Shown one piece after another: positions 1 through 64,000 of a stretch of DNA of 64,000 bases. The translations under genes were made by a program, and so were the position numbers. Below the pieces are notes generated by a model. The model did no database searches and was not told the origin of the DNA. It saw only the letters and a program-made list of their open reading frames with translations. This DNA comes from Naegleria gruberi. Lineage: Eukaryota. The DNA is taken from the NCBI GenBank assembly GCA_000004985.1, contig GG738859.1. The stretch is one strand, 5' to 3'. Numbering within the stretch: the first letter of the stretch is position 1; the number at the start of each line of letters is the position of its first letter.

Positions 1-10647: not shown

Positions 10648-12048
10648 TTATTCTTCTTTTACTTCCTCTTTCTTTTGCTTTTTCTTTTTTGGCTTGTTTT
10701 CTTTTTGTAATTGGGCTCTAACCTCCAATGTCTTACTGAAAGTTTCCTTGTTCAGTTCGATGAAAGGTTGTTGGGATTCCTTCATTACATGTTGCATCAC
10801 CCTCAATGAATCATCACTTGCACCCATACTTCTTCTCTTCTTCAATTCCATTCTCTTTCTTTCTTTTGCTAATTTCTTTTTCTTTGGAGCATTACCGTGA
10901 TATTTGTGTGAGAATTCTCTGTAGGCCTCCTTTGGTGTCAATGAATTACCATGTCGGTCCAAGTGTTCAATTACAAAATCAGCCTCATCATCATATCCAA
11001 GAGCAGTCGGTTTAAGTCTTTCTTCAATGTGAGATCTATCCTTACTTCTACCAACTCTTTTATCCTCCAAAAACCCTTGTAAACTAGCAAACTCAATGGT
11101 GGCAAGTAGGCCATCCGAAACGAGAGGTTCTTTGACTAAGTTTTCAGGTTGAATTATATCTTTCTTTACATCCTCTTCCTCTTTGATTTCTTGTTTTACA
11201 TCCAATATTTCACTATTAGTATTATCAGCATCCACATCCATGTTTACATTGTTTTCCTCATCTTTTGATCTAACTGAAACATTCTTTCTTTTTCTCTTAT
11301 TAATAGTTGCATCTTGAGGCTCTGTTTTTACATTTTCTACAGCTAGGGTTTTTACAAAGTGTTTTGTAGAGTCAAATATTTTTCCAGATATGTTCAAATT
11401 ATCCTCATCTACAAGCATTTTATCAGATCCATGAAGCACCATAGATTCTTCTTGTGCTTTATCAATGGCTTCTTGATAGGTTCTATCTTTTTCCTTTTCT
11501 TCCAATAGATTTTTCTCTTCTCTCTTAGTAAGTCTATTTTCAGATCTTTTTGCCAAGTGGATTTCATCAATTGATGAATTCATTTCCATTAGCTGAAGTA
11601 AATCATCCGTTACACCAATTTGTGATGTTTTTTCCTTCACTCGAATATTCTTAACTTTCTTTTTCTTTAAAGCCTCAAAATCTGAAGCTATTGCTGGTTT
11701 TGATGATGAAAGATCATAAACTTTAGCATTTGGTCTATGTAATTCTTCCTCTTCCTCTTCAAAAGCTAATATTTTCTTTTTTTGCTCCTTTTTTAATTTT
11801 TCTTTTGCTTCTTGATTTTCATCATCAGAATCAATTCCTTGTTTTCTTTTAAATTCTCTTTCTTTTCGTTTTATCTTTGCTAATTCTATTCTTTTTTGTA
11901 TTTCCGAAGCTTCATCTTCCTTCTGATCTACTATTACAGTATTTTTTGTATCATTTCCGACCTTGAGAGGTTTTAATCCGAGTTTTATTCTTTGTTCGTT
12001 TGTTTCCTCGATTGTCAGGAAGAAACTTCCATCACTTGCAATGTGCAT
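10648..12048 (-). CDS. SART1: U4/U6.U5 tri-snRNP-associated protein 1 (SART1/Snu66 family)
   Basis: This is a 466-aa K/E-rich ORF. FFLTIEETNEQRIKLGLKPLKV matches human SART1 LSIEETNKLRAKLGLKPLEV. The C-terminus GNSLTPKEAYREFSHKYHGNAPKKKKLAKERKRMELKKRRSMGASDDSLRVMQH matches [57 protein letters not shown]. Its stop is 11 bp from the lipase stop. Confidence 0.8.
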   Translation of the reverse strand: MHIASDGSFFLTIEETNEQRIKLGLKPLKVGNDTKNTVIVDQKEDEASEIQKRIELAKIKRKEREFKRKQGIDSDDENQEAKEKLKKEQKKKILAFEEEEEELHRPNAKVYDLSSSKPAIASDFEALKKKKVKNIRVKEKTSQIGVTDDLLQLMEMNSSIDEIHLAKRSENRLTKREEKNLLEEKEKDRTYQEAIDKAQEESMVLHGSDKMLVDEDNLNISGKIFDSTKHFVKTLAVENVKTEPQDATINKRKRKNVSVRSKDEENNVNMDVDADNTNSEILDVKQEIKEEEDVKKDIIQPENLVKEPLVSDGLLATIEFASLQGFLEDKRVGRSKDRSHIEERLKPTALGYDDEADFVIEHLDRHGNSLTPKEAYREFSHKYHGNAPKKKKLAKERKRMELKKRRSMGASDDSLRVMQHVMKESQQPFIELNKETFSKTLEVRAQLQKENKPKKKKQKKEEVKEE

Positions 12049-12221
12049 TTTTTTTTAATTTTTTTTAATTTATTTTTGCTTCTTGTTCAAGTTGATTTAC
12101 TAGTATTAACAAACTATTTCATTCTGTTAATTTCTGTAATCGAAGTGCTTACAGTTTGTAGGAGTAAAGGAATTTCAAGGTTTTAATTTAATTATCAAAT
12201 GTGAAATATATAAAATATATA

Positions 12222-12308
12222 CCGATGATAGCTCAGCTGGTAGAGCATGGGACTGTAGCAAGAAAAACTGTCATCCTGTGGTCGGCGGTTCGATTCCGTC
12301 TCATCGGA
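12222..12308 (+). tRNA. tRNA-Tyr (anticodon GTA) with a 14-nt intron
   Basis: The cloverleaf is read directly from the sequence. The acceptor stem is CCGATGA/TCATCGG, the D-arm is GCTCAGCTGGTAGAGC, the anticodon loop is CTGTAG|A with GTA at positions 34-36, and the T-arm is GGCGGTTCGATTCCGTC. The intron CAAGAAAAACTGTC at 12259..12272 sits at the canonical 37/38 position. The 5' half is nearly identical to human tRNA-Tyr (…TAGCTCAGCTGGTAGAGC…GACTGTAG). Confidence 0.85.
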
Positions 12309-12666
12309 TCCTTTTGATTTTGTCTCAAGTGTTTGACAACTATTTTCTTCTTTTGAGAAATACAGTGTGATTCCAATCTCTTTAAGAGAGTAATCATTGC
12401 AACCACCTTCTATTGATAGTGATTGAATAATAAATTGCTCTCTTATTGTTCACAACTTGCTTAATAGATTAATAACACTTACAAAAAGCCACAAATAACG
12501 CCAAATGAGGAAGTCTCATATTTGGACAAAAGCAGCTTGGACTGTATACAACTGTCCAGTGCATCATCAAACCAGCAAGAGCTGATAAAGTTCATCACAC
12601 AAGCTTCCAATTTTGCTGTTAACTGAACTTTTTTGAATCATTCTTAAGGCCAGTAAGAAGAAAAAA

Positions 12667-13068
12667 ATGGGTGGCAGATATAAAGTTATTTCATACAAGG
12701 AGCCTGGTGGTAATCCTTACGTTAAATCTGAAGCAGATGCTCTCCAAGTGACTCAAACCTGTTATCTTGATTCAATCAATCCAAAGGGAGCACAATACAG
12801 ATCCCAAGTTGTTGTCCATTATGACACCAAGATGGAAAAAATCCTTTACCTGCACAATAACAGTGTTGATATCAAACCAGTTGAAAAAGCAATGAAGGAA
12901 GCAAAGACTGGAAAAGATTGTTTGATTGCTCTTAAGAAAGATCTTGGTGATTTCCATGTTGTAGTCCAAGCAATCAGATTTGCTGTGACTGGCAAGATCA
13001 AGGATCCAAACGCACCTAAAAAGAGTGCAGGTGCATCTGGTGGCTTGTCTTCATTATTCAAAAAATAG
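12667..13068 (+). CDS. Hypothetical 133-aa protein with an MGG N-terminus
   Basis: The ORF has an ATG start and codon usage like its neighbours. I recognise no domain. Gly2 leaves N-myristoylation possible but unproven. Confidence 0.45.
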   Translation: MGGRYKVISYKEPGGNPYVKSEADALQVTQTCYLDSINPKGAQYRSQVVVHYDTKMEKILYLHNNSVDIKPVEKAMKEAKTGKDCLIALKKDLGDFHVVVQAIRFAVTGKIKDPNAPKKSAGASGGLSSLFKK

Positions 13069-13380
13069 TAATTCTTCTGCATTAACTCGATTTCATTAAC
13101 TGCTTTCAATAAAAAGAAATCTAATTTTCGGTTTTGAATTACCAACGTTGAAGAGTTGATATCTGTACCCTTCTCAACTATTGCCCCAGAACAGACTTTG
13201 TTTCAGTTATTAATCCATATTCACCTATTTTTCTCTGCACAATTTCTGTTGTTATTATTCGATAACTTTTCAAAACGAAGCCTCCATTTTTTATTAATTC
13301 CAATAAATAATGTTAAGCTAATAATATTCGATTCCTCTTCTATTACATCCTTCTTTGTAACAACTCGATTTTAAATTTCC

Positions 13381-14385
13381 TTATTTCAATTTCACTAGTT
13401 TCAACTCTGGTAAATTAGATTCAGTTGTTGCTTTGGAAAACTCATAGAAATTATAGCTGGCTATAAACGGATTGCTATTAGAAGCAACGTCTATTGTTTG
13501 GTTTGGAATCTTTATACATTTTAGTTCATCTGTTAAATTGCTAAACAAATATTGTAATTGGTCAGGATTTAAAGATAAAATAGCTGGATCATCCTCCTCA
13601 TTAATTACAGTCTTGAATCCTTGCTTTGTATTTTGTAAATTAATTTGGCATAATTGAATTTTATATGGGAATAAATTATTATTATTCATATTGCTATTAA
13701 TATTATTAGCCAAATAGGTTGCCTTAATCAAGCAGGCACCTTTATCAGTCATTATAGGAATGTAGAAAAATAAAATTCCCTTCATATTATATAATTTGAA
13801 TTCACTTCCAGTTTTGGTGATTAGAGATTTAGTTTCTCTCTGATCTAAAGCAATAGTCGAAATGTTGCTATCCAAAAAATTATATTGTTTGCATTCACTT
13901 TTAACTAAATTAACACAATATCTAACTATTAATTCAATATTAATATCTGAATTTAATTGATATATATTTTCATTGCTCTCATTAATTTCTTCGGTAGTTT
14001 CAATAATTTGTAATAAATTATTCCAAACTTGTTGCTCCTCTTGAGTTAAATTATTTAATAAATATCTAGAAATTAACATTATAATAATAGGTAACGGAAT
14101 GGCTGCCATTATAGCATATAAGAATAATTTCCTTCTAAATTCCGATTTATATTTTCTATTATTTGAGGAAGAATTACTTGATCGGTAATAGGATGAGGCT
14201 TGAAATAATTGTTTGTTGCAAGTCTGATGATAATTTTGAACATTTTGATAATTGCTACTACCAACAACAAGCTTATTTCTATTGTTCAATAATATTAATT
14301 TAGTATGATTATGATGATTATTAAAAACTCCAAAATTTGAAAGTATTTTCTTTCCGAGGCTTGTGCTAGCATTAAACTTTTTCAT
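13381..14385 (-). CDS. Hypothetical N/S-rich protein with one predicted TM helix (LFLYAIMAAIPLPIIIMLISRYLL)
   Basis: This is a 334-aa ORF with an ATG start. It is low-complexity and has no recognisable domain. Confidence 0.4.
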   Translation of the reverse strand: MKKFNASTSLGKKILSNFGVFNNHHNHTKLILLNNRNKLVVGSSNYQNVQNYHQTCNKQLFQASSYYRSSNSSSNNRKYKSEFRRKLFLYAIMAAIPLPIIIMLISRYLLNNLTQEEQQVWNNLLQIIETTEEINESNENIYQLNSDINIELIVRYCVNLVKSECKQYNFLDSNISTIALDQRETKSLITKTGSEFKLYNMKGILFFYIPIMTDKGACLIKATYLANNINSNMNNNNLFPYKIQLCQINLQNTKQGFKTVINEEDDPAILSLNPDQLQYLFSNLTDELKCIKIPNQTIDVASNSNPFIASYNFYEFSKATTESNLPELKLVKLK

Positions 14386-14694
14386 TTTTTATTAATACAC
14401 ATTAAATATTTAGATTTAAATATTAAATATTATTGACAAATCGTTATAACAACATCCGATGATGGTTTCCATTATTCTTCATCAAGTATCACCAAATCAA
14501 AGCCTTTACTAACTTCAAAGTACCCACCTATTATTATTATTACATTTTCCATTCACAATCGGATTGAAGGCTAAAACAAAAAAATTGGCACAAACCTGCT
14601 TCAGTTGGAAAGAAACAAAGCTTGATCATCAATACCCTCCGAAACTCTGTCAATATTGAACGTTTTAGATAACCACCACAATAGAACATTGAAG

Positions 14695-15210
14695 ATGAAT
14701 CATTTAGAGAGTGATATTGTACTGTTAGATTCTAGTAATTCTTCTCACTTTATGTGCGATAATTGTTCAACAACAACAACACGACAATACAAGTATTATG
14801 ATGATGGATTATATGAACAAGAACAAACACATTTAACATTAATACCCAATAATATTGATACATCTAATTTAACTATTGATATAACACAAACTATGATAAT
14901 ACACTCCCTTCAAAATATTAAAATTAGTAATAATAGTAGCAACGAAAGTAATAATAATAGTACATTAAAAACATCTTCCGAAGTCCCTCAAGGTGACCAA
15001 AGTAAAACAACAAAACAAAATCCACCATCCTCCACAAATCAACAAAATACCAACGAATGTACCATAATCGATCTTGAACAATCCCCAAATTTCAATGACA
15101 CTATGATAGAAGATGATGATAATTTCGAATATAATGATGAGTTGAATTTCCTGATTTCTAACTTTGATTTAAAGGATAAACAAAATAAATTTATGCCATA
15201 TATTTATTAA
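14695..15210 (+). CDS. Low-complexity N/T/S-rich hypothetical protein (doubtful)
   Basis: The ORF is counted from its first ATG, because the ORF-track start is a TTG. The composition is strongly biased, so it could be non-coding. Confidence 0.25.
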   Translation: MNHLESDIVLLDSSNSSHFMCDNCSTTTTRQYKYYDDGLYEQEQTHLTLIPNNIDTSNLTIDITQTMIIHSLQNIKISNNSSNESNNNSTLKTSSEVPQGDQSKTTKQNPPSSTNQQNTNECTIIDLEQSPNFNDTMIEDDDNFEYNDELNFLISNFDLKDKQNKFMPYIY

Positions 15211-15474
15211 CTGCTAATCCTCAATGATATTGTTTCACATGTGAATGGAATAGACGTGTCATAAATCTAAGAAATATTGGTCCAAGGAAATTTTGCATTG
15301 TAAATAATTGTAAACTACAAATAAATTACGTCATAGGAATATTGAACCATGAACTGTTGCACAATTAAATGAGTTGTACAACATTTCAAGGAGAATAAAT
15401 TTAATGAGGTTTCATCTGTGAGGAGAATATTGAAATACCTCTGATCTTTGTAATCTATAAGCAAATCAAAAAAA

Positions 15475-16710
15475 ATGAAAACATTCAAATTCGACCCACA
15501 AACTCAAGAATGGAAGAGTTACTCAAAAATTGAAGAGTTCAATCAAGTTCCATCCTCATTTCTTTCAATTGATAAATTGACAAGGGAATTTGGATTGAAA
15601 ATTGGCACATTTAATGTGTTATTTGATTTGGTTCCTTTCTTTTTACAATCAATATTGAGAGCAAAAGAAAGGCATATTCATACCATTGAATTATTGAAAA
15701 GAGAAAATTTTGACATTATCATTTTGAATGAAGTTACTGGAAGATTTTTAAATTTAATTGAAAATGATGAATTTTTCAAGAGCGAATATTACTTTAGTGA
15801 TATTATGGAGAGAGATGGTGATGTGAAAAGTGAATTAACTGTGAATAAGAGCATTGGAAAGAGAATGGGAAATCTTGTCTTGTCCAAATTTGCTCCAGAT
15901 TTTACTGAAATGGAGGGTATTAATAAGAGTAGAGCTTTTATTTATAGTTCATTCACTCCTGTGGATGGAAATGGAAGAAGAATTGAAGAAGAAAGGATTG
16001 GTATTGTGGCAACCCATACAAGTGCCTTTACTCATAATGATCAAGTTAGAAAGCAAGAATTGACTAGATTGGTAAATTCTGAACTATTGAAAAATGTTAA
16101 AAATGTTGTAGTTTTAGGAGATTTAAATCTGCATGAAGAACACGAGGATAGGACAATTGAAGCAATTAATTGTAGAGATTTATGGACAGAAACTAGAAGC
16201 AATGGTCTATTTCGTGGATATACATTCGATTCTCTCAATAATTCACTCATTCAAATGCTATTTTTGAATTTTGAAAAGAGAAGAATGCGATTGGACAGAA
16301 TTATTGTAAACTCCTCAAGTTTATTAGGTTGTAATTCTAAAGTTGAGTTGTTTGGGCATGAACCAATTTCAACATATAGAAAACAAGGGTTGACCACAAC
16401 GAACCTACAAACTCCATTGTGGTTTACTTTATTGAGACAATTAGGAATTATTGATTGCAAAACAGACGACTATTTATTCTGCTCTGACCATTTCGGTCTT
16501 AAAACCTCACTAGTTCTTTGTAGCTCAGCCCAAGATTTAAAGAATCTATCTACAGAAATCAAAAATCAAGATGAAACATCAATGAATGAATACAAGGAGG
16601 ACAGTTATGAAAGTGCAAACAAATTCAAATATTCCATCAACTATTTGAGATTGACTCTCTCAATGGTTGTTTTGATTTTAATGGTTGGTTATGGAATTTC
16701 AAAACTGTAA
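15475..16710 (+). CDS. EEP-superfamily phosphodiesterase (TDP2/neutral-sphingomyelinase-like) with a C-terminal TM anchor
   Basis: This is a 411-aa ORF. It has the N-terminal …IGTFNVLFD… motif, the …VVLGDLNLHEEHED… motif and the C-terminal …FCSDHFGLKTSLVL motif that are characteristic of the Mg-dependent EEP nuclease/phosphatase fold. The hydrophobic tail is LTLSMVVLILMVGYGI. Its stop is 3 bp from the stop of the convergent RGS gene. Confidence 0.65.
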   Translation: MKTFKFDPQTQEWKSYSKIEEFNQVPSSFLSIDKLTREFGLKIGTFNVLFDLVPFFLQSILRAKERHIHTIELLKRENFDIIILNEVTGRFLNLIENDEFFKSEYYFSDIMERDGDVKSELTVNKSIGKRMGNLVLSKFAPDFTEMEGINKSRAFIYSSFTPVDGNGRRIEEERIGIVATHTSAFTHNDQVRKQELTRLVNSELLKNVKNVVVLGDLNLHEEHEDRTIEAINCRDLWTETRSNGLFRGYTFDSLNNSLIQMLFLNFEKRRMRLDRIIVNSSSLLGCNSKVELFGHEPISTYRKQGLTTTNLQTPLWFTLLRQLGIIDCKTDDYLFCSDHFGLKTSLVLCSSAQDLKNLSTEIKNQDETSMNEYKEDSYESANKFKYSINYLRLTLSMVVLILMVGYGISKL

Positions 16711-16713
16711 ATT

Positions 16714-18453
16714 TTATTCCTTTTTGAAAACTGTTGATTTTCTCTTTTCTCTATTCGATTTGGACCATTCCAAATACCAAGATCTGTTTGGATATAATTT
16801 TTGATTATCTCTCCATGCCTTATCATAACACTGATCATCCACACTATCTGAAAGTTGTAATTTTTTAGTTCCACCCTCAGTCAATTCATTCATTAGTTTG
16901 TCCATTTTAGTATAAATATCCTTCGTTCTCTTTTTCCAAAACATTTCCAGAATAAGATTAGAATTGTACTTGAAATTAGCATCTCCATACATGACATGCA
17001 CCAATCTGGTCATGTTATCATACATTTTATAGAAAATGTAATAAGACAATGCAAAAGCATCAATTCCATTTTCTTGCCTTGGTAATTCGTCCTGTGAAAA
17101 ATCTCCAGTGTGCATCACGTACATGTACATATCATTGAATGGATCCTTAATCGTTGTTCCAGTCATACAGAAATACCTCTTTTTCACAAACGGAAGTTTG
17201 TAATCCAATCCACTTGTAAGTAATTGGAGGGCATACATTGGTTTGTCAACTGAATTCTCTTTCAGACCTTCTTCACATGGTGGAACATATTTATGTAACT
17301 GGTAATCAGTGTGAGCTTGTGGATCAAACTTGATATGATTATCTCCATGAACCCACATTGCCCAAACATCATCAAATGAATAGGGTAAATACATGACTGA
17401 TTTGAAGAGTTGCATTCCTTTCAGTCTACTCGATGAGAATACGTATGGGGTTTTAGAACAGTATGATTGATAGAGTTTCTTATCTTGAATTAATTTCCAA
17501 TCTGGTGTATCTTCAGCCAATGTAAATCCTATTTTGTAATGAATTTTTTCAATTGAAAATTACAATATTACAAATAGTTCAATATATTAATAATATGGAA
17601 AATAAAACTTACCAAAGTAAATATGATTATCAGAAACTGTCTTATCCATCAAATCGTTTGGTTTAAATCTCAAATCAACATTGACTCCCTTTGAAGAATC
17701 AATAGCAATGGTTCTTGTGAAATTTTCACCCTTTTCTTTTAAAAAGTTCAATAAGAATTGACTTCTCACAAATCTTGGAAATTGATCCATTTTCAAATCC
17801 ATATGAACAGTCAACTCAACTTCATTAAATAATTTCTGATAATCCAACAGTTCAATAATTTCACTACAAAGTGGATACAAATTTGATTCATTGGAATCTA
17901 ATGATCCTTCCTGTGATGAATTAGATGATTCAGTATCATTAATTGAAACTGAAGATGCACTCTTTCCTAGAGTTTCCTTTTCTGATATTAATTTTGTAAA
18001 ATTTTCAAACTTTTCTTGAATTTTTTCATGTTTACCCAACAATTCTCTCTGTATATGACCAATATTTAATTCCTTCTCTGATGATGGTTTAATATAAATA
18101 TTAAATATCGAATTTGACTTGTCTGTTATACGTCTCAGTTGTTTAGTTACTTTTTTTAGTTGTGATTTCTTCTTGAAAGTTGTTGGACGAGAAAATTCTG
18201 TTATGGATGATGTGGAATCACTGTTATTTAGTGTGTCATTCTCTAGCTTGAGTATTTCCATTATTTCGGCAATGGATTTATCATATTCTTTCTTATAATA
18301 TTCCAATTCGTCTAGGAATAGGATAGTTTCATCACTTAAGCTTGTGTTTGTCAAGTATTTTCTAAAACATTCTCTGGATTCCTTTGATTCTATCATCTCT
18401 TCATAGACAACAGAATAATTACGAGGATCAAATGATGCTGTTTTTGCCGGCAT
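16714..18453 (-). CDS. RGS-domain protein with a C-terminal START/Bet-v1-like domain (tentative)
   Basis: There are two exons, 18453..17613 and 17528..16714. The intron is 17529..17612, 84 nt, GTAAGT…AAATAG, and joins …NHIYFG to FTLAEDTPDW…. The RGS-like block is SRECFRKYLTNTSLSDETILFLDELEYYKKE. The first in-frame ATG is at 18453 (MPAKTAS…), while the ORF-track start is a TTG. Assignment of the C-terminal half is tentative. Confidence 0.6.
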
Positions 18454-19933
18454 GTTTGGTTTCGTCTTGTTTTTTTTATCCGAAACAAAAGAATCAATGA
18501 TATTCGTGCGGTTCAATGATGAGGAGCTGTCTTTTTAAAGACCAGATAACAATTTGTTTCTACGATATTTGACAAAATCAAAAGTGGAACAACCAATCAT
18601 CGCAACCATTGTTTGTCATAAGTGATGAATCCTAAAGAAAGATTATTCAAAATGGTTGGTTGCACTCAGAGTCTCAAACATTTGGAATGATGGCCATTAA
18701 ATCTCATGCCTTACTATCATCATCATTAATTGACACTCATGACATTTAATTTGACCAGGAAAGATTTCTTATCTCAAGGCTTGAAATATTTCTATGAAAT
18801 CTCAGACAGACAACCTCATATTTCAATTCCTCTTAATTGTTCCTTAGCAATTGCAAGCAAGATGGTACCGCTCAAAAGTGATAAATTAAAATAAGCTTTA
18901 AAAAGAAAGAGAAAAAATGAAGAGGAGAAAACTAACATTTAACCAGGAAGATGGTGATACACTGAAGAGGCTCCAGAACATATTTTACGGAATTAGTGAT
19001 GATGAAAGGAAAATGGAGGCTTTGATAAAATTGTGTGAGCAAGCAACTAAAGTGAGTTGCGTATCTATTTGTAATGGAAGTCTCATTTGAAGATCAAACA
19101 GTTGGCACTGATACGTTAATAATACCAAAATCAGCACAAGAATTGGAAAATTATTTTACTGAACTTGGTAACCAAATTAACCCTTGAATAAGGATTATAT
19201 TTCTTTTCTTGTTTGGAATTTTCAAACATTAAGTTTTTAGAGCTTCAACTTCGTTTTGGAAACTTGCTCGATACAGCCAATGCTATATCAACAACTTTTT
19301 ATTGTGAATGAGATGAGTTTTGGCAATAACCATTTGAATTTTGGATGTACCTTTCCCTCACGAGTTACCATCAAGATCAACCAAATTTCTTGTTTATCTC
19401 CAAACAATCATCTGAATTAGGTATTTGGGCGGTTAAACTTAATATCTCAACCAAAAAAATGCATAGTTATGCTCTTAAAGACCGTTCTTTCACTTTAGTA
19501 ATTGAGGCACCTCGAAGAACAATTGTGAGATGGATTTATAAAACCATGTTGAAAGATTGTAGGAAGCAATGATGGTTTTGAGAAAAGCTACTCAAATTCT
19601 GTAGCAAAGTAACCTGACCTAATATTTGTCCAGCGAAATATTCAGAAGAACTCATTTCCTTCAACAATTAGTTAAATCCACTCATTTGATTATTTTCATA
19701 CACTTTAGTGTGATGTCTATTAGGTTGAAGAATTTGTTAGTAGATAAGACCTCTAGTGGAAGTTTAGCAATCCCTGTCAGGGACAGAGCATTGAACATGT
19801 TACATTCTCTTCCCTTGAAAAGATCTGAAAGAGTTGCAACATTACATTCCATAGCATGTAATTTTGAAATAGATCTGTACTTGGTTCAAGATTGCACCTT
19901 TATGAAATTAACAACCTAGAAATGTGAATAAAA

Positions 19934-21148
19934 TCATTCTTTTTTGATATTGTTGAAAAGAAAGAAACCTCCAATAGACCCCATTGTTGGTTTTTGGGGA
20001 TTTTTGTTGGGAATTTCAATTTTTTCTTCAATAGTTACAACTTGGTTTAGTTCAAAAGACTCCACAAATTCGAAAACTACATCATGATAAGAACCATTTC
20101 TAATGATTTCCTTAAATAGATGAACTTGATTTGAAGTTAAACCTCTCTTCACAAGAATGAAAATATCTTCTTGACTCGATGAAATATCGATACTGAAACA
20201 TGATCTGTCTGTTTCATATCTTTTCTTATCTGGAACTGTCAACATCTTTTCAAACTCTAATCTTTCAAATGTTGAACGAATAGAGTTTGTGAAAACTTGA
20301 CCTTCCTTTGTCAAAGCTGCAATTCCCCAGTCACCAATCTTTTCAATACTGTCGTAAATCTTATGATACATATTAAAACCGTAATATAAATCTCCTTCAT
20401 GATCCAACGCACACATATCTGATACTTGTCTGAACGAAGATTCCAAATATGAATTATTACTATCCAAATTTTTTCCATCTATAGCATGAAATATCAAGTA
20501 CATCCCATTAAAAAATAAATAATCTGCTCTATTGTATTTATCCCCAAGTTCCCTCTTAATAAGATATCGATCTCTAATGTGTTCAACCTCGTCATTACTG
20601 ACTCTTATCGAATACCAAAATCTTTGATTATTCTTGAAATGCTTTGTGAGTATTGCTACTTGCAAATCAACAATTTTAACATCGAGAATAATTTCATTAG
20701 AAGGTGGAAATTCCATTAGTTGCTCACATGAATAATCCCAATACTTGACATCAGAATATTCTCCCTCAAAAGAAACTCCAGAGGAAACAATCCTACGCTC
20801 AAATTTTGATTTTTTGATTACAAAATACGTAAAATCAATCCCACAATAAACATCTTCAATGTTCGAGAGCGGAATTTCAACCATTCGAGGGATTAGTAAA
20901 TGGCCTTCTTTTTCTTGTCTATATCCGAATGCAGTGGCGTTGTTTAATAAAAAGATGACATGCCTAGCTCCACAAACAATCTTTTTAATGCCTATTTGTT
21001 TAATTTTAGTGAAAGTTTCTTCTGATTTGAATTTGAAAAATTGGAGTGGTGAATCGGTTTGCCTTTTCCTATCTTTTGATACTTTTTTGATGAAAAGATA
21101 GGTCGAGTTCACTCCATCAAGAGAAAAAGAGGTTCTTTGAAATGACAT
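19934..21148 (-). CDS. Hypothetical protein with RCC1-like beta-propeller repeats
   Basis: This is a 404-aa ORF with an ATG start. It has repeat-like blocks IKKIVCGARHVIFLLNNATAFGY, VYCGIDFTYFVIKKS and GDWGIAALTKEGQVFTN. The similarity is weak. Confidence 0.5.
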   Translation of the reverse strand: MSFQRTSFSLDGVNSTYLFIKKVSKDRKRQTDSPLQFFKFKSEETFTKIKQIGIKKIVCGARHVIFLLNNATAFGYRQEKEGHLLIPRMVEIPLSNIEDVYCGIDFTYFVIKKSKFERRIVSSGVSFEGEYSDVKYWDYSCEQLMEFPPSNEIILDVKIVDLQVAILTKHFKNNQRFWYSIRVSNDEVEHIRDRYLIKRELGDKYNRADYLFFNGMYLIFHAIDGKNLDSNNSYLESSFRQVSDMCALDHEGDLYYGFNMYHKIYDSIEKIGDWGIAALTKEGQVFTNSIRSTFERLEFEKMLTVPDKKRYETDRSCFSIDISSSQEDIFILVKRGLTSNQVHLFKEIIRNGSYHDVVFEFVESFELNQVVTIEEKIEIPNKNPQKPTMGSIGGFFLFNNIKKE

Positions 21149-21313
21149 TTTTTTGATTCAAAATTAATAATAAAAAGTATTTTGTAACAAGTTCAGTATG
21201 CCTTGAAGAATTATCTCTGTCACCATTCAATTTTCCTCTCAAAGAATATAGACATTCTTTTGGATAGAAATTTCTTCAGTTCCTGTTTGAGGACTGGAAA
21301 TCCAAATATTTAT

Positions 21314-21976
21314 TTATTTCTTCTTTTTCTTATCGACATACATATCTTTGAAATCATCAATGTGTGCAGTAATGTCAATTTGCTTTCCCTGTTTCAGCAT
21401 TTCACACAGAATTCTAGCAATATTTTTACAATCATCAATACCACTATGATGTTTGCCAATTAATTCCAATTTCATATGGTTTAGCATATCAGTCATTCCA
21501 TGGACATGTTTCGAATAAATTTCAGTATACTTTTTCTTAATATTGACCCAACTTGAAAAGTATGAAGGAACCTTGATATTTTCCTTTCTACATTGTTTAG
21601 TGATCATGGTTTTTAAATCCCAATCACCACACGTTACAAATGCAAAGGTCAAATTTTTAGAAATGAAATTATCCATCATCCATTGATTGTGAAATTTCAA
21701 TACATCTTCAAATTCAACTCCATTATCAATCCAATCTTGTTGAATACCAGTCAATTCTTTACAAAAATCAGTCAAAATTGGATTAGCCTTTGGTTTAACA
21801 TAATAATGAAATTCATGATCAATTTTTACAGTTTTAGCATTGATGGCCACAGTTGGAAATTCAATAATTTCATTCCTAAAGTTTTTAATCTTATCATCAC
21901 AAGAGGCTTCAAAATCTAACACGAGAAAGTAATCAAATTTTTGCTCTGTTGTATTATTATTATCGGAGGAAGACAT
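21314..21976 (-). CDS. ERI1: ERI1-like 3'-5' exoribonuclease (DEDDh/DnaQ family)
   Basis: This is a 220-aa ORF. Motif I is FLVLDFEASC, the central block is …FVTCGDWDL…, and the motif-III histidine is in HSGIDDCKNIARIL. All three are diagnostic of ERI-1/3'hExo-type DEDDh nucleases. Confidence 0.8.
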   Translation of the reverse strand: MSSSDNNNTTEQKFDYFLVLDFEASCDDKIKNFRNEIIEFPTVAINAKTVKIDHEFHYYVKPKANPILTDFCKELTGIQQDWIDNGVEFEDVLKFHNQWMMDNFISKNLTFAFVTCGDWDLKTMITKQCRKENIKVPSYFSSWVNIKKKYTEIYSKHVHGMTDMLNHMKLELIGKHHSGIDDCKNIARILCEMLKQGKQIDITAHIDDFKDMYVDKKKKK

Positions 21977-22250
21977 TTTCCACTAGTGGGCGATGAAACT
22001 TTATAATTTAATATTTTTTTTTGATTTTGAAAATAGTTCCTGCTTCAGGTTCACTTCCGAAGCATTAAATTATTAATAGATTCAAACGTGAACTTGAAGC
22101 AGATTACAAAAATAATATTGTAATTGTCATTTACAATATTTTCAAAATTTTATTCTTCAATAAAACAATGACTTGTCAAAGTTTCCTTCCTATGGATCAA
22201 TCCTCATCAAGAATTAAATAATATTTAAATAATAATAATAATTAAAAAAA

Positions 22251-23945
22251 ATGCGAATTGTTATTGGCTTTGAAATTGGCGTTTTAAGGCCATTGCTTGA
22301 AGTACCCGAGTTGATGGGGTGTGTTTTTGAATATTTGGATTGTTCATCACTGATTACTCTTACAATGACAAGTAAACAATTTTTCGGTTTGCATGAACCA
22401 ATTCAAACTGCAACAATAAGCAACACTTCCTCCGAAGATGAAAAACAAGACGAAAATTCATCATCAATTAATAATAATGATGTTAGCTTATTATTAGATG
22501 TAAATTTGTGGAGATATTTGTTACATTTCTATGAAAAATCTAATGAGAAATTAACTAAATATCAATACGTTTATAATTTTAAGGAATCAATTTGGGGTGC
22601 GAGAGAACGTTCATTTACTAAATACTGTAAAAGTACTTGGTATGAAGTTAATCAATCAAGAAAGGAAATGGATTTAATATTCAAAGAAGATTTATTGGAA
22701 AAGCATAAAATTATTAAGGAAATTATTGAGAAACTCAAGAAATTGTATCCAATATTTAAATTAGCATCAACTCAGATGAATTATATTTTTGATATTGATA
22801 GAAATGGAAGAGCTGCTTGTAGATATAAGCATTGCAAGAGTCATCAATCACTCTCTCAAAATAATGTAAGAGGTAAAACTGTTGAAATTGGTTGCACTAG
22901 TTGGGACGGAGTTTATCACGTTGAGTGTTTTATAGAGTTATTGCACGATAAACATGTGAATGTTGGAGGCATTCAATTTGATTGTGCTATTAATACTAAA
23001 GAGCTGAGAAAAATTTTGTGGAATGCAAAGAATTCAAGATATCGTGTCTATACGTGCGATTCTTGTAATAATATACTCAACCATAAAGTAATATATGGTA
23101 TCAATAATTCAACGACGAAACAAGTAACCTCTCATTACTGCCAAACATGTCTCCCTCAAACCAATTCAAAAAGTATATTCAAATTTGAAAACCAGGTCCT
23201 TCTCAATTGCTCCATTTGCAAGAATAGAGTACAAGACGTACTATTTTGTTGCAAGTGTTGTGAAAATACTTTCATTTGTGGATCGTGTATCTCAAATTTT
23301 ATGTGGGGAAAACACAAACTACACCAGTTTCAAACTGTTGGAAGGTCTACAGAGAAGTATTTAGAGTATTTTGAGTATCTCAAAGAAAGAGAAGAGTCTC
23401 CAGATGAATTAGCTACAACAGAAGTAATTGAAAAAGTTGTTAAGGATTATCAAGATCTAAAATTCCCAAAACCAGAGAAAATTAAAAACCCAATTAAGCC
23501 AAAGAAAAAGAAGCAAAAGACTACACGTAAAAACTCTAAAAAAGAAAGTGAACCATCATCTTCCACTTGTTCAGAAATGGCATCAGTAGAGATTCAAAAT
23601 GAATCAAAATGTGCAGATGAATGCGTAACGCAAGATGATGTGAAAGAAATTTCAAAGAAAGATGAAATTCCACCGGTTATTATCGATCTCTCCAGTCAAT
23701 CTTCCACCAAAGAAGAAACAGTTGACTCTGATTCAATGAGTGATCAGGATGATGATGTCTACCAAGTTGAAAAACTGTTACAATGCAAAACTATTCGTAA
23801 GAAGAAATATTATCTAATCAAATGGAAGGGATATCCAGAGAGTGACAATTCCTGGGAGCCAACAGAAAATATTTCCTCAGACCTTATTGAATCTTTCAAC
23901 AAGGAAAAATCTACCAAAACAAATTCCTCCAAAAGAAAACGATAA
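22251..23945 (+). CDS. F-box-like / cysteine-rich zinc-finger / C-terminal chromodomain protein
   Basis: This is a 564-aa ORF. The N-terminus (VPELMGCVFEYLDCSSLITLTMTSKQF) resembles an F-box. The middle has about 30 Cys/His arranged in CxxC/CxxH pairs. The C-terminus is a canonical chromodomain, VYQVEKLLQCKTIRKKKYYLIKWKGYPESDNSWEPTENI. Its stop is 12 bp from the stop of the convergent ABC gene. Confidence 0.65.
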   Translation: MRIVIGFEIGVLRPLLEVPELMGCVFEYLDCSSLITLTMTSKQFFGLHEPIQTATISNTSSEDEKQDENSSSINNNDVSLLLDVNLWRYLLHFYEKSNEKLTKYQYVYNFKESIWGARERSFTKYCKSTWYEVNQSRKEMDLIFKEDLLEKHKIIKEIIEKLKKLYPIFKLASTQMNYIFDIDRNGRAACRYKHCKSHQSLSQNNVRGKTVEIGCTSWDGVYHVECFIELLHDKHVNVGGIQFDCAINTKELRKILWNAKNSRYRVYTCDSCNNILNHKVIYGINNSTTKQVTSHYCQTCLPQTNSKSIFKFENQVLLNCSICKNRVQDVLFCCKCCENTFICGSCISNFMWGKHKLHQFQTVGRSTEKYLEYFEYLKEREESPDELATTEVIEKVVKDYQDLKFPKPEKIKNPIKPKKKKQKTTRKNSKKESEPSSSTCSEMASVEIQNESKCADECVTQDDVKEISKKDEIPPVIIDLSSQSSTKEETVDSDSMSDQDDDVYQVEKLLQCKTIRKKKYYLIKWKGYPESDNSWEPTENISSDLIESFNKEKSTKTNSSKRKR

Positions 23946-23957
23946 TTTACAAATAAT

Positions 23958-26149
23958 TTATTGAAGAACATCCAACGTTACCTCCAAATCCTGTTCATGA
24001 GAGAAGAGCATTTGTTTTTGAGCAAGATTCATGTAAATTCCATTTGGAATTTTCATCAACTCTTCGTGTGTTCCCGTCTCTTTCAAAACTCCCTTTGCCA
24101 ACACACAAATCTTATCAGAATTTCTAACAGTGGATAATCTGTGAGCAATGCAAATGGTTGTTCTTCCCTTCATTAACAAATCCAAAGCAGCTTGAACGAG
24201 AGCTTCAGATTCAGTATCCAATGCAGAGGTAGCTTCATCCAATAAAAGAATCTTTGGATTTTGTAATAAGGCACGAGCAATACAGACACGTTGCTTTTGA
24301 CCACCTGAGAGTGAAACACCACGTTCACCCAATAATGTATTGTACCCTTCTGGAAGATCCATGATGAAACTGTGACAGTTGGCTGATTTGGCAGCTTCAA
24401 TAACTTGTTCCATTGATGTGTTTTCTTCACCAATTGCATATGCAATATTCTTGTAAATAGTAGTTGCAAACACTGTAAAATGTTAATTTCCTTAAATTCC
24501 AATATTATGAAACAACTTACAAATAGGTTCTATATGAAAATATTAGAAACAATTCGAAACAAAATTAGCAACACTTACCTTGTGTAACAATTCCAAGATT
24601 TCTATGTAACCACATTGGATCCAATTCAGCCAAATCAACTCCATCCAAGTAGACTTTACCACTTGCTGGTTCATAAAATCTTTCCAACAAACCTACAATG
24701 GTTGATTTACCAGAACCTGATGGACCAACCAAAGCAGCAGCTTCACCTGCCTTAATATCCAAACTGAAATTCTTCAATACAGTCACATTTGGACGTGATG
24801 GATAAATAAAATCAACATTTGCAAAGGTTACGTTTCCAATAATTTTTTCAAGTGTTTTACCTCCTTGGAATGGAATGGCTGCCTTTCTCTTTAAGATTTT
24901 CAAAACTGTCTTTTGAGAAACCATAGCTTTAGTATAATCTGGGAAGAAACCACCAGTTCCTGAAATACCCATAATGGCAAAGAGTGAGAGACCAAAGATT
25001 TTCATCATACTTCCAATATTCATCTTTGATTCAACAACTAAACCTCCACCAAACTATGTTACATTATTAGAAACTCAATAAGAAATTACTAATAACTACT
25101 TACCCAGAAAGCTAAAGCAGCAGTTCCCCACAAAATAGCTGTCAATAATCCAAACGTAGCTCCCAAAGAAAATGACTTTCCAATACCAGCCAAATACATC
25201 TTTCTAACATCTCTCTTATATCTTGATCTTTCCTTTTCTTCACCAGCCATTGATCTAACTGTTCTCATACATGATGTTACCTCAGTAGCAATTGCAGCAC
25301 TGTGATCATTGGCTTTGTTAATCTTCAAAGTGAGCTTTCTAATAATTCCTCCAAGAACAACAACACCCAATACCATGAGAGGAGTGGTAGAAATCATAAC
25401 AAGAGCCATTTCCCATCCAGTTGTCAAAGCCAAAACAACACCAACAATGAATTGTGTCATGTTTTGGAAGAGAGTTGCCAATTTGACTGTGTAAATTTCC
25501 TGAATTCTACTAATATCCTCAGATAGAGTAATGGTAAGACTTCCAACCTTCTTAATATCAAAGAAACCCATTTCTTGAGTGGTGAGTGAATCAAAATAGG
25601 CACCTCTCAAAGCTACACCAATTCTTTCACTTGCCCAATTCAAGAAGAATTGAGACATGAAATTGGCAATGGCAGAACCTGCAGCAATAATGGCAAATTG
25701 ACCTGCATAGGTTGAAATGAGAGATTTTTGCTCAGCGACAGTAATTGCAGTACCATCAGCTTTTGTTGGTGAAAAGACATTAACTAAATCACCCATAACA
25801 AATTGGAAACTGAATTAACATGAGTATAATAATAATGGACATTTTGAACAGTAAATTAACACATGCGTTCTGAATAAACTTACCTGATTGGAATAACACC
25901 ACTTCCCATAGCTCCAATTGTTCCCAATAGAATAATAATCCAATTAATACCAATAATCTTATAAATTGTGAATGCATCATGGAATTTCAAATCTGGTTCT
26001 CTAACATCATGAATTTGCTCATCTCCACCACTTTGAGCTTGTTGTTTCTGTTGGTCAGCATCCTTCTTCTTGAATGGATTTCTTGATTTTCTTTGAGTTT
26101 GATCAGCTTGATTAGATGAAATCTCAACCTCAATTTTATCTTGGGTCAT
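23958..26149 (-). CDS. ABCB: ABC transporter, ABCB-type half transporter (TMD-NBD), about 653 aa
   Basis: There are four exons: 26149..25884, 25809..25104, 25053..24579 and 24472..23958. The introns are 25810..25883 (74 nt), 25054..25103 (50 nt) and 24473..24578 (106 nt), all GTAAGT…YAG with consistent phases. The NBD has Walker [10 protein letters not shown], the Q-loop IVTQ|VFATT, the signature [15 protein letters not shown], Walker [13 protein letters not shown] and the H-loop CIAHRLST. A six-helix TMD lies upstream. Confidence 0.85.
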
Positions 26150-26229
26150 GTGTTTGATTCTGTTTTTTCTTGAAAATTGTATTGAGACAACAACATCTAT
26201 TGAATCTTGTGCTTAAAAAGATCAAGAAG

Positions 26230-26420
26230 AACGGCCAATTAAACAACGACTATTGCGAGAGTTCTTAGGACGCCAACAGCGAGAGCTATTGTAGCCCTGT
26301 TCATTTCATCTTGTAATTAGTTGAAACATGGTAGCAGATACGACTCGATTCCAATTACGTGCGGTATAGTGGAGGACTAGTGAGGGGTAAGACTAGTGCT
26401 GTCATGATGATAGAATGTAA
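26230..26420. other. GC-richer island of about 190 bp (roughly 45% GC against under 25% around it) upstream of the ABC gene; possible core promoter, 5' UTR element or small ncRNA
   Basis: The compositional break is visible directly. The island contains two GACTAGTG direct repeats 14 nt apart, the palindromes ACTAGT and TCCTAG, and an ATGATGA motif. I find no match to U1/U2/U4/U5/U6, 5S or SRP RNA consensus. Confidence 0.3.
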
Positions 26421-26591
26421 CCTTAAAGTAGTCCTAGATGTTGTTTGTTGAATGACTTTTTTAATTAAATAAAAAAATTTACAACGCAATATTTGTGCAT
26501 TTCTATTCTTTGTTCAAATTTCATGCTCTATGAAAATAAGCTTATTCGTAAAATGTTCTGTAAATAGAACACAATTTAAAATTAAAATAAA

Positions 26592-26885
26592 ATGAGAGTA
26601 TTTAAAGTTGATAGTCCATATGATGCTGATTTGAAAATTCTTCGTGTGATCAGTGATTATGATGCCGATTGTGCTGTAAAATGGGTTGATAGTATTTATG
26701 ATGATACAACCGAATTGTTGTGGTATCATGTTGGATCCCGTTTTGATGATGCTATTAAAATTTTTTATGTCGATAGTGCCTACGATTGTGATATTAAGAT
26801 CAAATTTGTTGATTCACTGTATGATGCTAGATGGTTTACCGAAGATAAGAAGAACCTTTTGAAGAATAATGCACCAACTTATTAA
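26592..26885 (+). CDS. Small 97-aa protein built from six tandem 13-residue repeats, consensus VDSxYDxDxKIxF; no recognisable family
   Basis: The sequence is MRVFK-VDSPYDADLKILR-VISDYDADCAVKW-VDSIYDDTTELLW-YHVGSRFDDAIKIFY-VDSAYDCDIKIKF-VDSLYDARWF-TEDKK…. The DNA repeats are about 39 nt long and have diverged at synonymous and codon-family level while the peptide motif is kept; for example Ser is encoded by both AGT and TCA and Tyr by both TAT and TAC. That pattern argues for selection on the protein. The ATG sits in an A-rich context. Confidence 0.45.
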   Translation: MRVFKVDSPYDADLKILRVISDYDADCAVKWVDSIYDDTTELLWYHVGSRFDDAIKIFYVDSAYDCDIKIKFVDSLYDARWFTEDKKNLLKNNAPTY

Positions 26886-26912
26886 ATAATTTTGTATTTT
26901 ACTCTCTTAGAT

Positions 26913-29090
26913 TTATTCTTTCAATTTGCCCTGTTTGAATTCAAGCAAAATATCCTTGACAGTAATGACACCATCCTTGTCGGCATCAATTCTGTCAATA
27001 ATTTCCTTTATCAATTCTTCTGATGGTTTTTCTTTCAAAACACTGAGAGCTTGTTTAAGTTCTTCAACTGTAATAACACCATCCTTATCCTTATCCAAAA
27101 GATTAAGAGAATCAGCAATAGATTGATCAACATAATCAATATCCTTTTCAATCTTTTCAATCAATTTACCAACTCTGTTACTAAGTCTACTAATCTTGAC
27201 AACAGGATCTTGTCCTTTAGTTTGGTCAACAATATCAATATGATCACTGATTAAATCTTCCAATTCTTCTCTTTCAGGTTCCACTGAACTTCTTGAAGCC
27301 AAAGTAGCAAGAATTTCATTAAGAATTCTAATCTTTTCTTCCTTAGCTTTCTTAACTTCTTCCTTTTCAAATTCAGGATCAAGAGCAACTTTTGGTGCTT
27401 CTGGAGCAGTTTCAACTGGAGTTTGTTTAGATTCAGTTGTTGTTGATGGAGTAGCTGGAGTTGAGCTTGTTAATTCTTCCTTCAAGACGAATTTCTTCTT
27501 TTCCTCTTCTTCAGTCTTAATTAACTTTTCGGTACGTTTCAGTGAAGCAAGTTTCTTTTCATAATCTTGAGTTGGAGAAGTTTGCATACCGACTTCATCG
27601 ACAACTTCATCTGAAAGAGAACCAAGAGCCATCTTGATAGCTTCCTCACTTTGTACCTTATCATTGAAAACAAAAGCACGAGATATAATAAGTAATGATG
27701 ATGGAATATTCTTATCAAATGATAATTCAATCCATTCTCTCAATTGTTTTTGAAGTTCCTTCTTTGATACTCCAATTTTCATACCTCTTTCCTTACAGGC
27801 ATACATAAGCTCTTCATTTGAAAGAGAGTTAACACCTTCCCAATAAATTAAACGATCATCAGCCTTCAATCTTCTCATCTTTGATCTCAATCTGTATCTA
27901 AGAATTGCATCAGATCCGTATGGCGTAATACCCATATATTTACACATAGCAACAAGTTGTGCTCTTGACATGTGATCCAAAGTAATTTCATCTTTGAAAA
28001 GTTTAGCAAATTTAACAATATCATCATTAGAACAACTTTCACCATTTCTAATCTTTTCAATAAAATTATTCAATTCCTCGGATTGAGCAGCTGTTTCAGT
28101 AGATTCACTGCTTCTCAAATCTTGTACCATCAATTCAACTGTATCTTGTAAGAATTTAGCAAGTTCAACTTTAGCTTTAACTTCTTTCAATAATTTTTCC
28201 TTCTTTTTTAATCCATCTTCAAATTGTGATGGAAGCATATTTGGGAAGAGTTTCAACAGAACTGGTAAAGCAAATTCCAAGAATGGTACAACAACAATAA
28301 TTGCAAAAGGTACGAGACGGAAAATATCTGAAACTGTTCTCAAAAGTTGATTTCTTTCTCTTCTTGATAATGCATTACCTCTCAAAACTTTTGTTGTTAA
28401 AGCAAATGCATATCGTACGTCACTTGCTAATAATTTACTTCCTGCAACATAGTGTTTAATTTCATGAACAGTAACATCCCTAGCTTTAGCATACCAATCC
28501 TTCACAACAGTAGGTCTCATTATAACACTCTTAAGAGCATCAAAAAGAAATACTGTAACTTTCCAAGTAACACCAGGAATAGCTTTAACTATTGAGAGTG
28601 ATTTGTCCTTTGCAATTTGAACAACACTATCGGCATTCATTGGTGTAAGAAGTGATTTTGCTGTTGATGAATTCTTCATTCTTTCCTCGATTTTTTTCTT
28701 TGCTTCAAGTATTCTTTGATTTTGATTATTATCATTATCGGAGGAAGGTGGGACATTATTTAAATTAATAATGTTTGTATGATAAGAAGCTATTTTGTTG
28801 CTCCACAAATTATTATTGTTAAGCAGAGAAGATCCAATATGAGAACTAAATATATTAATTAATAGAAGAAAATCAAATACCTACTTCGATATCGAAGAAA
28901 AGATAGGCTTTGAATTTATCAATCTTGACGAAGAAGAAAAATTTAGTCCAGAATTATTTTTCATCATCATATGACCACTACCAATGGTCATTGATAAGGC
29001 GGTATTGTGGTGATTTAAAACATTCGAACTGTGAGAAAGCAACTTTGATACTGTACAAAGAGCGTGTCGCGAAGTGAGAGTACTCTTCAT
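26913..29090 (-). CDS. LETM1: LETM1-family mitochondrial inner-membrane protein with C-terminal EF-hands
   Basis: Exon 1 is 29090..28885 and encodes a presequence-like MKSTLTSRHALCTVSK…SKPIFSSIS. The intron is 28846..28884, 39 nt, GTAGGT…TTTAG. Exon 2 is 28845..26913. The LETM1 core is …RLKADDRLIYWEGVNSLSNEELMYACKERGMKIGVSKKELQKQLREWIELS…. It has one TM helix and two EF-hand loops, DKDKDGVITVEEL and DADKDGVITVKDI. Confidence 0.8.
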
Positions 29091-29200
29091 TTTTTAAAGC
29101 GATTTTTAAATTTTGATTAACGTTAATGATTTTGCTTTTTGCTGTGTGGCAATCAATTAAAATAAATATTCTGTAAATTGTCTTGTTGGGACTTTTAAAA

Positions 29201-29287
29201 GGTGTGACTTCACAGTTGTTGTGTGCTTGTTTTTCCTTATGCTATTATGGTGTGACTTCACGGTCGTATTGTATGGTTGTTTTTTTG
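29201..29287. repeat. Imperfect tandem duplication of about 43 bp in the LETM1/PAK bidirectional promoter
   Basis: Copy 1 is GGTGTGACTTCACAGTTGTTGTGTGCTTGTTTTTCC. Copy 2 is GGTGTGACTTCACGGTCGTATTGTATGGTTGTTTTTTTG. Each carries TGACTTCA, which is one mismatch from the CRE motif TGACGTCA. Confidence 0.4.
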
Positions 29288-30101
29288 TTTCGTGAGTATT
29301 GTTTTCTGAAATCAAGCGAAAAGAATCAATATTCGTGGTGTTTTTATTGATTGAATTCAATCATCTCACCAAACGCTGATTTAAGAGGTGTGTATTCTAT
29401 CAAAATCTTGTCCTTATTGCTATAGATTTGTGGCTGAGTTAAACTAATCAATAAGAAATTGGAAAGAATATTCCATTCAATCACCTTAGAGATTTGATAT
29501 CAATTTGATTCAATTCACATTGTTTTCAATTCTGAATCATAATAATAATCATAATAATATCTACAAGCTAATAATATGGGACAATAATGCACAGTTAAGA
29601 GAGAGATGCTCACCTTATTCGATAACACATAGAGAGGCACAGAATAATTTGGAAGTCTTTATCCCCAAATTTTATTTCTTCCACCTCACTAGTTGACATT
29701 TGAATACAAAACACGTCAACTGTCTTAGAATGTGACGAGTAAAGCATAAGGGATGAGCAATACTCTTTCGCTGTCTCCCACGATACTCATCTGTGAACTC
29801 TAGAGCCGTTGTGATCCTTTTTCTCAACAACACAACTTGGAAAAAATAGCTTTGCGTTCATCTAACTGCTGCTGATTGTTGTTTGTGCTACTCTACTCTT
29901 CAAGGGAATATAACAACAAGCGAGGTTTTTTTAAATTGAATAACGCAATAATAATATATACTTCATCACACACAACACACTAATAATTTGGAGACAATTG
30001 TCATTCATATTTTGTAGTAGTAGTTTTTAAAAACAAAATTAACTAGTAGTTTAATTCCTACTTGCTTGTATAATTTATATATCATCACCATACATATAAG
30101 A

Positions 30102-31596
30102 ATGGGCTTTTTCACTAAAAAAAAGGATAAATCACCAGCCTACGATGCTGATGCAATCAAGTGCGAAATTTCTGGGCCAACCGACTTTAAAAGGGGAGTG
30201 CATATTGAAGTTGACCTCAACCAAGGTACTTTGAAAGGTGTACCAACACAATGGAAAGATACATTTGGAGATAGTGCTCAATATGATGAAAATTCTGCTG
30301 TGAATCCAAATCTCTTACCTACAATGAGCTCATCTCAAGATAATGTTCAAGGATTTGTTATTTCAAAACCATTCGAATTCAAACATAATATTCACGTTGA
30401 CTATAACAGTGAGGTAGGTTTTATTATTATTTTGACAGTTGGTTGACTAATTTCAAATAGACCGGTTTCGTTGGTCTTCCACCAGAATGGGAAACCATGC
30501 TTAAAACATCTGGTATCACAAAAGATGAAGCTGTTCAAAATCAAGATGCTGTTTTGGGTATTTTGGACTTGGCAACTAATAATATGCAAAGACCAGATGA
30601 AGCAGCTGCTAAACAAAAACCAATTGGCGGTAAGAAACAACGTCTTGTTGAATATCTCCAAAATGAAGACCCAACTAAAGTATTTGGTAAACTCCAAAGA
30701 CTTGATGAAGGTTCTTCTGCCGTTGTTTACAAGGGTATTCACAACAAGACTGGTATGAAAGTTGCCATCAAGATTATACAGATTAAAGCTGACACCAAGT
30801 TAGAAACATTAGAAAACGAAATTGCAATGATGCACTCTTGTCAACATGAAAATATTGTAAAATACGTAGGAGCATACTCACACAATCAAGATTTGTGGAT
30901 TGTCATGGAAATGATGAGTGGTGGTAAACTCACAGATTTGTTATTGAGCACTCAATTCTCTGAACCAGAAATTGCTGCTGTTTGTAAGGAAATTTTGAAA
31001 TCACTCAAGTACCTCCACGATAATCAAAGAATTCACCGTGATATCAAATCAGATAACGTACTTCTTGGAGAAAATGGTGATGTCAAATTGGCTGACTTTG
31101 GTTTCTGTGCTGAATTATCCCAAACTGCTGATAAGAGACGATCAGTCGTTGGTACTCCATACTGGATGGTAAGTTTTCTTGTTTTAATTCAATTTTAAAT
31201 TTACAATTTTATTATAGGCACCTGTAAGTTTAGTTTTTCAATTTTATTTATTTAAATATTATTATTTAGGAAGTTATTCGTGGAGTTGATTATGACACCA
31301 AGGTTGACATTTGGTCTTTGGGTATTATGGCTTTGGAAATGGCTGATGGTGAACCACCATTGCTTGACTTGCCACCATTGAGAGCTTTGTTCATTATTGC
31401 CACTCAACCACCTCCAACTTTGAGAGAACCAGAGAAGTGGTCAAATGTCTTTAAGGACTTTTTGGCTTGTGCTCTTGCTAAGAATCCTCAAAAGAGAGCC
31501 TCAGCTGATGATCTTTTGAACCATCCATTCATTCAAAAGGCTACTGATACTAAGTTCCTTGTTGAACTCATTAAGAAGTATAAGTTGAAGAAATAA
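30102..31596 (+). CDS. PAK: p21-activated kinase (PAK/STE20 family) with an N-terminal CRIB motif
   Basis: There are four exons: 30102..30413, 30461..31168, a 6-nt micro-exon at 31218..31223, and 31270..31596. The introns are 30414..30460 (GTAGGT…AATAG), 31169..31217 (GTAAGT…TTATAG) and 31224..31269 (GTAAGT…ATTTAG). The CRIB motif is ISGPTDFKRGVHIEVD. The kinase motifs are GSSAVVYKG, VAIK, HRDIKSDN, DFGF and GTPYWM-AP-EVIRG. The full length aligns with human PAK1. Confidence 0.85.
31218..31223 (+). other. PAK: 6-nt micro-exon (GCACCT, encoding Ala-Pro) of the PAK gene
   Basis: The hexamer is flanked directly by a perfect acceptor (TTATTATAG|) and a perfect donor (|GTAAGTTT). It supplies the invariant AP of the subdomain-VIII APE motif, giving GTPYWM|AP|EVIRG. 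Splicing that skips it would delete AP from an otherwise canonical kinase. Confidence 0.7.
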
Positions 31597-31896
31597 GCAA
31601 AATATTGTACCAATAACACAGTAATCCAAATGTAAAAATTCATCAAATTTTGACAATGAGTAAAATGCACCACCAACAACAATAAATAAACCATATTTAA
31701 CCTTAAAAACATTAAAATTTCACCATTTCAATAACCAATTATGGAAAAGCTAAAGTATTCCTATATAATTTTGAGTTTATTGTAACTGTGTTTCATTTCT
31801 TCATAATAATATCAGTATTAATAGCTCAGTGTTGTGCCTTATGATTCTGGGTTTAAAATTTTTCGAAAAAGAAAAAAGAAAATAAAGTTTAAAAAA

Positions 31897-34179
31897 ATGA
31901 GCCATGATGACAATTCAAATGCTGTCGATACACAACAACAGAACGATCATCAAAATCTTCCAACCACAACAATAACAAACGACGAAAATAACAATTTTGA
32001 AAGTGTTACAACACTTAATAATAATAGTTTGGACTCGAATCAAAATTTTTCATATTCCGATAACACAAAATCCGATATTTTAGGTTTATTTGATGATGAT
32101 GATGATGAAGAGGATGATGATTATCAGGATTTGAACGAAGATGAAGATATAGAATTGGAAAATTTTGATTGGATCGATTGGGATGATATGATACTGCCTG
32201 ATGATGAGTTTGATGGTAGTTCTAGTCAAGCTAAACGAGGAAGGAAGAAATATCAAAAGTTTGAAAAACCATCAGTTTTACCTAGTATACGACCCAAAAG
32301 TCCAACAAAGCAGACAACAGCTAGCTCAAACTCTGTAAATATGTTAAACAATGTACAAATACCATCACAACCTTACCAATTTCCATTTCCACAGATTATG
32401 GCACCTCAATTATTTCCACAAAGTGGTGCAACTAAGAATTTCAACCAATTTCCAATAGTTCCTTCTACGATATTTCCAACATATGACCTGATGTTCTCTA
32501 GAGGAGTTAATTTGCCAAATGCATCAACAAGTAGTAATGTTGTGGCATCTTCATCTAATGCATCTGTTCCAACTCAATCAAGCCCATCAAGTCCTCCTTC
32601 TTCCTCTAATAATTCAATATCCAGTATATTCTCATCCCAAAGTGTAATATCAGATGAGCAAATGAAGGAATTGCAATATCAAATTCAAACACATACTCAA
32701 TTACTGTTTTATAACTATTTCCTATCAAGTTTTAATCAAGAATTAAAGGAATTGAACAAGAAATTCAAAAATCTCATCACTTCCTATTTAGTTATCAAGA
32801 AAGAGGCTGTAAATAACAAAATGAGAAAATTATTATATTTATTTAATGTTTCTAAAGACGTTAAAATTGTAAATTTATTAGATGGATCAAAGAAGGTTAC
32901 TCTAACCGAAAATTCATTCACTCCAAACGAAAGAAACGAAGAAAGAAATGTTGAAGAATGGATTGAACTGCTTACTACCTCAATACTGGATGTGGAAGGA
33001 ATTGATTCAATGGATATATTTATTGATTTTGACTATTCTTTCTTTTATATCAACAATCAAATTAATTGGGAATTATTTGTAAAATTTTTAAAACCTTTCA
33101 AGTTATTTTCAAATCAAAGCTTGTTAGCAGAAATACAGGAGAGTATTTACTACTTGAATACAACTGCAGAAAGAGGAATAGGATCTAAAAGAATGGTTTT
33201 TACAATACCTGAGGATAATTTACTCTTGATTGGCCTTAAAAAACATTGGAAACCTGGAACAACAATTAAGTGGGAAAGAATCAGAGATGAGTTCGTTCCA
33301 AACAAGTCATCGAAACAACTAAGAGTCAGATATAAAAATATGATAGGGAAAAGAGCAGCATCTCTAGAGTTTAATCCTTTCAAAACGTTCAGAACTATTG
33401 CAGAAGAAACAAACCAACAACATGAAGGTAGTGGTAGTACCAAAAAGAAAGATGATAGTCAAGTAGATTATTCATATTTATTCGAGTCAATCAAACTTTT
33501 TAAAATAACAAGCAAATTAACAAGGAAAGAGATTCCAGTAAGTTACAAAGACCTAAGCAAAATACACACCTATGTACCTAGAGATAATATTTCTGAATCA
33601 GAGTCAGATTTGGACCAAACAAAAGATACAGGCGAAAAGAAGAGAAAGAAGAATGAAAAAATCAATCCAAAGAAAAAGAAGAAACAAGATACAGAGGATA
33701 TAACATCCCTTGAAAATAATTTATTAACCACAGAAAAGATAGACCAAATAGTAGCAGTTCAACCACAAGTAGAAATTCCACCTATTATTGAAAATCCAAT
33801 AATTGAACAACCAATTAATCCATTGAATGAAAGTAGTCTCAGTGAAGTATTTTTGAAGCCTGATTTGGAGTTATCCACTTCAAAGATACTACCATTCGAA
33901 GATGTTGGATCGATTGACTCATCTTCTGATGAAGAAGATAATGTACATCATGTAGAAAAGGATTCTGAGATTATTCATGATGGAATAGTACACAAATTTA
34001 CATATGAGGACGATAGGCATATTTTGGTTACTCTTCAAACTAAGGGTCTTCAAATTGGAACGTTGATTGTTGGTGATGAATTTGATAGTGTTTTACTTGA
34101 TATTGCTAAGGAATTGAGTAGATCAAAACAAGTTATCAAAGCAAGATACAATAAGATTATCTCAATTAATAAGAAATAA
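31897..34179 (+). CDS. N/S-rich nuclear protein with a Myb/SANT-like domain
   Basis: The ORF is counted from its first ATG, which is in frame with the ORF-track start at 31834. It has an acidic DDDDDEEDDD tract and a SANT-like block FTIPEDNLLLIGLKKHWKPGTTIKWERIRDEFVPNKSSKQLRVRYKNM. Its stop is 13 bp from the stop of the convergent ULK4 gene. Confidence 0.55.
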   Translation: MSHDDNSNAVDTQQQNDHQNLPTTTITNDENNNFESVTTLNNNSLDSNQNFSYSDNTKSDILGLFDDDDDEEDDDYQDLNEDEDIELENFDWIDWDDMILPDDEFDGSSSQAKRGRKKYQKFEKPSVLPSIRPKSPTKQTTASSNSVNMLNNVQIPSQPYQFPFPQIMAPQLFPQSGATKNFNQFPIVPSTIFPTYDLMFSRGVNLPNASTSSNVVASSSNASVPTQSSPSSPPSSSNNSISSIFSSQSVISDEQMKELQYQIQTHTQLLFYNYFLSSFNQELKELNKKFKNLITSYLVIKKEAVNNKMRKLLYLFNVSKDVKIVNLLDGSKKVTLTENSFTPNERNEERNVEEWIELLTTSILDVEGIDSMDIFIDFDYSFFYINNQINWELFVKFLKPFKLFSNQSLLAEIQESIYYLNTTAERGIGSKRMVFTIPEDNLLLIGLKKHWKPGTTIKWERIRDEFVPNKSSKQLRVRYKNMIGKRAASLEFNPFKTFRTIAEETNQQHEGSGSTKKKDDSQVDYSYLFESIKLFKITSKLTRKEIPVSYKDLSKIHTYVPRDNISESESDLDQTKDTGEKKRKKNEKINPKKKKKQDTEDITSLENNLLTTEKIDQIVAVQPQVEIPPIIENPIIEQPINPLNESSLSEVFLKPDLELSTSKILPFEDVGSIDSSSDEEDNVHHVEKDSEIIHDGIVHKFTYEDDRHILVTLQTKGLQIGTLIVGDEFDSVLLDIAKELSRSKQVIKARYNKIISINKK

Positions 34180-34192
34180 ATTGATAAATATT

Positions 34193-37100
34193 TTATTCAG
34201 CTAATAACTTTTTGATTGATGTTGCAAGAGTAAGTAGTGATTGATTTCCAATATCTGAGACTTTGTTGACTGCAACCATCAACATGTCTTCTCGTTTCAG
34301 TTTTGCTATCATCTTGGAATTACTTTGGCAAATAATTAGCAAAATGTTAAGCATATAATTACAAATTCTAGTCACACTCTCATCAATTTCATTAGTTTCC
34401 TCGAATGAATTTACATGATTGAGAAGAATTTTACGGATGAGTCCCAAAACTTGTTGTGAAAATAATTGTTCATGAGTTGAGGAATATTGTTGAGCCAATA
34501 GGAGAACAACATGACATGCTGACTCAGCTATGGTTAAATCTTCATGAGAACAGAGTTTCATGAAAACTTGAAGGTTGTCAACCAATGCTTCATTGTTTTG
34601 AACCAATGTTTCAGCTGCTTGTTTAGAGTCATCTCCCTTATTCTTTGAAGAATGAACAAGTTTTGCTGCCTTATATAAAAGATTGTCGACTATACCTAAA
34701 CAAGGTTCAAAGAAAGTATCTACACCATTTTCAAAGGCGTACTTCAAAACAGCACTCAATTTTGTGATTATACCAAGCTTGAAGAGTTGATCTGAAGTCA
34801 AAACTTCTGCATTTACAACCTTCAAAATCAATCTAACATTGTGTACGTTGTTATTTCTATGTTCTAACTCGAAGAATTCAAACAGCTTTGGAATTATATT
34901 AAAGTGGTGAATAACACCAATGAAGCCTGGGTTGTGTTCAGCAATGTTATTCAATAACTTTAATCCATACAATGGAATAGGGTCTTGATCATCCAGTATT
35001 TGTTTGTACTTTGGCAAAACATTCTTTACGATGAAATCATTAATTTGTTTTGTACACTCGTGGTTAGGATCTTCAATACTATAAACATTCTTATCATTCA
35101 AGAATTGAACAAGAATATCAGTGAAAATCTTCAAACACAAGAATCTCACATCACCATTAGAATTATTGAGCATATCTACTAATGATGGTAACAAAGAATT
35201 AACAACAACTTTGTGGAAGGAAGCAGTGGTTGGCTGTCTTGAAAGGGCTTCAATAACCAAAAGTATAGAGTTGGAAGATTCTTCAGTACCTGACTTGGAT
35301 CCTAATTGAGTCAAAAGTTTTGATAGTTGGAGCAAAACGTTCTCTGTTATCATCTTTTCGCTCAGGGAAGGGGTAGTCATTACGAGCAAAACAAATTCAA
35401 GAGTCTTGTTTTGATTTGCTGCAGATGTTGATGTCATACCCTTATCAAGTTGTTGGGAGACTTGTTGAAGAAGGGTTGGAATCATTTCAGCAATACTATC
35501 AAGAACTCCAGCCATACATGTCTTGACATATTGTTCCTTCTCTTTGTTCATCATTCTATCCAAGCAAGCACATAGCTTTGGACCGAAATTCTTCACGATA
35601 AATGTTGGATTGCTCTTTGAGATGATGAAATATGTAATAAGAGCCTTAGCTCTGATTGTATAATTAGAGTGATCAACTAAAGAGGATAAGCTTTCTTCAA
35701 ATGCTGGATCTTCTATTAATTGTTTGCATTGCTTAGTGTTGCTATCAGTCAAAATTGCAAGATTAATAATATTGACTGCAGATTGTTGAACTCTAATATT
35801 ACTGTCCTTTAAAAGAGCAGCAATTTTCTTTGGCGTTATTAAATCAATAAGTTGTGAAGAAAGATTGGACTTATTTCTTGACATTCTAGAAAGTGATGAG
35901 ATAGCACTTCCTCTCAAGAATTCATTCTTACTGGTATTGAAAATTTGGAGAAGGGAAGAGATACAATCAATTGTGGCAAACTTTTGAGAGTATTGAGGAC
36001 TTTGGGCAGCAATATTTTCAATTGTTTTTGTGGCATAATGTTGAACAACTTCATCAGCATACTTAAGACTTTCAACAACTGTACTAACAATTGATACAGG
36101 TAAATCAACAAGGGTGATTTCCTTTTGATTTTGGGAAGGAATCTGTGTAGCAACATAGAACACCAATTCTCCTAAGCAGGCCAGTGCTCTTCTCTTTACC
36201 TTTACACCATTGTCCTTCATGACAAGTTCTACAAAGACGTCGAATATTTCATTATTAAGGAGATCTCCGGAAATGTATGTTGCATGTCTTACCAAAAGAC
36301 CAGTAACAGAACATAATCTAACTCTGAGCATTGGAGACTTGTAAGCTCTTAGCATTTTAATGAACAACTTCATCAAGGAGCTGTTAACAAGCAAGTTAGA
36401 TGATTGGGTATCTGTGCAAAGTGTTTCAAAATAGCACAAACAATTCAATTTCATAGTATTGTCTCCATTTCCTCCAAGAGCTTTGTAAATTTGAGTAAGG
36501 AATCCTTCCAGCTCTTTTTGAGGCATGTTTAAAACCTTCTTGAGAGGATGAGGTTCAAAAGGAAGTTTAGTTTTGTCGAACTTTGGACTAGTAACTTTTT
36601 CAATTCTGGAGTTCATGATAATTGGTTTGACATAGGTGTCGGATTGGTTGAACATTAATTTTTGAACTTCTTGGATGGAAAGTTTGATGTTAGCGATATT
36701 TGATTGGGAGGTAGATCTTCTGATCATTGGTTCTCCAGTTGGTTCCTTAGAACTATTTCCTCTTGTTTCTGAGGAATCACTAAAACCTTGTTCTTCGTCA
36801 TCTAACTCTGCCTTCTCTTTAGAAAGTTCATCACCACTATCTCCATCGGATTCATCGAAATTATATTCAATATCTGTGACTTTCTTAGTGGATGGTTTTT
36901 CTGAAGATCTTCCATCATAACTAGGACCCAACTCTTTTTCAAGATTGGATTGGACAATCTTTGAAAGTCTCATTACATTCTCGCTTTTTGAGGTTTTTTG
37001 GGAAGAAACAACCTTAACACTATTCAGATAAACAGGAGAAGGAGCTAAATATTTTCTTAATTCTTCTGGAGGTGGTGCTGCCTTTTCTCTCCAAAATTTG

Positions 37101-37973
37101 TGATCTCTTAGGTCATCCCATGAAATTCTATCTGTTGGATGTTTTTGTAATAATGATCTAATAAGAGAATTCAATTCTTCACTACAATTTTCCAAAGGCT
37201 TCAATTCCGAGTTCAAAATTAATTCCATAGTTTGTTCAGGTGTCGATCCAACATAAGGAGGTTGTCCAGAAGCCATCTCATAAAGAATACATCCAAGAGA
37301 CCAAAAATCCGAGTAAATTGAATGGATTCCTCCCATCAATAATTCTGGAGCTGTGTAACAAAGAGTTCCTCTTTTAAGTTTACCATCATTTACAGTTTTA
37401 TCAGTCGATGGTGTTGATGTAGCTAAACTTTGATCAATGTCCTTCATTAATTTAGATAATCCAAAACCACTTAATTTTAAAATACCACAACCATCAATAA
37501 GGATGTTTGAAGGTTTTAAATCACAATAAACTACACCTCTTGAATGAACATATCTACAACTCGTTAAACTATCCGCTTCATATAAATTTACTTACTGAAG
37601 GCCACTGATGATATCCAAAGCAAAAAGATGAATTGTATCTTCGGGAAGTTTATGATCTTGACTTAAAACTGTCATTAAATCTCCAGTACAAAATTCTACA
37701 ATAATCCAATAATGATTCGTTGTTTCATACCAACTATAAAATTTTAATACATTTGTATGAGAAAGCATATTCAAAACTTTTGCCTTAAATTTGTTATTGT
37801 TTTAAATAAAATTATTGTATGATGGCGGAACGTACCTCTGTAAACACCTTTTGTTTATGGTGTTTCTCTATACATTTTACAGCAGCATATTCTATAGTTT
37901 TTCTTTTTCTACCTTTATAAACTACAGAACTGCTACCCTTTCCAATCTCTTCGTAGATTTGAAAGTTATCCAT
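34193..37973 (-). CDS. ULK4: ULK4-like Ser/Thr (pseudo)kinase with C-terminal HEAT/ARM repeats, about 1228 aa
   Basis: There are three exons: 37973..37836, 37783..37596 and 37553..34193. The introns are 37784..37835 (GTACGT…TTTAAG, 52 nt) and 37554..37595 (GTAAGT…TTGTAG, 42 nt). [34 protein letters not shown] matches human ULK4 [80 protein letters not shown] matches [75 protein letters not shown] matches [28 protein letters not shown]. DFG is replaced by GFG and HRD by YCD. Confidence 0.85.
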
Positions 37974-38065
37974 TTTTTTTTAAACCTAATTTTTGCGCCA
38001 AAATCGTAACAAGTCAAAACATCAAGTTTGAATCTTTTGCATTTGATATACAATGATAATATATA

Positions 38066-39808
38066 TTAGTCTGTTGTTGTTGGTTTATTAGTAGCCTTTT
38101 CTCTTAAAATTTGATTGACTAAAGATGGTGATGCATTACCCTTCGAAAGTTTAATCACTTGTGCAACTAAAAATTGGAATACATTTTCCTTACCATTTCT
38201 AAGGTTTCCAACTTCTGTTGGATGTTCAGCGATAATCTTATCACATAACTCTCCAATAACATTCTTGTCTGTTATTTGTCTCCAACCATTCTTTTCTGCA
38301 ATATCCAGTGCCATCTCTCCACTCTTTTCATCAAACATTATCTTGATAATCTTCTTTGCCATTTTACCAGAGATATCTTCATGTTGAATAGCTTCAACAA
38401 TCGATCCAATTTGAATATATGATACAGGACTATCACTTAGTGTGATTTCAGATGCATTGAGTAAACCCATAAGCTCACTAGCAATCCAGTTAGCAACAAG
38501 TTTTGGATTCAATTTAGATGACCATCTAGAATCATGCAAAATTGTCTCAAAGAATTCAACTCCTCCATTATTGGTCAATAAAATATTGGCATCATAGAAA
38601 TTCAAATTGTATGGTTCACTTGTCAACTTTTCGACAATATCATCAGGAAGAGATGGAATAGTAGTTTTAACAGATTCAACATAATCTTCAGTAAGTTCTA
38701 CATATGGCAAATCTGGATCTGGGAAGAACTTGTAGTCTGGAATATTTTCCTTACTTCTTAAAAGTAAAGTTTCTCCCTTTTTGGCATCAAATGTTCTGGT
38801 TTGTTGTTCAATTTTTTGTCCATTTGTCAATAATTCGATATGTCTCTTGATTTCAAAATCAATAGCACGAGGAATATTGTTAGCACTGGAAATATTCTTG
38901 ACTTCACATCTAGTACCACTTAGTGGGTGATCACCAGCTGATGCATTGTATACTGATACGTTAACATCACATCTCAAACTACCTTCTTCCATATTACCAT
39001 CACATGTTCCAATATGTCTCAACATGAATTGAAGTTTTTTAACAAATAATTCAGCCTCCAAACTTGAATTCAAATCTGGATAGGTAATAATTTCCATCAA
39101 TGGATTACCAGCTCTATTTAAATCAATTAAGGTATTATCCAAATCATGAACAGATTTACCAGAATCTTGTTCAACTTGAATACGAGCAATTCTAATATAC
39201 TTTGGTTTATATGTACCATCTCCTTGTGGAATGTCAATTCTCAATTTACCTTCAGAAACTAGAGGATAAAATTGTTGAGTAATTTGATATCCAAGTGGAA
39301 GATCAGGATAAAAGTAATGTTTTCTGTCGAATTGAGAGTATAAATTAATTTTTCCTCCAACAGCTAATCCAGTCTTAACTGCTTGTCTGATACAGTATTC
39401 GTTCAATGAAGGTAAAGTACCAGGAAAAGAAGCATCAAACAAAGTGACATTTACGTTTGGCATGGAGTTTGTAAACTCTGTTGAACTTGTTGAAAAGAGT
39501 TTGCTCTTAGATTTAATTTGAGCGTGAATTTCCAATCCAATAACAGGTTTATATCCTTTTAAAACACTTTCATCTCCACTTGTGTGTAAATACTTCTTGT
39601 TTGTGTGCATTTCATGTTCTCTTCTTCTCTTTTCCTTGATAGTTTCCGTAACATGAACAGTTTTATGATATTGTCTTGAATTTAGTGATGAAATATTATT
39701 AAATAAAATAGAAGATTGTTTTGGTAGACATGTTTGCACACATTTCGATGATGATGACTTGACAGAGTTTCGGGATGAGTATTTAATGCCTTTGATAATT
39801 GCTCGCAT
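38066..39808 (-). CDS. GATB: Glutamyl-tRNA(Gln) amidotransferase subunit B, mitochondrial (GatB/PET112)
   Basis: This is a single 580-aa ORF with an R/S-rich N-terminal presequence. The GatB catalytic core is KPVIGLEIHAQIKSKSKLFS…. The C-terminal GatB/YqeY domain is …NLRNGKENVFQFLVAQVIKLSKGNASPSLVNQIL. Its ATG is only 48 bp downstream of the CLEC16A stop on the same strand. Confidence 0.85.
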   Translation of the reverse strand: MRAIIKGIKYSSRNSVKSSSSKCVQTCLPKQSSILFNNISSLNSRQYHKTVHVTETIKEKRRREHEMHTNKKYLHTSGDESVLKGYKPVIGLEIHAQIKSKSKLFSTSSTEFTNSMPNVNVTLFDASFPGTLPSLNEYCIRQAVKTGLAVGGKINLYSQFDRKHYFYPDLPLGYQITQQFYPLVSEGKLRIDIPQGDGTYKPKYIRIARIQVEQDSGKSVHDLDNTLIDLNRAGNPLMEIITYPDLNSSLEAELFVKKLQFMLRHIGTCDGNMEEGSLRCDVNVSVYNASAGDHPLSGTRCEVKNISSANNIPRAIDFEIKRHIELLTNGQKIEQQTRTFDAKKGETLLLRSKENIPDYKFFPDPDLPYVELTEDYVESVKTTIPSLPDDIVEKLTSEPYNLNFYDANILLTNNGGVEFFETILHDSRWSSKLNPKLVANWIASELMGLLNASEITLSDSPVSYIQIGSIVEAIQHEDISGKMAKKIIKIMFDEKSGEMALDIAEKNGWRQITDKNVIGELCDKIIAEHPTEVGNLRNGKENVFQFLVAQVIKLSKGNASPSLVNQILREKATNKPTTTD

Positions 39809-39856
39809 TTTTTTAATATTTGAATTTAATAATTAAAATAATATTAAATTATTTAT

Positions 39857-42402
39857 TTAATCTGAAAAAACTTGTTTAAACTCTGTTTGTTTTAATTCTT
39901 TACAATCCTCAATCTTCTTATCAATTATTGATTTGACTTCCTTAGCAATCTTGAAATCATCAAACACCAATTTTTTATCAAAAAGAACTAGTGGAGATCC
40001 AAGTTGTTTCCTTTCTGCCACAAGTCTCATTGAAAACTTGTTTTGCTCATTTGTTTTCAGCTAAGCAATAAAATTGTAAGAATAACTATGATATAAATAA
40101 ATAACATACATCAACAGTAAATAATGGAACAGTTTCTTCCACAATTCCAAAACCAATCCTATTAACGTCAACAGTTACAATGTAGAGATAGTTTGCATCA
40201 AAGAAAATATGGCGCATTTCTCTATTATCCTTTTTGGTTGGAGTAACATGACCAACAGGTGTGTTTACATTTGTTCTAGTTGGAGTACCTCCAGGAGCTT
40301 TCTTTGGTGAGCTAGGAACCATTTGAGGAAATGTAATTGGAGAAGTAATACTGCAGCGAATAGTTTCTCTATTGATCATAACAGCTTCCTCTCCAGGACA
40401 ATATTCTGGTTTTGGATTAATAATATCTGAGAGTGATACTAGTTTTTCTCTCCCTAAAATGAGCTTACTCAAAATTGGAGATTTGCATACAAACTCATAT
40501 ATCAATAAAAATTCATGAATTTCAAATCTAGTATTTGTCTCGATCTTCTTATTTGATTTTTGAAGTGGTATTTGATCAAATGGTGATTGTGAAGTTTCGT
40601 TTTCTTCATAATTCATTAATGTAGAAATATCAGAAACAGTGGCATCTGATCTTAAAGAGAATAATCTTTGGTATTGTGTAAATTCCACTTGTAGTTCATC
40701 CAAAAAGTCAAATACACTCAGTTCTGTAAATAATTTTTTCATAACCTCCTTGCACTTGGAAAATTGCTTCTTCAGGGTCGGAAGATAATTTTCAATGTAT
40801 AATGAATTGGTTTCATCCAAACTACTCCATAATGCTGTCAAAATTCTATAAATCATATGGTATGTATTAATTCTCGTTGGTGCACTATGTCCCATCAAGT
40901 AGGTAATAGTGTTAAAGAAACAATTGTCTGACTGATCAAAAGATGACTGATTAACTTCAGAAACTTTAGCCATTCCAATTGTCAATAACGGACCTGTTGG
41001 TGTTGCTGTTATTATTTCTGAATCAATAATATTTGATTATTTGAATTACTTACATTCATTCACAATCATAGAATACATAAAACATAATGAACTCAGTAAT
41101 AGTGACTCATTATCGTTCCTCCTTTGAACTTGATCGAATACCATTTCAATAAATGAATTTTCACATCCTATCTCTTTTGAAAACAGTAGATAAGTTAATC
41201 TCTCTATTAATTCTTCATTTGTAAAAACAGAATAAACTTGAGAAATACAATATAAAATTGTTTCCAATAATAATCCAAACTTATTATCAATGTGATTATG
41301 TTCCTCATCGCTACAAGAGAAACTTATAATTGAATCCCTAATTACTTTCTTGATTGTCAAATCTACAATGGATTCTGTTAATTTTTCATCCATTCCTTCT
41401 ATTTTTGTATTGTAAATATCCTTTAAATAGTATAAATGATCCAACAAATCTGCTGAATAGTCCTCTAACATCCTTATTTGTGACTTGTTTTCTCTTGATT
41501 TAATTATTATATAATTCAAGGAAGAAAGTTGATCTATGAAAAAGTCTGCCAATAAAGAAAAATATGGTGTGGAAACTACATATTTGTGGAGTGCCACATC
41601 ATTGACTTGAGAGAGTTAAATTTTAAAATCCTTGTCAACCTACCACTGTATGTATTCAATGTGATTGTTCTTACTGCAATTCTGATCATGCTATCGGTGT
41701 GATTACAGAACTTTATAGCTTGATCATAAAGAGGGAATCTAGAATTAACCTGAAAATTATTAATACTATCAAATTCATATGAAAACATACGCTGTCAAAA
41801 AAGAATTGAATCATTGATTTGTCAAATTTCAAAGAAATTGTTTTCAGGAAATTAATGTAATAAGCCAAAAGTTCTTCATCCGCAAAATCCAAAGGGTGGT
41901 TAATCAATTCATTGATGTGATTATTGGAGAGTAAAAAATCTAACAAGAAAATTAATTTCCAATGATCATCGAATGTATGTACATACACAGGGAATTTTTG
42001 TTGTTCATATTTTGAATCATAATACTAATAGATTGAATTAATTGTTTCTTGACGTGATTAGGTGAGTTCGGTTGTGATAGTACGTTGAAAAAGAAGTGAA
42101 AGACATTCCTCTCCAAAAACAAGCTTTTCAAAAATTATTATAATTATGTCCGATAAACTTACTCCCAAAATCTTTCATTATGTTTGTCTCCCCACACCAT
42201 CAACTCGGAAATAGATCGTAAAGTTTCAATGACAACATCCGAATTTAATTCATTTATCACTTTGTTTTGTTCCAACACATCACATAATTTACTATTAATA
42301 TTATAAATCCGAATCCATCACATGATGATTGACTTACTTGAGCGTCTCCAAAGAAAATTTTTGAGGTGTTTGCACAAACAAACCCGAGATGAGCTTCCTC
42401 AT
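39857..42402 (-). CDS. CLEC16A: CLEC16A/Ema-family protein (FPL domain), about 685 aa
   Basis: The eight exons are 42402..42338, 42291..42163, 42123..41987, 41939..41791, 41749..41644, 41605..41054, 41005..40110 and 40060..39857. The introns are 46, 39, 47, 41, 38, 48 and 49 nt long. The spliced protein aligns block-for-block with human CLEC16[24 protein letters not shown] matches [49 protein letters not shown] matches [49 protein letters not shown] matches [37 protein letters not shown] matches HLDHLHYLNDI. Confidence 0.8.
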
Positions 42403-43240
42403 TTTTTTAAATTATTAAATACCTCAGCTACAGCTCAATTTCGATTTAGAGTGTTACGTTCAACACAATTAATTGAAATATTTAACCAATATGTCACTTA
42501 TTTATTATAATTTTAAAATTAATAATACTGTACTAAAACTATTATCTATTTTCCAAATAATAATATATATTTTCTAAATACATTTCAGTTCAACACACAA
42601 TACGATTGAACCAAAGTGATCAGTATTAGGTTACAGAGTTGTAGTGACCATTTTTACAATGACTAATTCATTCGTCATCCATTCTTTGTTTTAATACAAT
42701 GATCTTCAGATTGTATGTTTCAGAATAAGTGGTATGAGAGAGAACACTGTTGTTCTGTTACCCAATAAATTGAATAGATATTCAATGTAAATCACACAAG
42801 ATCCTCGTGTTGTTTGACAAACAACGCAATAAAGGCCCTATTTAAAAGTTAAAAAGGTTGCATCTTGTGCCGACAACTCTTCCAAAATCAAGAGTCTTTT
42901 CAACCGCAATTACAGTACTTTTGTACCAGCATCACAAAATTCTTTATCATTGTAAAGCATTTTTACGCAAGCATCCAAGAGCTTCAACAACCTATCCCAC
43001 CAATCTGTTGTGGGGTAAAAAATCCTGAAAAAAATTCTAGCGTTTCACCCTCTCGTTTTTCATCCCACACTTCTCCATTTCCCTCCATTTTAAAATCATA
43101 TTGGGTATCTCCATTCAGTTCCTGTCTGATACAATCACACTAGTTCTTCAAAAACTGTGATTTACCTTCCTGTATATACACAAAACATCCTTTACGAGAG
43201 ACTAATTTTTTCTTCTTGTACAATTATAATTTAAAACAAA

Positions 43241-44705
43241 ATGTCCAAATCTGAGTGGAAATTTCAACAAGTTTTTGGTGATAACAAAAGCGAAGAACCT
43301 GTAGATGGTATAGTATCATTTATTTTCTTATTGTTGTTCTAATGAACTTTTGTTTTAATTTTTTTCTTTTCACAACAATAACAAATTAATTCCTAAACAC
43401 TTTACCATTGGTAAACAGATGATATAATATCAGCATTGGAGTTTGACCGTACTGGTAACTACCTTGCTATTGGTGATAGAGGTGGAAGAGTAGTTGTGTT
43501 GCAACGAAACCAACAAAAGAGGAAAGTTGGAGCGGAATATGGTGTAATGACGGAATTTCAAAGTCATGAAGCCGAATTTGACTACTTGAAGAGTTTAGAA
43601 ATTGAAGAGAAAATTAACAAAATCAAGTGGTATCCATCTAAATGTAATAATAATCTCTTTTTATTAACAACAAACGGTATGTAATTTAAAGTTATATTGT
43701 ATTGTTGTTAACATTTAAACAGACAAGACAATTAAATTTTGGAAGGTTCACGAAAAGCAAAACAAAAAGATTTCCAATCTTAACTTGAATGGTAACATTA
43801 GAAGCGTGAGCGATATTAAGGAATTGAAGATACCATCTGTAAACAAGGCTGAAAATGTTATTTCTCACACACCTAAGAAAATTTTTGCCAATGCACACGC
43901 TTACCACATTAATTCCATCTCTTTCAATACCGATGGAGAAACATTTTTATCAGCTGATGATCTTCGTATCAATTTGTGGCATATTAACCATCAAAAGGAA
44001 AGTCACAACATTGTAGATATAAAGCCATCCAATATGGAAGATTTGTCAGAAGTTATCACCTCTGCTTCATTCCACCCTGAACAATGCAGCACATTTTTGT
44101 ATAGTAGCAGTAAGGGTACGATAAAGTTGGGTGACTTGAGACAATCTAGTACTTGCAGTTCATATGCCAAGGTATTCGAAGTTGAAGAAGATCCATCAAG
44201 CAAGACTTTCTTCTCTGAAATTATTGCCTCTGTTTCCGATGCTCAATTCAGTCCAGATGGTAGATATATCCTTTCAAGAGATTACATGACTCTTAAATTG
44301 TGGGATGTCAAGATGGAAAATAGGCCTTTGAAGGTATTTAACATGCATGAAGGTTTGCGATCAAAATTATGCGATCTCTATGAAAATGATTGTATCTTTG
44401 ATAAGTTTGAATGTTGTTTCAGTGGTGATGGTAGTCAAATCTTGACTGGTTCTTACAAGAATCATATCCATGTTTATGATAAACAAGGAAAGAATCATGA
44501 TCACTTTGAAGCCTCTCCAACCCCAACAATCAAGAAACAAAAAAAGTCAACAGGTCTTTTGACAAGGAAAAGCAAGAAGGAAGATCAATTCGAAGTCTCA
44601 GACTTTTCCAAGAAGTGTCTTCACCTCACTTGGCACCCAACTGAAAATATTATTGCTGTTTCATCAGTGAGCAGTCTCTACATTTTTGCTCAAAATAATA
44701 TTTAA
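43241..44705 (+). CDS. PPP2R2: Protein phosphatase 2A regulatory subunit B (B55/PR55, WD40)
   Basis: The three exons are 43241..43307, 43419..43676 and 43723..44705. The introns are 43308..43418 (GTATAG…AACAG, 111 nt) and 43677..43722 (GTATGT…AACAG, 46 nt). The 435-aa product is co-linear with human PPP2R2[107 protein letters not shown] and [15 protein letters not shown] all match. Confidence 0.9.
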
Positions 44706-44940
44706 AATTCATGTTAATAAAATTAGTATTATTCTTGACAATTTAAACAGTAACTAAGTGAAATAAGATGTAAACATTATCCAAAAGGTCAATGCTTAGG
44801 AAGGAAAGTGAAAGCTTCTTGTTTTGGAACTTAAGTCATTTCACACAAGTGAAAATGAGAGAAAAGATGAAGGAATTCGGATTTTCAAAAACACAAACAT
44901 TTCAAGTATGATTAATTTTAAAAGTTTATTTTGAATAAAT

Positions 44941-45261
44941 TTATTCTTGCTTTCTCTTTGGCTTCATTGGTGGAGCTCTGACCTTTCTACCATCCTTAGA
45001 ACGGACACGAACAATTCTACCGTGGATAGCACAAGAGACACAGTAATGGAGCTTCAAGTACATCTTTGGCAATTCATATTCTTCATAAGCAGAAGCGTCA
45101 CCAATATCCTTGACAGCAGCAGATTCAACAATGCTTCTAACCAAGAACTTCTTGATGGACTTATCCTTTGGGACGCTCTTACCGCAGTTATCACATCTGA
45201 CGGCTCTAGTCTTACCTCTGTTAACCAAAGCTCTACCGTTATTCTTTCTCTTGCTAGTCAT
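44941..45261 (-). CDS. RPS26: 40S ribosomal protein S26 (eS26)
   Basis: The 106-aa [56 protein letters not shown]…[28 protein letters not shown] has the canonical eS26 zinc-ribbon and K/R pattern. A 43-nt intron at 45263..45305 (GTAAGT…CACAAAG) lies in the 5' UTR and ends 1 nt before the ATG. Confidence 0.9.
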
Positions 45262-45657
45262 TCTTTGTGGTGTAAGTAAAAAAAGCGAGAAGAGTGATAA
45301 CTTACTTGTTTGACGATTTTTTTTTCAACAAGATTTCTAAATTTTTGCGGTTAACCACTTGCTGGTTGTTATTACAATAAAAATTTTTGGCTGGGGAAAA
45401 TAACAAAAATGCTTTGATGGCAAACAGCAAGCCTTCAATATTTGCCAAGCAATAACCAGCAAAACTTTATCATAACAAAACCCGAACCTAGATATCTTAT
45501 TATTGGATGATGTATTGTGAGTGTTTGATAAATTTCAAACACGAAAACTCACAATAGAGGTTGTATTTAAAAATAGTTGTTCGTGGTGGAAAGAAAATCA
45601 AAATTTCTTCGTTGTTGTATGGTGAATGGCGCCAAATGATGTTTACAGACAAAAAAA

Positions 45658-48600
45658 ATGAAAAAAGGCTTCCATAACAACTTTTGGACTGGCTCAAACA
45701 ATGATGAAGGCAATGCCTCAAACAGCCAGAACAGAAGAAAACCGGAAGAGTTATCCGCAAAAGCAGAACAATCCAAGTTTTCTAAAACACTCAAAACAAG
45801 ATTGTATTCAAATAGGGATGAAAAACTAAGTCAAGGATCTGATAACATTTCCTTCGCCAAAACAACAAACATTCAAAAACCAAAGGAAATTAAATCAGAA
45901 CAATTTTCATCGACTCAGAAGAGAATGAAACCAAATGACTTGGACTTCTTCAACAAACCAACAGATGAAACAATGCAACTTGTAAATATTAGGAGTCCAA
46001 CACCACAAAATAGGATTGAGGAAGGTGAAATCAAAAGAGAGGCCTTTGACAAATCAACAATAAGATTAAAACCTCTATCATCACAATCACCAAGACTAGA
46101 AATGGATGATTCAAATCCATTGAATCCTCTTAAAAAATCGCCAATGTGGTTCATAGGTTGGTATTTTATTGATTGTTAATATTTTCTTACATTTAAAAGA
46201 ACGACTAAAGAAAAATCCATCCAGTATGGAATATGTCTATCTAGTTCCGTATCAAGATGAAACAAATGAACCTTATAACCCATACAAACTACAAATAGTA
46301 TCACATGCATCAATAGCAGATAAACCAGATTATTATACGCTGAGTGCAACTGGTGTGACACACTTTATTAATGGAGAAGCAGGTTAGTATCAATTTTTTC
46401 GTTCTATTTCATTGAATATTCAATATTTTAGATTTTACTCCATTAACTAGATGGGTTCAAGAACATGATACTTTCCAAAAGATACTCAAAATCAAATTCT
46501 TTGCTAATTTCAGAAAGTGGAAAGCCTTTTATTTCTTTAAAAAGTTGATAACCAGGAAAAAGAGAGCTATTTCTTCTGCTACATTAAACGAAAGACTCTT
46601 TTTCATCAATAATAACAAATCACTAAGAGATATCAGATTAGAATGTATTAAAATAACCGAGTTGGAATTATTTAAAGATAACAAGGGTGAAACCCTAACA
46701 GTTGAAGATTTTACAAAGAGGCAAGAATTACAAAAAGAAGAAGTTAGTCGACAATTGATCGATATTTGTGATGTAATTGCTGATATGATTTACGAAGCTT
46801 GTAGAGATACTATGATTGATGCAGGATTTGGAGACCGATTTGGGGATTTGGATCAAATTCCGGATATTGAACAAAAAAATAAGGATAATGGAAGTACTTT
46901 TGGTTTTGGAAAGAATGAAGAGGAAAATGATGATGAATTCGAAGAAAAGACATCAGTAAATAGATCAATGAGATCTATCTCTGCTAAGAAAGGGAGCAGA
47001 AATAACCTCACAAGTAATTTCCAATCATTCAATATGACATATACAGAAAAATCCTTAAAGAGAAAAGTTTGCAAGAGAATTATTAGTTTTATTAGGTTAT
47101 GCGACTTTTTGGTTTTAGATTCATTGATTGAACTTGTCGAAAAATCTGTTGAAAGAATTTTGCACAAGATTGTTACACTTTCTGAGAATAGTGACAAGAA
47201 CATTGAAGAAGAAATTATGCAGCTAGGTTTAATAGGAACTGAAGATTTAGAAATTGTTCCATTATTTAAAGTAGACATTAGATTCTCTGATCAAAAATTA
47301 CAAATTCTTCCTTCTAAGGAACAATTCGATAAGAGAGTCTCTAAAGTTATTGAGGGATTTTTCGAGGCAATTAGACTTGACAAATTCATTACTAGAAAGA
47401 AATTTGAAGAATACACTGACCCTGTTATTAATGATAAGGGTGCTGATGCTATAGTAAGCGAGGGAATCACAGTTAAAGAAAGAATAACAAGAAGAGAATC
47501 GTATGACAGATTATTGAAGAGTATCAAAGAAACACTTTCTATTGCCTTCAAAGATGTTGAAAAATACGCAAAAGAATACGAACCAATCAAGGTCAAATAT
47601 TTAGAAAACAAGGAAATGTTAGAGACTGAGGTATCTTCTTTAAAGGAAAAAGATTTGCCATTGGAATGGTTCCAAGACGAAATGAACAAGTACAAACATC
47701 AGGATAGAGAGGTTAAACAAATGAGAACATACAAGTATAAGGGAATTTTCTATGTAGATACACAAATGCTAAAAGAAACCTTCTCTCCTTCACCAACAGA
47801 ATGTCTTAAGAAGTTACACATTATTCTTCCAGAATTGTCAAAGGACAAGAATCAAATACTGTACAAAAAATTGGAAAAAGCCATGGAAAGGTTTAAGGCT
47901 TTCCCTGCATCTGTTGAGGACTTTGTAGAATTTTTAAGATTTGTTGAAAAAACAGTCGCTAGTCTGGATGAGTTGGAGACTGAATTCAAGACAGTATCTG
48001 ATTTCTATAAATTAATGGATGATGAGAAAGTTAAGGTTCCAGTGGAAGATAAGAACTTTTTCCAAGATTTTACTGTTTCTACCATATCTACTCTTAGGTC
48101 TTCAATCAGTAGAGCTGAAGACAGCAAAGAAGATCGTATCAATAAGTTCTCTGTCGATCTTAAGAGAAAGATTGATGATCTTAGAGGAGAAATACAAGAT
48201 TTCTTGGAGAAATCAAAAGATCCTATGGTTTCAGATGTAAATTATGCAGATAGTAGGGATAGAATCGAGGACGTAATATCATACCTTATGGATCTTAAGA
48301 ACGGTATGGATAAGGCTCAAAAGAGATCAATAGAGTTGATAGGATATCAAGAACTATTCAAGGTTAAAACTGATAGTATTGATGAAATGCCAATTATTGC
48401 CAAAGAAATTGATCACAAACTCAAACTTTGGACTACCATGAGAAGCTGGAACGATTTTGAATCAGAAAACAAATGTAAAATTTTCAAGGATGTTTCTGCA
48501 GAAGAGGTTAAAAGAAATATTGATAACTTCCAATATACAGCCTCATTCTTGCAAAAGAATTCAGAGGAGGAAAATCCTGTTACAAAGAAACTCTCAGATT

Positions 48601-51600
48601 ATACTGACAACTGGCGATTGGTACTTCCAATCATTGAAGATTTGAAGAATGTCTCTCTTAGAACAAGACATTGGAGAATTTTGGACAATATTGTTGGATC
48701 CACCATATCCGAGAAGAACTTTGAGCTGTCTCTATTGTTCGATTCTGATATTATTGAAAAGAGAAAGAGAATTCAAGAAATTTCTGAACAAGCTTCAAAT
48801 GAAGCTTCACTGGAAGAACAGCTCAAGAAGGTCAAAGAGAACTGGTTCAAATCAGAATTCCCTATCGTTTCACATAAGGATATGACAATTATTGGAAGTG
48901 TTGAAGATATCATGTCATTGTTAGAAGATGACAGAATTGTTCTCTCAACAATTTTAAGTTCAAGATTTGTTACAGCCATCAAGGATCAAGTTGAAGAATT
49001 ATTCAATGATCTCAATTTGATATACTCTACTATTCAAGAAATTATTTATTGTCAAAGAAAGTGGATGTACCTCGAAAATGTTTTTGTATCTGCAGATATT
49101 GCTGCAGAATTGAAGGAAGATCACAAATTATTTGTTTCCATTGACAGATTCTATAAGGAAGCAATGAAGAGGGCAAAAGAAGTTAAGAATGTACACAGAG
49201 TTATTATTGGTGCTGAATCCTCTGTTAAGAGTGGTTTATACGACAAGTTGAGAGTACATAATACTCACCTTGATAGAATTGAAAAGAGTTTGGAAGAATA
49301 TCTTAAGAAGAAGAGAAATCTTTTCCCAAGATTCTACTTCTTGTCCAATGAAGACTTGATCGATATTTTATCGCACACAAGTAACCCACAAGCTGTTCAA
49401 CCATATTTACCACAATGTTTCGAAGGTATGAAAACTCTTGACATTGATTCATCCAAGTACGTAAAGGGTATGATTTCTAAGGAAGGAGAAAGAGTTCAAT
49501 TTGTTTCCACTACAACAAGAGCCGACGATGTAGTTGAAGACTGGTTAAGAGAAGTAGAACAACACATGTTCGACACTCTTCGTCAATTTATGAAAAGAGC
49601 AGTCAGAGATTATCCAAAGAAGGAGAGAACAGTTTGGATGAGAGACCATATTGCTCAAGTTGTATTGACTGTTTCTCAAATTTATTGGAGTTATGATGTT
49701 ACAAATTGTCTTACTTCAGAAAATCCAAGAAAGGAACTAGAAAAGTTTTACGACAAATCTATTGCTTTGCTTAATGATTTAGCTTATTTAACCAGAACAA
49801 AACTTTCATCGAATGAAAGAAAGCTTATTGGTACAATGATTATTTTGGACGTCCACGCCAGAGATGTCATTAAGGCTATGATTGAAGAAGGTGTTAATGA
49901 TGTTAATAACTTTGGTTGGTTGAAACAACTTAGATTCTATTGGGAGTCTGATGTTGATGATTGTATTGTTAGACAATCTAATTCAGTATTCAGATATGGA
50001 TATGAATATGGTGGCATTCAATCTAGACTTGTTATTACACCTCTAACCGATAGAGTTTACATGACTTTAACAGGAGCTCTTCACCTTAACCTTGGTGGCA
50101 GTCCTGAAGGACCTGCTGGTACAGGTAAAACTGAATCTGTAAAGGATTTGTCTAAAGCTTTGGCTAGACCTTGTGTAGTTTATAACTGTTCTGAAGGTGT
50201 TACCTATACAATGATGTACCAATTTTTCAGTGGTATTGTTCAAGTTGGTGCCTGGGCTTGTTTTGACGAATTTAACAGAATTAATGCTGAAGTGTTATCA
50301 GTTATTGCTACTCAATTACTCACTATTCAAGATGCACTAAAGGCTAAAAAGACAAGATTCATGTTGGAAGATGATCAAGAAATTTCTTTGAGACATACTT
50401 GTGGTGTTTTTATTACTATGAATCCTGGTTATGCTGGTCGTACTGAGCTTCCAGATAACTTGAAGGCTCTTTTTAGACCAGTGGCTGTCATGTTACCTGA
50501 CTACAGAATGATTGCCGAAGTTATTTTATTCTCTGAAGGTTATCAAGATGCATTACCTCTCTCTAGAAAGATGACACAATTGTACAAGTTGTCTAACGAA
50601 CAGCTTTCTACACAAGATCACTACGATTTCGGTATGAGAGCTATGAAATCAGTACTTGTTATGGCTGGTGAATTGAAGAGAGCTAATCCTGATTTGAGTG
50701 AAAGCACAACTTTAATGAAGGCCATGATTGACAGTAACCTTCCAAAATTCGTCCAAGAAGATATTTCACTTTTCCAAGGTATTGTTTCAGATTTATTCCC
50801 AGGTATTCAAGCTCCAGAAGAAAAACATGGTGAATTGGAAGTTGGTTTTAGGGATATTATTGCCAGAAAGGGTCTTGAACCTGTGCCGAACTTTATCAAG
50901 AAAGTTGTACAGTTTTATGATACATTAGTGATTCGTCATGGTGTTATGTTAGTTGGACCAACTGGTGGTGGTAAATCTGAAATCAGACATGTTCTCTATG
51001 ATACTATGAACTACCTAAAGGAAGAAAAACGATCAAACTCCTCTAGTGTATACAAAGTTCAACAATACCTTTTGAATCCAAAATCAATTACATATGGAGA
51101 ATTGTATGGTGTTCTTAATATGACTACCCAAGAATGGTTTGATGGTTTAATCCCGTACTTTGCAAGAAAAGCTACCAAGGACACATCTGAAGACAAGAAA
51201 TGGATTATTTTTGATGGCCCTGTTGATACTCTCTGGATTGAAAGTATGAACTCTGTTTTGGATGACAGTAAGCTTCTTTGTTTAGATAATACTGAGCGTA
51301 TCCAATTGAATGATAAGATCAGCTTCATATTTGAGGTTCAGGATTTGGCTGTAGCTTCTCCAGCTACAGTCAGTAGATGTGGTATGGTTTTCGTGGATCC
51401 AGTTGAATTGGGTTGGAAGCCATATGTTTCATCGTGGTTGAGAAATTCTACCGTTTCTGCTTTGAGCTCGGAAAATAAGGATGTATTAGAAAAGCTCTTT
51501 GATGATTATGTTCAAGACGGACTTGATTTTATCAGAAATGAATGTTTTGAAGAAGTGCCAAGTAATAATTTGAACTTGGTTACAAGTTTGTGTGGTCTTA

Positions 51601-54600
51601 TTGATTCATTATTTGTGGATCATAAGGAGAAATTAGATGGAGAGAAGACAAAGCAACTTGTAAACTTTGTATTCCTTTTCTGTTATATTTGGTCTATTGG
51701 TGCCAATATTGTTGATGAATCCATGGAGAAGTTTGATAGATTTGTTAAAGAAAAGTTCAAGAAGGCTAATATTGTACCATCCAATGGATCTGTTTATGAC
51801 TTCTTTGTAGATTTCGAGGCAGTCTCTTTTACTACATGGGAAACCTTGAAACCTACATTCTCCTATTCAGGAAATGTTCCATTTTATGAAATTATTGTCC
51901 CAACAGTTGATACTGTTAGATATTCATATCTCATTAAGACCTTACTTAAAAATGAAAAGCCAGTTTTGTTCAATGGTAAGACTGGTGTTGGTAAGACCTC
52001 TATGATATTCAATGCACTTCAAAACTTTGAATTTAAACATAAGGGTGAATCATTTGCAACTGAACTTGTATCAGTTCAATTTTCAGCAAGAACCGATAGT
52101 GGAAGAACTAGAGAAATGATAGAAAGTAAACTTGTGGAAAAGAAGAAAGCTCTTTATGCGCCACCAGGAAAGAAGGTTGTTATATTTATTGACGACCTCA
52201 ATATGCCTAATCTTGAACAATTTGGTGCTCAACCTCCAATTGAACTTATTAGACAAATGATTGGATGTGGTGGTTTCTTCGATGTTTCTAACAGAGAAGA
52301 ATTCCCTTGGAAGATGGTTCATGATTCTACTGTTGCAGCTGCATGCGGTCCTCCAGGAGGTGGTAGAAATCCAACAACACCAAGATTAATAAGATTATTC
52401 CACCTCTTTAGAGTACCTGAATTGTCAAAGAATAGTATGACTTTAATCTTTGAAAGTATTCTTGATGGATTCTTTACATTCAACTCTTTCAGTGAAGATA
52501 TTAGAAGTTCAACAAAACCAATAGTTAAAACAGCTATTGATTTGTATGGTAGAGTTTGTGATAGATTCAGACCAACTCCAAGTTGTGCTCACTATTCTTT
52601 CAACTTAAGAGATTTATCAAAGATTTTCCAAGGTATTGTTCAAGTTAAACCTTCTATGAAGGATTCAAATCAATTCCTTAGGCTTTTTGCCCACGAATCT
52701 TGTAGATGCATGTTTGATAGATTAATTAACTTTAAGGACAGAACTGACTTCTCCGCTATCCTTATTGAACTCTTAAAGAGGTACTTTAAAGGACAGAACT
52801 GGGAAGATTCTGATTTCTTAGGTGATAGAGCTATTGCATTTGGTAATTTCATGGAAAATGGAGATAGTGAGGAAAAGCCATATGTCCAACTCAATTTGGA
52901 TAAAATGCAAACTGAGCTTGATGATTACCAAATGAGATACAATCTCAATAATACAGGACAACTTGATCTTGTTTTCTTCCCTGATGCCGCAAAGAATATT
53001 ATTAGAATTGCCAGAATTTTATCTCAAAAGAGAAGTAACGCGTTATTGATTGGTGTAGGTGGTTCTGGTAAACAAAGTCTCACTCGTCTTTCCTCTTTCA
53101 TTGCAGGATATAAAACATTTGAAATTAACCTCAAGAGAAATTATGATATTGATGACTTTAGAGAAGATCTCAGAAGTTTATTTAGAATGGCAGGAGGTGT
53201 TGAAGGAGGACCAATGGTATTCCTCATTACAGACTCCCAGATTGTTGATGATGCATTCCTTGAGGATGTTAATAATATTTTGAACTCTGGTGAAGTTCCA
53301 AACTTATTCCCTTCTGATGAAAAGGAAAAGCTTATTAATGAACTCAGACCATTAGCTCAAAAAGCAGGTATTACAGAAACTAGAGATGCTATTTATGCCT
53401 ATTTTATCAGAAGAGTCAGAGATAACCTTCACATTGTTATTTGCATGAGTCCTGTTGGTGATGATTTCAGAAGAAGAATCAGAATGTTCCCATCCCTTGT
53501 TAACTGTACCACTATTAATTGGTTTGATGAGTGGCCAGCTGTTGCGTTAAGAGGTGTTGCTCAAAGAAAGTTTGAGAAGATCAATGTTGGTAATGAGCAT
53601 ATTAAGCAAAAGCTTGTAGACACCTGTGTATTAGTACATAGTGATATTACAGAAATAACAAAGAGGTTTGAGGATGAAACAAGAAGAAAATTCTATATTA
53701 CTCCTTCTCATTATTTGGAATTTATTAATTTCTATGGTGAATTATTGGAAGAGCAACGTCTTGAATTAAAGGAAGCAAAAGACAAATTGCAAAAAGGTCT
53801 TTTCACTCTCCAAGAAGCCAATAACAAAGTAGCCTCTTGTGAAAAAGAAATTGAAGAACTTCAACCAATATTAGAACAAAAGACAATCGAAAATGCAGTT
53901 ATCACCAAAGAGGTTATGGAAAAGAAAACACAAGCAGACAAAGACAATGAAATTATCTCTGCAGAAAAGAAGGAAATTGACGAAAAGGCTAAAGTTGCTG
54001 AAGCAATGAAAAGAGATGCTGATGATAAGTTGAAGGATGTTTTACCAGCTCTGGAAGAAGCTGAAAAGGCTGTCAGTGAAGTTGGTGGACCTGAATTGAA
54101 CTTGATTAGATCATATCAAAATCCTGTACAACCAATTAAGGTCACTTTAGAAGGTGTATTGATTTTGTTAGGCGAAAAGAAAACTGATTGGGAAGCTGCC
54201 CAAAAGGCTATGAGCTCTATGGACTTTAAGAAGAGAATTCTTTCCTTCAAGGAAACTATGAAGGAAAAGATGACTCCTCAAATTATAGCTAAAATCAAGA
54301 AATTGATGAAGGATGAAAACTTTACAGAAGCAGTTGTTTATAAGGCCTCTGGACCTGCTGGTTCTTTGTGTAAATGGGTTAGAAAGATGATTGAATACTA
54401 TGAAGTTGAAAAAATCGTACAACCATTGATGGACAGTGCTGCTGCTGCTCAAGAAGAATTAGAAAAGCTCTTGTCTACATTAAGAATCAAGGAATCAGAA
54501 TTGCAAAAGAAGACAGAATATCTTTATCAACTTCAACACCAACTTGAAGAAAATAGTAAGGAAAAGATTAGATTACAAGATCAAAAAGAAATTTCTGAAA

Positions 54601-57600
54601 GAAGACTTGTTGCTGCCAAGAAGCTTACAGTTTCATTGAAAGAAGAATATGAAAGATGGACCCTCTCTGTTGGAGAATTCGATGAAAGGATCAAGAATAT
54701 TGCTGGTGACATCTTTTTAGCCAGTGCTTTCATTATTTATTGTGGTCCATTAACTGCTCCTTACAGAAAAGAGTTACTCGATAAATGGTGTGGATATTGC
54801 AAGGATCAAGGTATTCCATTTAGTGACAACTACTCAATTGATAAGGTAATTGCTGACCCTATTGGTATCAGAGATTGGGGCATGCAGGGCTTGCCGATGG
54901 ATAATTATTCCATCCAAAACGCTTTAATAGTTACCAAGACAAAGAGATGGCCGCTTCTCATTGATCCTCAAGAACAAGCAAACAACTGGATTAAGAATAT
55001 GGAAAAGGGTAACACACTCAAGACATTGAAACAATCTGAAGATAACTATATCAAAACTCTGGAAAGTTATATCACAACCGGTAAACCTGTAATGGTCGAA
55101 GGACTTTCAGAAAAAATTGATCCAACACTCCAACCAATTTTGAGTAAGGAAGTTTTCAAGAGTAAGGGTAAATTAGTATTGAAGATGGGTAATTCTGAAA
55201 TTGACTTTAACCCATCCTTCAAGTTGTACTTGACAACCAAATTAGCAAACCCTCATTACTTACCAGAAATTTGTAACAAGGTAACTCTGGTTAACTTTAC
55301 AGTTACTTCAAAGGGTTTGGAAGACCAATTACTTGCAGATGTAGTCAGAATTTTGGAATCAAGTCTTGAAGAAGAAAGAGACAGGCTTATTGTTAGTGTC
55401 GCCGACGACAAGAAAACTTTGAAGAAGATTGAAAAGAAGATTTTGGATAGCTTGTCATCGGTCAAAGAGGACGAAAATATTCTTGACAAGACTCAAATTA
55501 TCAAATCTCTAGATGACTCTAAGAACACCTCTAATGTCATTAAAGACAGAGTTAAGATTGCTGCCGAGACAGAAATCAAGATTGAACTTGCCAGAGAAAA
55601 ATATAGAAGCATCGCCTCTCGTGGTTCCATCCTTTACTTTGTTCTTGCAGATTTGGCAAAGATCGATCCTATGTACCAATATTCTCTTGAATATTTTAAG
55701 GATATTTTCAATAAGTGTATTAGAATTACCAAAGATCAACATCCTTCATTAACCACAGACCAATTGCTTCCTATTTTAATAACCAACGTTACCGAATTTA
55801 TCTTTACAAACGTTTGCAGAGGTCTATTTGAGAAGGACAAGATTATTTTCTCCTTCTTGATTTGTGCAAGGATTTTAATGTTTGGCCAAGTAATTGATGA
55901 AAATGAATGGTTATTATTCCTTAGAGGTGCTCCTTTAACATATGATAGTAAGAATGAACTATCTGAATGGATTTCTGATATATCTTGGAATTTACTTACA
56001 GCTTTAGATGCCGAAATTCCTCAATTAAAGGGAATAACTGCCTCAGTAACAGGCCATGTCTTCACATGGAAAAAGTTCTTTGAAGATAATGAATCTTTCA
56101 AAAAGGTTCTTCCTCTTAATTGGGAAGGAAAAATCAAACCTTTCCACAAGCTTCTATTAGTTAAATGTTTTGCAGAAGAGCAAGTTTTGTTGGCAAGCAA
56201 GGAGTTTGTCAAAAACAATTTGGGTGAATCGTTCATTAGACCACCAGGTTTAGATTTGGAAAAAGCTCTTAATGACTCAACCCCTAGTACTCCAATTACA
56301 TTCATCCTTTCCCAAGGTGCTGATCCTACAAGTATGTTAAAGAGATTCGCAATTGAAAAGAACCATGAGTTGCATATTAAATCACTTGGACAAGGCCAAG
56401 AAACATCAGCCAAGAAGCTTATTGAAAGAGGAAGAAAGAATGGTGAATGGGTTTTATTACAAAATTGTCACTTGTTTGTTTCATTTATGCCTACTTTGGA
56501 AAATATTATTGCTGAATTCTCATCACCAATGGCTGTTGTACATAAGGACTTTAGATTGTGGTTGACATCTATGCCTTCAAAAGATTTCCCTATCCCAATC
56601 CTTCAAAACAGTGTCAAGGTAACTAATGAACCACCAAAGGGATTGAGATCAAATCTCAGTAGAACTTATAATGAAATTACCGATGAATACTTTTATTCAT
56701 TCGAAGATGGAGAAGAATTCCCTGATTGCAGTAAGAAATTGGCATTCAGAAAACTGCTCTTTGGATTGTGTTTATTCCACGGTGTAATTCAAGAGAGAAA
56801 GAAGTTCGGTCCTTTGGGTTGGAATATTAAGTATGAATTCAACGATTCTGATTTGAGTGTTGCCCAACTTTGGTTGAAGATGTTCTTGAAAGAAAGGGAA
56901 ATTATTCCATGGGATTCATTGAACTATGTTATTGGTGAAATTGTTTACGGAGGAAGAGTAACAGATCCAAATGATAGAAGAGCCCTACTAACTATTCTGT
57001 CTCAATATTTTGAAAAGAAAATTTTATCAAATGACTTTAGGTTCGCTCCTAACGATATTTATAAGGTACCATCTAGTGATCCAATTGAAGATTACAGAAA
57101 TTTCATCCTAGCACTTCCAGATAATGACGAACCAGCCATCTTTAACATGCATCAAAACTCGAACATGGTATTCCAAATGCAAGAAACACAGTACCTTATT
57201 AGTACATCTATGGGTACCCAAGCATTAAGCTCTGGTGGTTCAAAGCAACATCAAATGGATTCTATTGTTCAAGAAATTGCAAACAGTAAGTATTATTATA
57301 CCATATTAATTCTAATTTTTCTTTTAGAAATTATTTCCAAACTTCCTGAAAATCTTAGTAAAGCAGAGGCAGGTAAGAACACATTTATCAGAACAGAAAA
57401 AGGTGCTCTTCACTCTCTTTCCACTGTTCTTAGCCATGAAATGATGAAGTTTAACAAGTTACTTGATACAATTAGAAGCACTCTTGTTGAGCTCCAAAAG
57501 GCCATGGCAGGTTTGGTATTGATGTCTGGAGAATTAGAAAAGACATTCAAGAGCTTATTGAACAATGAGGTTCCAGAGTTATGGGCCGCATATCCTTCAA

Positions 57601-58151
57601 GAAAACCTCTTGGTTCTTGGATAGAAGATCTTGTTGAAAGAGTAGCATTCATGAGAGGTTGGTTGAGAAATGGATTACCAAAAGCATTCTGGCTGTCTGG
57701 ATTCTTCTTCCCTCAAGGCTTTTTCACTGGTGTTCTTCAAACTTACGCTAGAAAGTACAATGTAGAAATTGATTCCTTGTCATTCTCGTTCAGAGTTCTC
57801 TTCGAAATGACTCCTGAAGAAATCCATGAAGGCCCTGAGGACGGTGTTTATGTTTATGGTTTATACTTGAATGGTGCCAAGTGGAATAAGGAAAGAGACA
57901 CCCTAGAGGAATCAGAACCTGGAGAAATGAATGTGAAAATGCCAATTATTCACTTCCTTCCAGAGAAGAATCACAAAACATCACCAAAATGTTATGAGGC
58001 TCCACTTTACAAGACCAGTGAAAGAAAAGGAAAACTATCCTCTCTTGGTCAATCAACAAACTTTGTTATTTCAGTAGAGTTACCAACAGAAAAACCACCA
58101 GCCCACTGGATATCTGAAGGTGTTGCTCTGCTTTGCCAACTAGATATTTAA
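45658..58151 (+). CDS. DNAH: Axonemal inner-arm dynein heavy chain (single-headed IAD, DNAH7/DNAH12-like)
   Basis: The main body is a 3868-aa ORF, 46545..58151, co-linear with human DNAH7/12. AAA1 has GPAGTGKTET, AAA2 GPTGGGKS, AAA3 GKTGVGKTS and AAA4 GVGGSGKQS. The stalk coiled coils are present. The C-terminal blocks include …NCHLFVSFMP…, …FWLSGFFFPQGFFTGVLQTYARK… and …HWISEGVALLCQLDI. Upstream exons join through an intron at 46383..46431 (GTTAGT…TTTTAG), giving …YYTLSATGVTHFINGEAD|FTPLTRWVQEHDTF…. A candidate 42-nt in-frame intron lies at 57287..57328. A possible first exon is 45658..46156, joined by an atypical GTTGGT donor to an acceptor at 46199. Otherwise the ATG at 46226 (MEYVYLVPYQ…) is the start, so the start is uncertain. 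Confidence 0.9.
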
Positions 58152-58299
58152 TAAATGTATTTATTTAAATAATTTACAATACTTTATTCATAATTATGGA
58201 TGATATGAGTATTCAGTGCAAAACTCGATAGAATTTTTGAAAAATTTTTGTTGATAAAGATTACCATTCTCACTCCCCCAACATACTTATTTAACTTAG

Positions 58300-59016
58300 T
58301 CAATTAGAATCAATATACAACTCACCTTGATTACAAGATTGGCATTGAGTAAATTTATCTGTATTCAAGTATGTTTTTTCGAAAACTAAATGTTCAATAT
58401 CTTCTTTTTTTACCTCTATCACTTGTCCATTACAACTGAAACATCTTGCAAAAATATTTTCCTTTTTAAATATTATCTTAAATTCATTTACAACTTCCTT
58501 CAATTGGTCATATTTTCCTATTGATTTTACAATATAATATTTATACTTTTGCTGCTCTTCTTCTTGTACAATTTCAATAAGTTCCTGCCTTTCTTCCTCA
58601 ATTTCTTCTTCCGTTTTTGGTTTCATTAATCTTTGTTGAACTAGACTTTCAACTAAGGCTTTATCACCGAGTATTTTAATTTTCTTTTTATAATTTTCCA
58701 ACTTTTCTTCTTGTTGCCTAATTCTCTGTAAGAGTTTTGTAGATTTGGTTATGATCATTCTATCCTCATTCCTTGCCAGGTACAAAATATATGCATCAGA
58801 ATATTCATTGCTGTAAACAGCATCAACTCCTAATTTTCGTAAATGAGACCCAACACCACACAAAGTCCCATCAAGAATATACTTTCCATCATTTCCAAAA
58901 ATAATTTCCTCCTTCTGAATATCATTTTCTTTATTTTCCAATAATATTATTTCTTCTTCTTTTTGTTGATTATTTTCATTTGGTTGGTGAATTTCCTCTG
59001 AGATCTTGTCAGTCAT
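58300..59016 (-). CDS. Mut7-C-type (PIN-like) nuclease-domain protein with a C-terminal zinc ribbon
   Basis: This is a 238-aa ORF with an ATG start. The PIN-like block is …YILDGTLCGVGSHLRKLGVDAVY…. The C-terminus has CFSCNGQ…CQSCNQG, as in Mut7-C/DUF82 proteins. Confidence 0.6.
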   Translation of the reverse strand: MTDKISEEIHQPNENNQQKEEEIILLENKENDIQKEEIIFGNDGKYILDGTLCGVGSHLRKLGVDAVYSNEYSDAYILYLARNEDRMIITKSTKLLQRIRQQEEKLENYKKKIKILGDKALVESLVQQRLMKPKTEEEIEEERQELIEIVQEEEQQKYKYYIVKSIGKYDQLKEVVNEFKIIFKKENIFARCFSCNGQVIEVKKEDIEHLVFEKTYLNTDKFTQCQSCNQGELYIDSN

Positions 59017-59133
59017 TTTTTTTGAATTATTTTAATAATATTCAATCCCGAAGTTGCATTATTGAGAAAACTAGTGACAATCTTTACAATTTAATACCGA
59101 ATTTTCCAAAGTTTTAAAAACGTGTCAAAAAAA

Positions 59134-60090
59134 ATGGAATACAAACTCTCTCGTGAAACTTATGATTTGTATTGCTCTCTGTTGAGTAGTGCTGTAAAGA
59201 GTCATCGTTCTGGGAGTATTCTCACTCCATTTCCTATGTATTTTATGAAGAATTCAAAGAAGGATTTTGATCATTTGAAGAAGACCTTGTCCGAGATGCC
59301 TCAATCAGATCAATTATTTAAAAAACAAAATGAAATGATTTTTAGTGATATGAATAATAATTTAGTAGAGAAAATTCGGGAATGGATTGAAACCAATTGG
59401 AAAGATAAATATGAGGAATGTAATTTGGACGATATTGTTGCCTTGATGGAATTTATTATGAAGAAACAATCAAATAAGAAGTTTTCTGTTCATTATATTT
59501 CATACCAGGAGTATTTGAAAAAAAATCCAAAATTATTGATGAAACCAGATCATATATTTGAATTGAAATATAATAGTGATGAATTTGATAGGAAGAGTAA
59601 TGATTTTTATACAGGTTTTCATGGAAGCTCAATTGAAAATTTCTTTTCAATCATTACAAATTCGTTACAAAATTATTCTGATACTGAGCTAATGAGAACT
59701 GGAAATGCCTTTGGAAATGGAATTTATTTATGTGAAGATGTGAGAGTGGCAAGAGATTTTTCGAAAGGAGCTGTTATTGATTGGAAAAATACAACACTTG
59801 GAAGTTATTTATCTGCAGTTGTTCAATGTAAAGTAGTGGGTAAACCACATTATGCACTAAAGGGTCAACAAGAATCAAACGAAAAGAATAGATATTTGAT
59901 TGTAAATAGAAGCGAAGATGTTAGAATTCAATATGTTTTATTATTTTCCCATTTCAAAAATGAAAAAGAATTAGAAAGCTCAAGAAAGTTTTCCTATGGT
60001 ATGATCTATGTCTATATTATTCTCTTACTTGCTCTAATAATAGGAAATTATTGGAAGGATATCAAGAGAGAATTAAAGAGATATAATTAA
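59134..60090 (+). CDS. PARP16: PARP16-like mono-ADP-ribosyltransferase with a C-terminal tail-anchor TM
   Basis: The ORF is counted from its ATG, because the ORF-track start is a GTG. YTGFHGSSIENFFSIITNSLQ matches PARP16 LFHGSRLENFHSIIHNGLH. GNGIYLCEDVRVARDFS matches GEGTYLTSDLSLALIYS. RYLIVNRSEDVRIQYVLLFS matches [20 protein letters not shown]. The C-terminal hydrophobic anchor is GMIYVYIILLLALIIGNYW. Confidence 0.7.
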   Translation: MEYKLSRETYDLYCSLLSSAVKSHRSGSILTPFPMYFMKNSKKDFDHLKKTLSEMPQSDQLFKKQNEMIFSDMNNNLVEKIREWIETNWKDKYEECNLDDIVALMEFIMKKQSNKKFSVHYISYQEYLKKNPKLLMKPDHIFELKYNSDEFDRKSNDFYTGFHGSSIENFFSIITNSLQNYSDTELMRTGNAFGNGIYLCEDVRVARDFSKGAVIDWKNTTLGSYLSAVVQCKVVGKPHYALKGQQESNEKNRYLIVNRSEDVRIQYVLLFSHFKNEKELESSRKFSYGMIYVYIILLLALIIGNYWKDIKRELKRYN

Positions 60091-60651
60091 TTACTTGTTA
60101 TTTTCACTTTCCCTTAGTTCAACAATTTTGTTTCGTTCAGTGACAATTTCCTCCCACAATTTCTTGTTTTCTCTTTGTCTCTTTCTTTCTCCTCTCTCCA
60201 GAGCCCTCTTAAAAGGTGGTGAATCTTCCTTTAAGTATTCAACACACCAGAGAGCTGAATAATAGGCAATAACAGCCAGTATTGGATATAAAATTAATTT
60301 TTCATACCATTCAAAATCTGCTTTTGATTCTGCAAGTTTGACATATTCCTCATACTTTTTATCAATTACCTTCTTTTTCTTTTCAAATAATTCATAATCA
60401 AAATTTTTATCATTCTTTAATTCTTGTAAATCCAATTTTTTAATTTGCTGAATATCACTTCCTTCCTTTTCCTTGACATCGTTATTATTTTGATTTTCCA
60501 ATTTAATATTACTATAAAATGTTCTCTGTATCAGTGTTGCTGTATTATTAGTATTAATAATTGTTCCATTGATTTTATTGCTTCGGAGGAGTGGCACCAA
60601 GATGTTTCTTATTGTTGATGGTGAAGAGAGTTGTGATCGTAACTTGAACAT
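60091..60651 (-). CDS. Hypothetical mitochondrial-targeted single-pass membrane protein
   Basis: This is a 186-aa ORF with an ATG start. The N-terminus (MFKLRSQLSSPSTIRNILVPLLRSNK…) looks like a mitochondrial presequence. There is one TM helix (LILYPILAVIAYYSALWCV) and a K/E/R-rich C-terminus. Its stop codon directly abuts the PARP16-like stop with zero intergenic bases. Confidence 0.45.
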   Translation of the reverse strand: MFKLRSQLSSPSTIRNILVPLLRSNKINGTIINTNNTATLIQRTFYSNIKLENQNNNDVKEKEGSDIQQIKKLDLQELKNDKNFDYELFEKKKKVIDKKYEEYVKLAESKADFEWYEKLILYPILAVIAYYSALWCVEYLKEDSPPFKRALERGERKRQRENKKLWEEIVTERNKIVELRESENNK

Positions 60652-60723
60652 TTTTTAATTTTGAAAATTATCAGTAGCTATTGCCTAAGGAATCATCAAA
60701 TATTATTAATAATAACAAATAAA

Positions 60724-61026
60724 ATGTCCTCTCTCGTTGAACAACAATCAACAACAAATGGTTTATCAATGATCAGACCTGATAGTGAAGTGGATTCCGA
60801 TCTTGTGATCAAGAGATTTAGATTAGACTATTTGAATGATGAAAAATTGTACATTCTCATCATTTTCCGAAAGGATACACCATCAAATATTTGGGTATGG
60901 ATTGGAGCTCAAGAGGCTCCACTCTTCAAATACCTGTCTGTTTCTTTGCAATCCAAATATGTAAGTGTTTTTGTGAATTCAAACAGAGAAATAATGAGAT
61001 TTAAATACACAGTCAACCTCTCTTAA
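60724..61026 (+). CDS. Small hypothetical protein of about 100 aa
   Basis: The ORF is counted from its first ATG (MSSLVEQQST…). I recognise no domain. The apparent GTAAGT at 60958 would give only a 26-nt intron and a premature stop, so I keep the ORF unspliced. Confidence 0.3.
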   Translation: MSSLVEQQSTTNGLSMIRPDSEVDSDLVIKRFRLDYLNDEKLYILIIFRKDTPSNIWVWIGAQEAPLFKYLSVSLQSKYVSVFVNSNREIMRFKYTVNLS

Positions 61027-61298
61027 TGGAGCTCTCAGTACCTCAGTAATGGGACATTCATCCATGGGACTTCCTTCTACAAGTTCTGGTATATCGGAAA
61101 GACTAACCATGAAGTTTAAGAAGGTATTTATTGTAAGCTATAACCTAAAAGAGGACCAAGATGGTCAAAAACAACTATTTGTTGAGAAGAATGTGTTCGA
61201 TATTTTCAAAAAACTTTTCAATTAATTTTACAATTTGTTATTAAATTAAATTAACAAAACCACTATTAAATTATTAAATAAATAAATTTCCTATTAAA

Positions 61299-61783
61299 TT
61301 ATTGTTGTTGCTTTGAACCGTGTTCCTTTTCCCATCTCAAGATGAAATCTGGCTTGTATTTTGGTAAAGTTCTTTCCAAATATGTGTCTCTATTACTGTG
61401 GATCTTCTTTGCAGCTAACAAATTTCCAGTTTTCTATATCCATGGTGATGATGAGGATTTAATAACAAATAAATAATATAATTTTCATAGTGAAAATTCA
61501 TGATGAAAAATTTGGTGTTGATGATGTTGTTATTTTGTTATTATGATGGCAAATAAAGCCAATCACATATAAATGATAATGATGGTGTCAAATATTCCTC
61601 TCTCTAACGGAAACTTACATTAACAATATATTCATTAGCAACAGCCAAACCGACCATGACAAAACCACTGACAACGAACAAAGATGTTGGATTGAAAGTT
61701 CTCAATGTCTCCTTCCAAGACATTGTTGCCAATCTTTGATACCATGCTGGTGAGGCTTTACCTTGTGGACCGTCAGTAACCAT
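61299..61783 (-). CDS. Small two-exon single-TM protein of 99 aa that is not in the ORF track
   Basis: Exon 1 is 61783..61619 (MVTDGPQGKASPAWYQRLATMSWKETLRTFNPTSLFVVSGFVMVGLAVANEYIVN). The intron is 61434..61618, 185 nt, GTAAGT…ATATAG. Exon 2 is 61433..61299 (KTGNLLAAKKIHSNRDTYLERTLPKYKPDFILRWEKEHGSKQQQ). Each exon is below the 60-aa ORF cutoff. The ATG sits in an A-rich context 27 bp from the divergent Neugrin-like ATG. Confidence 0.45.
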
Positions 61784-61810
61784 TTTTTTAATTGTAATTG
61801 TATCTAAAAA

Positions 61811-62341
61811 ATGAAGTCAAGTATGCTCTTGCATAAATTGAAGGCAACCAGAAGTGGAGCCTCTTTGCTTTCCAGAAATTTTTCATCATCATCAATTTGC
61901 TCTTTCCACACTAATACTTTGAATTTGGAAAATAATACATTTAATAACAATCTTTCTCAACCAATAAATCGTTTGGAATGGAAGCAAGCAATTTTATCGG
62001 ACGGAACAGTGTTTTATAGTCATCCAACATGGGAAGAAGTTGTTGCTGAAAAACAAAGAAGAATTGAAATGGCTAAGAATAATACAACTAACGGAACACT
62101 TAATGCTGCTCAAATACAAGTTGTTAGACAATTACACGAACAAGACCCAGCAAAATATACTTCTGCAGTTTTAGCAGCAATGTTCCGTGTTAAACCAACT
62201 TATGTTGTACAAGTAATCGATAGAATGGCTGTTCAAAGTGACAGAGTTAAATGGCAGGCCAAGAAGGAAATTAGAGCACTCAAGAAGAAGAATCAAAATA
62301 GACCAAGAAGAGGTACTAAGGAATATAACGACAAATATTAA
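61811..62341 (+). CDS. NGRN: Neugrin/Rrg9-family mitochondrial protein (tentative)
   Basis: This is a 176-aa ORF with a presequence-like N-terminus (MKSSMLLHKLKATRSGASLLSRNFSSSS). AAQIQVVRQLHEQDPAKYTSAVLAAMFRVKPTYVVQVI resembles the neugrin core AMEQIRYLHEEFPESWSVPRLAEGFDVSTDVIRRVL. Confidence 0.5.
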   Translation: MKSSMLLHKLKATRSGASLLSRNFSSSSICSFHTNTLNLENNTFNNNLSQPINRLEWKQAILSDGTVFYSHPTWEEVVAEKQRRIEMAKNNTTNGTLNAAQIQVVRQLHEQDPAKYTSAVLAAMFRVKPTYVVQVIDRMAVQSDRVKWQAKKEIRALKKKNQNRPRRGTKEYNDKY

Positions 62342-62370
62342 ACTATACATTTACTTATGGATAATTATAC

Positions 62371-64000
62371 CTAGGTCTTTTTCACTGTCTTGCTCAAAAA
62401 ACTGAGAGTTGGTCTCATTAATCTACTACCACTATTACTTGGAGAATTTCCACTCTGAGAGGATCCACCTGATTTAGTTAGTGTTCTCTTACTATTGAGA
62501 CTGGAAGAAAGGTCATTTGTTGATTGTTGCTTATTCAACGTTGAGGATGCTGTTCCACCGAAACTAGATCTTAGTGTAGTCCTTTCGGCTGCATTAACGT
62601 AAACTCCTGAATTTTCTTCTTCATCTTTTGGTCTGCTCTTAGGTGCTGAAGAAGGTCTCTTTTTACCATTTCCACTAATATCATTCTTAAGGGTACTACT
62701 AATGGTTGGTTGATGTAAAGTTGAGGACATTGGTCTGGTGAGAGATGTCCTGGTTACACTAGGTGAAATTGACCTCTTTTCTCGTGTGGTTGTTCCTGAG
62801 GTCTTTACGAAAAGAGGAGCATCTGTGGCAAGAGATCCTGTATATGAGTAATTAGTGGTATTTTCAGCGTCAACTTGCTTGGAGAGTCTATGATTCAAAT
62901 TAGAATAGGTTGTTACGGTTGCATTTGACGATTCAGTATTATTTTCTGGTTCGCTTCTCTTAGGTGGAGTTGGTTTTCTGAATTTCATTGGAGCATGAGA
63001 CACTGGAGTCTTTGGAGTACTTGAGTTTGTTGAAAACGAACTTGGTCTTCTTCTTCCCGAGTTGTTTAAAGAGTTGTTATTAGAATTTAAGGCTGTGCTC
63101 ATATTTGTTGAATGTTGCATTGAGGAAACTTGAGTAATTGGCTTTTTCTTCTTCTTCTTTTTAATGTCATCCTCAACATCAATGCTTGCAATGGAGCTTC
63201 TTTCAGAAAAACTATCTGAAATATTATCCTTTGCAACAAGTGGTTTTGGATCCATTGTGGGCATTGGTTGTTTTAACACAGGAGTAAATAAAGTTGCTGG
63301 CAAATTATTCTTTGCCTCTGGTCCTGTCAAAATTTGGAGTCCATCATTGTCACAAGAATCATCCAATGAATTAGTTTCCGGATCAATTAAAGTTAAACTT
63401 CTTGGTTTAGCATCCATAATTCTTGGTATTTCTTTAGGTTTTATACTAGGAATTTCTTTCACTGGTTCAGTGACAGTTTGTGGGACCACTTGTTGAGGGA
63501 TCACATCTTGACTTGGATTTGAAGGACTTGAGCTATTTGATGATGTTCCTGATGTTGAAGGATTGGTATTATTAATGTTAGATGATGTTACTGTTGTTGG
63601 AATTTGGTTGTTAGAAGGAATTGTTGGAGAATTTTGAGTGAGGATTGGTTGAATTGTTTCAGTTTGTTGTATTGGAATTTGAACCTGTTGAGGTAACAAC
63701 TTTACTCTAAGGATTCCTTTAATTGGAACTCGTTCCTTTGTTTTAGGATCAACTGTTGATACCATATGTCTACTTCCCGGCGGCTCCTCTCTCAGTGATA
63801 TTGTGAGCTTTTTCCTCATATTCTTCTTTGGTGGAGGTGGCAAAGGTTCTGTCAAAGGCAAACTATTCAAGTACTGATAAAGTTGTATTATTCAAATAAA
63901 ATTGGGTACATACTGTATTTTTCAAAAGTAATTGATGAATTTCCTCTTCAGTACTGGAAGGAAGATCTACTGAAAATATATCCTTAGTTGCATTGTTTTT
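62371..64000 (-). CDS. S/T/P/N-rich protein of unknown function; partial, 5' end beyond the window
   Basis: The exon 63873..62371 is the ORF-track 499-aa ORF extended by one codon, because the track start is a TTG. A 40-nt intron at 63874..63913 (GTATGT…TTATCAG) precedes it. A partial upstream exon at 63914..64000 (…KNNATKDIFSVDLPSSTEEEIHQLLLKNT) is in phase. The protein is low-complexity with a poly-K tract. Confidence 0.5.

Follow-up and report, generated by a model that had tools for sequence, protein, structure and literature searches.

The window analysed, a 64,000-nt stretch of Naegleria gruberi NEG-M nuclear DNA, hosts six pairs of converging ORFs whose stop codons are nearly or fully in contact (Table 1). 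Three of its ORFs match NEG-M proteins exactly, all encoded by a single scaffold of 530 kb. At the focal junction a gene of the endonuclease/exonuclease/phosphatase (EEP) type faces a gene encoding an RGS-domain protein. All six junctions were found where an earlier note on this DNA had placed them, both in the ORF list and by direct reading of the sequence. That note spoke of five pairs while enumerating six, and assigned to the first a gap of 8 nt, which is in fact 7 nt. The stop codon is TAA in eleven of the twelve genes and TAG in NAEGRDRAFT_57566, where it is overlapped by the hexamer AGTAAA. The gene labels are borne out by Pfam (Exo_endo_phos, RGS, Lipase_3, SART-1, Chromo, ABC_tran, Myb, ULK4 HEAT plus kinase, ARTD15_N plus PARP). 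The gene preceding the first pair belongs to the glomulin family, and Pfam recognized no family in the small gene ending at 3528 or in NAEGRDRAFT_79150, the latter labelled a mitochondrial gene in the earlier note.

Table 1. Genes, convergent junctions and stop-overlapping poly(A) signals in the window
Feature	Position	Strand	Stop, spacer, stop	Remarks
EEP gene	15475..16710	+		411-aa ORF; Pfam PF03372; terminal hydrophobic tail anchor
RGS-domain gene	16714..18453	-		551 aa; two exons; 84-nt GT..AG intron 17529-17612; Pfam RGS and splice model
EEP / RGS (focal junction)	16708..16716	+ / -	TAA 16708-16710, 3 nt, TAA 16714-16716	ORF ends 16710/16714
Small 4-exon gene (2952-3528) / NAEGRDRAFT_57566 (3536-4243)	3526..3538	+ / -	TAA, 7 nt, TAG	ORF ends 3528/3536
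Class-3 lipase / SART-1	10634..10650	+ / -	TAA, 11 nt, TAA	ORF ends 10636/10648
Chromodomain gene / ABC ATPase	23943..23960	+ / -	TAA, 12 nt, TAA	ORF ends 23945/23958
Myb/SANT / ULK4	34175..34197	+ / -	TAA, 13 nt, TAA	ORF ends 34179/34193
PARP16-like / NAEGRDRAFT_79150	60088..60093	+ / -	TAA directly abutting TTA, 0 nt	ORF ends 60090/60091
DUF6150 / LETM1	26881..26917	+ / -	27-nt spacer	stops 26885/26913; codon-bias map
MRP-L20-like / unnamed 499-aa ORF	62337..62373	+ / -	29-nt spacer	stops 62341/62371; codon-bias map
RGS dual-use AATAAA	16713..16718	-		contains RGS stop
ABC dual-use AATAAA	23957-23962	-
Myb dual-use AATAAA	34175-34180	+		inverted pair with next
ULK4 dual-use AATAAA	34192-34197	-		inverted pair with preceding
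DUF6150 dual-use ATTAAA	26881-26886	+
LETM1 dual-use AATAAA	26912-26917	-
MRP-L20-like dual-use ATTAAA	62337-62342	+

A gene map of the whole window, approximate as built from codon bias, adds two tight pairs, in which three of the four genes are backed by Pfam, and three looser convergent gaps of 148, 235 and 312 nt. The tail-to-tail geometry of cis-natural antisense transcripts, 3' end to 3' end on opposite strands, is thus found at 0-13 nt in six pairs and at 27 and 29 nt in two more, and the gap is of 29 nt or less in 8 of the 11 convergent pairs. Coding sequences are shared at none of the eleven junctions, the smallest spacer being 0 nt. Median spacers in this one 64-kb window are 13 nt for convergent neighbours (n=11), 441 nt for tandem and 385 nt for divergent ones (one-sided Mann-Whitney p=8.7e-5), tandem and divergent distances being measured from first-ATG approximations of gene starts. 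The closeness of convergent genes exceeds chance. Convergent spacers are short in the relatives too: over loci annotated in N. fowleri, N. lovaniensis and Willaertia magna, the medians are 70 (convergent), 219 (tandem) and 689 nt (divergent). The convergent median of the window is smaller than that of 15 junctions in the three relatives (p=0.046); that N. gruberi is the tighter genome is suggestive only, as one window is set against annotations made by other groups.

[quoted passage not shown] In four of the twelve focal genes (RGS, ABC, Myb, ULK4) the stop codon is contained in AATAAA. Stop-overlapping AWTAAA motifs are found in 7 of the 16 tight-pair genes, once LETM1 (AATAAA), DUF6150 and the MRP-L20-like gene (both ATTAAA) are included. 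PARP16 carries ATTAAA 16 nt upstream of its stop; stop-overlapping copies excepted, AWTAAA is absent from the final 60 nt of coding sequence in the other eleven focal genes. The earlier note had stated that these junctions leave no room for separate poly(A) signals. This is not entirely correct, as signals can be accommodated, being built into the stop in four of twelve genes and set just before it, as AUUAAA, in PARP16. From the published distance, cleavage of the RGS transcript is predicted to occur about 15-20 nt beyond its signal, near 16692-16697, within the EEP coding sequence.

The other nine tight-pair genes have no stop-overlapping AWUAAA, nor any for 135-1792 nt downstream. The motif is missing within 890 nt downstream of EEP, and for lipase and SART-1 over more than 1.2 kb. 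These nine genes may use variant stop hexamers (UGUAAA, AGUAAA, AAUAAG, AAUAAU) or have long antisense tails. In line with a potent signal, the sense strand of the 46 kb of coding sequence in the window shows an approximately 8-fold depletion of AATAAA (6 observed vs 46+/-6 expected from codon shuffles), whereas the antisense strand shows none (68 observed vs 53+/-7 expected). Of the 32 stops in the window nine are embedded in AATAAA, a proportion exceeding the one published for the whole genome (binomial p=0.011, in a small sample). A specific enrichment of dual-use stops in tight pairs was considered and discarded, as 7 of 16 tight-pair genes vs 4 of 16 other window genes are too few for a difference.

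With stops 0-13 nt apart and a 3' end about 20 nt downstream, the 3' end would have to fall in the coding sequence of the partner. We infer from the published UTR lengths and signal-to-cleavage distance that facing mRNAs almost certainly overlap tail to tail, and on these parameters the core proposal of the earlier note, that the transcripts of each pair overlap, stands (PMC11529991). The arrangement is real, and such overlap is an expected outcome of the very short 3' UTRs measured in N. gruberi. Compaction of 3'-3' spacers, combined with minimal 3'-end signals, is probably the explanation. Where two genes meet at their 3' ends, the spacer would have been squeezed nearly to nothing, while spacers bearing promoters would have stayed at a few hundred bases. 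The squeeze would be tolerated because 3'-end formation in N. gruberi plausibly requires very little private sequence, its main determinant probably being AAUAAA, often placed around the stop itself (AA-UAA-A), with cleavage some 15-20 nt later. Each mRNA of a 0-13-nt pair would end within the last codons of the partner, and its short 3' UTR would be the reverse complement of the partner's stop and C-terminal codons. Where both stops are dual-use, the mature mRNAs are predicted to share about 20-40 complementary bases; where no canonical signal is found near the stop, the shared stretch may be longer. RNA polymerase II would have to transcribe part of the partner gene before terminating. Interference, RNA duplexes or small RNAs may ensue, but the siRNA generation raised in the earlier note is speculative. 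In our view the arrangement results from compaction, neutral or under mild selection, and is not adapted to individual gene pairs.

The same AAUAAA around UAA seen in RGS, ABC, Myb and ULK4 has been described as a dual-use stop in the protists Giardia, Spironucleus and N. gruberi itself (PMC11529991). In the window, in contrast, such elements are face to face, and each predicted cleavage site lies in the coding sequence of the partner. Overlap between neighbouring genes is seemingly not treated in that study, the text of which contains neither 'antisense' nor 'neighboring' (PMC11529991). [quoted passage not shown] Yeast pairs are likewise tail-to-tail with complementary 3' ends, and their function has been tested. 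Overlaps in yeast seem to involve mostly non-coding spacers of tens to hundreds of bases. In the window spacers are all but absent, and any overlap would have to lie on coding sequence; moreover, RNAi is missing from S. cerevisiae, while candidate components of it are found in Naegleria.

Overlapping transcription was reportedly described by Williams et al. in PNAS in 2005 in the compacted genomes of microsporidia and nucleomorphs. There too intergenic DNA was lost until transcripts enter neighbouring genes, but those genomes are compacted everywhere, whereas in the window only 3'-3' spacers have collapsed, to the median of 13 nt, and promoter-bearing ones measure about 400 nt. N. gruberi is a free-living organism with a genome of about 41 Mb. 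Arabidopsis convergent pairs have long overlaps and sizeable UTRs. Similarly to what is proposed here, they use a common polyadenylation region, i.e. one shared zone for sense and antisense processing (PMC3032780); in N. gruberi, however, the zone would extend over no more than the two stop codons and a few further codons. A literature search found no earlier description of convergent overlap in Naegleria, which does not prove that none exists. Tail-to-tail overlap is already a familiar feature of yeast and of protists with compact genomes, and is no new category of biology.

Overlapping 3' ends might alternatively have been selected pair by pair as regulatory units, acting through polymerase collision, mRNA duplexes or natural-antisense siRNAs, to render the two genes mutually exclusive or co-regulated. 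We regard this as unlikely, though precedents are not lacking. The mRNAs of closely spaced convergent genes pair into duplexes in living yeast, and the orientation of these genes has been kept in evolution (PMC6993858), interference mediated by overlapping 3' UTRs has been observed in the same organism (PMC3900390), and candidate Dicer and Argonaute homologues are found in N. fowleri (PMC13315211). Judging from Pfam, however, the partners are functionally unrelated, and the overlaps predicted for dual-use pairs measure only about 30-40 nt. The dual-use stop of ULK4, GAA-TAA-A, is conserved in three species, a point in favour of such selection, but its convergent partner is Myb in N. gruberi, an S8 peptidase gene in N. 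fowleri and a PALP enzyme gene in Willaertia, with stop-to-stop gaps of 13, 27 and 5 nt, respectively. Since ULK4 abuts a different partner in each species and the gap is tiny each time, general compaction of 3' spacers is favoured over pair-specific regulation. The N. fowleri homologues of EEP and RGS sit on separate contigs, which also speaks against selection on that pair.

It is similarly doubtful that tight junctions work as bidirectional 3'-end modules, in which inverted dual-use AAUAAA/stop elements are set face to face, as in Myb/ULK4, and the last codons of each gene are selected to supply the partner with a U-rich processing context and a cleavage site. C-termini would be partly shaped by the polyadenylation of the neighbour, and terminal duplexes would couple the fates of unrelated genes. 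Over their last 16 codons, tight-pair genes of the window are richer in A (0.466 vs 0.367, p=0.016), and the 50 nt following their stops are richer in T (0.48 vs 0.38, p=0.004), but the two figures measure the same bases. In N. fowleri, N. lovaniensis and Willaertia the A content of C-termini is 0.346 in 10 tight-pair genes vs 0.372 in 50 others (p=0.56). The effect was thus not replicated in relatives, and the supply of U-rich elements by A-rich partner C-termini is regarded as unconfirmed.

Compaction with overlap is also to be weighed against compaction without it. Cleavage might occur a few bases from the stop, directed by signals within coding sequences, leaving 3' UTRs of near-zero length; the ATTAAA of PARP16 could work in this way, and spacers of 11-13 nt allow about 6 nt per gene. 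This is very improbable, because PARP16 is alone among the focal genes in having such a signal separate from the stop, AATAAA is strongly avoided inside coding sequences, dual-use stops still give a median UTR of 22 nt in N. gruberi (PMC11529991), and at gaps of 0 and 3 nt any UTR covers the stop codon of the partner.

Equally remote is the view that true transcripts do not abut, ORFs having been misread because of hidden terminal introns, or being pseudogenes or unexpressed. Introns do occur in N. gruberi genes (the one in RGS, three in the small gene with its stop at 3528), the C-termini of eight of the twelve genes were placed by ORF continuity and domain position, and the public annotation conflicts with the EEP ORF, since the NCBI model counts 292 aa. 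That model, however, lacks the hydrophobic tail anchor that relatives carry, which argues that it is the annotation that is wrong. The tail is common to N. fowleri, N. lovaniensis, one of two Willaertia homologues (P0069) and a metagenome homologue (P0064). RGS homologues stop 5-15 residues past a conserved NRSWYxEW motif, and so does the ORF in the window; the C-terminus of ULK4 is kept to the last residue in five species, and that of Myb can be aligned to its end with N. fowleri. Mis-called C-termini, the weak point envisaged in the earlier note, are therefore contradicted for all four stops compared with orthologues, out of twelve. Domains reach close to ORF ends (Chromo spans residues 504-551 of 564, DUF6150 extends to 92 of 99, EF-hands to 620 of 631), and in the codon-bias map every terminal ORF scores as coding.

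Should the overlaps be borne out, a considerable fraction of the genes of N. gruberi would have 3' UTRs made of antisense coding sequence of the neighbour. Unstranded RNA-seq would misassign reads at junctions, and a tag or deletion introduced at a gene's 3' end would alter that of the partner. Being free-living and non-parasitic, with only 3'-3' spacers collapsed, the organism is a useful case for asking how little sequence 3'-end formation and termination may need. Gene finders and UTR callers forbidding overlap would truncate or drop genes. The consequences for annotation anticipated in the earlier note find some support in the truncated EEP model, and in ULK4 and the RGS gene, which have no 100% match among NCBI N. 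gruberi proteins and seem to be absent from the public set.

Exact-protein look-ups of window genes retrieved no RNA-derived contigs, only near-identical metagenome DNA contigs, and the N. fowleri contigs found in Logan and ENA are genomic and unspliced. Independently assembled metagenome contigs from a strain 99.6-99.8% identical carry the same EEP/RGS (3 nt; contig L010) and Myb/ULK4 (13 nt; contig L001) junctions. Compared base by base with L010, the EEP/RGS junction features zero differences across 16401-16843, and the underlying sequence at these junctions is sound.

All six tight convergent junctions claimed in the earlier note are present in the window, at exactly the positions claimed (see Table). 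The note spoke of five pairs while listing six, and its 8-bp gap at the first junction is actually 7 nt; the gene labels are borne out by Pfam. In a codon-bias map of the window, the 11 usable convergent junctions feature gaps of 0, 3, 7, 11, 12, 13, 27, 29, 148, 235 and 312 nt, against median spacers of approximately 441 nt for tandem and 385 nt for divergent pairs (Mann-Whitney versus convergent, p=8.7e-5). The collapse is thus confined to promoter-free spacers. The coding sequences of convergent pairs share no bases, the smallest spacer being 0 nt, and the pairs accordingly fall outside the class of overlapping coding sequences. Their geometry is that of cis-natural antisense pairs, with a predicted transcript overlap.

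Convergent gene pairs with closely spaced stop codons in the window
Gene pair (strand)	End of stop, first gene	End of stop, second gene	Spacer (nt)
Small gene after glomulin-like gene (+) / NAEGRDRAFT_57566 (-)	3528	3536	7
Lipase (+) / SART-1 (-)	10636	10648	11
EEP (+) / RGS (-)	16710	16714	3
Chromodomain (+) / ABC (-)	23945	23958	12
Myb (+) / ULK4 (-)	34179	34193	13
PARP16-like (+) / NAEGRDRAFT_79150 (-)	60090	60091	0
DUF6150 / LETM1 (extra pair)			27
MRP-L20-like / unnamed (extra pair)			29

The window comes from the nuclear genome of a free-living heterolobosean amoeba; its GC content is about 32%, and long ORFs are open in the standard code. Three of the ORFs match letter for letter the N. 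gruberi NEG-M proteins EFC46310, EFC46322 and EFC46323, all from one 530,355-nt scaffold, and identity of the ULK4-like ORF is 80% with its N. fowleri counterpart and 68% with the Willaertia magna protein. Metagenome contigs L001, L010 and L011 of ERZ929261 (ENA; run ERR1078381, PRJEB11402) are 99.6-99.8% identical to the N. gruberi scaffold, which points to a near-identical Naegleria strain in the sampled material. The same EEP/RGS and Myb/ULK4 junctions are found in these independent contigs, and region 16401-16843, spanning EEP/RGS, shows zero base differences.

Tight junctions could result from mis-called C-termini, the refutation set by the earlier note. The four stops compared with homologues (ULK4, Myb, EEP and RGS) all hold. 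The ULK4 C-terminus falls on the same residue across five species (...KKLLAE, KKLMAE, KKIVSE, NKLLNE, EKLKE), and the Myb alignment reaches to within four residues of the C-terminus in N. fowleri. EEP, an endonuclease/exonuclease/phosphatase, terminates in a hydrophobic tail anchor, a feature shared by the N. fowleri and N. lovaniensis homologues, by one of two in Willaertia (P0069) and by one from a metagenome. The RGS-domain gene, spliced over an 84-nt GT..AG intron, ends 15 residues past the conserved NRSWYxEW motif; nine homologues end 2 to about 10 residues past it, with the exception of one longer paralogue. For the remaining eight C-termini the basis is an uninterrupted ORF, the coding score and domains reaching near the ORF end. 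At the tight junctions the public annotation of N. gruberi seems to contain errors. The public EEP model has 292 aa and a spurious C-terminus, against the 411-aa ORF (15475-16710) with the conserved tail anchor, and no 100% NCBI protein match was returned for ULK4 (34193-37447) or the RGS gene (16714-18453).

Direct sequencing of N. gruberi mRNA has revealed a median 3' UTR of 39 nt, with UGUA serving as upstream element and a U-rich element following the signal. Dual-use stops, those overlapping AAUAAA, make up about 11-13% of all stop codons, and the UTRs of their genes measure 22 nt at the median (PMC11529991). The earlier note saw no room for separate poly(A) signals at the junctions, but signals fit by sharing the stop codon. 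The stop lies inside AATAAA in four of the 12 genes, RGS (gGAATAAAat), ABC (cAATAAAtt), Myb (aAATAAAtt) and ULK4 (gAATAAAat), and at Myb/ULK4 two signals stand face to face (AATAAA-N11-TTTATT). PARP16 carries ATTAAA 16 nt upstream of its own stop. For the remaining genes, the hexamer at the stop is no more than near-cognate (TGTAAA in EEP; AGTAAA, AATAAG and AATAAT elsewhere), and their first canonical AWTAAA (AATAAA or ATTAAA) lies 135-1792 nt downstream, 890 nt for EEP. Counting the two extra pairs and ATTAAA, dual-use genes are 7/16 in tight pairs versus 4/16 among the others, and enrichment is not demonstrable.

Across the 46 kb of coding sequence that the window contains, AATAAA occurs 6 times on the sense strand versus 46+/-6 expected from codon shuffles, an approximately 8-fold depletion that is consistent with AAUAAA acting as a strong signal here; ATTAAA is mildly depleted (41 versus 60). 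On the antisense strand AATAAA is not depleted, and is slightly over-represented (68 versus 53+/-7), so that a polymerase reading antisense into the partner gene would encounter canonical signals at a mean spacing of about 700 nt.

The tail-to-tail transcript overlap held necessary in the earlier note follows from the published N. gruberi parameters (PMC11529991), as a prediction rather than an observation. Cleavage would occur about 15-22 nt past a stop-embedded signal, and stops are only 0-13 nt apart; each mRNA should therefore finish within the last codons of its partner. The RGS mRNA is predicted to end near 16692-16697, in EEP coding sequence, and Myb and ULK4, both dual-use, would share about 31 complementary bases (22+22-13). 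In pairs lacking a canonical signal the overlap may be much longer. Polymerase collision, duplexes and small RNAs would be possible consequences. The last codons of tight-pair genes in the window are A-rich (Lys/Glu-rich), which would supply the partner with a U-rich downstream region (p=0.016 and p=0.004); the effect was not replicated in the relatives (p=0.56).

Median spacers at loci annotated in N. fowleri, N. lovaniensis and Willaertia magna rank as convergent (70 nt), tandem (219 nt) and divergent (689 nt). Convergent spacers are the shortest in the window too, which looks tighter than the relatives, though only weakly so (p=0.046). The dual-use GAA-TAA-A stop of ULK4 is found in N. gruberi (34193-34197), N. 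fowleri (contig L002, 13804-13812) and Willaertia magna (contig L003, 13924-13932). ULK4 faces Myb at 13 nt in N. gruberi, a PALP enzyme at 5 nt in Willaertia magna and, in N. fowleri, an S8 peptidase at 27 nt, whose gene separates ULK4 from Myb. Partners differ and gaps are always tiny, hence tight packing is re-established once genes have been rearranged. Such a pattern argues for a general equilibrium of compaction, with 3' spacers devoid of private function, over conserved regulatory pairings.

Convergent mRNAs overlap tail to tail in microsporidia, nucleomorphs and Giardia. Such overlap is well documented in yeast, where it involves >20% of genes, with duplexes at short spacers (PMC3900390; PMC6993858), and is described in Arabidopsis as well (PMC3032780). 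Dual-use stops in N. gruberi are already known from a paper in whose text the words 'antisense' and 'neighboring' are absent (PMC11529991), and no description of convergent overlap was found in the Naegleria literature searched. What the window adds is the combination of tail-to-tail arrangement and dual-use stops, which brings facing coding sequences into contact in a genome not otherwise extremely compact; coding sequence is then where any overlap has to lie.

Spacers 18517-19933, 28881-30023 and 41616-43414 (1.1-1.8 kb each) contrast with the near-zero 3'-3' spacers, and host no convincing ORF and no Rfam family. A tRNA of 87 nt, a size suggesting that it probably bears an intron, is located at 12222-12308 (+) in the divergent spacer that separates SART-1 from the gene after it (Rfam, 54.8 bits; not reported by ARAGORN). 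The stop of the glomulin-family gene, at 2933, is dual-use (AATAAA; region 2931-2954). The next gene on the same strand (2952-3528; four exons, 138 aa, no Pfam match) has its best start codon 18 nt downstream, and the 3' end of the glomulin-family mRNA would thus overlap its 5' end or promoter. Gene order is apparently common to N. fowleri L002 1-9795 and window 38066-58151. Pfam labels on L002 are ULK4, GatB, FPL/CLEC16A-like, WD40, RPS26e and dynein heavy chain; on the window side RPS26e alone has its own Pfam match, and the C-terminal residues of the WD40 gene are nearly identical in the two. Judged by position, the 3868-aa ORF at 46545-58151 is probably the dynein heavy chain.

Follow-up and report, generated by a model that had tools for sequence, protein, structure and literature searches.

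In the 64,000-nucleotide stretch of Naegleria gruberi DNA analysed here (the window; contig GG738859.1), which is eukaryotic and Naegleria-like (Heterolobosea), a + strand ORF running from an ATG at 26592 to a TAA at 26883-26885 encodes a 97-residue eukaryotic member of the known protein family PF19647 (DUF6150), whose short name in the newer Pfam release is 'Septknot'. Taken as a whole, the observations are best explained, with good confidence, by a functional single-exon Naegleria-like gene for a stand-alone Septknot/DUF6150 domain, with the structure, evolution and function proposed below. The ORF bounds and the 97-residue protein given by the sequence-only reading that preceded this work agree with the ORF map, and its placement of the gene between the 5' end of an ABC transporter gene and the 3' end of a LETM1 gene is correct by ORF map and Pfam. 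The gene, its parts and its surroundings are as follows.

24565-26149, - strand: ABCB-type transporter, upstream (ORF pieces 24565-25023, 25089-25796 and 25880-26149)
26150..26591, no strand: intergenic region of 442 bp, AT-rich, with the ORF head-to-head to the ABC transporter (ORF map)
26592..26885, + strand: Septknot CDS, complete and intronless (97 aa and stop), a stand-alone Septknot/DUF6150 domain (ORF list, Pfam PF19647)
26607..26645, + strand: repeat 1, VDSPYDADLKILR, turn motif and predicted strand 2 (periodicity, model, repeat comparison)
26646..26684, + strand: repeat 2, VISDYDADCAVKW (periodicity, model, repeat comparison)
26685..26729, + strand: repeat 3, VDSIYDDTTELLW plus YH, with an individualised longer loop to Trp44, closing the first half of the 3+3 arrangement
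26730..26768, + strand: repeat 4, VGSRFDDAIKIFY (periodicity, model, repeat comparison)
26769..26807, + strand: repeat 5, VDSAYDCDIKIKF, with Cys66 in place of a conserved Ala (family alignment)
26808..26846, + strand: repeat 6, VDSLYDARWFTED, with an individualised last turn to a near-invariant Trp81 (family alignment, repeat comparison)
26841..26870, + strand: predicted C-terminal helix, residues 84-93, EDKKNLLKNN (DSSP on the AlphaFold2 model, alignments)
26886..26912, no strand: spacer of 27 nt between the convergent Septknot and LETM1 stops (ORF map)
26913..28808, - strand: LETM1 (LETM1_RBD and EF-hands), downstream neighbour, with its stop at 26913 (Pfam)

The window protein matches PF19647 with an E-value of 1.6e-21 and 76.5 bits (gathering cut-off 27), and the match covers the whole domain, from residue 2 to residue 90 on profile positions 10-98 of 98; the same profile also matches 6/6 eukaryotic orthologues (best 1.1e-26). 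The members of this family are small and come mostly from Bacteroidota. The sequence-only reading had recognised no described domain, which was wrong because PF19647 already describes it at full length, and the protein is thus not a new kind of domain. Other resources added nothing to this assignment: NCBIfam gave only a chance match (Trm5b, 12.7 bits versus a cut-off of 500), phmmer of the window protein against PDB sequences gave nothing meaningful, PADLOC and PHROGs returned no match, whether queried with the window protein or with two bacterial homologues, and neither a scan of metagenome contigs with the window protein as query nor a literature search on DUF6150 gave a match.

A word-indexed homologue search found one relative only, and an exhaustive HMMER search (phmmer) was needed for the rest. 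In a library of 1.84 billion cluster representatives, which takes in MMETSP/EukProt data, this search returned 125 relatives at E<=1e-3, with alignments covering residues 2-90. Three of the 125 (P0127, P0133 and P0188) were discarded as false positives; these are low-complexity proteins with long, unrelated tandem repeats that reach E-values of 1e-13 to 1e-5 through many short stretches, and homologue counts for repeat proteins therefore need inspection. Most relatives are 110-140 aa long and carry an N-terminal signal peptide ahead of the same six repeats, while a separate bacterial clade of about 90 aa is cytosolic (without signal peptide) and ends in ...H.L..RL. When one genome per prokaryotic species was scanned, 232 species matched, and the best 80 of the 232 were all Bacteroidota (Bacteroidales, Flavobacteriales, Saprospiraceae/Aureispira, Cytophagales and Chitinophagaceae). 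The nearest non-eukaryotic relatives of the window protein are also Bacteroidota, at 42-50% identity. No NCBI or UniRef Naegleria protein was among the homologue matches, and the gene appears to be missing from the reference Naegleria protein sets; the analysis shows that this small ORF deserves a gene call in the genome annotation.

Some family members depart from the stand-alone form. P0148 (217 aa) consists of two complete Septknot domains in tandem, P0240 (296 aa) carries the domain behind a secreted N-terminal region, P0246 (192 aa) is extended at its C-terminus, and in P0184 a cytidylate-kinase-like N-terminus runs into Septknot, which may be a gene-calling artefact. The 80 best Bacteroidota loci (L011-L090) hold 91 Septknot ORFs, so that some genomes have two copies less than 3 kb apart.

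The window protein is acidic (pI 4.55, 11.5 kDa, 17 Asp) and is built from six repeat units that start at residues 6, 19, 32, 47, 60 and 73 (nucleotides 26607, 26646, 26685, 26730, 26769 and 26808), at spacings of 13, 13, 15, 13 and 13 residues. Six tandem 13-residue units had been described from the letters; the number of units stands, and two extra residues between units 3 and 4, Y45 and H46, had been left out. The protein contains the motif S-x-[YFW]-D six times, versus a maximum of four in 100,000 shuffles of its residues, and the BLOSUM62 autocorrelation at lag 13 has a z of 7.3, reached by 0 of 20,000 shuffles. The autocorrelation has a second strong peak at lag 41 (13+13+15), and the six units are therefore arranged 3+3, as two triplets.

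At the DNA level, Tandem Repeats Finder reported no tandem repeat in the ORF, and the mean pairwise identity between the six units is 49% in nucleotides and 40% in amino acids. The repeats are therefore old and diverged, which bears out the earlier description of diverged 39-nt units. The codon examples given for them were also correct (Ser by AGT, TCA and TCC; Tyr by TAT and TAC; Val by GTT, GTC and GTG). From such synonymous switches between repeats the sequence-only reading had deduced purifying selection. The argument is weak alone, because the nucleotide identity of the units is not below their amino acid identity, but the selection itself is supported by the comparison of orthologues presented below.

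In the 93-sequence family alignment W44 is invariant, and conservation reaches at least 90% at A12, A25, D26, D67 and W81, all present in the window protein. Its repeats 3 and 6 match repeats 3 and 6 of the homologues best, and the six-repeat plan is ancestral to the entire Septknot family. The segment that had been taken for a short basic tail is conserved as W-x-x-E/S-x-K-K-x-L-L and predicted to form an alpha-helix at residues 84-93. The protein has two cysteines, C27 and C66; the latter takes the place of an Ala that is at least 90% conserved in the family and that the other eukaryotic orthologues keep.

At least seven further sequences of heterolobosean type contain an orthologue: L003 (a 39.6-kb contig from a JGI metagenome, rich in eukaryotic genes), L004, L010, L093 and L094 (Logan assemblies), L007 (NCBI GCA_006365035.1) and Percolomonas cosmopolitus, where a transcript (MMETSP0759 / EukProt EP00818) carries a complete Septknot ORF with its start at the same position. 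Once their GT-AG introns (36-51 nt) are removed, all orthologues with a reconstructable full CDS have the six repeats in frame. L003, L004, L007 and L094 have in common a phase-1 intron that follows the Tyr codon of repeat 5 and is absent from the window gene, L010 and L093; the remaining introns are lineage-specific. In L093 (2358-2823) an intron lies inside repeat 4, the repeat-5 intron is missing and the fifth turn is a degenerate QFDSEF.

Repeat number is thus kept at six in every complete orthologue, and the length differences between orthologues are confined to loops and are multiples of three, so that the array is free of frame-disrupting indels. Protein identity between orthologues is 38-64%, about as high as for LETM1 (~50% identical between the same loci). 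In pairwise comparisons synonymous sites are saturated, with pS at 0.64-0.93, while pN is 0.29-0.44, and dN/dS, far from 1, is about 0.26 for the least diverged pair and about 0.26 or lower overall. A further contig from another strain (L001), 99.05% identical over 5.3 kb, encodes an identical Septknot protein; it differs from the window at no position of the Septknot CDS and by indels and SNPs upstream, at 26278-26538. Within this spacer the two strains are set apart by an indel of 15 bp, by SNPs clustered at 26292-26311 and by short indels at 26528-26538.

These comparisons indicate that Septknot truly encodes a protein and is subject to purifying selection. A chance ORF, or a neutral minisatellite that merely looks coding and yields no functional protein, could be suspected for a frame of only 97 codons in an AT-rich genome; however, this explanation is effectively refuted, and we give it next to no weight. 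It is opposed by the significant Pfam and phmmer matches, by the retention of frame, length and all six repeats to saturated synonymous divergence, by the Percolomonas transcript, by the lack of a DNA-level tandem repeat and by the unchanged CDS of two strains with indels in the spacer upstream. The sequence-only reading, which had preferred a coding gene to a neutral minisatellite, was right in this, and transcription is documented at the level of an orthologue.

The genes around Septknot are eukaryotic by Pfam (SART-1, ULK4, a chromodomain protein, LETM1 and a kinetochore Ybp2-like protein), and the GatB of the window has 81% identity to the Naegleria lovaniensis protein and 70% identity to the one from Willaertia magna. 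The order GatB-ULK4-Myb (window 31834-39808) is kept in N. lovaniensis (L091, PYSW02000026.1), where the annotation splits the ULK4 homologue into two genes and fuses the Myb gene to a peptidase S8 model. A tRNA is detected by Rfam at 12222-12308 on the + strand (54.8 bits), and ARAGORN with default settings reports none in the window; its length of 87 nt suggests an intron-containing eukaryotic tRNA. Upstream of Septknot, the same ABC transporter ORF pieces are called on the strain contig L001; the gaps between them (~65 and ~83 nt) are presumably short introns, and the intergenic region that separates the transporter from Septknot is presumed to be a bidirectional promoter region.

Contamination by Bacteroidota DNA, or an assembly chimera within a eukaryotic contig, would fit the fact that the nearest non-eukaryotic relatives are Bacteroidota at 42-50% identity. 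Nevertheless, eukaryotic genes lie within tens to hundreds of bases of the ORF, and the same arrangement recurs in the independent strain contig of 99% identity as well as in four further organisms. The orthologues carry spliceosomal introns, and the window CDS has host-like composition (GC 0.327 and GC3 0.245, matching neighbouring genes) and host-like codons (61% host-preferred codons versus 59% in neighbouring genes). In addition, an N-terminal extension, hydrophobic segment or signal peptide was looked for in the window protein and is absent, as the protein begins at its first strand, and no targeting signal was seen. We therefore regard contamination as having a negligible probability, and treat Septknot as a resident gene of the eukaryotic contig.

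LETM1 is tail-to-tail with Septknot in five of the six loci in which the downstream gene is visible (window, L003, L004, L007 and L010), the exception being L093, where LETM1 is not adjacent and the convergent downstream neighbour has no Pfam match; the upstream neighbour varies, from the ABC transporter in the window to Snf7 in L003. The stop-to-stop spacers measure 27 nt in the window, 70 nt in L003 (10440-10509), 13 nt in L007 (707-719) and 66 nt in L010 (404-469). With only 13-70 nt between convergent stops, the 3' UTRs must overlap or abut, and overlapping 3' ends may make a breakpoint between the two genes costly, which is the simplest reading of the synteny and could account for its long persistence. 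A functional link between Septknot and LETM1 is possible but unsupported. Among the 80 Bacteroidota loci no conserved operon partner emerged either; the most frequent neighbours were a methyltransferase (17/80), RimM (12/80) and S16 (9/80), and all three were rejected as operon partners since these counts reflect lineage synteny.

The structure of the protein was predicted with AlphaFold2 from the 93-sequence alignment (pLDDT 88, pTM 0.75). DSSP assigns strands to residues 2-5, 14-18, 27-32, 43-46, 55-60 and 68-73 of the model and a helix to residues 84-93, so that the repeated V-D-S-x-Y-D-A-D segments are predicted to be tight inter-strand turns and the whole chain to be one compact, closed, six-stranded barrel-like fold with a short C-terminal helix as a cap. 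Foldseek against the PDB matched only the entries of one protein, Q9PR55 (8IWA, 8IWB, 8IWC, 8JRM and 8W68), with a probability of about 1.0, TM-scores of 0.46-0.58 and a modest E-value of 0.015; the other matches had probabilities of at most 0.05 and no solenoid was among them. A small beta-hairpin or solenoid had been suggested from the letters, and AlphaFold was expected to return a confident solenoid. The repeats are indeed predicted to be beta-strands and turns, and the model is confident, but what it describes is a closed six-stranded fold.

Q9PR55 (UU089.1) is an 89-residue Ureaplasma protein whose 7_1 knot, earlier predicted (PMC9278004), has been established by crystallography and NMR (PMC10840475). 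It has S-F-P-D in every loop, read by its authors as 'linchpins' that fix the register (PMC10840475), and its core, which we recovered from an alignment, is made of units of about 11 residues (...VVNSFPDLKVQFVTSFPDYKV...). Family profiles built from 93 and from 16 members did not find Q9PR55 in PDB sequences at E<=1 or E<=10, and its core fragment gave no match to PF19647 and an hhalign probability of 1.5%; as there is no detectable sequence relationship, the link between the two proteins is structural only. The weak matches to ExbD and Fab entries in the PDB were dismissed as chance matches of alternating strand patterns. From the structural match to Q9PR55 and the Pfam name Septknot, we infer that the window chain is tied in the same deep 7_1 torus knot. 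AlphaFold can mis-predict topology (PMC10672856), and with six repeats and a C-terminal helix, one winding more or fewer than in Q9PR55 might give a knot other than 7_1.

The model also bears on the alternative that the ORF encodes an undescribed repeat domain, either a beta-hairpin solenoid or a cation-binding repeat, as the sequence-only reading had it. The 13-residue period and the Asp-rich Y-D-x-D turns of this acidic protein, with 17 Asp and a pI of 4.55, could coordinate cations, and an EF-hand cation exchanger, LETM1, adjoins the gene in five lineages. However, the domain is already described (PF19647, E=1.6e-21), and its model is a closed six-stranded fold resembling Q9PR55 rather than a solenoid. 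The invariant positions are the turn Ala and Asp residues and the two Trp, the S-x-x-D spacing is common to the structural SFPD turns of Q9PR55 (PMC10840475), no known repeat family (e.g. RTX, pentapeptide or Ca-binding) matched in Pfam at E<=10, and the adjacency to LETM1 is gone in L093. We consider this alternative unlikely, and the shared S-x-x-D spacing points instead, by analogy, to a structural, turn-forming role of the repeated motif in a Septknot domain.

Where the gene came from was approached with a neighbour-joining tree. In this unrooted tree the six complete eukaryotic sequences are monophyletic in 142 of 200 bootstraps, and their clade stands beside signal-peptide-bearing sequences of Bacteroidota type. 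A signal-peptide-like extension is present in 76 of the 91 Bacteroidota ORFs, and the alignment column of the window Met1 holds Gln preceded by A/S/G in 57 of 92 homologues. Since a type-I signal-peptidase site with Gln at +1 marks exported Bacteroidota proteins (PMC10653852), the eukaryotic Met coincides exactly with the bacterial mature N-terminus, and the eukaryotic protein corresponds to the mature bacterial protein with Met instead of Gln1. Moreover, the C-terminal W..[ES].KK.LL helix is found in the eukaryotic and the secreted Bacteroidota clade and not in the cytosolic bacterial clade.

The eukaryotic clade, the Met/Gln1 site and the shared helix, together with the larger bacterial diversity, favour a bacterial origin. 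We infer the direction of transfer and the single origin from a repeat-protein alignment that offers 90 columns and gives 71% bootstrap, and think it rather probable that the gene entered once, long ago, from a Bacteroidota-like donor into the ancestor of Naegleria and Percolomonas (Tetramitia), with subsequent loss of secretion, amelioration and intron gain. A donor of Bacteroidota type would have passed the gene to the ancestor of the tetramitian Heterolobosea; the Sec signal peptide would then have been lost, with an initiator Met in place of the mature Gln, which would make the eukaryotic product cytosolic; and spliceosomal introns would have been gained in several lineages while the composition became fully ameliorated. 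Neither a viral structure library nor an IMG/VR scan gave relatives, and a viral vector for the transfer is therefore unsupported.

An ancestrally eukaryotic family, inherited vertically in Discoba, or a transfer from eukaryotes to bacteria, would also yield a monophyletic deep clade (from Naegleria to Percolomonas) with introns and conserved synteny, and the tree is weak and unrooted. Against it, bacterial diversity is vastly larger, with 232 species genomes and a cytosolic ~90-aa clade, while the eukaryotic matches in the 1.84-billion-protein library are only of heterolobosean type. Likewise, the coincidence of the eukaryotic start with the bacterial signal-peptidase site, and a C-terminal W..SKK.LL that is common to the secreted Bacteroidota clade and missing from the cytosolic one, are at odds with a eukaryotic source. 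An origin within eukaryotes is thus improbable, and transfer from a Bacteroidota-like donor remains our preferred reading.

Bringing the model and the alignments together, we propose that the six 13-residue strand-plus-turn units, in their 3+3 arrangement, would fold into one compact six-stranded structure in which W44 and W81 each close one half. The S-x-x-D/aromatic turn would mainly keep the strands in register and the knot in place, the role suggested for the SFPD of Q9PR55, and the knotted protein would be unusually resistant to chemical and mechanical unfolding. The residues conserved throughout the family occupy turn and core positions only, which argues against an enzyme. The product may tentatively be seen as a non-enzymatic, hyperstable protein that binds a partner or an ion through its crown of acidic and aromatic turns, or that resists an unfoldase or protease, a suggestion to which we attach limited confidence. 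A bolder proposal would make these protists the first eukaryotes known to have a 7_1-knotted protein. It would have been domesticated from a secreted Bacteroidota protein into a cytosolic one and would have stayed tail-to-tail with LETM1, their 3' ends overlapping, for a very long time because it is coupled to LETM1 in mitochondrial cation homeostasis, for example through an acidic crown binding Ca2+/K+; this is speculative and seems to us quite doubtful.

The Septknot/Q9PR55 fold class is already well known to knot specialists, since the most complex knot verified in a protein so far belongs to it. A conserved, intron-bearing clade of probably cytosolic members in genetically tractable amoeboflagellates would offer a second cellular context in which to look for the purpose of the knot, and a natural experiment on the handling of a deep torus knot by eukaryotic chaperones and proteasomes. 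It would also be a clean case of bacterial-to-protist domestication, with loss of the signal peptide at its cleavage site, intron gain and amelioration.

Set beside the systems already described, the window protein is closest to the bacterial members of PF19647, with which it shares six strand-turn repeats with a Y-x-A-D turn, individualised repeats 3 and 6 with an invariant Trp, and the W..KK.LL C-terminal helix. It differs from them in its eukaryotic host, in the lack of a Sec signal peptide and in the Met that replaces the mature N-terminal Gln, as well as in the spliceosomal introns of its orthologues; and it departs from the family consensus in having Cys for the near-invariant Ala66. With Q9PR55 it has in common the Ser-x-x-Asp spacing with an adjacent aromatic residue. 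However, the repeats of Q9PR55 are shorter (about 11 residues with S-F-P-D, versus 13 with S-x-Y-D-A-D), and the turns of the window protein read S-x-[YF]-D followed by A/D-D, with the aromatic residue shifted by one position and no rule of a Pro; Q9PR55 has a disordered N-terminus, while the window protein has a predicted C-terminal helix. A third protein, P73136 of Synechocystis, is a homologue of Q9PR55 predicted by AlphaFold to be 5_1-knotted (Brems et al. 2022, PMC9278004). Its chain makes one winding fewer than that of Q9PR55, which illustrates that in this fold class the number of windings, and hence of repeats, sets the type of the torus knot.

Follow-up and report, generated by a model that had tools for sequence, protein, structure and literature searches.

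The hexamer GCACCT at positions 31218-31223 of the 64-kb stretch of Naegleria gruberi NEG-M DNA analyzed here (the window) is very probably a genuine, normally included 6-nt coding exon of NAEGRDRAFT_32381, a plus-strand PAK gene, in which it would supply Ala341-Pro342 of the APE motif. Within the kinase, this motif holds the activation segment in place at its C-terminal end. The micro-exon reading holds because inclusion of the hexamer restores the APE of a true PAK, mRNAs of close relatives contain GCACCT, and a layout with two introns at this site is conserved in the genus. The arrangement had been proposed from the sequence alone, as an exon ending at 31168 before GTAAGT, a hexamer 49 nt downstream with perfect splice sites on both flanks, and a further 46-nt intron; every coordinate and letter of that description proved exact.

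Joining the four exons of the gene (Table 1) yields an open coding sequence of 450 codons in which every junction is in phase 0 and which spells GTPYWMAPEVIRG across the APE site. Exon 2 finishes with ...GGTACTCCATACTGGATG (GGT ACT CCA TAC TGG ATG) immediately before the GTAAGT donor of intron A at 31169-31174. The donor of intron B, also GTAAGT, occupies 31224-31229, and its acceptor (TTTAG/GAAGTT at 31269/31270) opens onto GAA GTT ATT CGT from 31270. The 450-aa product matched Pkinase (PF00069, 1e-69) and, in two stretches, PBD (PF00786, 2.4e-26); this placement of PBD/CRIB segments N-terminal to a STE20-type kinase domain identifies it as a PAK of the STE20 group. Its best matches among solved structures were human PAK2 (1e-91), MST1 (STK4), and PAK1, with alignments that run without gaps across GTPYWMAPEV. 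Upstream of the PAK start, a spacer of ∼1 kb separates the gene from a minus-strand neighbor with which it presumably shares a divergent promoter region; this spacer contains two copies of a direct repeat 48 nt apart.

Table 1. Coordinates of the features described in the text. Positions refer to the window, except for loci of other genomes, which are numbered on their own contigs.
Feature	Position	Strand	Description
PAK exon 1	30102..30413	+	ATG at 30102; first PBD/CRIB-like segment and start of the second; ends AGTGAG/GTAGGT
PAK intron 1	30414..30460	+	47 nt, GTAGGT...CTAAT...AATAG; phase 0, between E and T
PAK exon 2	30461..31168	+	Remaining PBD and kinase domain up to the activation loop; end ...GTPYWM
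PAK intron A	31169..31217	+	49 nt, GTAAGT...TTATTATAG; phase 0, between Met340 and Ala341; inferred older intron
Predicted micro-exon GCACCT	31218..31223	+	6 nt; codes Ala341-Pro342 of the APE motif
PAK intron B	31224..31269	+	46 nt, GTAAGT...TATTATTTAG (TATTTAG end); phase 0, between Pro342 and Glu343
PAK exon 4	31270..31596	+	EVIRGVDYD... to the TAA stop; opens GAAGTTATTCGT (EVIR)
Direct repeat, two copies	29201-29215 and 29249-29263		GGTGTGACTTCAC(A/G)G
ABC upstream exon, end	24579	-	...LGIVTQ+G
ABC upstream intron	24578-24530	-	49 nt, GTAAGT..ATATAG
ABC micro-exon	24529-24521	-	9 nt, AACCTATTT
ABC downstream intron	24520-24473	-	48 nt, GTAAGT..TTACAG; then TGTTTGCAACT
3-nt exon locus, N. 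fowleri (L006)	3121-3260		CCT (Pro of APE)
3-nt exon locus, N. lovaniensis (L003)	4144-4290		CCT (Pro of APE)
3-nt exon locus, N. lovaniensis paralogue (L004)	3303-3480		CCT (Pro of APE)
3-nt exon locus, N. lovaniensis paralogue (L091)	1807-1980		CCT (Pro of APE)
Environmental Naegleria-like genomic locus (L007)	2937-3700		ENA ERZ27315067, contig k141_600372; 93% aa identity

A canonical acceptor and a canonical donor directly abut the hexamer (TTATTATAG/GCACCT/GTAAGT), the length of which lies within the 15-nt upper bound for a micro-exon. Its retention in the predicted spliced string, ...CCATACTGGATG/GCACCT/GAAGTTATTCG, gives GTPYWM-AP-EVIRG in frame, with phase 0 on both sides, and restores the conserved protein sequence. 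The original prediction also had inclusion restoring GTPYWMAPE as a conserved motif; the restored stretch agrees with human PAK1 and PAK2 and with most homologues: the GTPxWM segment was found in 126 of the 128 retrieved, and APE follows it directly in 119 of these 126. Six of the seven exceptions are mis-annotated gene models of Naegleria or its relatives or prokaryote-style ORF calls that read into the intron, and the remaining one, from Chilomastix, has SPE. Skipping of the hexamer leaves, as foreseen, an in-frame protein devoid of AP (448 aa, GTPYWMEVIRG), and reading on from 31169 into the retained intron meets a stop after 10 codons. The composite pattern AG-GCN-CCN-GTAAGT occurred once on both strands of the 64 kb, with an expectation of 0.00 in 100 dinucleotide shuffles. 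The looser pattern YAG-N6-GTAAGT had three occurrences in the window against 0.7 expected, the other two being ordinary sequence.

GTAAGT is the best match to U1, and both donors at the site have it. The candidate branch sites of introns A and B are limited to TTTAC and TTTAT-like motifs that appear weak by eye, with no CTAAY-type sequence seen, unlike intron 1 and the introns of the ABC transporter gene described below, which contain CTAAT or TTAAC candidates. Folding of the RNA from 31155 to 31285 placed AAAUUUACA of intron A in a stem with donor B, but the predicted structure was no better than that of shuffled sequences (z = -1.5). We also noted that an 11-mer, ATTTACAATTT (window 31198-31208), is common to N. 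gruberi intron A and the intron found at the equivalent Met/Ala position in Willaertia (L002, after 4319); this 11-mer includes the likeliest branch-site candidate and can pair with donor B (UGUAAGUUU). The overall similarity of the two introns was not significant (z = 1.1).

Transcript evidence came from two contigs of about 1.5 kb with UTR-like ends, L001 (ERR2815266) and L005 (SRR17423265), which showed nucleotide identities of 84-93% across the CDS. None of the three introns occurs in either contig, and both read TGGATG-GCACCT-GAAGTT. Intron 1 has the same position (between E and T) in Willaertia, N. lovaniensis, N. fowleri, and the environmental locus L007; because this intron, present in all five genomic loci examined, is missing from L001 and L005 too, the two contigs are spliced mRNAs, which belong to close relatives and do not show the splicing of the micro-exon itself. 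The L005 protein is 98% identical in amino acids to that of the window, and nucleotide identity is 93-96% in the aligned exon sequence that flanks the hexamer. Full-length orthologues with WMAPEVIRG came from three Logan assemblies, namely P0123 (98% aa identity) and P0122 and P0001 (94% by BLASTP); the P0122 contig was judged from its protein, whereas the DNA was read for L001 and L005. Neither the exact 450-aa product with AP nor the 448-aa product without it was present in a collection of 15 billion proteins. The mRNA strings diagnostic of the possible outcomes are ATGGCACCTGAAG for inclusion of the hexamer, ATGGAAGTT for skipping, and TTTCTTGAAGTT for the reference gene model, which reads VSFL at this site.

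These transcripts bear directly on whether the hexamer might be spliced alternatively, with inclusion generating an active PAK and skipping an in-frame protein that lacks AP, keeps the GTPase-binding domains, has a crippled activation segment, and might serve a regulatory or dominant-negative role. Such an isoform is conceivable, since the frame survives skipping, the branch-site candidates of both flanking introns look weak by eye, and exon skipping in general has been detected in N. gruberi transcriptomes (PMC6142364). We nevertheless consider it improbable: AP was present in all three assembled transcripts from relatives, the optimal GTAAGT at both donors suggests efficient use, and the database proteins that seem to skip the residues (FDP41_000187 and C9374_013725, both WMA-EVIRG) look like products of gene models. 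Constitutive inclusion is the reading that we retain, although some skipping may occur alongside it.

The comparison of PAK orthologs in related genomes that had been suggested as a check recovered the two-intron layout in N. fowleri, N. lovaniensis, and two N. lovaniensis paralogues, with a still smaller exon. In these four loci, introns between Ala and Pro (A/P) and between Pro and Glu (P/E) delimit the 3-nt exon CCT, which encodes the Pro of APE (TGG ATG GCN/GTAAGT...YAG/CCT/GTAAGT...YAG/GAA GTT), whereas N. gruberi has introns between Met and Ala (M/A) and at P/E with 6 nt in between. Willaertia magna (L002), Acrasis kona (L090), and a metagenomic heterolobosean (L088) have the M/A intron only, followed by GCTCCTGAAGT; the P/E intron was found in Naegleria and not in these three. 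The environmental Naegleria-like genomic locus L007 has no intron at the APE site while keeping intron 1, and a more distant N. fowleri PAK paralogue is likewise uninterrupted at APE. Primate PAK4, the one metazoan paralogue checked, has no M/A intron, its nearest intron lying 11 codons downstream. A scan of metagenome contigs returned 80 loci, all of them intronless or mRNA-like at the site and thus uninformative on introns; one of the patterns used, YWMAPEVI, matches only uninterrupted sequence. No similarity could be detected between the introns of N. gruberi and those of N. fowleri (z = 0.6 and -0.4); what is being retained is therefore just the exon with its splice sites. Introns A and B were also compared with each other for traces of a tandem duplication. 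The two resemble each other only marginally in N. gruberi (p = 0.034) and N. lovaniensis (p = 0.040), and no similarity was seen in N. fowleri or the paralogue.

All five Naegleria reference models examined are wrong at the APE motif, in agreement with the expectation that exons of this size are hard for gene finders. The N. gruberi entry XP_002678953.1 (NAEGRDRAFT_32381, P0121, 307 aa) is identical to residues 146-450 of the 450-aa model except for VSFL in place of Ala341-Pro342. Its exon takes in the first 12 nt of intron A and is spliced from the poor donor GTTTTA (31181), giving WM-VSFL-EVIRG. Since it starts at Met146 (MQRPDE...) and leaves out exon 1, intron 1, and both PBD/CRIB segments (window 30102-30540), the database protein resembles a bare kinase rather than a PAK. 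The other four models read WMA-EVIRG (N. fowleri FDP41_000187), WMAPVS with 18 residues lost (N. lovaniensis C9374_006146), WMA-EVIRG (N. lovaniensis C9374_013725), and WMAPVIIRG (N. lovaniensis C9374_005015). A kinome survey or drug-target analysis would wrongly score these five proteins as degenerate kinases or pseudokinases because every one of their gene models carries a damaged APE. That the published JGI/NCBI model XP_002678953.1, or else a formally canonical 101-nt GTAAGT...TAG intron (WM-EVIRG), is correct, leaving a degenerate kinase without APE and splice-like flanks of the hexamer by coincidence, is barely credible given the zero chance expectation of the composite pattern, an arrangement conserved across Naegleria although the introns diverge, GCACCT in the mRNAs of close relatives, the poor GTTTTA donor that VSFL requires directly beside a perfect one, and the strong constraint on the rest of the kinase (98% identity to P0123).

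With the hexamer taken as a coding exon, a comparison of six genomes permits an account of how the site may have evolved. We infer that the M/A intron is old within Heterolobosea, because it is found in Willaertia, Acrasis, and the metagenomic heterolobosean too. As these outgroups have the upstream intron alone, the micro-exon most likely arose through a single gain of a second intron 6 nt downstream, at P/E, in the Naegleria lineage, which is the simplest account of its birth. In the lineage of N. fowleri and N. lovaniensis, where the Ala codon belongs to the upstream exon, the upstream intron would then have moved by one codon (ATG GCT/GTAAGT), leaving the 3-nt exon CCT. One environmental Naegleria-like lineage probably lost both introns; the structure of L007, in which intron 1 is present and both APE-site introns are absent, fits a joint loss of two adjacent introns. 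A distance tree put the N. lovaniensis paralogues on a long branch outside the group of Naegleria and Willaertia orthologues. We take their shared A/P and P/E intron structure as pointing to genes that arose recently and then diverged fast; should the long-branch placement be real, the 3-nt arrangement may have an earlier origin.

As for the splicing reaction, each of the two flanking introns is probably recognized across the intron (intron definition), because both are near the minimal length in a genome whose introns measure about 40-60 nt. They are probably removed one after the other, since 6 or 3 nt are too few for U1 to sit on the downstream donor while the upstream 3′ splice site is occupied by its complex. 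The first removal would join the hexamer to a large exon and leave an ordinary intron behind. The site is not a stwintron or a recursive splice site, because the six bases (three in N. fowleri) must stay to encode AP or P and the mRNAs of relatives keep them.

A crude scan of the window for frame-consistent introns returned about 16 donor sites; the candidate introns mostly measured 39-61 nt (mode, about 47-52 nt), and four were longer (74-143 nt). Two of these longer candidates, of ∼101 and ∼106 nt, correspond to the PAK site and to a site in an ABCB-type transporter gene, and each splits into a micro-exon and two flanking introns of 46-49 nt. About half of the candidate donors in the window are GTAAGT, the rest being GTATGT, GTAGGT, or GTACGT. 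Donors flanking micro-exons were GTAAGT in 12 of 12 cases among the loci examined, versus 7 of the 14 remaining donor candidates in the window; this excess is suggestive only, as the sites are interrelated. A loose scan for paired introns across the window gave many false positives, and homology backs the PAK and ABC sites only.

The second of these sites lies on the minus strand, at window positions 24473-24579, and presents a 9-nt micro-exon of the same build as that of the PAK gene. Joining the ABC exons restores the Q-loop motif as it occurs in all close homologues, and the search for an annotated N. gruberi protein 100% identical to this transporter turned up none. This micro-exon may be specific to N. 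gruberi, since an N. fowleri-like ORF (P0147) is contiguous across the Q-loop motif. The presence of a second micro-exon within the same 64 kb suggests that a micro-exon-aware re-annotation of the genus would be worthwhile.

A broader picture, which we advance tentatively as somewhat less likely than not, is that the formation and upkeep of exons of 3-9 nt, each set in a catalytic motif between two near-minimal (∼47-nt) introns, are routine in Naegleria, and that the reference proteomes of all Naegleria, the pathogen N. fowleri among them, systematically get these exons wrong. On that view, the PAK site would document the whole life cycle of a micro-exon in one genus: it is born when an intron is gained 6 nt away from an older one, is cut to 3 nt as the upstream intron slides by one codon, passes to new paralogues, and disappears when both introns are lost together. 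The six-genome comparison would provide a dated example of how a micro-exon forms by intron gain and is reshaped by a one-codon intron shift. An exon of 3 or 6 nt between introns of ∼47 nt also offers a clean natural test of the smallest exon that an intron-definition spliceosome can handle. The value of the PAK micro-exon itself lies in a concrete correction to the annotation and in a neat illustration of intron evolution, and no new principle is involved.

Tiny, mis-annotated exons are already known from other organisms; what the Naegleria site adds is the occurrence of 6-nt and 3-nt versions within one genus, the very short introns, and faulty models in five out of five cases. A literature search on micro-exons in Naegleria or heteroloboseans found no report in the library covered. 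In plants and green algae, constitutive coding micro-exons of 1-15 nt reside in conserved domains, are conserved across species, and are widely mis-annotated (Yu et al. 2022, PMC8831610), and in Chlamydomonas Pkinase ranks near the top of the domains that bear them (PMC8831610); micro-exons have been catalogued in Drosophila too (PMC8042270). With conserved domains, including kinase domains, thus documented to contain exons of 1-15 nt and a second micro-exon in the same window, the original description of an exon inside a catalytic motif as unusual was overstated. The Naegleria exon resembles its plant and algal counterparts in that a tiny exon between canonical introns encodes part of a conserved domain, annotations miss or mangle it, and lineages that lose both flanking introns hold the bases within one large exon. 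A stepwise mechanism, in which the flanking introns are not excised simultaneously, has also been proposed for plant micro-exons (PMC8831610). The Naegleria exon differs in belonging to a heterolobosean amoeba, in having near-minimal (46-49 nt) instead of long flanking introns, in varying in length between congeners (6 versus 3 nt), and in being predicted here from genomic sequence and the mRNAs of relatives.

The displacement of the upstream intron, at M/A in N. gruberi, Willaertia, and Acrasis and at A/P in N. fowleri and N. lovaniensis, is reminiscent of the 1-nt intron shift between fungal orthologues that proceeds via stwintrons (Fekete et al. 2017, PMC5587772), as in both cases nearby but non-identical intron positions fall within a stretch of conserved peptide. 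However, the Naegleria shift spans a whole codon (3 nt) and adjoins a micro-exon, and neither a stwintron nor an intermediate state was found. Finally, the encoded protein shares with the group I PAKs (human PAK1, PAK2, and PAK3) an N-terminal PBD/CRIB, a C-terminal STE20-type kinase domain, and an identical GTPYWMAPEV, whereas it is short (450 aa), has two PBD-like stretches, and, unlike PAK1 and PAK2, aligns a Ser (KRRSVVGTPYW) with their activation-loop phospho-Thr.
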